Source: Nocardioides sp. NBC_00368 (GTDB lineage Bacteria; Actinomycetota; Actinomycetes; Propionibacteriales; Nocardioidaceae). Taken from it: DNA of 24,000 bases. The notes under the pieces were generated by a model, which saw only the letters and a program-made list of their open reading frames with translations, was not told the DNA's origin and ran no database searches. A program made the position numbers and the translations under genes. How positions within the stretch are numbered: the stretch's first letter is position 1; each line of letters starts with the position of its first letter. This document shows positions 1 to 24,000 of the stretch, piece by piece. The DNA lies in contig NZ_CP107970.1 of the NCBI RefSeq assembly GCF_036090055.1, positions 2,922,635 through 2,946,634 of the forward strand. The letters are read 5' to 3'.

Positions 1-1
1 C

Positions 2-1246
2 GCAGCGGTGGTGCGACCGCGCCACACCAGCCAGGTCCAGGCGACGGTACGGGCCTGTCATGACCTGTTGGTGCCCGTGGTGACCCGGGGCGCCGGCACC
101 GGGCTCACCGGTGCCGCGAACGCTGTCGACGGGGGCATCGTCCTGAGCACCGAGCACCTGGACGGCATCGTCGAGATCAACGCCACCGAGCGCTACGCCG
201 TGGTCGGCCCCGGGCTCACCAGCGATGCCCTCCGTGACGAGGCGGCCCGGCACCGGCTCTGGTACCCGCCGGACCCGGCGAGCGCCGAGTGGTCGACGAT
301 CGGCGGCAACGTCGCCACCAACGCCGGTGGGCTCTGTTGCGCGAAGTACGGCGTCACTCGTGACTACGTCATGGCCCTCGAGTTCGTCGACGGGCGGGGC
401 CGTCTCCACCGGGCCGGACGCCGCACGGCGAAGGGGGTCGTCGGGCTCGACATCGCCGGGCTCCTGGTCGGCTCCGAAGGCGCGCTCGGTGTCATCACGG
501 AGGCCACGTTGCGGTTGCGTCCGCTCTCGACGCAGGCCCGCACCGTGGTCGCCGGCTTTCCCTCCCTGCGTTCCGCCGGATGCGCCGTCGCAGCGGTACG
601 AGCCGCCGGGCTGACCCCGGCCGCGCTGGAGCTCCTGGACCATGCCACCCTGCGCGCGATCGACACCTGGCACAGGACGGGCGACCTGGATGCCGCCGTA
701 CTGATCGCCAGGATCGATACGTCAGCCGCAGCCGGCGAGGCCGAGGCCGCGGCGGTCCTCGCCCGGTTCGACGCCGCAGGCGCGACCTGGTCGACCCGGT
801 CGAGCGATCCGCGCGAGGCCGAGGAGCTGTTCGGGATCCGTCGTCTCGCCTATCCCTCCGTCGAACGGCTGGGCGACGTGCTGACGGAGGACATCTGCGT
901 CCCTGTCTCCACGCTCGCCGACGTCCTGGAGGCCGTTCGCCTCGTCGCCGAACGACGCGAGGTGACGATCGCGACGATCGCTCACGCGGGCGACGGCAAC
1001 CTGCACCCGCTGATCGTGACGGAGCGCGGCGATCACGCGGCCGCGGACCGGGCTCGGGCCGCCTTCGACGAGTTGATCGACCTCGCGCTCGCACACGGCG
1101 GGACGATCTCCGGCGAGCACGGCGTGGGGCGGCTCAAGCGTGGGGGCATGCGCCGTGAGCTCACTCCCGAGGTGGTTGCGCTCCAGGAGCAGATCAAGTC
1201 CGTGTTCGACCCACGCGGCATCCTGAATCCGGGCGCGATGCTCTGA
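2..1246 (+). CDS. FAD-linked oxidase, GlcD / D-lactate dehydrogenase-like (PCMH-type FAD-binding domain). The 5' end runs off the window.
   Basis: The frame is open to the window edge. The N-terminal motif 'VPVVTRGAGTGLTGAA' and the C-terminal motif 'GTISGEHGVGRLKR' are typical of GlcD-type FAD oxidases. About 40 N-terminal residues appear to be missing. Confidence 0.85.
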   Translation, partial: AAVVRPRHTSQVQATVRACHDLLVPVVTRGAGTGLTGAANAVDGGIVLSTEHLDGIVEINATERYAVVGPGLTSDALRDEAARHRLWYPPDPASAEWSTIGGNVATNAGGLCCAKYGVTRDYVMALEFVDGRGRLHRAGRRTAKGVVGLDIAGLLVGSEGALGVITEATLRLRPLSTQARTVVAGFPSLRSAGCAVAAVRAAGLTPAALELLDHATLRAIDTWHRTGDLDAAVLIARIDTSAAAGEAEAAAVLARFDAAGATWSTRSSDPREAEELFGIRRLAYPSVERLGDVLTEDICVPVSTLADVLEAVRLVAERREVTIATIAHAGDGNLHPLIVTERGDHAAADRARAAFDELIDLALAHGGTISGEHGVGRLKRGGMRRELTPEVVALQEQIKSVFDPRGILNPGAML

Positions 1247-1257
1247 GCCACCGGTGA

Positions 1258-2016
1258 TCAGCCGAAGGCGGTCCGCTCGAACAGCGCGTGCACCGGCTGG
1301 CCCGCGACCGTGAGGTCCACCTTGAGACGGAACCGTCCTGGCGAGGACGGCGTGCCGCTGAACGTCCCGTCCGGCCCCGTCTCGAACCGAACGAAGGCGC
1401 CGCTGGCGATGCTGACGGCGGCGACCTCCGCCTCGTCGTACTCGACCTGCGTTCCGGCCGAGGTCACCGACAGCATGAGCGTCGAGGGCTGGGCGAGCAG
1501 CAGATCACCCGACAGCGCCACGTCGTACGTGCCGACCTTCTGCACGTCCCCGTCGGCGACAGGAACCTCCGTCGGCCGGCGTTGCGCGGCTGGTGCGACC
1601 AGGTCGGTGCCGAGGACGAGGTCACCGACCTCGTCCTCACCGGTGTCGAAGGCCACCACGAGATGGCCCGGGCCGCCAAGGCCCTCCGGGAACACCGCCT
1701 CCCAGCCACCGTCCCGGGTCGGCCGTGCGGCGGCCCGCTCGAAGTAGCGCAGGTCGGCCGACCAGTACCACGAGGTGAGCTCGCCGACCTGTGCCTGCCC
1801 GCTCTCGAGCTCGAACCGGATCCGGTCGGCCCGTGCGCCCTCGGCCCGGACCTCGGAGAGCCGGTAACCCGCCTGATGGTCGACGAGACCATCACCCCAT
1901 CCGGCGACCCCGACCTCTGTCTCGCCGGTGTCGGGCGCGGTGTCTGAGGCACCACACGAGGTCGCTGCCCACAGTGACAGGGCCGCCAGCGCGGCAACCG
2001 GCAGCCGGTACGTCAT
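1258..2016 (-). CDS. Secreted lipoprotein of unknown function
   Basis: Signal peptide plus lipobox 'LSLWAATS-C'. The ATG overlaps the stop of the upstream IclR gene (ATGA), so the two are probably co-transcribed. I recognise no family. Confidence 0.6.
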   Translation of the reverse strand: MTYRLPVAALAALSLWAATSCGASDTAPDTGETEVGVAGWGDGLVDHQAGYRLSEVRAEGARADRIRFELESGQAQVGELTSWYWSADLRYFERAAARPTRDGGWEAVFPEGLGGPGHLVVAFDTGEDEVGDLVLGTDLVAPAAQRRPTEVPVADGDVQKVGTYDVALSGDLLLAQPSTLMLSVTSAGTQVEYDEAEVAAVSIASGAFVRFETGPDGTFSGTPSSPGRFRLKVDLTVAGQPVHALFERTAFG

Positions 2017-2894
2017 GCCCTGGCTCGCTCGTACACCATGGCCGTGAGCGGGTCGAGCTCGACGTACATCCGGGTCGCGTCGCGGGCTGCCCGCCTGACC
2101 GCCAGCTCCAGCTGCTCACGCTCGTCCAGGAAACGACGCGACGAGACGGAAACGCCCAGACCCGCGATCACCCGTCCGGCGCTGTCACGCACCGGGGCCG
2201 CCACGCAGGAGACGCCCAGCTCGTACTCGTCCACATCGGTCGCGAACCCCGCCTCTCGCATCCGCAGCACCTCGCGACGCAGCCGGTCGGGGGTGTCGAG
2301 GGTGTGATCGGTGAACCGCCGCAGTCGCGGCTCCCGCAGGTAGTCGGGCCAGCGATCGAAGCCGATCGAGGCCAGCATGACCTTGCCGAGGGCGAGGGCG
2401 TGCGCACCACCGCGGTAACCCGCCGAGATGTCACGCAGCTCCGCCGCGCCCCGGCGTCCTCGGGTGTCCGCGATCTCCAGATCGCCCTGCTTCCACCAGC
2501 CGAGGTAGGCCCGCGCGCGGGTCTCGTCGCGCAGATCCTGCAGCACCGCCGCGAGTCGCTCCGGCTGCGTCCGGTTGGCGACGTAGCCGCGGTACAGAGC
2601 GGCGATCTGCGGACCGAGGGTGTACAGACCCGACGTCGTCGGCGAATGCTCGATCATCCCCACGTCCGTCAGCGTCTGCAGCGCGTAGTAGGTGGTCGAC
2701 AGGCTCTGCTCGAGGCGACGGGCCAACACCTTGGCCGACACCCCCATCGGATTCTCGGAGATGATCGCGAGCGTATTGGCGATGTGGATCGCGGAGTTGA
2801 GGACTCTCTTCTGCGCCGGAATCTGTCCCGGGATCTGGGTGGTGCTCTGTGCAGGAATGCCTTCGACTGCGTCCAGGCTGGTTGTTTCCATCAT
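2013..2894 (-). CDS. IclR-family transcriptional regulator
   Basis: N-terminal winged HTH ('VSAKVLARRLEQSLSTTYYALQTLTDVGMIE') and a C-terminal IclR effector domain ('GVSCVAAPVRDSAGRVIAGLGVS'). Confidence 0.85.
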   Translation of the reverse strand: MMETTSLDAVEGIPAQSTTQIPGQIPAQKRVLNSAIHIANTLAIISENPMGVSAKVLARRLEQSLSTTYYALQTLTDVGMIEHSPTTSGLYTLGPQIAALYRGYVANRTQPERLAAVLQDLRDETRARAYLGWWKQGDLEIADTRGRRGAAELRDISAGYRGGAHALALGKVMLASIGFDRWPDYLREPRLRRFTDHTLDTPDRLRREVLRMREAGFATDVDEYELGVSCVAAPVRDSAGRVIAGLGVSVSSRRFLDEREQLELAVRRAARDATRMYVELDPLTAMVYERARA

Positions 2895-2966
2895 GGTTTC
2901 CTCCGGTGTAGAAGTAACCCGCCGATTACCTGTCCTTGATCAAAGCAAACCGGACTAGTGTGATGG

Positions 2967-2981
2967 GTCTCACATTGAGAC
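2967..2981. promoter_or_regulatory. 15-bp palindrome GTCTCA-CAT-TGAGAC in the divergent iclR / acoR-like intergenic region; candidate operator
   Basis: Perfect 6-bp arms with a 3-nt spacer, read directly from the sequence. It overlaps a second weaker inverted repeat, TGTGA-N6-TCACA (2959-2974). It sits in a 113-bp intergenic region of lower GC. Confidence 0.35.
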
Positions 2982-3007
2982 AGGCTTAGGCAGAATCGAG
3001 AAAGCCC

Positions 3008-4786
3008 ATGCCCAGTGCCATGCCGAGCTGGTCCGACGTGCTGACGCACTCCCTCGAACGGCTCAAGGAACGAGCATCGACCGACCCCGATGCCGGGGTC
3101 CGCGACGGGATCCTCGCCTCCTGGCGTCGCTCCTACGACAGCCAGGCGCTCGGCGACCGTCTCGACCTGCCCTACGACGACAACCTCAACCTCTCGACCA
3201 GGCTGGTCCGCGCCGCCCGCCCCGTCATCGAGAAGGTCCAGAACGATATCGACGGCAGCCCGCTGACGCTCATCCTCGGCGACAGCACCGGCAAGGTGCT
3301 GCTGCGCCACTCCGGCGAGCCCTGCCTCGAGGGACAGCTCGACCGCGCGCTGCTCGCTCCGGGGTTCAGCTACGCCGAGAAGTACGCCGGCACCAACGGC
3401 ATCGGCACCGCTCTCGAGGACAGGTCGACCGCCCTCGTGCGAGGTGCCGAGCACTTCAACGAGCAGCTCCAGGTGTTCGCCTGCGTCGGCGTTCCCGTGC
3501 GCGACCCCATCACCCGCCGCCAGCTCGGCGTCCTGGACATCACCACCTGGGCGGACCGTGCGCATCCCGCGCTCACGGCGTTGGTCCGACAGGCCGGCGC
3601 CTCGATCGAGGACAGTCTGCTCACCATGTCGAGCCGAGGTGCTCGGTCGCTGCTGGAGGAGTATCTGCGCAGCAGCCGGGCCGCCGAGGACCGCATCATC
3701 GCCGTCAGCGACGAGGCGTTCATCGGATCCGCCACCGCGGCCACCCGCATCGGCGGACTGGGGCGACCCGAGCTGTGGGCGCTGACTGTGGACGCGCTCG
3801 GCAGCTCCGACCGCGCCGAGATCTCCCTCATGTCCGGCACCGAGTACGCCACCACCCTGACCGTGCGTGCCCTCCGCTCGCCCTACGGCCGACTCGACGG
3901 CGCGATCGTCGAGATCCCTTCCTCCGCTCCGGCGCCGCCGATCCAGCAGTCGAGCCCGGCCCAGCCCCGCGGAGCCCACCAGCTCAGCCCGCTGGTCCTC
4001 GGCCCGATGGCCATGGTCGGCCGCATGGCGGCCGCCCGCCTGCCGGTGTGTCTCGTCGGCGAGCCCGGCACCGGCAAGCGCACCCTCATCCAGGACATCG
4101 CGACGCGCGAGTTCCCGGGGCGTACGGTCGTCGTCATCGACTGCGGTGACGACGACATCGAGGCCAAGCTCGGCTCGGTCGGCGAGCATCTCGCCGATGG
4201 TCGTCCCGTCATCGTCCGCGACGCCGACGGACTGGCGTCGGGACGTCTCGCGGAGCTGGTCAGCAGCATGGATCTACCCTCGGCCAGCGGCTGGCTCACC
4301 TTCACCACGCGCAGGCATCACAAGAGCGCCGAGGGATCCGAGGAGGCCGAGGGCGACCTGGCCGCCGCCGGCATCCCGATGATCGCCCTTCCCCCGCTGA
4401 GGGCACGCGTCCAGGACCTACGCGTCCTGCTGCCCGACATGGTTCGCCGGCTGAGCCGCGGACGTGTCACCTCGGTCTCCCCCGAGCTGCTCACCCGCCT
4501 GATCCGCGAACCGTGGCCGGGGAACCTCGCCGAGGTCGTCGAGCTGGTCACCACCATGATCCCCTCGGCGACCGATTCCGTCCTGCGCGAGCAGCACCTG
4601 CCGGCAGACTTCGGCAGCGGGCTGCGGTATCGGCTCACCCCGCTGGAATGGATGACCCGGGACGCCATCGTGGAGTCGCTGCGCGCCTGCGACTGGGACA
4701 AGGCGCGCGCCGCCGAGGCGCTCGGCATGTCCCGGGCCTCGATCTACCGCAAGATCAAGGCCTACAACATCGAGCCCGGCGCCTGA
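3008..4786 (+). CDS. AcoR/MimR-type transcriptional activator (GAF sensor, degenerate AAA+ module, C-terminal Fis-type HTH)
   Basis: AcoR-type GAF motifs ('YAEKYAGTNGIGTALE', 'GAEHFNEQLQVFACVGVPVRDP..GVLDI'). Walker A 'GEPGTGKR'. Motifs 'LPPLRARVQDL' and 'WPGNLAEV'. C-terminal HTH 'KARAAEALGMSRASIYRKIKAY'. No GAFTGA motif is visible. Confidence 0.85.
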   Translation: MPSAMPSWSDVLTHSLERLKERASTDPDAGVRDGILASWRRSYDSQALGDRLDLPYDDNLNLSTRLVRAARPVIEKVQNDIDGSPLTLILGDSTGKVLLRHSGEPCLEGQLDRALLAPGFSYAEKYAGTNGIGTALEDRSTALVRGAEHFNEQLQVFACVGVPVRDPITRRQLGVLDITTWADRAHPALTALVRQAGASIEDSLLTMSSRGARSLLEEYLRSSRAAEDRIIAVSDEAFIGSATAATRIGGLGRPELWALTVDALGSSDRAEISLMSGTEYATTLTVRALRSPYGRLDGAIVEIPSSAPAPPIQQSSPAQPRGAHQLSPLVLGPMAMVGRMAAARLPVCLVGEPGTGKRTLIQDIATREFPGRTVVVIDCGDDDIEAKLGSVGEHLADGRPVIVRDADGLASGRLAELVSSMDLPSASGWLTFTTRRHHKSAEGSEEAEGDLAAAGIPMIALPPLRARVQDLRVLLPDMVRRLSRGRVTSVSPELLTRLIREPWPGNLAEVVELVTTMIPSATDSVLREQHLPADFGSGLRYRLTPLEWMTRDAIVESLRACDWDKARAAEALGMSRASIYRKIKAYNIEPGA

Positions 4787-4788
4787 CC

Positions 4789-4935
4789 TCAGTTCGCCCC
4801 GTCCCCGTCGGTGCGCTTCTCACGCTCGCCGGGCGACGGCGCCTTGAGCCAGGCGTAGAGGCCGGCGACGAGCGCGATGGCCACCATCGGGAACACCCAC
4901 AGGTAGTCGACGATGTGCAACGGCGTGATCATCAT
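4789..4935 (-). CDS. Small single-pass membrane protein (48 aa), not in the supplied ORF track; last gene of the CuMMO cluster
   Basis: My own translation is MMITPLHIVDYLWVFPMVAIALVAGLYAWLKAPSPGEREKRTDGDGAN. The third codon position is G/C in all codons but one. There is one hydrophobic helix followed by a K/R-rich tail. The ATG lies 3 nt after the stop of the 435-aa membrane protein. Confidence 0.55.
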   Translation of the reverse strand: MMITPLHIVDYLWVFPMVAIALVAGLYAWLKAPSPGEREKRTDGDGAN

Positions 4936-4938
4936 TTC

Positions 4939-6246
4939 TCACAGTCCCATCAGGAGAACGAGACCTGTCGAGGTCAGACCGACCATCAACAGGAGGTACG
5001 GCAGCTGCCCCACGGCAACCGATCGCGGACGGAGCTCCTCGAGCGAGCGGTCGTGAGCCGCCACGACGCCGACGACGTGTCCACAGACGACCGCGGCGAG
5101 CTGAACGACGGCGATCGTCCGGGGTGAGACGACCAGGTAGTCGATCGACGACTGCGCCGAGCCGAAGAGGTCCCATCCCCGCCCGAACGGATCGGAGGCC
5201 AGGATCGCGCCGACCTGACCCTGGAAGACCGCGAACGAGAAGTAGTGGGCCACGGTGTAACCGACGATGATGGGCACCAAGGTGTGCGCGAAGGCCCGTG
5301 ACGTCCCGTCGGCATACCTCGAGAAGGCATCGGTGGCCCGCATCGCGAGCTGGTAGGCCCCGGCGACGAGCAGGACGGCGGCGACCAGGCCGAGGGTGCC
5401 GGTGATCAGATAGCCGGGTCCGACGAGGTCGCGGGTCAGGTCGCCCCAGAACGAGGTCCGGGTCACCCCGTCGAAGGCCGTCGACCCGAGCAGCGTGCAG
5501 AGCACGGCGAGCTGCCCCGGCGGGACCGGCATGGCGGCGAGACCGGCCAGCGGGTGGCGAAGCACCGCCTCGCCCTCCGCCGAGCGCCCCCACGGCGCCA
5601 GCCGTCCGATGGTCGCCGAATAGACCTCCAGGCCGTCGGCGGCGTCGAACCACCGCGGACCGGCCACCGCACCGCCGATCCCGTGCACGAGGACGTACGC
5701 GGTCACGAACCCGGCCACCACCCGCGGCTCGTCGGAGTGGTCGAAGACGAGCTCCAGCCACAGGAACACGCCCAGCGAGACGACGGCCGGCCATCGCCCC
5801 GCACCCGCCGGAAGCCCGGCCTGTCGTAGGCGGGACGGCACGAACCGGCTCAGCAACCGTGCCAGTGCCCGCACCGGGTTGAGGAACCGCCAGATCGGCC
5901 CCAGGAGAAGCGAGCACGGCACCAGACCGACCCACACCCACACGTAGAGCCAGGTGGGAGCCGGGTTCGTCGCCACGCTGGCCGGACCGAACCAGGCGAC
6001 CGCGAGGAACACCACGGTCCCGGCCAGCGCGACCGCCTGTGCGAGCCGTGAGGCCCGCTCCCCCACCGCGACCTGTACCCACCGCGGGAGCGCGACCCCG
6101 TCCTCGGTCGCGAACCTGCTCGAGCGCCACAGCAGGCCGAGCGCGAGAAAGGAGAACAGCAGGACCCCCACCGCGACGTACAGGGCGACCCAGACCGGGA
6201 TCGGAAGATCCGAGCGGCCACCCAGCCCGTGTGTCAGGATCATCAC
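4939..6246 (-). CDS. Polytopic integral membrane protein (about 10-12 TM helices) of unknown function, CuMMO-cluster associated
   Basis: Strongly hydrophobic 435-aa ORF with high GC3. The start (GTG 6246 or ATG 6243) overlaps the stop of the lipoprotein gene. It has the N-terminal motif 'THGLGGRSDLPIP' and several intramembrane His residues ('VLVHGIGG', 'YTVAHYF', 'VCGHVVGVVAAHD'). I recognise no family. Confidence 0.75.
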   Translation of the reverse strand: MMILTHGLGGRSDLPIPVWVALYVAVGVLLFSFLALGLLWRSSRFATEDGVALPRWVQVAVGERASRLAQAVALAGTVVFLAVAWFGPASVATNPAPTWLYVWVWVGLVPCSLLLGPIWRFLNPVRALARLLSRFVPSRLRQAGLPAGAGRWPAVVSLGVFLWLELVFDHSDEPRVVAGFVTAYVLVHGIGGAVAGPRWFDAADGLEVYSATIGRLAPWGRSAEGEAVLRHPLAGLAAMPVPPGQLAVLCTLLGSTAFDGVTRTSFWGDLTRDLVGPGYLITGTLGLVAAVLLVAGAYQLAMRATDAFSRYADGTSRAFAHTLVPIIVGYTVAHYFSFAVFQGQVGAILASDPFGRGWDLFGSAQSSIDYLVVSPRTIAVVQLAAVVCGHVVGVVAAHDRSLEELRPRSVAVGQLPYLLLMVGLTSTGLVLLMGL

Positions 6247-6695
6247 TTCACCTCGAGCTCGACGAGCAGCGCACCCGCTCCCTCCAGCTCCACCTCGAAA
6301 CGGCCCGGGATGTCGGCGGTGAAGGTGAGCGCGCCCTCCTGACCGGCCACGAGATCGACGTGCGCGTCGTAGCCGTGCACATGCACCTCGTCCGCGACGT
6401 CGCTGGTGACGGCGAGCGTCACCGACTCGCCGAGAGCGACGCGCTCGACGTGGGCCGGCGGGGAGAGCTTCCCGGCCACGATCTCGATCCGGATGACATC
6501 ACCCGTCGGCCGCGAGCTCGCCGTCGGGGCATCCGGCGGCGAGGGCGTGGTAGTCCCCGAGGGCTCCGCGGTCTGAGTCGAACCGTGTCCGGCGTGGTCC
6601 GCCTCCGCCGCGGTGGAGGTCTCCGCTCCGCATCCGCTGAGAGCCGAGGCGGCGAGGAGCGTCGCGACGGCAAGGGTGAGGCGTGCGCTGATCAT
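6243..6695 (-). CDS. Cupredoxin-like (EfeO-Cup / cupredoxin_1-like) lipoprotein with a His-rich linker
   Basis: Lipobox 'ALSG-C'. A Pro/Thr/Ser-rich linker contains 'ADHAGHGS'. A C-terminal beta-sandwich-like domain of about 85 aa reads 'IRIEIVAGKLSPP..V.LAVTSDVADEVHVHGYDAHVDL..G..TFTADIPGRFEVELE'. ATGA overlap with the upstream gene. Confidence 0.65.
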   Translation of the reverse strand: MISARLTLAVATLLAASALSGCGAETSTAAEADHAGHGSTQTAEPSGTTTPSPPDAPTASSRPTGDVIRIEIVAGKLSPPAHVERVALGESVTLAVTSDVADEVHVHGYDAHVDLVAGQEGALTFTADIPGRFEVELEGAGALLVELEVK

Positions 6696-7288
6696 GAGTG
6701 GTGGTTCCTTCCGAGACGGCGTTCATTGGCCACCAGACGGCTGCTGATGACGAGGGCGAGGACGAGACCGTGCACGAGGTGGATCCCGACCATCCACGGC
6801 CAGCCGATCAGGTTGCTCAGGCTCGAGGCCTCCGGTAGCGCGCCCACCACCGTCCCGACGACCTGGAGGCAGACCAGATAGAAGAAGCACATGAGGATGA
6901 CGCCGTGCAGCGCGGCGACGACGTACAGGGCACGTCCGGTGACCCGGTGGTTGCGCGTGCCGAGCGAGAAGATCGCTCCGCTCACGCCACCGAGGACCAC
7001 ACAGATCCCCAGTCCGCCGACGAACTCCTGCTGGAAGAAGGGTGCTGCCTCGCCGGCCGCCGTCGCGGCTTGCGACACCTCGAGGGCACCCGGCGACAGG
7101 ATCGAGACGATCGCGTAGAAGGGAGTCGCCGCACCGACTCCCTGGACCGCGCCGGCCAGGGCGAGCAGCGCGATGATGACCAGGGCCGACAAACTGCCGG
7201 CGACCGCTCCGCGCTCGATCGCGGCATCGAACGCTCGCCAGCCCGTCGGCGACTCATCCACCGCAGGGTGGCTTCTCATGCCGGTCAC
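6692..7288 (-). CDS. Polytopic membrane protein (about 5-6 TM helices) of unknown function
   Basis: Hydrophobic 198-aa ORF. The GTG start overlaps the stop of the upstream small ORF (GTGA); an alternative ATG lies at 7279. The stop overlaps the lipoprotein ATG. Confidence 0.7.
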   Translation of the reverse strand: MTGMRSHPAVDESPTGWRAFDAAIERGAVAGSLSALVIIALLALAGAVQGVGAATPFYAIVSILSPGALEVSQAATAAGEAAPFFQQEFVGGLGICVVLGGVSGAIFSLGTRNHRVTGRALYVVAALHGVILMCFFYLVCLQVVGTVVGALPEASSLSNLIGWPWMVGIHLVHGLVLALVISSRLVANERRLGRNHHS

Positions 7289-7590
7289 TTCCCGTCCGCC
7301 TGGTCTGCGGGCACGGTCTCCCGGGTCCGGGTGGGCTCCTCGGCATCTCGCTTGAGGAGCTCTTCGAGCTCGAAGTACTTACCGCTGAAGAGCAGTCGCG
7401 CACCCGTCGGCCGCTCATCGCGGTAGCCGGACTGGTAGCGCCGCTTCGACGTGCCCGACATGTCGATCGAGAGCATCAGCACGAAGATGCCGATCAACAG
7501 CCCTCCGAGGATGACCGGGCCGAGCCCGATCAGCATGTCCATGGAGCTCGTGCCGCCCCCGTGCATCGGCAGAATTTTCGGGATGGTCAT
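7285..7590 (-). CDS. Small single-pass membrane protein (101 aa) with a Met/His-rich extracytoplasmic N-terminus; first gene after pmoB
   Basis: An AGGAG sequence lies 8 nt upstream of the ATG at 7590. The track's GTG at 7599 abuts that RBS and is unlikely to be the start. The sequence is 'MTIPKILPMHGGGTSSMDM', then the TM helix 'LIGLGPVILGGLLIGIFVLMLSI', then a K/R-rich tail, which predicts an N-out topology. Confidence 0.7.
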   Translation of the reverse strand: MTIPKILPMHGGGTSSMDMLIGLGPVILGGLLIGIFVLMLSIDMSGTSKRRYQSGYRDERPTGARLLFSGKYFELEELLKRDAEEPTRTRETVPADQADGK

Positions 7591-7618
7591 GGTGTGCACT
7601 CCTGGTTCAAGGGTGGAA

Positions 7619-7654
7619 ACCCGGTGGTGCCGAGGGAGAACGGCACCACCGGGT
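7619..7654 (-). terminator. Perfect 14-bp-stem / 8-nt-loop hairpin between pmoB and the downstream genes; candidate attenuator or mRNA-stabilising / processing element
   Basis: ACCCGGTGGTGCCG (7619-7632) and CGGCACCACCGGGT (7641-7654) are exact reverse complements. On the transcribed strand the stem is followed only by 'TTCCACCCTT', so there is no strong U-tract. Confidence 0.6.
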
Positions 7655-7666
7655 GAACGTGTTCCG

Positions 7667-8887
7667 TCAGGCCATGGCCGACGGAGTGACGAAGCTCTGG
7701 ATGGTCACGAAGTTCTCGTGGCCGGCCTCGTCCTGGAGGCGCAGCACGCCGGTGAGCTGCATGCGCGACTCGCCGACCGGCATGAGCCGCTCCTTGGCCC
7801 ACACCTCGTCCGTGATGCTCATCGTCAGCTCGCGCGTCTCGCCGGGGGCGATCGGCGTGGCCGGCGAGATCTGGACGGACCGCCCCTCACTCCCCGCCTC
7901 GGCCACCGGGAAGGTGAGCGTGCTCGTCATGAACGACTCCACCGACGCCGGCGAGGTTCCCGTGTTCGTCACCTTCACCTTGGCCGTCACGGTGTCCGTC
8001 GCCGGGTCGAACGCCCCATCGGACGCATCCGCGGTGACGAACTTGGCATCGACCACCGCATCCTCCGGGGCGAAGTGGAGCACCTGCTGCGGCATCTTGT
8101 CCGGGTAGGCCTGCGCCTGCCACACCATGCCTCCCACCACCAGGGCGATGGTCGCGCCCATCATGATGTTCATGACGCGGTGGTCCTTCTTGGTGATCAG
8201 CCCGTACGCCCCACCGTCGGTGTTGAGCGGGATCTGGCTCGTCACCGGCAGACGTGTGACGGTCGGCTTCGGGACGATCCAGTAGAGGAGCCAGGCGAAC
8301 CCGATCACCAGCCAGATGACGTTCCAGAAGGTGACGCCACCCATGCCGATGTTCTCGAGGTCGGCCGTCTTCCCGCTCAGCAGCTTGACCTCGTTGGTGA
8401 AGCCGCCGGCGGACTCCGTCACGTCGACGTACTGCCCCGGGCCGATGAGCGAGCCCGCTCCATGGATGCCGAAGATGGGATGCACGTGCCAGTGACCGAC
8501 CCGGCGCCCCTGGAGCACCATCTTGAACTGGTAGACGCCGCCCTTCTCGATCTCGATCGCCATCGGCGCGGGCGCGCCGTTGACGGTGCGCTCCTTGATG
8601 ACGACGGTCGGGCCCGGGGCGATCACACCGATGAAGCCGAGCTTCGGCTCCGCGAGCTGCTCAGGGTAGGTCTCGAGGATCTTCGCGGTGCCCGTGATGG
8701 TGAGCTCCTCACCCTGGGCGACCTTCTCGGCCGAGTACTTCACGTCCCAGAAGGCGACCGTGCCCATCCGGAGGAAGGCCTCCTGGGCCGTCTCTCCGTG
8801 AGCCGACGCCGGTGCCGGCGGCAGCGCGAGCACGACGGCGACGGCAGCGGCCAACACCGCTCCGATGTACTTCAGTTTGCTACGCAT
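7667..8887 (-). CDS. pmoB: Copper membrane monooxygenase subunit B (PmoB/AmoB/BmoB/HmoB family)
   Basis: A signal peptide ending 'ASA' is followed by 'HGETAQEAFLRMGTVAFWD' (compare methanotroph PmoB 'HGEKSQAAFMRMRT'). The 'GHWHVHP' HxH motif, two central TM helices and a C-terminal cupredoxin-like domain are present. RBS GAGGAG. Confidence 0.95.
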   Translation of the reverse strand: MRSKLKYIGAVLAAAVAVVLALPPAPASAHGETAQEAFLRMGTVAFWDVKYSAEKVAQGEELTITGTAKILETYPEQLAEPKLGFIGVIAPGPTVVIKERTVNGAPAPMAIEIEKGGVYQFKMVLQGRRVGHWHVHPIFGIHGAGSLIGPGQYVDVTESAGGFTNEVKLLSGKTADLENIGMGGVTFWNVIWLVIGFAWLLYWIVPKPTVTRLPVTSQIPLNTDGGAYGLITKKDHRVMNIMMGATIALVVGGMVWQAQAYPDKMPQQVLHFAPEDAVVDAKFVTADASDGAFDPATDTVTAKVKVTNTGTSPASVESFMTSTLTFPVAEAGSEGRSVQISPATPIAPGETRELTMSITDEVWAKERLMPVGESRMQLTGVLRLQDEAGHENFVTIQSFVTPSAMA

Positions 8888-8899
8888 GTCGTACTCCTC

Positions 8900-9685
8900 T
8901 CAGAACCGCTTGATGAAGCGGCCGATGGGCCAGATGGCAAGTCCGCGACCGATGGCCTGTCCGACCCAGTAGCCGGCGACGGCGAGAGTGGCCCCGAACG
9001 CCAGCGAGACGTACTGGGTCTCACCGAGGAAGGTGCGGAGCGACCCGTGCTCGATCATGCGGAGGTACTCGGGTGTCTGACCACGGACGTACTCGATGCC
9101 CTGGACGTCGGCGACGGTGACGTGCAGGCCCATCCAGTCGATCGGCTGCAGGTACGGCGCGAGCACCGTGTAGTTCGTGAACCAGAGGATCAGCGCGAAG
9201 CCGAACGCTCCGATCAGCGAGGTGAGCACGAAGCTCTTCGTCTTCAGCAGGACCCAGTCCAGCCAGATGGCGGCAGCCAGGATCATCACCGGCCAGACGA
9301 ACGCCAGCGGGAACCCGCCGAACATGTCCCAGTTGAAGATGCGGCCGATCCAGGACGCGATCGTCATGCTGATGGCGGTGTAGACGGCACCCGTGGGCAT
9401 GCGCCAGGCGAGCCACTGGATGTACTGCAGGGCCGAGGGGATGATGATGACGGCGAACGGGGTCACCATCGGCCACCACTGACGGTCCTTCCAGTCCGTC
9501 CAGAAGTCCCAGTCTCCTGCGAACAGGAGCTTGGTGATGTCGGCTGCGGCGGCGACCACGAAGGCGGCCGTGACCCAGAAGACGATGTCCCACTTACGGT
9601 CGATGAAGGTGTAACGGCGGTTGAGCAGCTTCCGCAGTGCTTGCGTACGCTCCTCGGACTCCGGCGCCAAAGCTGTGGCACTCAT
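8900..9685 (-). CDS. pmoA: Copper membrane monooxygenase subunit A (PmoA/AmoA family)
   Basis: The sequence 'DWDFWTDWKDRQWWPMVTP' and the overall polytopic pattern match PmoA/AmoA. I chose the start at ATG 9685 (AAGGAG RBS upstream) rather than the track's 9916, whose 77-aa extension is Arg/Pro-rich junk. Confidence 0.93.
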   Translation of the reverse strand: MSATALAPESEERTQALRKLLNRRYTFIDRKWDIVFWVTAAFVVAAAADITKLLFAGDWDFWTDWKDRQWWPMVTPFAVIIIPSALQYIQWLAWRMPTGAVYTAISMTIASWIGRIFNWDMFGGFPLAFVWPVMILAAAIWLDWVLLKTKSFVLTSLIGAFGFALILWFTNYTVLAPYLQPIDWMGLHVTVADVQGIEYVRGQTPEYLRMIEHGSLRTFLGETQYVSLAFGATLAVAGYWVGQAIGRGLAIWPIGRFIKRF

Positions 9686-9723
9686 GAGGGCTCCTTGGTT
9701 TGGGGATGTGGACGGTCCACTGG

Positions 9724-10587
9724 TCAGGCGATCGCGGGATCCGAGGTCGCTACGGTTTGTCGTTCCTCTTCGATCTCGTCCTCGATCTGGAGCAGCCGAC
9801 CCAGGGACTCTGCCCAGAGGGCGAAGATGCCGGACGCCAGCCAGCCGTAGGTGACGAAGGGCCAGTGGAACGGAGCGGCGAAGATCTCTTCGGTGATCCA
9901 GAGGCTGTGGCCCCACTCGTTCATCGCGACCTGCATCATCTCGGTGACGGAGGCGGAGATGAGGAGGAAGAAGGACCAGGGGAAGCCCTTGTCAGGCGAG
10001 TAGACCTTCGGCAGGCGGGTACGCCCGTAGAGGTAGGTGCCCACCGTCATCGTGATGCCGAGCGGGAAGGCCCAGAAGAACATGACGATGTGGCTGGGGG
10101 TGAGGGCGGTGTCGCGAACAGCGGTCTGGTGCCAGACACCGTCCTGGTTCGGGAAGAAGCTCGCCATGAAGTAGAGCGTCAGCGAGGTGGCGCCGATCAG
10201 GCCCCAGAAGACCGCGATGCGACGTACTTCCTCGGCCTTGCTGATCGGCCGGGCCTCTGCCTTGGCGGCGAGGTTCTGGCCCGACTTGATCAGCCATCCC
10301 CACCAGACGAGCGTCACGATCGTGACGACGACCAGCTCGCCGAGGAACAGGTTGAACCAGTACGTCCGGAAGCCATCGCTGGCCGCATCCAGGCCGTACT
10401 CCTTGTACCAGGCGAACTTCTGCTGGTAGATCCGCAGCCCGATGAACGATCCGGCGAGCAGGAAGCTCCCGATGAACATCCAGCGCCAGCCGCCGTTCCA
10501 GTCGATCGGGCCGCGGCCCTTGGGGAACTCGCCGGACGAGTCCCCGCGAGTGTCCTCCCGGGATTCCGGGGTGATGGTTGTGGACAT
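9724..10587 (-). CDS. pmoC: Copper membrane monooxygenase subunit C (PmoC/AmoC family)
   Basis: 'NQDGVWHQ...PSH' gives D149/H153/H166. 'NEWGHSLW...FHWPF' gives N223/H227/H241. Spacing is the same as the two PmoC metal sites. RBS GGAAGGA. Confidence 0.95.
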   Translation of the reverse strand: MSTTITPESREDTRGDSSGEFPKGRGPIDWNGGWRWMFIGSFLLAGSFIGLRIYQQKFAWYKEYGLDAASDGFRTYWFNLFLGELVVVTIVTLVWWGWLIKSGQNLAAKAEARPISKAEEVRRIAVFWGLIGATSLTLYFMASFFPNQDGVWHQTAVRDTALTPSHIVMFFWAFPLGITMTVGTYLYGRTRLPKVYSPDKGFPWSFFLLISASVTEMMQVAMNEWGHSLWITEEIFAAPFHWPFVTYGWLASGIFALWAESLGRLLQIEDEIEEERQTVATSDPAIA

Positions 10588-10623
10588 GGTTTTTCCTTCC
10601 GTTTGTCGTGCGGAGGTCCGGGG

Positions 10624-11661
10624 TCAGGGGATGAGGACGGCCCGACCGCGCACCCGTCCGTGGTGCAGGTCGTCGAGCGCGACGTTGGCGTCGTCGAGGG
10701 GGTAGATCTGGGAGTGGAGGGTGACCTTCTTGGCCGCGGCCAGCTCCATCAGCTCGGAGAGCTCGGTGTAGTTGCCGACGAGGCTGCCGACGACGCTGAT
10801 CTCGCTGAAGATGACCTGCAGGGCCGGCACGTTGACGTTGCCGCCGTATCCGACGACGTAGTAGGTCCCGCCCTGGCGCAGCATGTTCGGGCCCTGGTCG
10901 GTGGTGCCGTGCTCGGCGACGAAGTCGATGACGGCCTCGACCCCGTCTCCTCCGGCGAGGTCCTTGACCGCCTCGACGACGTCGCCCTCGCCTGCATCGA
11001 CGGTGATGTCCGCACCGATCTGCTTCGCGAGCTCGAGGGCGTCGGGGTTTGTGTCGACGACCACGATCTCGGTGGGGCTGAGCGCCTTGAGCGACTGGAT
11101 CGCGATGTGGCCCAGGCCGCCGGCTCCGATCACCACCGTCTTGGTGCCGGCCTGGAGCCGGGGTACGGCCTTCTTGACGGCCCGGTACGCGGTGATGCCG
11201 GCATCCGCGAGCGGCGCGACGTCGACCGGCTGGAGGCTCGGATCGAGCTTGATGCAGGCGCGCTCGTTCGTGAGCATGTACTCGGCGTACCCGCCGTCCA
11301 TCGCGAGCCCCGGGAATCCGGCCGTCTCGCAGTACATGTCCTCTCCGCGGCGGCACCCCGCGCAGACGCCACAGGTGATGTGCGGGTGGAGGATCACCGT
11401 GTCGCCGGGCGCCACCGTGGTGACCGCCGAGCCGACCTCGTCGACCCAGCCCGCGTTCTCGTGGCCGAGGATGAACGGCAGGAGCGTGCCCTCGGTGTCG
11501 AGCGTGTCCTTCCAGACCTTCTCGATCACATGGAGGTCCGTTCGGCACACGCCCGCGGCGCCCACCTTGATCACCACGTCGTGCGGCCCGGTGATCCGGG
11601 GCTTGGGCACGTCCTCGAGGACCAGCTTCGAGTCATAGGTGTAGAGCCGGGCGGCCTTCAT
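10624..11661 (-). CDS. Zn-dependent (medium-chain) alcohol dehydrogenase
   Basis: Catalytic Zn ligands 'GVCRTDLH' and 'GHENAG'. Structural Zn motif 'CGVCAGCRRGEDMYC'. Rossmann motif 'GAGGLG'. Start at ATG 11661 with a GAAGGAG RBS, overlapping the DUF59 gene stop (ATGA). Confidence 0.9.
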   Translation of the reverse strand: MKAARLYTYDSKLVLEDVPKPRITGPHDVVIKVGAAGVCRTDLHVIEKVWKDTLDTEGTLLPFILGHENAGWVDEVGSAVTTVAPGDTVILHPHITCGVCAGCRRGEDMYCETAGFPGLAMDGGYAEYMLTNERACIKLDPSLQPVDVAPLADAGITAYRAVKKAVPRLQAGTKTVVIGAGGLGHIAIQSLKALSPTEIVVVDTNPDALELAKQIGADITVDAGEGDVVEAVKDLAGGDGVEAVIDFVAEHGTTDQGPNMLRQGGTYYVVGYGGNVNVPALQVIFSEISVVGSLVGNYTELSELMELAAAKKVTLHSQIYPLDDANVALDDLHHGRVRGRAVLIP

Positions 11662-12365
11662 GCCACTTCTCCTTCGGTGACGACGGTGAGTTCTGAGGGG
11701 TAGCGCTCCGCGAGCAGCGCCTTGCAGAGATGACCGTTGCCCTCGAAGGACACGGCCATCACCCGAGCAGACCGCCGGTGGGCCCGGACCTGCTCCGGGC
11801 CCACCGGACGGCCATCGGCGGCGATGAGGAAGGGGTCGTCGTGGCGGCAACCGACCCCGAGCTCCTCTCGCGTGGTCAGGTACTTCCCGAGACCGGGAAG
11901 CTCGAGGCGGGCGACGTCTCCCAGCACGAGGTCGACCAGACTCTCGGCGTCGACACCGATCTCCTCCAGCTGGCGACAGACCTGCTCCTGGCGGATCAGC
12001 AGGGTCTTGCGCCGGAAGTGGTCGCGCAGGTCCTCGAGGTCGCCCTCCGCCTCGCTGGGGAACGCGGTCATGAACCCGCCCCTGCTCTGCACGCCGGACT
12101 GGATCCGCTCCGACTCGAAGTGGTCCTCGACGGAGACGGTGACCGCACCCTTTCCGACGACGCGCTCCGCCGCCTGACGTACGTCGTCCACCATCAGCCA
12201 GGTGAAGTTCGGCGCACAGAAGTACGTCGGCAGCTGCATGACGATGCGCACCCGACCGCCTTCCTCGGTGACGGAGCGGATGAACCCCATGTCAGTCACC
12301 GAGCGGTCGACCTCGGGGTCGTGCACCTCATCCAGCGCCGCGAGGACGTCGGACGCGGTCGACAT
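11658..12365 (-). CDS. DUF59/MIP18-domain protein (Fe-S / metal-cluster-assembly-like N-terminal domain plus an uncharacterised C-terminal domain)
   Basis: The N-terminus 'DVLAALDEVHDPEVDRSVTDMGFIRSV...LPTYFCAPNF' resembles the DUF59 fold. The ATG at 12365 overlaps the amidohydrolase stop (ATGA). The track's longer ORF (to 12941) is an out-of-context extension through the amidohydrolase gene. Confidence 0.75.
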   Translation of the reverse strand: MSTASDVLAALDEVHDPEVDRSVTDMGFIRSVTEEGGRVRIVMQLPTYFCAPNFTWLMVDDVRQAAERVVGKGAVTVSVEDHFESERIQSGVQSRGGFMTAFPSEAEGDLEDLRDHFRRKTLLIRQEQVCRQLEEIGVDAESLVDLVLGDVARLELPGLGKYLTTREELGVGCRHDDPFLIAADGRPVGPEQVRAHRRSARVMAVSFEGNGHLCKALLAERYPSELTVVTEGEVA

Positions 12366-13378
12366 CAGGCCACGACCTCGGCGAGGACGTCCACCTCTGC
12401 GACTCCGACGACGTCCTCCGGGACCTCGATGTCGTACAGGCGCGCGGCGTTGAGGCCGAGGACCTTGGCCTTCTGGACGTCGGTGATGGCGTCGTACTCG
12501 CTGCCCTCGGAGAACTGGAAGTCGAGGAACTTCTCGACCAGCCAGCGCGGGGTCCAGATCGCGTAGTCGCTGCCGAAGCAGATCTTGTCCTCGCCGAGCC
12601 AGTAGAGGAGCTCGCCCATGATCTGCTCGAAGTAGCGGGGCTTGGCATGGACGAACGGCATCGCGACCGCCATGCCGGCGTAGACGTTGTGCTCCTGGGT
12701 GCCGATCCAGCAGAAGTCCTCGAGCCTGGGCAGGCCGATGTGCTCGACGATGAAGTTGAGGTCCTGGAAATCGGTGGCCACGTGGTCGACGTCGTGGACA
12801 TCGAAGGCATCCCGGTCGAGCGGCCAGACCGTGGGGCCCTTGTGGATGTGGATGTTCTTGATGCCGAGCTCCTGGGACTTCTCCAGGTAGCGGTAGGCCA
12901 TCGGATCGGTGAGCGAGTAGCCACGGGAGTCGCCCTGCCACTCCGCGGTGTAGAGCTTGACGCCCTGGATCTTCCGCTCGGAAGCCTCCTTCTCGAGCAG
13001 CTCGAGACCTTCCTCACCGAAGCGTGGGTCCCACGAGGTGTTGAGGATGAACCTGCCCGGGTTCTCCTCGACCAGCTCGAGCGCCTCCTTCTCGCGGCGG
13101 AAGCCGGTCCTATAGAACGCGCCGAGGACCGTCGGGTTGAAGATCGCGACGTCGACGCCGCCGTTGTCGAGGACGTCCTTGACGACGTCCTCCTTCTCGA
13201 TCTTCGCGAAGCGCTCCTTCGACCACTTCTCCTCCTCGGGGGAGAGCCCGTTGTGGTAGTCGAAGAAGCACTGGGTCCAGCCCTTGCCGTAGTCGTTCAG
13301 GCAGTTCTCGTCCGAGCCGTCCCAGATGTGGATGTGGCCGTCGACGATGAAGTAGTTCTTGCCGTCCCTGGTGATCAT
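12365..13378 (-). CDS. Amidohydrolase-2 family (TIM-barrel metal-dependent hydrolase)
   Basis: 'FIVDGHIHIWD' HxH metal motif near the N-terminus, plus '..IVEHIG..' and 'FGSDY' motifs. ATG 13378 is preceded by an AGGAGGA RBS. It is the first gene of the cluster. Confidence 0.85.
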   Translation of the reverse strand: MITRDGKNYFIVDGHIHIWDGSDENCLNDYGKGWTQCFFDYHNGLSPEEEKWSKERFAKIEKEDVVKDVLDNGGVDVAIFNPTVLGAFYRTGFRREKEALELVEENPGRFILNTSWDPRFGEEGLELLEKEASERKIQGVKLYTAEWQGDSRGYSLTDPMAYRYLEKSQELGIKNIHIHKGPTVWPLDRDAFDVHDVDHVATDFQDLNFIVEHIGLPRLEDFCWIGTQEHNVYAGMAVAMPFVHAKPRYFEQIMGELLYWLGEDKICFGSDYAIWTPRWLVEKFLDFQFSEGSEYDAITDVQKAKVLGLNAARLYDIEVPEDVVGVAEVDVLAEVVA

Positions 13379-13767
13379 GCGTGTCCTCCTGATGCGAGTT
13401 CGGCGTGATGGCGATGCCGACCGTGTCGGCAGCGGTCTGCCGACTCGGGATCGCTTCAGTGAAGGGCCCGTCCGCACCTGTGTCGAGCGTCACATCAGCA
13501 TCGATGGCCGCTGTTCCACACCCGTCGGAAACCCGGTGGAATACCGGCCATGAGCAGGGCCGGCGCGGTTTCCTGGCCGCGATGCGGACGCCGACTCCGC
13601 AGGTATCAGCCGTTGGATGGGCGAAATACTCGACGCTTTCCGCAGGGGGTGATGGCGGCTCGGGATTCCGACGCCGAACGCTGTCCAGGCGGTGTGACGG
13701 GAGTCACCATTCCGAGACAACGGGCGGCACGAGCCGCACGTTCACCGGAAGAAATCGAGGTCGCACG

Positions 13768-14058
13768 ATGACGTTTGAGACCTTGCTGGTCATGGCGGTC
13801 GGTATCGCGGCGCTGACCGGTCTGCGGATCGTTCTGGCCCTCATCGGAAAGGGGCATGCCGCCGACCACTCCGCGGTTCCGCGCCCCCGGGAGGGCACAG
13901 CGGCCGGCTCGAGGTGCCGCGCGGTACGCGGGACGGGACGCAACCGGAACCTGCTCTACTTCGTGCCGAGAACGGAACCACAGCTGCCGGACGTGCAGAC
14001 CCGGCAGGCGGCCGAGCCAAGGGCCGCGACCTCTACAGCGTCCGGCGGGCGCCGTTGA
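13768..14058 (+). CDS. Candidate small membrane protein (96 aa); weak call
   Basis: An ATG is preceded by GAGG 6 nt upstream. The N-terminal TM helix is 'MTFETLLVMAVGIAALTGLRIVLALIG'. GC3 is only moderately high, the C-terminal half is Arg/Gly-rich, and the 3' end overlaps the convergent gene by 26 nt. Confidence 0.25.
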   Translation: MTFETLLVMAVGIAALTGLRIVLALIGKGHAADHSAVPRPREGTAAGSRCRAVRGTGRNRNLLYFVPRTEPQLPDVQTRQAAEPRAATSTASGGRR

Positions 14059-14491
14059 CCTTCTGCCGGAGCCAGGCGGGCACGCGCTCCTCGTCACGCG
14101 GGAACGTCTCGAGGTCGAGCGCGTACAGCCCCGGGTGGGCCGGCCAGCGCCAGACCGGCTCGTCGTCGTAGTTGAAGACGACCTTGGTCGAGTTCTTCTC
14201 CCCCTCGCCCTCCCCGCTGGCGATGGTCCAGCGGGCGGAGAACCAGGCGCCCCGGCCCGGCTCGTACATCACCCGCCGCAGCTCGTCGGTCAGCGCGAGG
14301 ATGGTCTCAGGCGGCCGGGCGTAGGCGAAGCTGCCGTCCGGTCGGTGCACGTCGATGCGTCCGGTGAAGAACATGGACAGGTTGCGATGGTTGAAGACCA
14401 ACGTGGACCAGTCGCCCTCGACCTCGTCGGCGAGGTGGAGGGCGATCTCATCGATGAGCTGTTCCTGTCTGACCACAGGAGGAACGGTCAT
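14033..14491 (-). CDS. Hypothetical cytoplasmic protein (152 aa)
   Basis: ATG at 14491 with a GGAGG about 7 nt upstream. The sequence 'GDWSTLVFNHRNLSMFFTGRIDVHRPDGS...ELRRVMYEPGRGAWFSARWTI' vaguely resembles small immunity-type proteins, but I cannot assign a family. Confidence 0.55.
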   Translation of the reverse strand: MTVPPVVRQEQLIDEIALHLADEVEGDWSTLVFNHRNLSMFFTGRIDVHRPDGSFAYARPPETILALTDELRRVMYEPGRGAWFSARWTIASGEGEGEKNSTKVVFNYDDEPVWRWPAHPGLYALDLETFPRDEERVPAWLRQKVNGARRTL

Positions 14492-14617
14492 GACCGCCAA
14501 CCTACTACCGCTGTCGACCTCAATCCGGGACCATCGTCCCGGGGTCCGGCACACTGAGGTTTTTCCCACCCGCGGAGCACGGACATATCGAGCAGCGTCC
14601 GCGGGTACCACCTCAGC

Positions 14618-14980
14618 ATGCAGCCGACGTCCACCTCCGATGCGCCGACCGGGCCCGCGGTCGCCCAGGGCGTGTTCAACATCGTCGGAGGCCTGTGGCC
14701 GCTGCTGAGCCTGCGCAGCTTCGAGTGGGTGTTCGGGCCGAAACGGGAGCGCTGGCTCGAGTACACCGTGGCCGGTCTGCTCTGCGTCAACGGCGCCACG
14801 CAGATCGCCGCCGCCCGAGCCGGGGAGCCCCTCGCCGCCCGCCGGATCGGACAGGGCACCGCGCTCACCCTGCTCGCGATCGACCTCGTGTACGTCCCGA
14901 AGGGGCGGATCCGCTGGACCTACCTGATCGACGCCGCGATGGAGGCCGGCTGGCTGGCGGCCTGGCGAGGAGCCCGCTGA
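14618..14980 (+). CDS. Small membrane protein (120 aa), unknown function
   Basis: Three to four hydrophobic segments. The stop overlaps the ATG of the next ORF (TGATG). Confidence 0.55.
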   Translation: MQPTSTSDAPTGPAVAQGVFNIVGGLWPLLSLRSFEWVFGPKRERWLEYTVAGLLCVNGATQIAAARAGEPLAARRIGQGTALTLLAIDLVYVPKGRIRWTYLIDAAMEAGWLAAWRGAR

Positions 14981-15432
14981 TGGTGACGAACGGAGTCGTC
15001 CTCGTCTGGCTCTTCACGATGGCCGCCGGAGCCTTCATGTTCGGCACCGCGAGCCGCTTCGGCGCTCCGCCCGCAGCCATCCGCAACTCGCGACTGCCGA
15101 TCCCGGCGCTGCTCTCCCACCCCACCCTGACGGGAGGCGCCTTCGCGGCCTGGCTGGGTTTCATCATCACCGAGGAGCGCGCCTGGGCCTGGGTCGCCGT
15201 CGGCATGCTCGCCGCCGGTATCTGCCTCGGCGCCCTTCTGTTCGTACGCACCATGAAGCCCGAGCACGTCGTCCTGGCCGAGGAGACCGACGAGGTCGTC
15301 GGCGATCCCGTCCGCGTGCCGTACGACGTCGCCGAGCACGAGATCCCGCGCCCGGTGATCTACGGCCACGGGATCTTCGCCGCCGTCACCTTCACTCTCG
15401 TCCTGCTGGTCGCGCTCGGCGTCGTCAGCTGA
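14980..15432 (+). CDS. Membrane protein (150 aa), unknown function
   Basis: The ATG at 14980 is translationally coupled to the previous ORF. It has four hydrophobic helices. The track's longer form starting at 14695 overlaps the previous gene in another frame. Confidence 0.55.
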   Translation: MVTNGVVLVWLFTMAAGAFMFGTASRFGAPPAAIRNSRLPIPALLSHPTLTGGAFAAWLGFIITEERAWAWVAVGMLAAGICLGALLFVRTMKPEHVVLAEETDEVVGDPVRVPYDVAEHEIPRPVIYGHGIFAAVTFTLVLLVALGVVS

Positions 15433-15449
15433 CGTTCGTCCACGACTCT

Positions 15450-16208
15450 CTAGAGGTTGAACCCGCCGGAGGCCTCGATGTCCTGGCCCGTGACCCAGCG
15501 AGCGCCGTCGGACAGGAGGAACGCGATCACCCCGGCGATGTCCTCGCCCTCGCCGATCCGGCCCAGGGCCGTCTGGGCCGCGAGCGGGGCGATGAGCTCC
15601 GGGTGCTTGGCGAACCCGTCGTCGCCCAGTCGGGTCCGTGTGGGTCCCGGCGCGACCGAGTTGACCCGGATCCCCCGCGGGCTGAGCTCCTTGGCCAGGT
15701 AACGGGTCCACACCACGACGGCTCCCTTCAGCGCGCCGTAGGCCGAGTATCCGGGGGTGAGACCGGTCAGCCCGGCGGCGTTGCTGGAGGTGTTCACGAT
15801 GGCGCCGCCGTCAGCCAGGAGGGGCAGCAACTGCTGCGTGAGAAAGTAGGGCCCCTTGAGCAGCGCGTCGGAGAGCTCGTCGAACGTCCCGACGTCCATC
15901 TGATCGAAGGGCAGGGCACGCGAGAGTCCGGCGTTGTTGACGAGGCTGGTGAGACGGTCGCTCTGCCAGACGTCTTTCAGACAGCGTCGTACGTCCTCCA
16001 CGAAACCGTCGAAGGTCTCGACGCTCCCGACATCGAGCGCGAGCGCCGCCGCGGTCCCACCCGACCTCGTGATCTGCTCGACGGTCGCCTCGGCCCCGTC
16101 GGGGTTGTTGCGGTAGGTCACGATCACGCCGGTCCCCTGACGTGAGAGCTGGAGCGCCGTGCTCTGGCCGATGCCTGAGCTACCACCGGTGATGAGAGAG
16201 ATGTTCAT
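15450..16208 (-). CDS. Short-chain dehydrogenase/reductase (SDR family oxidoreductase)
   Basis: 'ITGGSSGIGQ' (TGxxxGxG) cofactor motif, 'NNAG', and the catalytic 'YxxxK' ('YGALKGAV'). Confidence 0.9.
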   Translation of the reverse strand: MNISLITGGSSGIGQSTALQLSRQGTGVIVTYRNNPDGAEATVEQITRSGGTAAALALDVGSVETFDGFVEDVRRCLKDVWQSDRLTSLVNNAGLSRALPFDQMDVGTFDELSDALLKGPYFLTQQLLPLLADGGAIVNTSSNAAGLTGLTPGYSAYGALKGAVVVWTRYLAKELSPRGIRVNSVAPGPTRTRLGDDGFAKHPELIAPLAAQTALGRIGEGEDIAGVIAFLLSDGARWVTGQDIEASGGFNL

Positions 16209-16390
16209 GCCTTCGAGCCTGGGGCATGGCGACCCGATGCCCTAGACCGTTCCTGGTGATCTCTTGCCTGATCCTGCTCGGTTGGCTCCTTGTGCGCAAC
16301 AGGGACACGTCCTCTCGCCACCGGCCATCCGGTCAAGCACGGGCGACGGATGATCAAGGCGGTCGGTCGGATCGCGGCGACGATCGAAGG

Positions 16391-17572
16391 GTGACAACAA
16401 CTTCGCCGGCTTCGACCGCCACCTCGACCACCCCACCGACCACGACCTCCGGCCGCGCCGCGCCGGTGGTCGCGCTCGCCGCCGGAATCGCGCTCCTGGT
16501 CTCGAGCGAATTCCTACCGGCGGGCGTACTGCCCACCATGGCGCGTGACCTCGGGATCAGCGAGGGGACCGCCGGGCTCGCGGTGGCGGCGACGGCGATC
16601 GCCGGGGCGGCCACCGCGCCCAGCATCGCCATGGTCTTCCCGCGGATGGACCGGCGTACGCTGCTGGTCGGCCTGCTCGTCGCCGCCGCGGTCGCCAACC
16701 TGGCGGTCGCGGTGGCACCGGGCTTCGTCGTCCTGCTGCTCGGCAGACTGGTGCTCGGCGCGGCGATCGCCGGCTACTGGTCCTTCGCCTTCGCCGTCGG
16801 GACGTACGCCTCACCCGGCCGTGACCACGTCATCTCGACCTCGATCGCGCTGGGTGTCACGGTAGCCACGATCGTCGGCCTGCCGCTGGGCTCGCTGCTC
16901 GCCGACGGACCCGGCTGGCGCTGGGGGTTCGCGGCGGCCACGGTGCTGAGCCTGGTCTCCGCCGCGGCGCTGGCGCGGGCGCTGCCGCCGGTCCCCGCCC
17001 ACCCGGGGGCGGGGCTGACCATGATGCGTCAGGCCCTCCGCAACCCGCTCCTGGTGGCCGGCGTGGTGGTGCTGGTCGTGGTGGTGCTCGGGAACTTCCT
17101 CGCGTACCCGTTCATCCGGATCGCCATCGCCGAGACCTCTCCGGGCGCAGGCATGTGGATGCTGGCGCTGTGGGGCGTCGGCGGGCTCTTCGGCAACCTG
17201 GCGGCCGGCCGGTTCTCCCACCGCCTGCGCGCGGTCGTGACCGTCGCGCCGCTCCTTCTCGCCGGCGGGCTGTTGCTGACCGTCCTCGCCGAGAGCACAC
17301 CGGTGATGGCGTTGGCGATGCTCGTGTGGGGATTCGGGTTCAACATGGTGCCGGTCGGCACGCAGCTGTGGGTGACGCGCGTCGAGCCGGAGCGCACCGA
17401 GTCGGCGCTGGCGCTCCAGGTCACCGCGTTCCAGGTGGCGATCACCCTCGGGGCGGCCCTAGGAGGCGCGGTCCTGGACGAGTACGGCGTCGGGCGCGTG
17501 CTCCTCATCGGCGCGATCGGCGCGGCCGTCGCCGCGGCGGGCTTCGCCGCGCTCCGCGTGCCGCGCTCCTGA
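16391..17572 (+). CDS. MFS transporter (DHA1-like); start uncertain
   Basis: Twelve hydrophobic helices. The first in-frame ATG (16226) lies 17 nt from the divergent SDR start, and codons 16226-16390 have poor GC3. I therefore prefer GTG 16391. Confidence 0.8.
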   Translation: MTTTSPASTATSTTPPTTTSGRAAPVVALAAGIALLVSSEFLPAGVLPTMARDLGISEGTAGLAVAATAIAGAATAPSIAMVFPRMDRRTLLVGLLVAAAVANLAVAVAPGFVVLLLGRLVLGAAIAGYWSFAFAVGTYASPGRDHVISTSIALGVTVATIVGLPLGSLLADGPGWRWGFAAATVLSLVSAAALARALPPVPAHPGAGLTMMRQALRNPLLVAGVVVLVVVVLGNFLAYPFIRIAIAETSPGAGMWMLALWGVGGLFGNLAAGRFSHRLRAVVTVAPLLLAGGLLLTVLAESTPVMALAMLVWGFGFNMVPVGTQLWVTRVEPERTESALALQVTAFQVAITLGAALGGAVLDEYGVGRVLLIGAIGAAVAAAGFAALRVPRS

Positions 17573-18349
17573 GGCGTCCTCGCGCCACGCCTGTGGACCG
17601 ATCCCGTGGGTGGCGGTGAAGGCGCGGCTGAACGCCGCGCCCGATCCGTAGCCCACGGCGTACGCCACCTGCTCGACCGGACGGTCACCGCCGGCCAGCA
17701 GGTGGCGGGCCGCACGCATCCGGACGTCGCGCAGCGCCTCGCTCGGGCTCTGTCCCAGGCTGCGCCGGAACCGCTCCCCCAGCGCCGACCTGGACAGATG
17801 CACCGACTCCGCCATGGCCTCGACCGACCAGGCCCGGCCCGGATCCTCGACCAGCGCGGACAGCACCTGTGCGACCGACGGGTCCAGGGCGGGCGCGGGA
17901 CCATCCGTCCCGCGCCCGGTGTCCTCGAGCCAGGAGGCCGTCATCGCCGCGCCCAGCAGCGACGCGTAGCCCGACGCGAACAGCGCCGACGGACGGCACG
18001 GCCCCGCCAGCGGGCACCGGCGGAGCAGCTCGGCCACGCCGCCGTGCCTGCCGACGAAGTCGCGCACGACCAGCGGGTTGGCGAGCGGGTAGCCCACCGC
18101 GACCGCCCGCAGGTCGGCCCGGATCAGGGCCGCCCCGTCGTGGGTCGCCACCCGGTGGCTGACCTGTCCCCCGACCAGAGCCGCGTCGCCCGCGCGGAGG
18201 AGGTGCGACTGCCCGGCGGCGGTCAGCACCACCGTGCCGTCGTCGACGAGCAACCAGGCGGCGGAGCGTACGTCCTCACCGGCGGAGCCGGCGGACAGCA
18301 CGTCCTGATAGGCGAACGTCATCTCCCACGCCGGACTGTCCTGGTTCAC
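17459..18349 (-). CDS. AraC-family transcriptional regulator with an N-terminal cupin-like sensor domain
   Basis: C-terminal AraC HTH ('SVEAMAESVHLSRSALGERFRRSLGQSP...VAYAVGYGSGAAFSRAFTATHGIGPQAWR'). The 3' tail of about 35 codons overlaps the convergent MFS gene. Confidence 0.85.
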   Translation of the reverse strand: MNQDSPAWEMTFAYQDVLSAGSAGEDVRSAAWLLVDDGTVVLTAAGQSHLLRAGDAALVGGQVSHRVATHDGAALIRADLRAVAVGYPLANPLVVRDFVGRHGGVAELLRRCPLAGPCRPSALFASGYASLLGAAMTASWLEDTGRGTDGPAPALDPSVAQVLSALVEDPGRAWSVEAMAESVHLSRSALGERFRRSLGQSPSEALRDVRMRAARHLLAGGDRPVEQVAYAVGYGSGAAFSRAFTATHGIGPQAWREDASGARHAERGEARRGDGRADRADEEHAPDAVLVQDRAS

Positions 18350-18391
18350 ACCTGACCCAGCGCGCGGGCGCCGCCGGGCTATTCCCGAGCC

Positions 18392-19213
18392 TCAGTCGGC
18401 GATGAACTCGAGGATGTCGGCGATCAGGGCGTCCTGGTAGTCGCCGGCGATGCCGTGCGGAGCACCCTCGTAGACCTTCAGGGTGCCGTCGGAGACGAGC
18501 TTGATCGCCTTCTCGGCGGCGGCCGCGATCGGCACGATCTGGTCGTCGCCGCCGTGCGCGATCAGGATCGGCACGTCGAGGGCCTTCAGGTCCTCGGTGA
18601 AGTCGGTCTCGGAGAAGACCTTGACGCAGTTGTACGCAGCGACCAGACCGGCCAGCATCCCCTGGCGCTGGAAGTCGTCGATGAGGCCCTGCGAGACCTT
18701 GGCGCCGTCGCGGTTGAAGCCGTAGAACGACACCGCCAGGTCCTTGTAGAACTGCGAGCGGTCGGCGAGCACACCGGCGCGGATGCCGTCGAAGACCTCG
18801 ATCGGCGTCCCTTCGGGGTTGGTCTCCGACTGGAGCATGACCGGCGGCACCGCGCCGGCGGTGACGACCTTGCGGACGCGGCCCTTGCCGTGCTGAGCCG
18901 CGTAGCGGACGGCCTCGCCACCACCGGTCGAGTGCCCGATCACGACGAGCTCGGTGAGGTCGAGGTGCTCGATGAGCTCGGCCAGGTCGCGGGCGTAGGT
19001 GTCCATGTCGTGACCGCGGTCGGTGTTGGTCGAGCGGCCGTGACCCCGACGGTCGTGGGAGATGACGCGGTAGCCGGCGTCGGAGAGCAGCTTGGCCGCG
19101 GCCGCCCAGGCGTCCGAGCTCAGCGGCCAGCCGTGGCTCAGCACGACCGGCCTCCCGGTACCCCAGTCGGTGTAGTAGATCTCGGTGCCGTCAGAGGTGG
19201 TGAAGGTAGGCAT
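18392..19213 (-). CDS. Alpha/beta hydrolase (non-haem haloperoxidase / arylesterase-like)
   Basis: 'MPTFTTSDGTEIYYTDWGTGRPVVLSHGWPLSSDAW' and the nucleophile elbow 'GHSTGG'. Start at ATG 19213, not the track's 19375. Confidence 0.88.
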   Translation of the reverse strand: MPTFTTSDGTEIYYTDWGTGRPVVLSHGWPLSSDAWAAAAKLLSDAGYRVISHDRRGHGRSTNTDRGHDMDTYARDLAELIEHLDLTELVVIGHSTGGGEAVRYAAQHGKGRVRKVVTAGAVPPVMLQSETNPEGTPIEVFDGIRAGVLADRSQFYKDLAVSFYGFNRDGAKVSQGLIDDFQRQGMLAGLVAAYNCVKVFSETDFTEDLKALDVPILIAHGGDDQIVPIAAAAEKAIKLVSDGTLKVYEGAPHGIAGDYQDALIADILEFIAD

Positions 19214-19390
19214 GGTGGAAGTCCTCGAGGTTCTGCGCCGGTCTGCCGCCCCCATCGCCGGAGCGGTCGCGGACCCGACGCGATATCCATCCTCCGCCTC
19301 GGGAACCCCTTTCGGCCCCGCCGTATCTGCCCGATACCCCACGAATCCGGACACCTTCGACCGCACCTCGACCACAACGGCCGAGCCTCG

Positions 19391-19768
19391 TCAGGTCCAG
19401 GGGTTGTCCCAGCGCCCATCGGCCTGCGCCGCCCGGACCTCGGCGATCCCCGCCGGCCGCATCCGGCCCTCGGCGGTGAGGCGCTCGACCTTGGAGATGT
19501 TGAGCCGGGACCACTTCGAGCCCGGACGCCGGCGGGTGTAGCGCTGCAGGTAGGTCTCCTCATCGCCTCGGCGGCGTACGGCCGAGATCCAGCCGAAGCA
19601 GAGGCCGACGTCCACGAGCTCGTCGGAGGTCAGCGAGGCCGGCTCGACGCCCTTCCGGGTCAGCCTCAGCCACACGGCCCGGGTGTCGGGGTCGGCGGTC
19701 TCGAACCAGGCCTCCACCTCGGCCACCGAGGGCCGGTCCAGCACGGGCTCGCCGTCAATGATCTCCAC
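19391..19768 (-). CDS. YdeI/OmpD-associated-family-like protein (short form)
   Basis: 'AVWLRLTRKG..SLTSDELVDVGLCFGWISAVRRRGDEETYLQRYTRRRPGSKWSRLNISKVERLTAEGRMRPAG' matches the N-terminal region of YdeI-type proteins. Confidence 0.6.
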   Translation of the reverse strand: MEIIDGEPVLDRPSVAEVEAWFETADPDTRAVWLRLTRKGVEPASLTSDELVDVGLCFGWISAVRRRGDEETYLQRYTRRRPGSKWSRLNISKVERLTAEGRMRPAGIAEVRAAQADGRWDNPWT

Positions 19769-19777
19769 CCGGCCAAT

Positions 19778-21277
19778 CTAGTGGTCGGCCGAGCAGTGGT
19801 AGTCGCGCATCGGGCGCGCACCCGTGGTCAGATAGGTGGTCACCGCGTGGTTCGCGCAGCGGTTCCTGCCGCCCGGGTAGACGCCGTGGCCGCTCTGATC
19901 GGCGGTCACCATGGTGGCTCGCTCGCCCAAGGCCGTCCGCATCTTCCGCGCACCGGCGAGCGGTGTCGCCGGGTCGCGAAGGTTCTGCACCATCAGTACG
20001 TTGGACGGACCCCGATCGGTGATCCGGACCTGCGGTTCGACGGGATCCGGCCAGTACGCGCAGGGGGTGATGTTGGCTCCCGCGGCACCGAACAGCGGAT
20101 ACCTGACCCTGTCGACGGCGACGTTGCGCTGGTAGGTCGCAACCGACGACGGCCAACGCGCGTCGTTGCAGATCATGTAGTAGCGGCCGGAGATGAGGTT
20201 GTCCACGTCGGTCACGGCGTCGCCTCCGGGCAGCGGGGGCGGCGGCTGGTTCGCGTCGACCGCCTGCCAGATGCCGGCCAGCAGCGGGAGCTGGGTCGGG
20301 CCGTACAGCAGGCCGAAGTTGATCAGGCGGAACGAGACGTGGTCGAAGGGGCCGTCCGGTGTCTGGATCGGCTTCTTCTCCAGCTGCGCGGCGAGCTCGA
20401 AGTACTTCGCTCGTACCTGCGCGGGGGTCGTGCCCAGGCCGTACTCGCGGTGATTCGCGGCAGCGAACTTCGCGAAGGCCGGGAAGGTGTCCTCGACACC
20501 CTGGGACCACAGCCGGTCGCTCGCGTAGTCCCAGCCACCCGGCCCCAGGTTGCTGTCGAGCACGATCCGGTCGCTGCGCTGCGGGAACAGGGTGGTGTAG
20601 ACGGCGCCCAGGTGGGTTCCCCAGGAGGCGCCGGCGTACGACAGCTTCGACTCGCCCAGCGCCGCCCGGATCCGATCCATGTCGCGTGCGGTGTTGGCCG
20701 GGCTGATGTGCGGCAGCATCCAGGACGTCTTCGACGTCCTGCACTGCTGCGCGATCTGCTTGCTCGCGGTTGCGTGCGCGGTCACGTCGGCGGCGTCGAG
20801 CGGGTACGGCGGGATGCTCCCGGTCAGCAGCTGCTCCGCGGTGAGGTCGCACGTCACCGGCGTGCTGCGGCCGATCCCGCGCGGGTCGAAGCCGATCACG
20901 TCGTAGCTGTCCTGGACGCTCTGCGGGAGGCCCATCGCGACAAGCATGGCCGGGTAGTTCTCGCCCGCGGAGGGGCCACCGGGGTTGGTCACCAGGATGC
21001 CGCGCCGCTTGGCGGGCTTCGTGCTCGCCAGCCGCGAGACCGCGATGTCGATCGTCTTGCCGTCCGGGATGCTGTAGTCCAAGGGGACCTTCAGGGTCCC
21101 GCACTGCATCCTCTCCGGGATCGGCACCGGAGAGATCTCGGCGGGGCACGTGCCCCACGTGATGCTGTCCGGTGCGGCGGCGTGTGCCTTGTCTGGACCG
21201 GCCAGCGAGACCACTGGGGCCAGTGTGGCCGCCAGCGAGACGACGGCGACGGTGAGCGGTACCGAGATGCGTTTCAT
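19778..21277 (-). CDS. Secreted alpha/beta hydrolase, S33 tripeptidyl-aminopeptidase-like
   Basis: ATG 21277 with a GGAGGAAGAG RBS. Signal peptide 'MKRISVPLTVAVVSLAATLAPVVSLAG'. Motifs 'GFDPRGIGRSTP' and the nucleophile 'GASWGT'. The track's 620-aa form has an implausible extension. Confidence 0.85.
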   Translation of the reverse strand: MKRISVPLTVAVVSLAATLAPVVSLAGPDKAHAAAPDSITWGTCPAEISPVPIPERMQCGTLKVPLDYSIPDGKTIDIAVSRLASTKPAKRRGILVTNPGGPSAGENYPAMLVAMGLPQSVQDSYDVIGFDPRGIGRSTPVTCDLTAEQLLTGSIPPYPLDAADVTAHATASKQIAQQCRTSKTSWMLPHISPANTARDMDRIRAALGESKLSYAGASWGTHLGAVYTTLFPQRSDRIVLDSNLGPGGWDYASDRLWSQGVEDTFPAFAKFAAANHREYGLGTTPAQVRAKYFELAAQLEKKPIQTPDGPFDHVSFRLINFGLLYGPTQLPLLAGIWQAVDANQPPPPLPGGDAVTDVDNLISGRYYMICNDARWPSSVATYQRNVAVDRVRYPLFGAAGANITPCAYWPDPVEPQVRITDRGPSNVLMVQNLRDPATPLAGARKMRTALGERATMVTADQSGHGVYPGGRNRCANHAVTTYLTTGARPMRDYHCSADH

Positions 21278-21491
21278 CTCTTCCTCCGAGGATGGGGCTG
21301 GGACGGTGTCAGTCTTCGCTGATCGGAGGACGGGAACATCCGGCCGAAGACCATTCCCGGGGCGGTCGAAAGGACTATTGACGGGTGGGGAAAGTCGTAG
21401 CGGCGCGGGTCGCTGCCCCTGCTGAAGACGCTTGCCGTACGAGTCGGCGACGACGGTTGGCGGTTGGGCCACGATCGGCAAGGATGTCCCC

Positions 21492-22274
21492 GTGATCGAC
21501 GAGCGCCCCATCAAGACCTGGCTGACCGACATGGACGGTGTCCTGGTGCGTGAGGAGGAGCCCATCCCGGGAGCCGCCGAGTTCCTGAAGAAGCTCACCG
21601 AGGCGTCGGTGCCGTTCATGGTGCTGACCAACAACTCCATCTACACCCCGAGAGACCTGCGGGTCCGGCTGCTCCGCTCCGGCCTGGACGTGCCCGAGAA
21701 GTCGATCTGGACCTCGGCGATGGCCACCGCGCAGTTCCTCGCCGACCAGCGGCCGGACGGCTCGGCGTACGTCGTGGGTGAGGCCGGACTGACGACCGCG
21801 CTGCACGCGGTCGGCTACGTGATGACGGAGAACGACCCCGACTACGTCGTGCTGGGCGAGACCCGCACCTACTCGTTCGAGTCGATCACCCGGGCGATCC
21901 GGCTGATCGAGGGCGGCGCCCGGTTCATCGCGACCAACCCGGACCCGAGCGGGCCGAGCCCGCAGGGCACCCTCCCCGCGACCGGCTCGGTGGCCGCGCT
22001 GATCAGTGCCGCGACCAACCGGGCGCCCTACTACATCGGGAAGCCCAACCCGCTGATGATGCGCAGCGCCCTCAACCAGCTCGAGGCCCACTCCGAGACC
22101 ACGGTGATGATCGGCGACCGGATGGACACCGACATCATCAGCGGGCTCGAGGCCGGCATGCGCACGATCCTCGTCGAGACCGGGTCGACCAAGCCCGAGC
22201 AGGTCGAGACCTTCCCGTTCCGGCCGACGCGCGTGGTCGCCTCGATCGCCGACGTACTGCCGCTGCTCGACTGA
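21492..22274 (+). CDS. HAD-IIA family hydrolase (NagD-like phosphatase)
   Basis: '[10 protein letters not shown]' DxDG motif and the C-terminal 'IGDRMDTDI'. GTG 21492 has AAGGA about 7 nt upstream. An alternative ATG lies at 21432. Confidence 0.85.
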
Positions 22275-22293
22275 GGATCGGCCCGGCGAGGAC

Positions 22294-23325
22294 TCAGTCG
22301 GCGAGCTCGAACTCGGCTCGTCCCCGGGCGCGACCGCGCTCGGCGGAGAGAGCGGACCGGAACCGGCGCTGATACTGCGACGGCGAGATGCCGAGGCGCG
22401 TGACGAACGTACGCCGCAGCGCCTCCGGGCTGCCGTATCCCGACTGCACCGCCGCCTCGGTCACGCTCGCGCCGACCTCGAGGTGCATCCGGGCGAGGTC
22501 GAAACGCACCGCTGTGACGTACTCCGAGGGCGTCTGGCCGAGCTCGTCGCGGAAGCGCCGGGCCAGATGGCGCGGGCTGGTCGAGACGAGCCGGGCGAGG
22601 TCGGTCACGGTCCACGCACGAGTGGGATCGGCGTCGACCAGATCGGTCGCACGGCGCACGATCGACGCCGGTTGCGCCCGGGCCCGCAGCGGGACCGAGT
22701 ACTGCGACTGGCCGCCGGAGCGCTGCAGGTAGACGAGGAGGAGCTGGGCGACCTGTCGCGCGATGTCGGCCCCGTGGTCGTCCTCGACCAGGGCGAGCGC
22801 CAGGTCGATGCCCGCAGCGACACCGGCCGAGGTCAGGATGTCGCCGTCACGTACGAAGATCGCGTCGGGGTCCACGCGCACGCGCGGGTACAGCCGCTGG
22901 AGCTCCGGCGCGAACTTCCAGTGGGTCGTCGCGCGCCGGCCGTCGAGCATGCCGATCTCGGCGAGCACGAAGGCACCGCTGCAGATCGAGACCACCCGCC
23001 GGGCGCGCGAGACCAGCGAGATCGCCGCCTCGGTCACCGTGCTGCGTACGAACTCGTGGGGTGGCAGCTCGCTCCCCGGCACGATCACCGTGTCGAAGTC
23101 GCCCGCATCGTGGGCCGCACCGTGCACGGAGACCCGGTTGCCGAGAGAGGTCACCACGTCCTTCCCGTCCGGCGAGAGCAGCAGGATCTCGTAGGCGTCC
23201 ACCGCCTGGTTGGCCTCGACGAACACCTCGGCGGGACCGACGTAGTCGAGCGTCTTCACGCCGTCGAAGAGCAGGAATGCGATGCGGCGGCGGGCACGGG
23301 ACGGGGGCTTGGATATGTCGTTCAC
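22294..23325 (-). CDS. GlxA-family regulator (DJ-1/PfpI domain fused to an AraC-type HTH)
   Basis: 'IAFLLFDGVKTLDYVGPAEVF', 'ICSGAFVLAEIGMLDGRRATTHW', and a C-terminal AraC HTH ('WTVTDLARLVSTSPRHLARRFRDELG'). Confidence 0.88.
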   Translation of the reverse strand: MNDISKPPSRARRRIAFLLFDGVKTLDYVGPAEVFVEANQAVDAYEILLLSPDGKDVVTSLGNRVSVHGAAHDAGDFDTVIVPGSELPPHEFVRSTVTEAAISLVSRARRVVSICSGAFVLAEIGMLDGRRATTHWKFAPELQRLYPRVRVDPDAIFVRDGDILTSAGVAAGIDLALALVEDDHGADIARQVAQLLLVYLQRSGGQSQYSVPLRARAQPASIVRRATDLVDADPTRAWTVTDLARLVSTSPRHLARRFRDELGQTPSEYVTAVRFDLARMHLEVGASVTEAAVQSGYGSPEALRRTFVTRLGISPSQYQRRFRSALSAERGRARGRAEFELAD

Positions 23326-23338
23326 TCCTCGGGGCGAA

Positions 23339-23416
23339 TTACCTTGCGTACAAGGAATCTACGCGGCACTTACCTTGCACGCAAGGCTTCTCCGCCAAAA
23401 GGCTTGCGCGCAAGGG
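23339..23416. promoter_or_regulatory. Three phased palindromes of the type CCTTGC-NN-GCAAGG in the glxA-like / ohrR divergent intergenic region; candidate operator array
   Basis: The three sites are CCTTGCGTACAAGG (23342-23355), CCTTGCACGCAAGG (23373-23386) and GCTTGCGCGCAAGG (23402-23415). Their centres are spaced about 31 and 29 bp apart. The first two are each preceded by 'TTA'. Confidence 0.6.
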
Positions 23417-23431
23417 TTGTAAGGTGGGCCC

Positions 23432-23878
23432 ATGACAGAGACTCGCCACAGCCTGGAGCTGAGCGAGCAGCTGTGCTTCTCGCTCTACACGGCGCAGCGG
23501 CTCGTGACCGCGGCCTACCGACCGATCCTCGACGCCCTGGGCCTGACCTATCCCCAGTACGTCGCCATGCTCGTGCTCTGGGAGAGCTCCCCCGTCACCA
23601 TGGGCGAGCTCGGCGAGCGGCTGGGCCTCGACTACGGCACCGTCACGCCGCTGGTCAGGCGCCTGGAGGCGGCCGGGCTGATCACCCGCGAGAAGCGCCC
23701 CGAGGACCAGCGCAGCGTCCGACTGCGCCTGACCGACGCCGGCACCGAGCTCCGCAGCCGGGCCGAGGGCGTGCCCGACACCATCGCCGAGGTCATGGCG
23801 CTGCAGCCAGAGGAGTTCACCATCCTCAAGGAGTCCCTCGACCACCTCAGCGACAACGTCGCCCAGCGCCTGCGCTGA
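23432..23878 (+). CDS. ohrR: MarR-family organic-hydroperoxide sensor OhrR (1-Cys type)
   Basis: 'LSEQLCFSLYTAQRLVTAAYRPILDALGLTYPQYVAMLVLWE' aligns closely with B. subtilis OhrR ('LENQLCFLLYASSREMTKQYKPLLDKLNITYPQYLALLLLWE'). The single Cys (codon 23474-23476) is the only cysteine in the protein. Confidence 0.85.
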   Translation: MTETRHSLELSEQLCFSLYTAQRLVTAAYRPILDALGLTYPQYVAMLVLWESSPVTMGELGERLGLDYGTVTPLVRRLEAAGLITREKRPEDQRSVRLRLTDAGTELRSRAEGVPDTIAEVMALQPEEFTILKESLDHLSDNVAQRLR

Positions 23879-23880
23879 GC

Positions 23881-24000
23881 TCACCGCATCCCGAACAGGA
23901 ACCGGGTCACCGGCGTACGTCTGACGAGGAGGTCGTAGAGGCCGACCGTGAGCAGCAGCGAGACGGCGACGATGACCACGTACTGAAGGAGCGCCGGAAG
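23881..24000 (-). CDS. 3' end of a membrane protein gene continuing beyond the window (possibly an acyltransferase-3-like C-terminus)
   Basis: My own translation is ...LPALLQYVVIVAVSLLLTVGLYDLLVRRTPVTRFLFGMR*. It shows high GC3 and a hydrophobic helix followed by a basic tail. Only 39 codons are visible. Confidence 0.35.
   Translation of the reverse strand, partial: LPALLQYVVIVAVSLLLTVGLYDLLVRRTPVTRFLFGMR

Follow-up and report, generated by a model that had tools for sequence, protein, structure and literature searches.

The active site of the CuMMOs and its copper loading are still debated. The composition of these enzymes is under revision as well: small additional helices have recently been assigned in pMMO and in the bacterial AMO, and archaeal AMO has been proposed to contain three further subunits. 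To our knowledge, active recombinant enzyme (in M. smegmatis) has been reported for no CuMMOs other than the actinobacterial HMO/pBMO enzymes, and we know of no case in which pMMO or AMO, which have resisted such attempts, was expressed with nothing but the three core genes. For the Mycobacterium HMO, the active recombinant enzyme came from a large fosmid insert (PMC13058606).

In proteobacterial methanotrophs and ammonia oxidisers, a cupredoxin-like CuA protein, PmoD/AmoD, is encoded after pmoB/amoB. PmoD starts with a signal peptide, continues with a soluble cupredoxin-like domain (about 100 aa, including a Cys ligand) and ends in a TM helix. It has been implicated in copper-dependent CuMMO function and growth, a role as a structural subunit being unproven (PMC13058606, PMC10030591).

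Small single-helix partners of CuMMOs have also been documented (PMC12804982, PMC13058606, PMC10030591). They include 'AmoD' (NZ4318) of the Nitrosomonas halophila AMO, the helix of a 23-residue ORF in the pMMO of Methylocystis sp. Rockwell, and Helix1 and Helix2 of comammox AMO, which are small single-helix proteins proposed or shown to lie peripheral to the membrane domain beside subunit C (PMC12804982, PMC13058606, bioRxiv 10.64898/2026.09.02.748776). Because of their small size, these helices were overlooked for years. In archaea, AmoX/Y/Z have been proposed as added subunits on the basis of gene linkage, co-expression and native-gel proteomics (PMC10030591, PMC13058606), and are believed to compensate for helices that the archaeal AmoC and AmoB lack.

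Here we describe orfD, a gene directly 3′ of pmoB in Nocardioides sp. NBC_00368, as found in the window (the whole stretch of 24,000 nucleotides that was analysed). The small His-bearing membrane protein of this type is the one gene always beside xmoCAB across the lineages compared below, and it represents a family currently named by no database. Its role matters for the question of what a CuMMO requires for assembly and activity. The features of the region are listed in Table 1.

Table 1. Features of the pmoCAB–orfDEFG region, in window positions
Feature	Position	Strand	Description
pmoC (287 aa)	9724..10587	minus	PF04896, E = 6e-51
pmoA (261 aa)	8900..9685	minus	PF02461, E = 8e-58; start codon checked
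pmoB (406 aa)	7667..8887	minus	PF04744, E = 1e-86
pmoB–orfD spacer hairpin	7619..7654	minus	14 bp, GC-rich, then only UUU
orfD ribosome-binding site AGGAG	7599..7603	minus	8 nt before ATG 7590; read from the sequence
orfD	7285..7590	minus	101-aa predicted single-pass membrane protein, ATG 7590 to TGA 7285
orfD codons 7-12 (LPMHGG)	7555..7572	minus	local form of the family motif (L/S)AH(G/A)(G/A), with His10
orfD TM helix LIGLGPVILGGLLIGIFVLMLSI, codons 20-42	7465..7533	minus	outer half Gly/Pro-rich; from hydropathy and AF2
orfD cytoplasmic motif SGYRDERPTGARLLFSGKYFELEELL, codons 54-79	7354..7431	minus	Nocardioides-type clade only
orfE	6692..7288	minus	195-198 aa, about 4 TM; GTG start overlaps orfD stop (GTGA)
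orfF	6243..6695	minus	150-aa lipoprotein; start overlaps orfE stop (ATGA)
orfG	4939..6246	minus	435-aa polytopic membrane protein, end of gene string

The core enzyme and the orfD gene

The best PDB match of the window's PmoB is pMMO PmoB (E = 4e-61); the PDB holds no actinobacterial CuMMO structure. The Nocardioides PmoA, PmoB and PmoC are full-length proteins, and their alignments cover almost all of the bacterial models. PmoB has HGE after its signal peptide and retains the HWHVH CuB ligands, and the CuC (D, H, H) and CuD (N, H, H) ligand positions of PmoC align with those of Methylocystis PmoC. As the CuB, CuC and CuD ligands are all kept in PmoB and PmoC, the idea that orfD substitutes for a missing core ligand was rejected, and orfD would add to the enzyme, replacing nothing that is missing. 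Since the three core subunits are full length, unlike archaeal AmoC and AmoB, orfD would be an extra helix. It resembles AmoX/Y/Z, which are likewise small membrane proteins retained alongside the CuMMO genes throughout a lineage, but their sequence families differ from the orfD family, and it is AmoX/Y/Z that have proteomic support.

The minus strand from 7590 to 7285 translates as MTIPKILPMHGGGTSSMDMLIGLGPVILGGLLIGIFVLMLSIDMSGTSKRRYQSGYRDERPTGARLLFSGKYFELEELLKRDAEEPTRTRETVPADQADGK followed by the stop codon, and the pmoB stop, which ends at 7667, is separated from orfD by a gap of 76 nt. The start at ATG 7590, preceded at 8 nt by AGGAG, had been proposed by the sequence-only reading and agrees with the sequence and with the start position of the homologues: those called independently begin at the ATG position, and the AGGAG is also kept in the Nocardioides genomes used as comparison partners (L001 and L002). 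The program-made ORF list opens orfD at GTG 7599, overlapping the AGGAG.

The GC content of orfD by codon position is 0.61/0.45/0.88, resembling that of the neighbouring genes. Comparison with L001 showed 20 synonymous and 4 non-synonymous changes (dN/dS 0.056), and comparison with L002 gave a dN/dS of 0.07; the values are 0.06-0.13 among close relatives and 0.3-0.47 for more distant pairs. These results demonstrate that orfD is a real gene under purifying selection. It evolves faster than the core subunits, the orfD of L013 being 43% identical and its PmoC, PmoA and PmoB 70, 83 and 63% identical, respectively. Small hydrophobic ORFs are common in high-GC DNA and no known domain matches orfD, as might be expected if it were a spurious ORF or an ordinary small membrane protein without a monooxygenase-specific function. 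However, such a reading is opposed by purifying selection and by the GC3 of the predicted frame (0.88, like that of the neighbours), as well as by the distribution data given below.

orfD-type ORFs are strictly linked to xmoB

The sequence-only reading had made its case depend on a conserved ORF after pmoB in related clusters. Such an ORF is present in every assessable locus: a small ORF of the same build is the first gene 3′ of xmoB, on the same strand, in 16/16 assessable distinct loci (the window and 15 others), with an xmoB-to-ORF gap of 47-112 nt and with PmoB identities ranging from 95% down to 30%. A search with orfD found homologues directly 3′ of pmoB in L001, L002, L004, L005, L011/12, L013/14 and L016/17. 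A search with PmoB, which makes no prior assumption of the small ORF, showed that all six metagenome loci extending past pmoB carry such an ORF, including three in which PmoB is just 44-46% identical. The hmoCAB clusters of Mycolicibacterium chubuense NBB4, Rhodococcus ZPP and WAY2, and M. dioxanotrophicus, whose PmoB proteins are 30-33% identical, have an ORF of 71-98 aa located 73-94 nt after hmoB, that of NBB4 being Mycch_5908 (71 aa). Taken together, three lineages far apart in evolution all show strict linkage between the orfD-type ORF and xmoB. Its conservation directly 3′ of xmoB across actinobacterial-type clusters makes a dedicated role with the CuMMO likely.

The Mycobacteriales ORF opens with M..(I/Y)LAHGGQ(L/M)T(S/G)DE(I/M), followed by a TM helix. 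Comparison of the Nocardioides-type and Mycobacteriales-type alignments by hhalign gave a probability of 90.5% (E = 1.4e-6), for a match that is short and whose similarity is inflated by the TM segment; the two types may share a common descent, or their likeness may be convergence under a shared constraint. All can be described by one family rule, namely (L/S/P)(A/M/L/F)H(G/A)(G/A) within the first 13 residues, a TM helix 9-13 residues later, and K/R after the helix; the window's orfD conforms to it with LPMHGG, including H10, and a TM helix from residue 20. Applied to 228 kb with about 10,000 candidate starts, this motif and TM rule, which was derived from the very sequences on which it was tested, matches this position only, and it matches nothing in three control loci.

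The family is small. One search found 11 homologues of orfD, and another, over 1.8 billion representative proteins, reached more distant ones and gave 11 matches at E ≤ 1e-3; this scarcity could again be taken to favour an ordinary or spurious ORF. Against this stand the same position in all 16 assessable loci, over PmoB identities of 95% to 30%, and the finding that no family member was seen outside CuMMO clusters, the sole non-CuMMO context being that of P0019, a marginal match (E = 2e-4) without the His motif. A spurious or functionally ordinary orfD is therefore hardly credible and already largely refuted by the conservation data. P0019-P0021 were rejected as family members, being marginal profile matches (E = 2e-4 to 6e-4) in which 'IRAD' replaces the His motif; P0019 adjoins a TetR gene on a 1.4-kb contig. 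The candidate homologue in L003 (Ktedonobacteraceae) was likewise rejected, as it is an unrelated 455-aa protein with GYRDERPTG-like low-complexity repeats.

orfD has no match in Pfam or NCBIfam, the A1 profile gave no match at E ≤ 10 among all PDB chains of at least 20 residues, and annotation pipelines call the examples seen 'hypothetical protein'. A literature search on 'hmoD' returned unrelated uses only, and the orfD-type ORF is unmentioned in the CuMMO reviews and papers covered; the primary papers on pBMO/HMO, which lie outside that coverage, may hold an earlier mention or functional data.

Topology and conserved residues of the orfD protein

The hydrophobic core of orfD spans residues 20-38 in a 19-residue hydropathy window. 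The AF2 model of the monomer, which is informative for the helix only, has a helix at residues 14-53 with a pLDDT of 85-92 within the TM part. The N-tail has a net charge of 0 and the 15 residues after the helix carry three K/R; the same asymmetry, with no or almost no K/R before the helix and K/R after it, was found in 13/13 family members tested. By the positive-inside rule, orfD is thus predicted to be an N-out/C-in single-pass protein, and hydropathy, AF2 and the charge pattern agree with the single TM helix and outside N-terminus assigned earlier by the sequence-only reading.

H10 and G12 are the only invariant N-tail residues of the orfD family (alignments A1 and A2). LAHGG is invariant in the Mycobacteriales set A3, the N-terminal His motif is also found in L018-L024, and in the family it sits 9-13 residues before the helix. 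The Gly/Pro-rich nature of this helix is conserved too, and G22, P25 and L32 within it are invariant in A2. The N-terminus had also been described as Met/His-rich. The description is correct for the window sequence (M1, M9, H10, M17, M19), but not as a conserved property, as M9 is replaced by L/A/F and M17 by V/L/I/A in relatives, and M19 is often I/L/V. With no fixed Met pattern conserved and a single invariant His, the interpretation of a Met/His cluster as a classic Cu(I) motif could not be upheld. Two further types of copper site were considered and rejected. A histidine brace, with the His becoming the new N-terminus after leader cleavage ('A-HGG', like PmoB with HGE cleaved after A), was ruled out because the His is not preceded by a hydrophobic signal core and because several members have M/L/F at position -1. 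An ATCUN-type site requires a His at position 3, and the His of the orfD N-tail is not at position 3.

The likeness of orfD to PmoD/AmoD (and AmoE) lies in its position, the slot of the first gene 3′ of xmoB, and, with PmoD, in a membrane anchor with a functional part outside the cytoplasm. However, in place of the PmoD architecture orfD has just 19 aa outside, then a helix near the N-terminus and a tail in the cytoplasm, and its AF2 model contains helices only and no beta domain. It lacks Cys altogether, and none is conserved across the family alignments, in contrast to the CuA-bridging Cys of PmoD. Searches of Pfam, NCBIfam and the PDB, the last of which includes PmoD structures, showed no sequence similarity between the two. 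The architecture, the absent Cys and the absent similarity rule out that orfD is a PmoD/AmoD.

orfD is comparable in kind to the bacterial extra helices, being also a small single-helix protein, with a putative association with the enzyme. The gene for the AMO AmoD lies apart from amoCAB and occurs in a single Nitrosomonas lineage, whereas orfD always adjoins xmoB, and its product combines a conserved His motif outside the cytoplasm with a cytoplasmic tail of about 60 aa. Moreover, the AMO AmoD helix is N-in/C-out (PMC12804982), opposite to the orientation predicted for orfD in 13/13 members tested. No deposited CuMMO helix chain of 20 residues or more matched orfD at E ≤ 10.

In the Nocardioides-type clade, the strongest conservation lies in the cytoplasmic SGYRDERPTGARLLFSG-Y motif: almost every position of codons 54-79 is invariant in A1, and D58, P61, R65, F68, G70 and Y72 are still invariant in A2. 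This conservation would suit a regulatory or signalling peptide whose tail links enzyme, substrate or copper status to a MimR/AcoR-type activator or to sigma/anti-sigma factors. The window, L005 and L016 all have a nearby gene for a MimR-like regulator, and SigC (NBB4) and a zf-HC2 protein (PH-06) are encoded near Mycobacteriales clusters. However, the Mycobacteriales-type and L021-L024 proteins lack the motif and have short, acidic and variable tails, and what all lineages have in common is the His motif outside the cytoplasm together with the helix. Furthermore, orfD is linked to xmoB, whereas the position of the regulator varies. We regard a regulatory role as very unlikely.

Taken together, the position, build and conserved residues make orfD a strong candidate, judged from its sequence, for an overlooked accessory subunit or copper-loading helper. 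The reading we favour, with a probability of roughly 0.45, is that orfD is a CuMMO-dedicated accessory membrane protein whose helix packs on PmoCAB as a small fourth, subunit-like partner. The protein would be inserted with a short N-tail outside, one Gly/Pro-rich TM helix and a cytoplasmic tail, and packing of the helix against the PmoCAB membrane domain would be the most likely mechanism, analogous in kind to the single helices beside AmoC/PmoC of bacterial AMO and pMMO and to AmoX/Y/Z. His10 would lie at the outer membrane surface, about level with the PmoC copper sites, and could bind a metal, hand copper on or anchor a hydrogen bond, and the cytoplasmic SGYRDERPTGARLLFSG-Y segment may be a clade-specific docking element. 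Both the contact with PmoCAB and the function assigned to the His are inferred. An improbable stronger form would make the LAHGG protein an obligatory fourth CuMMO subunit, its invariant His completing or gating a copper site or a substrate/proton path at the PmoC/PmoA surface. If true, this protein would be required for assembling the active enzyme, which would help to explain the success of recombinant HMO from a large insert and the failure of pMMO and AMO core genes.

Gene order downstream of pmoB

Folding of the 91-nt stretch 7585-7675, which contains the spacer hairpin, gave -41.1 kcal/mol (z = -4.1), and comparable hairpins of unrelated sequence were found in 13/15 other loci. A canonical intrinsic terminator after pmoB was rejected, as a U-tract scan found none there. 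The hairpin may set a level of orfD expression different from that of PmoCAB. Overlapping stop/start codons chain orfD to orfE-F-G, not to pmoB. With the hairpin and this chain, a differently dosed accessory or assembly module fits at least as well as a 1:1 subunit.

The same arrangement, in which the hairpin parts the orfD-E-F-G string from pmoCAB, would suit a copper-delivery or assembly factor, not a subunit, which with orfE and, where present, orfF and orfG would load PmoB and PmoC. In such a scheme these proteins would pick up copper at the outer face of the membrane and touch the enzyme only briefly, with the His serving as a hand-off ligand. The proteobacterial PmoD, at the same position, offers a precedent, being tied to copper-dependent growth and not to a structural-subunit role (PMC13058606, PMC10030591). 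The scheme also gains from orfE, which lies directly after orfD in every Nocardioides-type locus, has a weak homologue after the orfD-type ORF in L024, and carries the invariant residues C93, C131, H125, H167 and H170. However, orfE is missing from the Mycobacteriales clusters and orfF/orfG are missing from many Nocardioides-type loci, so that orfD alone is universal; for a chaperone, one His unaccompanied by any conserved Met or Cys makes a meagre copper site, and no homology to known copper chaperones was found in Pfam, NCBIfam or the PDB. We consider copper delivery possible but on balance somewhat unlikely, and retain the subunit-like accessory protein as the preferred reading.

orfE has no Pfam match, and its AF2 model (pLDDT = 54.6) is too poor for a fold search. 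orfF and orfG co-occur in L001, L002, L005, L006 and L008, and their homologues near the NBB4 and PH-06 CuMMO clusters again speak for copper delivery, as do the cupredoxin-like matches of orfF, which are sub-threshold. If any gene of the operon resembles PmoD in fold, it may be orfF, to which these matches weakly point.

Gene string and core enzyme of the window

The window consists of GC-rich actinobacterial DNA (GC fraction about 0.64-0.74), with Nocardioides sp. NPDC051685 and N. luteus BAFB as its closest genomic relatives. Its minus-strand gene string includes orfD, coding for a 101-aa single-pass membrane protein, and pmoC, pmoA and pmoB, whose products are clearly assigned by Pfam to the subunits of a copper membrane monooxygenase (CuMMO). 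All three score under the NCBIfam equivalog cut-offs for AMO and pMMO, as expected for a separate lineage. PmoB carries HGE after its signal peptide, plus HWHVH, and the copper-site ligands of Methylocystis PmoC, at CuC (D, H, H) and CuD (N, H, H), have their counterparts in the aligned PmoC of the window. Judged from its sequence, the core enzyme looks complete, suggesting that orfD is an addition and not a substitute for an absent part.

Upstream of the CuMMO genes, at 10624-13378 (minus strand), lie an amidohydrolase, a FeS_assembly_P/DUF59 protein and a Zn-alcohol dehydrogenase gene, and the CuMMO genes are predicted to be controlled by a MimR-like activator. Accessory genes of this kind typically belong to clusters for soluble di-iron propane/acetone monooxygenases, and their arrangement around CuMMO genes is kept in four of the compared loci (L005, L011, L013 and L016).

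Coordinates and Pfam matches of features in the window
Feature	Position	Strand	Pfam E
Amidohydrolase	12365-13378	minus
FeS_assembly_P/DUF59 protein	about 11658-12365	minus
Zn-alcohol dehydrogenase	10624-11661	minus
pmoC	9724-10587	minus	6e-51
pmoA	8900-9685	minus	8e-58
pmoB	7667-8887	minus	1e-86
pmoB-orfD hairpin	7619-7654	minus
orfD	7285-7590	minus
orfE	6692-7288	minus
orfF	6243-6695	minus
orfG	4939-6246	minus
MimR/AcoR-type activator gene	3008-4786	plus, convergent to minus-strand string

Coding status, topology and conserved residues of orfD

Direct reading bore out the orfD sequence, its start codon (ATG 7590) and the AGGAG lying 8 nt before it, as given by the sequence-only reading. GC at codon positions 1, 2 and 3 was 0.61, 0.45 and 0.88, and neighbouring genes were alike. 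Comparison with two Nocardioides genomes showed 20-24.5 synonymous against only 4-6.5 non-synonymous changes, with dN/dS values of 0.056 and 0.07 (0.13 between those two genomes). These data indicate that orfD is a translated gene under purifying selection, and almost certainly a real protein; they argue against a spurious ORF, and it is highly improbable that orfD is spurious or unrelated to the CuMMO.

Hydropathy placed the hydrophobic core at residues 20-38. The AF2 monomer model, which is confident only in the membrane part and informative for the helix only, showed a helix at 14-53, followed by two short helices (63-69, 72-84) before the chain ends in disorder. The N-terminal tail has a net charge of 0 and K/R residues follow the helix; this charge pattern predicted an N-out/C-in topology for orfD and all 12 relatives tested, in line with the proposed outside location of the N-terminus. 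However, the Met cluster stressed as a copper motif did not hold up, as the Met residues vary (M9 to L, A or F; M17 to V, L, I or A). In the close family, H10, G12, D18, M19 and much of the helix (GLGPV.L) are invariant, and residues 54-79 almost wholly so (SGYRDERPTGARLLFSG.Y..LEELL). Within the broader Nocardioides-type group, invariance still holds for H10, G12, G22, P25, L32, D58, P61, R65, F68, G70 and Y72; what all lineages share is confined to the His flanked by small residues, a helix whose outer half is rich in Gly and Pro, and the topology. The cytoplasmic motif is confined to the Nocardioides-type clade. A Ktedonobacteraceae MAG protein (L003 36-1403) with tandem GYRDERPTG-like repeats matches this motif by chance and was rejected as a false locus match.

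The catalytic subunits evolve more slowly than orfD: identities to the window for PmoC, PmoA, PmoB and orfD were 89%, 94%, 80% and 67% in L005, and 70%, 83%, 63% and 43% in L013. Small peripheral membrane proteins usually evolve faster in this way.

Distribution of orfD-type ORFs among CuMMO loci

A search of 5.8 billion proteins yielded 11 orfD relatives (56-97% identity), every one an unnamed entry from a metagenome or read-archive assembly; exhaustive searching of 1.8 billion representatives with a profile brought in further, more remote members, with matches as weak as E = 8e-8. The order pmoC-pmoA-pmoB-orfD-orfE was found in every recoverable context of the homologues (L004, L005, L011/L012, L013/L014, taken from two NCBI assemblies, L016/L017 and the two Nocardioides genomes). 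To guard against circularity, metagenome contigs were also searched with a PmoB alignment, giving seven loci, one of which ends inside pmoB; the six that reach past pmoB all have a small ORF of the orfD kind directly 3′ of it. In the lineage of L021 and L022, counted as one because their sequences are nearly the same, and in L023 and L024, PmoB is only 44-46% identical to that of the window, and the ORFs start MLAHAADASGWGMLAF..., MLGFMLAHGGDASGLGMLAF... and MNLYAQWLAHGGASDAGPVLVML....

A tblastn search of plasmids with PmoB found hmoCAB (hydrocarbon monooxygenase, HMO) clusters in Mycolicibacterium chubuense NBB4, M. dioxanotrophicus PH-06 and Rhodococcus spp. ZPP and WAY2, whose PmoB is 30-33% identical to that of the window and no nearer to it than a methanotroph homologue. 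In 4/4 clusters the first gene annotated 3′ of hmoB codes for 71-98 aa, bears the label 'hypothetical protein' and starts after 73-94 nt. These ORFs start M..(I/Y)LAHGGQ(L/M)T(S/G)DE(I/M)A(F/L)(I/M)G.G before a TM helix, which RRTR follows in three of them, and the ILAHGG start is common to the distant Nocardioides-type members P0012-P0017. Profile-profile comparison of the two sets gave a probability of 90.5% (E = 1.4e-6) over a short match including the TM segment. In all 17 CuMMO loci a rule of motif plus following TM helix picked out the orfD-type ORF alone; the 228 kb scanned, with about 10,000 candidate starts, gave no further match, and none came from three control loci (one a Methylomagnum amoA-amoB-amoC cluster), a measure of specificity and not an independent test, since the rule was drawn up after the sequences had been seen. 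NBB4 (L006 7450-7794) and M. dioxanotrophicus (L008 6513-6860) also have another single-pass ORF (114-115 aa), which overlaps the LAHGG ORF stop and carries a conserved cytoplasmic-tail motif, (H/Q)EE(M/F).EFI..VERG; it occupies the slot of orfE, yet shows no detectable similarity to it.

Taken together, an orfD-type ORF was present in all 16 assessable distinct loci, at PmoB identities from 95% down to 30%, so the conserved homologue on which the sequence-only reading depended does exist in related clusters. The function of orfD is very probably tied to the CuMMO.

Operon structure and possible roles of orfD

The 76-nt pmoB-orfD spacer is the only sizeable gap in the operon and holds a 14-bp GC-rich hairpin; the 91-nt stretch bearing it (7585-7675) folds at -41.1 kcal/mol (z = -4.1). 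GC-rich hairpins of similar strength and unrelated sequence (stems of 11-22 bp) were found in the xmoB-orfD gap of 13 of 15 other loci (14/16 with the window), including all four Mycobacteriales clusters, implying that structure, not sequence, is conserved. The loci listed besides the window are L001, L002, L004-L009, L011, L013, L016, L018, L019 and L023; L021 and L024 have a weak hairpin or none. No U-tract was seen at any of these hairpins, and a terminator scan reported none of them. They could be partial terminators or 3′-end stabilisers of the pmoCAB transcript, and on either role the dose of orfD may differ from that of PmoCAB.

Overlapping stop/start codons (GTGA, ATGA, GTGATG) chain orfD, orfE, orfF and orfG. 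orfE (195-198 aa, roughly four TM helices, no known domain) has invariant C93, C131, H125, H167 and H170 and the motifs PFYAI..DP and GWP; it is a possible metal-handling partner, and its AF2 model was too poor to use. It comes next after orfD in every Nocardioides-type locus, with a weak, 28%-identical homologue in L024, and has very few relatives (six matches in 5.8 billion proteins). orfF is a lipoprotein with an HVHGYDAH motif and sub-threshold cupredoxin-like matches, and orfG a 435-aa polytopic membrane protein without a domain match. An orfF/orfG pair, 30-49% identical to that of the window, lies near the otherwise distant CuMMO clusters of NBB4 (L006 11648-13071) and PH-06 (L008 318-1972), which suggests that CuMMOs have a second module linked to them, one that may supply copper. 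In L005 a WhiB-family gene (10890-11228), absent from the window, separates the orfE and orfF/orfG homologues.

The hairpin and the coupling to orfE-G pull towards a role in copper loading or assembly together with orfE (and orfF/G), which is possible but rather unlikely. However, orfD alone among the downstream genes is universal, which speaks for a subunit-like partner. We tentatively propose (probability about 0.45) that orfD would dock on the membrane domain of PmoCAB, placing His10 at the outer membrane surface. A regulatory peptide is improbable.

No orfD family member has a Pfam, NCBIfam or PDB sequence match, and the PDB holds no actinobacterial CuMMO structure. Proteobacterial PmoD/AmoD, encoded in the genomic slot of orfD, has a signal peptide, a cupredoxin domain, a C-terminal anchor and a Cys-bridged CuA site (PMC13058606); orfD shows none of these defining features. 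Other known partners are the N. halophila AmoD, a single TM helix beside AmoC (N-in/C-out) whose gene is lineage-restricted and unlinked to amoCAB (PMC12804982), a pMMO exogenous helix assigned to a 23-residue ORF (PMC13058606), further unassigned helices in comammox AMO (bioRxiv 10.64898/2026.09.02.748776), and archaeal AmoX/Y/Z, for which linkage and proteomics have led to acceptance as likely subunits (PMC10030591). The comparison suggests that orfD belongs with these small helix partners of CuMMOs, although it is set apart by its family, its orientation, the conserved His on the extracytoplasmic side and its strict linkage to the operon. Expression of HMO from a fosmid is described in a review (PMC13058606). 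Given the large size of fosmid inserts, the downstream ORFs were probably part of it.

Follow-up and report, generated by a model that had tools for sequence, protein, structure and literature searches.

The amidohydrolase (AH) and DUF59 genes of propane and acetone soluble di-iron monooxygenase (SDIMO) clusters are often pictured as hydroxylase accessories, and to our knowledge no function has been assigned to either since 2003. In Gordonia TY-5 (prmABCD-orf-orf-adh1-groEL) and Mycolicibacterium smegmatis (MSMEG_1971-1979, with MimR and MimG) they follow the hydroxylase genes together with a Zn-dependent alcohol dehydrogenase (Zn-ADH). The AH/DUF59/ADH/GroEL layout is stated in the literature for Gordonia TY5/i37, M. 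smegmatis (MSMEG_1975-1978) and M. goodii (PMC6849523, PMC5445863), and these papers and the annotated loci agree with the cluster content given in the initial annotation. The window analysed here, 24,000 nucleotides of Nocardioides sp. NBC_00368, encodes an orthologous trio (AH, DUF59 with its C-terminal domain, Zn-ADH) in the same order; it shares a MimR-family regulator with the prm/mim clusters and likewise adjoins a predicted small-alkane or ketone hydroxylase. In contrast to prm/mim, this hydroxylase is a copper enzyme of the membrane instead of a soluble di-iron protein, the hydroxylase genes come after the trio and not before it, neither GroEL/MimG nor an ABM gene is present, and the trio proteins form a separate clade only 34-63% identical to the SDIMO-linked orthologues (AH 57-63%, DUF59 34-43%, ADH 52-59%).

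The AH, an Amidohydro_2 family metalloprotein of 337 aa (PF04909, E=1e-44), is encoded on the minus strand at 12365..13378 as the first cistron, with AGGAGG preceding its ATG. It is followed on the same strand by the 235-aa DUF59 (PF01883) protein with a helical C-terminal domain of ~150 aa (11658..12365) and by a 345-aa medium-chain Zn-ADH with ADH_N and ADH_zinc_N domains (10624..11661). The position and coupling first described for these genes were confirmed; of the two ATGA overlaps reported with them, however, only the DUF59/ADH junction is ATGA (4-nt overlap, 11661..11658), the AH/DUF59 junction being TGATG with a 1-nt overlap (12367..12363). Both junctions indicate translational coupling of the three genes. 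An intact xmoCAB set begins 36 nt past the ADH stop, with GGAAGGA ahead of the xmoC start at 10587, and the trio thus lies directly upstream of a pmoC-type gene, as had been noted. The ~650 nt on the 5' side of the AH gene (13379..14032, no strand assigned) are non-coding and presumably hold the promoter and operator; neither a credible ORF nor a sigma-70 consensus was found within them. The noted absence of GroEL held across the whole 24-kb window (tblastn, best E=0.12), and tblastn with Paracoccus SDIMO queries found no SDIMO subunits in it. Inspection of the AH, DUF59 and ADH sequences revealed no signal peptide, and all three proteins are probably cytoplasmic.

Subunits C (AmoC family; 9724..10587; PF04896, E=6.5e-51), A (AmoA family; 8900..9685; PF02461) and B (AmoB family, with a signal peptide; 7667..8887; PF04744, E=1e-86) are all encoded on the minus strand, and their order C, A, B with AmoC, AMO and Monooxygenase_B matches identifies a copper membrane monooxygenase (CuMMO). 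Alignment to solved pMMO chains located the N-terminal HGE and GHWHVH (HxH) copper ligands of XmoB, and alignment to solved PmoC located the D..H..H and N..H..H ligands of XmoC (DGVWH...SH and NEWGH...FHW). All three subunits score under the NCBIfam AMO/pMMO equivalog cutoffs, which sets the enzyme apart from canonical AMOs and canonical pMMOs alike. Four conserved minus-strand ORFs lie 3' of xmoB: a small membrane ORF of 104 aa (7285..7599; no Pfam match) with tblastn matches at the equivalent position in loci L013, L010, L090 and L091; a 198-aa ORF with a 4-nt overlap on each side (6692..7288), found in seven CuMMO-linked loci including Lentzea and Carbonactinospora; a lipoprotein-like, probably cupredoxin-like ORF of 150 aa (6243..6695), a candidate for copper handling that is conserved in Cu-linked loci and whose L091 homologue is a weak Cupredoxin_1 match; and, paired with the latter, a polytopic membrane ORF of 435 aa (4939..6246; no Pfam match), the last cistron, with 33-48% identity in L010, L090, L091, Lentzea and L097. 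The trio, xmoC, xmoA, xmoB and these four small or membrane ORFs presumably constitute a ten-gene minus-strand operon. The same six genes (trio and xmoCAB) occur in the same order in N. luteus, Lentzea, Carbonactinospora and five MAG or metagenome contigs, and this recurrence shows that the arrangement is not due to chance. XmoA is 83% identical to its counterpart in Carbonactinospora, 77% in Lentzea and 70% in Caldinitratiruptor.

Among described enzymes, hmoCAB of Mycolicibacterium chubuense NBB4 and the CuMMO of Rhodococcus sp. ZPP are also encoded by actinobacterial xmoCAB operons for short hydrocarbons, and NBB4 carries near hmoCAB a cupredoxin-like lipoprotein homologous to the 150-aa ORF together with its 435-aa membrane partner (39% identity). 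However, the window subunits are only 30-45% identical to these enzymes (XmoA 42-45% to HmoA; XmoB 30-33% to the plasmid-borne HmoB). The NBB4 and ZPP clusters encode an NDMA-dependent methanol dehydrogenase (mdo), MoxR/VWA and an AMP-binding protein, which are absent from the window, and they lack AH, DUF59 and Zn-ADH. Given this subunit identity and the accessory genes that are not shared, membership in the Hmo/pBMO clade was rejected, and the window CuMMO represents an uncharacterised, soil-abundant lineage distinct from both. A second parallel, drawn from gene context rather than sequence, is the Methylacidiphilum pmoCAB3 acetone monooxygenase, a CuMMO within a 2-propanol/acetone/acetol pathway cluster (PMC8630023). 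There, as apparently in the window, the context is not a methane or ammonia pathway, but a periplasmic GMC oxidoreductase and glyoxalases serve as partners instead of AH, DUF59 and ADH. Contig L102, with an XmoA 62% identical to that of the window, carries the GMC-oxidoreductase type of partner. As a weak lead, the tree-figure text in the supplement of Khadka 2018 lists the near-identical Broad-1 enzyme directly before the Methylacidiphilum operon-3 sequences. The gene context of this CuMMO lineage points to C3 alcohol/ketone metabolism.

The 88 distinct loci holding this AH were sorted by their neighbouring monooxygenase genes. SDIMO-linked loci account for 26 of the 88 and CuMMO-linked loci for six, while 56 are stand-alone, that is, with no monooxygenase within ~10 kb, a definition that leaves room for one elsewhere in the genome as in Mycobacterium AT1, where the trio (locus L060 of the census) is located apart and the monooxygenase keeps only GroEL beside it (PMC6849523). 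At least 7 kb of sequence was available on both sides of 38 of the 56 stand-alone loci, and 36 of these 38 contain all three genes. Beyond Actinobacteria, stand-alone copies were found in Thermomicrobium roseum, two haloarchaeal plasmids and Peribacillus. A MimR-family gene with AH-DUF59-ADH in Streptomyces hygroscopicus, Arthrobacter, Geodermatophilus, Conexibacter woesei, T. roseum and the haloarchaeal plasmids matches the window in protein families, invariant residues, gene order, tight spacing and regulator family; compared with these loci, the window adds six to seven cistrons (xmoCAB and accessory ORFs). In the SDIMO-linked loci of Paracoccus pAMI4, Caballeronia, Bradyrhizobium and ~24 actinobacterial loci, the alpha, reductase, beta and MmoB genes are followed by AH, DUF59, ADH and GroEL; in Proteobacteria AH and DUF59 stand directly between mmoB and groEL with ADH elsewhere, a position resembling that of a hydroxylase accessory. 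Around the same CuMMO lineage, AH and DUF59 also occur in other gene orders in Caldinitratiruptor, a JGI contig and a Dormibacteraeota MAG. ADH is present in Caldinitratiruptor and the JGI contig; the MAG contig breaks off at its possible position. GroEL was present in 25 of the 26 SDIMO-linked loci and in none of the 56 stand-alone or six CuMMO-linked loci. GroEL is therefore missing from the window because it accompanies only the di-iron enzymes, and its absence is explained without anything unusual.

Taken together, these comparisons support a model, to which we assign a probability of roughly 60%, in which the trio is an autonomous cytoplasmic module for small alcohols or ketones that was recruited to two unrelated hydroxylases and serves metabolism rather than the building of a metal centre. 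Its core would be an ancient, self-contained pair of an amidohydrolase-fold metalloprotein and an obligate partner in which DUF59 is joined to a helical domain, with Zn-ADH as the usual companion and a MimR/NtrC-type, small-molecule-sensing activator as the usual control. The module would have been coupled several times to small-alkane or ketone hydroxylases, group-5/6 SDIMOs bringing their own GroEL and one CuMMO lineage contributing, without GroEL, its own set of extracytoplasmic genes for copper handling. In the proposed pathway, the membrane CuMMO would hydroxylate a C2-C4 alkane or ketone, the cytoplasmic ADH would interconvert alcohol and ketone or aldehyde, and AH and DUF59 would together form a metal-dependent enzyme of the cytoplasm whose substrate is a small oxygenated intermediate of this pathway, at the level of acetone, acetol or methylglyoxal, and would not build the hydroxylase metal centre. 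That the module heads a CuMMO operon, recurs with this lineage in three phyla in varied arrangements and mostly occurs without a monooxygenase nearby argues for a catalytic role of its own; the last of these observations makes an iron-centre assembly kit unlikely. Of the two readings initially offered, a role of AH and DUF59 in downstream metabolism rather than di-iron assembly is thus favoured, GroEL being the component that tracks the SDIMO. More tentatively, it is possible that AH and DUF59 form a two-protein metalloenzyme with a binuclear D-x-H/His-rich site, distributed from haloarchaea to Actinobacteria, that carries out a missing acetone/acetol (C3 ketone) step under MimR-type control, the window CuMMO being the copper counterpart of MimABCD and a monooxygenase of ketones or short alkanes. 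If so, several phyla would each have assembled such a cluster on their own, as a copper-based form of the Mim regulon. Streptomyces, Arthrobacter and Conexibacter, with their stand-alone copies, are tractable organisms for finding the role of the module.

The principal alternative, which we regard as unlikely, is that AH and DUF59 work in trans to mature, metallate or repair oxygenases (or the ADH), encoded nearby or unlinked, and that their presence here reflects the need of the CuMMO or of an SDIMO elsewhere in the genome. Other DUF59 domains are linked with the maturation of metal cofactors (SufT, CIAO2B, ApbC, PaaD), and the fold matches Fe-S and cofactor-maturation proteins. The window protein shares with PaaD/SufT-type proteins the N-terminal DUF59 fold and a conserved cysteine, and PaaD is genetically tied to a di-iron oxygenase. 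C50, H82 and C214 are retained by 89-90 of 90 sequences, and both the proteobacterial placement of the pair right after mmoB and the unlinked trio of Mycobacterium AT1 would suit such a factor. The PF01883 match covers only residues 6-79 (E=4.5e-14), and the protein falls far below the SufT/PaaD equivalog cutoffs (PaaD, 33 and 26 bits against 180 and 108; SufT-associated, 25 bits against 143). Unlike these proteins, it possesses the additional conserved helical domain that contains C214 and found no fold match in the PDB. This two-domain family, represented by 272 sequences at 50% identity (E<=1e-30), is always paired with the AH. The AH, in turn, holds its own fully invariant ligand set of catalytic type, and the invariant residues of both proteins are identical in SDIMO-linked, Cu-linked and stand-alone contexts. 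Further evidence against a maturation role comes from the stand-alone majority, haloarchaea and Thermomicrobium among them, and from the SDIMO and GroEL clusters of Azospirillum and Methylocella, which do without AH and DUF59. Furuya and colleagues are said to have found in 2013 that MimG alone sufficed for heterologous activity. Finally, the copper sites of CuMMOs face outward, whereas the trio proteins are probably cytoplasmic.

The AH active site also raises a second alternative, that the protein is an O2-activating dinuclear-metal oxygenase akin to AibH2, SfbO and PtmU3, members of the amidohydrolase-related dinuclear oxygenases (AROs), with DUF59 as partner subunit or metallochaperone; we consider this quite improbable. 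The AF2 model of the AH is a TIM barrel (pLDDT 90), and D13, H15, H177, H179, D190, D196, D198, H213 and D271 are invariant in 96 of 96 bacterial and archaeal homologues. D13-G-H15 lies on the strand 12-16 of the model and thereby forms a beta-1 D-x-H, an ARO hallmark that the characterised hydrolases and decarboxylases of PF04909 lack (PMC13154177), and H17, which would complete an HxH, is replaced by Ala in 53 of 96 sequences. Foldseek matches include AibH and SfbO; yet the nearest solved folds, which also include LigJ, LigW and lactonases, share only 12-16% identity and do not separate AROs from the others. Moreover, the defining C-terminal D-x-P-H-x-[D/E] motif after beta-8 is missing, with G-S-D271-Y-A-I-W-T-P (SDYAIW, without P-H) in its place, and no Rieske ferredoxin or reductase accompanies the stand-alone trios. 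The Zn-ADH retains GHE and the structural-Zn cysteines, and its best NCBIfam match is AdhP, under the cutoff of that family.

The origin of the trio was examined with neighbour-joining trees of ~90 sequences, whose deep nodes are unresolved. The actinobacterial CuMMO-linked proteins are monophyletic in all three trees (bootstrap 98, 100 and 92), in a clade spanning Nocardioides, Lentzea and Carbonactinospora that is not nested in any SDIMO-linked clade; AH identity within it is 66-97%, and the lower bound indicates that the clade is old. AH distances from this clade are 0.57 for SDIMO-linked and 0.56 for stand-alone copies, i.e. equidistant. The proteins of Caldinitratiruptor and the Dormibacteraeota MAG, the only two of the other CuMMO-linked loci placed in the trees, fall outside the clade, and by this placement the Bacillota-like and Dormibacteraeota relatives of the window CuMMO appear to carry separately derived copies. 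The trio belongs to the same orthologous families as its prm/mim counterparts, as was expected, but its closest relatives are CuMMO-linked, and with SDIMO copies no closer than the predominant stand-alone ones the label "SDIMO-style" is misleading. Recent capture of the trio from a prm/mim-type SDIMO cluster by recombination, with loss of GroEL, is highly improbable, since the gene order and MimR-family regulator that the window shares with actinobacterial SDIMO clusters are equally those of stand-alone trios, and the clade is old and lies outside the SDIMO-linked clades; a recombination between di-iron and copper systems, the other reading first offered, is not specifically supported, and a stand-alone donor is equally possible.

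The MimR-type regulator is the usual neighbour of the module, adjoining the trio in 41 of 56 stand-alone loci, 19 SDIMO-linked loci and five Cu-linked loci. In the window it is encoded on the plus strand at 3008..4786, convergent with the end of the operon, and contains GAF, AAA lid (AAA_lid_14) and Fis HTH (HTH_8) domains by Pfam; a Lentzea regulator with MimR_N/MimR domains shares 31% identity with it over 580 aa. An IclR-family regulator, also assigned by Pfam (2013..2894, minus strand), is conserved with the CuMMO-linked trio loci. Another 14 loci have homologues, among them all the other CuMMO-linked loci that contain this region (a single Lentzea contig accounts for two of them, as copies), and one adjoins the Thermomicrobium trio. 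Other neighbouring genes give hints to the proposed pathway: an aldehyde dehydrogenase gene follows the cluster in locus L091, and in two Bacillota-type loci AH/DUF59 are flanked by DJ-1/PfpI genes.

The trio lies on the minus strand, exactly where the initial annotation placed it, and comprises genes for an Amidohydro_2 (PF04909) protein (AH; 337 aa, 13378..12365), a DUF59/PF01883 protein (235 aa, the domain being the first 80 residues; 12365..11658) and a Zn-dependent medium-chain alcohol dehydrogenase (ADH; 11661..10624). Two ATGA overlaps had been proposed; the DUF59 stop and the ADH start do share the 4 bases of ATGA, but the AH stop and the DUF59 start share a single base within TGATG. 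The start of an AmoC-family gene follows the ADH stop after 36 bases, and AmoA- and AmoB-family genes come next, together forming the xmoCAB genes of a copper membrane monooxygenase (CuMMO). Alignment showed that the full set of PmoB and PmoC copper/metal ligands is kept in the window proteins. Four close-packed minus-strand ORFs lie 3′ of xmoB (104, 198, 150 and 435 aa; 4939..7599), with 4-nt overlaps and no Pfam match, and past the operon end come two regulator genes, one of MimR type on the plus strand (3008..4786) and one of the IclR family (2013..2894). Three ORFs to which Pfam gave no match lie upstream of the operon at 14033..15432: one of 192 aa on the minus strand, kept in Nocardioides luteus only, and two of 120 and about 245 aa on the plus strand. 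A window search found no GroEL gene, as had been claimed, and no soluble di-iron monooxygenase (SDIMO) gene either; a promoter/terminator consensus scan of 4600-14200 gave no signal above shuffles. The window has a G+C content of about 70%, N. luteus BAFB proteins match those of the window at 94-100% identity, and the AH of Nocardioidaceae bacterium Broad-1 is 97% identical to the window AH.

The association of the trio with CuMMO genes is real and recurrent. The order AH, DUF59, ADH, xmoC, xmoA, xmoB was found in N. luteus, two Nocardioides-like MAGs, Lentzea and Carbonactinospora thermoautotrophica, as well as on two long metagenome contigs and in a further MAG, as a rule together with IclR and MimR genes and with the ORFs that lie downstream here. 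The module also occurs with more distant relatives of this CuMMO lineage (XmoA 64-70% identical), arranged otherwise: Caldinitratiruptor has MimR, IclR, DJ-1, AH, DUF59, ADH, xmoC, xmoA, an 87-aa ORF and xmoB; on a JGI contig the trio and MimR-xmoCAB point away from each other; and in a Dormibacteraeota MAG xmoCAB is flanked by AH on one side and DUF59 on the other. The module is missing from two relatives whose XmoA is 62-63% identical. The characterised clusters of Hmo type in NBB4 and Rhodococcus ZPP, 30-45% identical to the window, differ in having mdo, MoxR/VWA and an AMP-binding protein in place of the trio. The four ORFs 3′ of xmoB are conserved across CuMMO-linked loci. A homologue of the 150-aa lipoprotein gave a weak Cupredoxin_1 match, and this lipoprotein and the 435-aa membrane protein, both also found near M. 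chubuense NBB4 hmoCAB, are probably copper-handling accessories. Four loci from non-actinobacterial relatives (L095, L096, L101, L102) carry an extra ORF of 81-113 aa between xmoA and xmoB, which is absent from the window and the other actinobacterial loci.

The initial annotation had named AH, DUF59, ADH and GroEL as constituents of SDIMO clusters, and annotated loci and the literature (PMC6849523, PMC5445863) bear this out. An SDIMO-trio-GroEL layout has been given for Gordonia TY5/i37, M. smegmatis and M. goodii, and GroEL is the component required for heterologous expression (PMC6849523); in M. smegmatis, MSMEG_1975 is amidohydrolase 2, 1976 a hypothetical protein, 1977 the ADH, 1978 GroL and 1979 an ABM-family protein (PMC5445863). 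Using tblastn, we found SDIMO, AH, DUF59, ADH and GroEL genes with a divergent MimR gene at about 24 actinobacterial loci among the best loci listed. In Proteobacteria the AH/DUF59 pair is located between mmoB and groEL. Complete SDIMO and AH/DUF59/GroEL sets are annotated on plasmids of Paracoccus aminophilus (pAMI4), Caballeronia zhejiangensis (p2) and Bradyrhizobium CB82, in the order SDIMO alpha, reductase, beta, MmoB, AH, DUF59, GroEL, with ADH nearby and DUF59 annotated as an 'iron-sulfur cluster assembly protein'. AH and DUF59 are absent from the replicons that bear the group-5-type SDIMO and GroEL clusters of Azospirillum, Methylocella and Skermanella. In Mycobacterium AT1 the three genes lie elsewhere and GroEL alone remains beside the SDIMO (PMC6849523); we recovered this trio as a stand-alone locus (L060).

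A census of trio loci was made by an AH alignment scan with one genome per species, keeping the best 80 loci of at least 600 matches; these and the earlier loci (88 distinct) were assigned to classes by tblastn with reference subunits. Within this set, 56 loci have no monooxygenase within about 10 kb of the trio, the span that the stand-alone call covers, such that an unlinked hydroxylase may exist elsewhere in the genome; 26 are SDIMO-linked and six CuMMO-linked. GroEL is present in 25 of the SDIMO-linked loci and in none of the other two classes. An earlier tally of 27 SDIMO-linked (26 with GroEL) and seven CuMMO-linked entries included a second, SDIMO-linked Prauserella alba copy and a duplicate Lentzea locus. 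The P. alba locus (L036, 10001..20807) has two trio copies in opposite orientation, separated by about 3 kb; a MimR-like gene accompanies the stand-alone copy, and the other copy is SDIMO-linked with GroEL. Flanks of at least 7 kb on both sides were available for 38 of the 56 stand-alone loci, and all three genes are present in 36 of these. Stand-alone copies occur in the actinobacteria Streptomyces, Arthrobacter, Geodermatophilus, Kineococcus and Conexibacter, and outside them in Thermomicrobium roseum, two haloarchaeal plasmids and Peribacillus. Their most frequent neighbour is a divergent MimR-family regulator gene (41/56), and an ABM-family gene often lies 3′. This gene ('quinol monooxygenase', roughly 109 aa; the counterpart of MSMEG_1979) was seen just downstream of the trio or GroEL at 33 loci (L005, L006 and 31 others), both stand-alone and SDIMO-linked (19 and 11 by clustering), and in no CuMMO-linked locus.

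The trio is thus a portable module with its own MimR-type sensor, not an SDIMO-specific set, and the absence of GroEL here follows from its belonging with the SDIMO hydroxylase and not with the trio. A known gene module without an assigned function is found here in a new association, with an uncharacterised CuMMO lineage. More broadly, the autonomy of the module opens the function of two 'accessory' genes of long standing to direct experiment. A hydroxylase, di-iron or copper, has repeatedly come to lie beside the trio. We propose a model in which ADH would oxidise the alcohol product of the hydroxylase, and AH and DUF59 would be a pair with metal-dependent enzyme activity towards a related small oxygenated compound.

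In an alignment of 96 AHs that spans every context as well as Bacteria and Archaea, D13, H15, H177, H179, D190, D196, D198, H213 and D271 are invariant, and E212, H244 and D193 nearly so. Residue 17 (window 13330..13328), the second histidine of the classical HxH, is alanine in 53 of the 96, which leaves D-x-H as the conserved motif of beta-1. The AF2 model of AH is a confident TIM barrel (pLDDT 90); the Foldseek matches were all generic PF04909 folds, with 12-16% identity, and PDB searches with the single sequence and a profile gave no significant match. The DUF59 protein belongs to a two-domain family with 272 representatives at 50% identity (E<=1e-30). In this protein C50, the canonical DUF59 cysteine, is invariant, as are H82 and C214; the helical C-terminal domain matched none of the PDB folds. 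A literature search on AH/DUF59 function and on MimR yielded descriptive mentions only.

These features bear on the suggestion that AH and DUF59 act in downstream metabolism, which contexts, conserved residues and location favour, with a rival maturation role still standing. Since AH and DUF59 are under the same constraint with an SDIMO, a CuMMO or no monooxygenase nearby, an enzyme with its own reaction is the easier explanation; on these alignments a hydroxylase-specific assembly factor fits less well. Location points the same way, since AH, DUF59 and ADH have no signal peptide while XmoB is exported, and the lipoprotein and membrane protein are better candidates for copper handling. A role of AH and DUF59 as maturation factors is less likely, but three points keep it in play: DUF59 domains serve cofactor assembly in other systems, the proteobacterial pair sits between mmoB and groEL, and hydroxylases beyond the 10 kb flanks are conceivable. 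Taken together, the initial observation holds with one small correction, and its interpretation is partly supported.

The other reading offered was recombination of the module between di-iron and copper systems; in the form of a recent capture out of an SDIMO cluster, it finds no phylogenetic support. By neighbour joining, the Cu-linked AH, DUF59 and ADH of actinobacteria group into one clade apiece (bootstrap 98, 100 and 92), from which SDIMO-linked and stand-alone copies are equidistant, and the sister group was not resolved. AH and DUF59 of two further loci placed in the trees, Caldinitratiruptor and the Dormibacteraeota MAG, fall outside this clade beside non-actinobacterial stand-alone copies, indicating that the coupling of module and CuMMO arose more than once. 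Outside this family, the D-x-H signature is on record for amidohydrolase-related dinuclear oxygenases (PMC13154177); this N-terminal motif is suggestive, but AH lacks their C-terminal D-x-P-H-x-[D/E] motif and was not assigned to them.

For the enzyme pair, genomic context hints at a substrate at the acetone/acetol/methylglyoxal level: MimR regulators, DJ-1/PfpI neighbours and one aldehyde dehydrogenase. MimR regulators are reportedly acetone-responsive in mycobacteria, a finding attributed to Furuya in 2011. There is a precedent for a CuMMO acting as an acetone monooxygenase (PMC8630023). The FAD-linked oxidase (FAD_binding_4 + FAD-oxidase_C, GlcD / D-lactate dehydrogenase type; 8..1246, plus strand, cut by the window start) could be a candidate for a methylglyoxal to D-lactate to pyruvate route. 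DJ-1/PfpI-family genes adjoin AH/DUF59 in Peribacillus (L092, 8862..9434), where no ADH match was found in the locus, and in Caldinitratiruptor (L095, 4508..5068), and are 49% identical to each other.

A GMC enzyme is present and AH absent in the Azospirillum and Methylocella SDIMO clusters and on a CuMMO contig (L102), and no AH locus of the set has a GMC enzyme within 10 kb. The idea that AH/DUF59 is a non-orthologous stand-in for the GMC acetol/2-propanol oxidoreductase was rejected, as both occur together in the Bradyrhizobium CB82 and Ponticoccus clusters. The GMC oxidoreductase and a TAT-signal small subunit are common to the Azospirillum SDIMO cluster (L104, 5419..6990) and the CuMMO contig (L102, 4264..5832), at 68% and 39% identity, and this pair thus represents a second downstream module shared by di-iron and copper hydroxylases.
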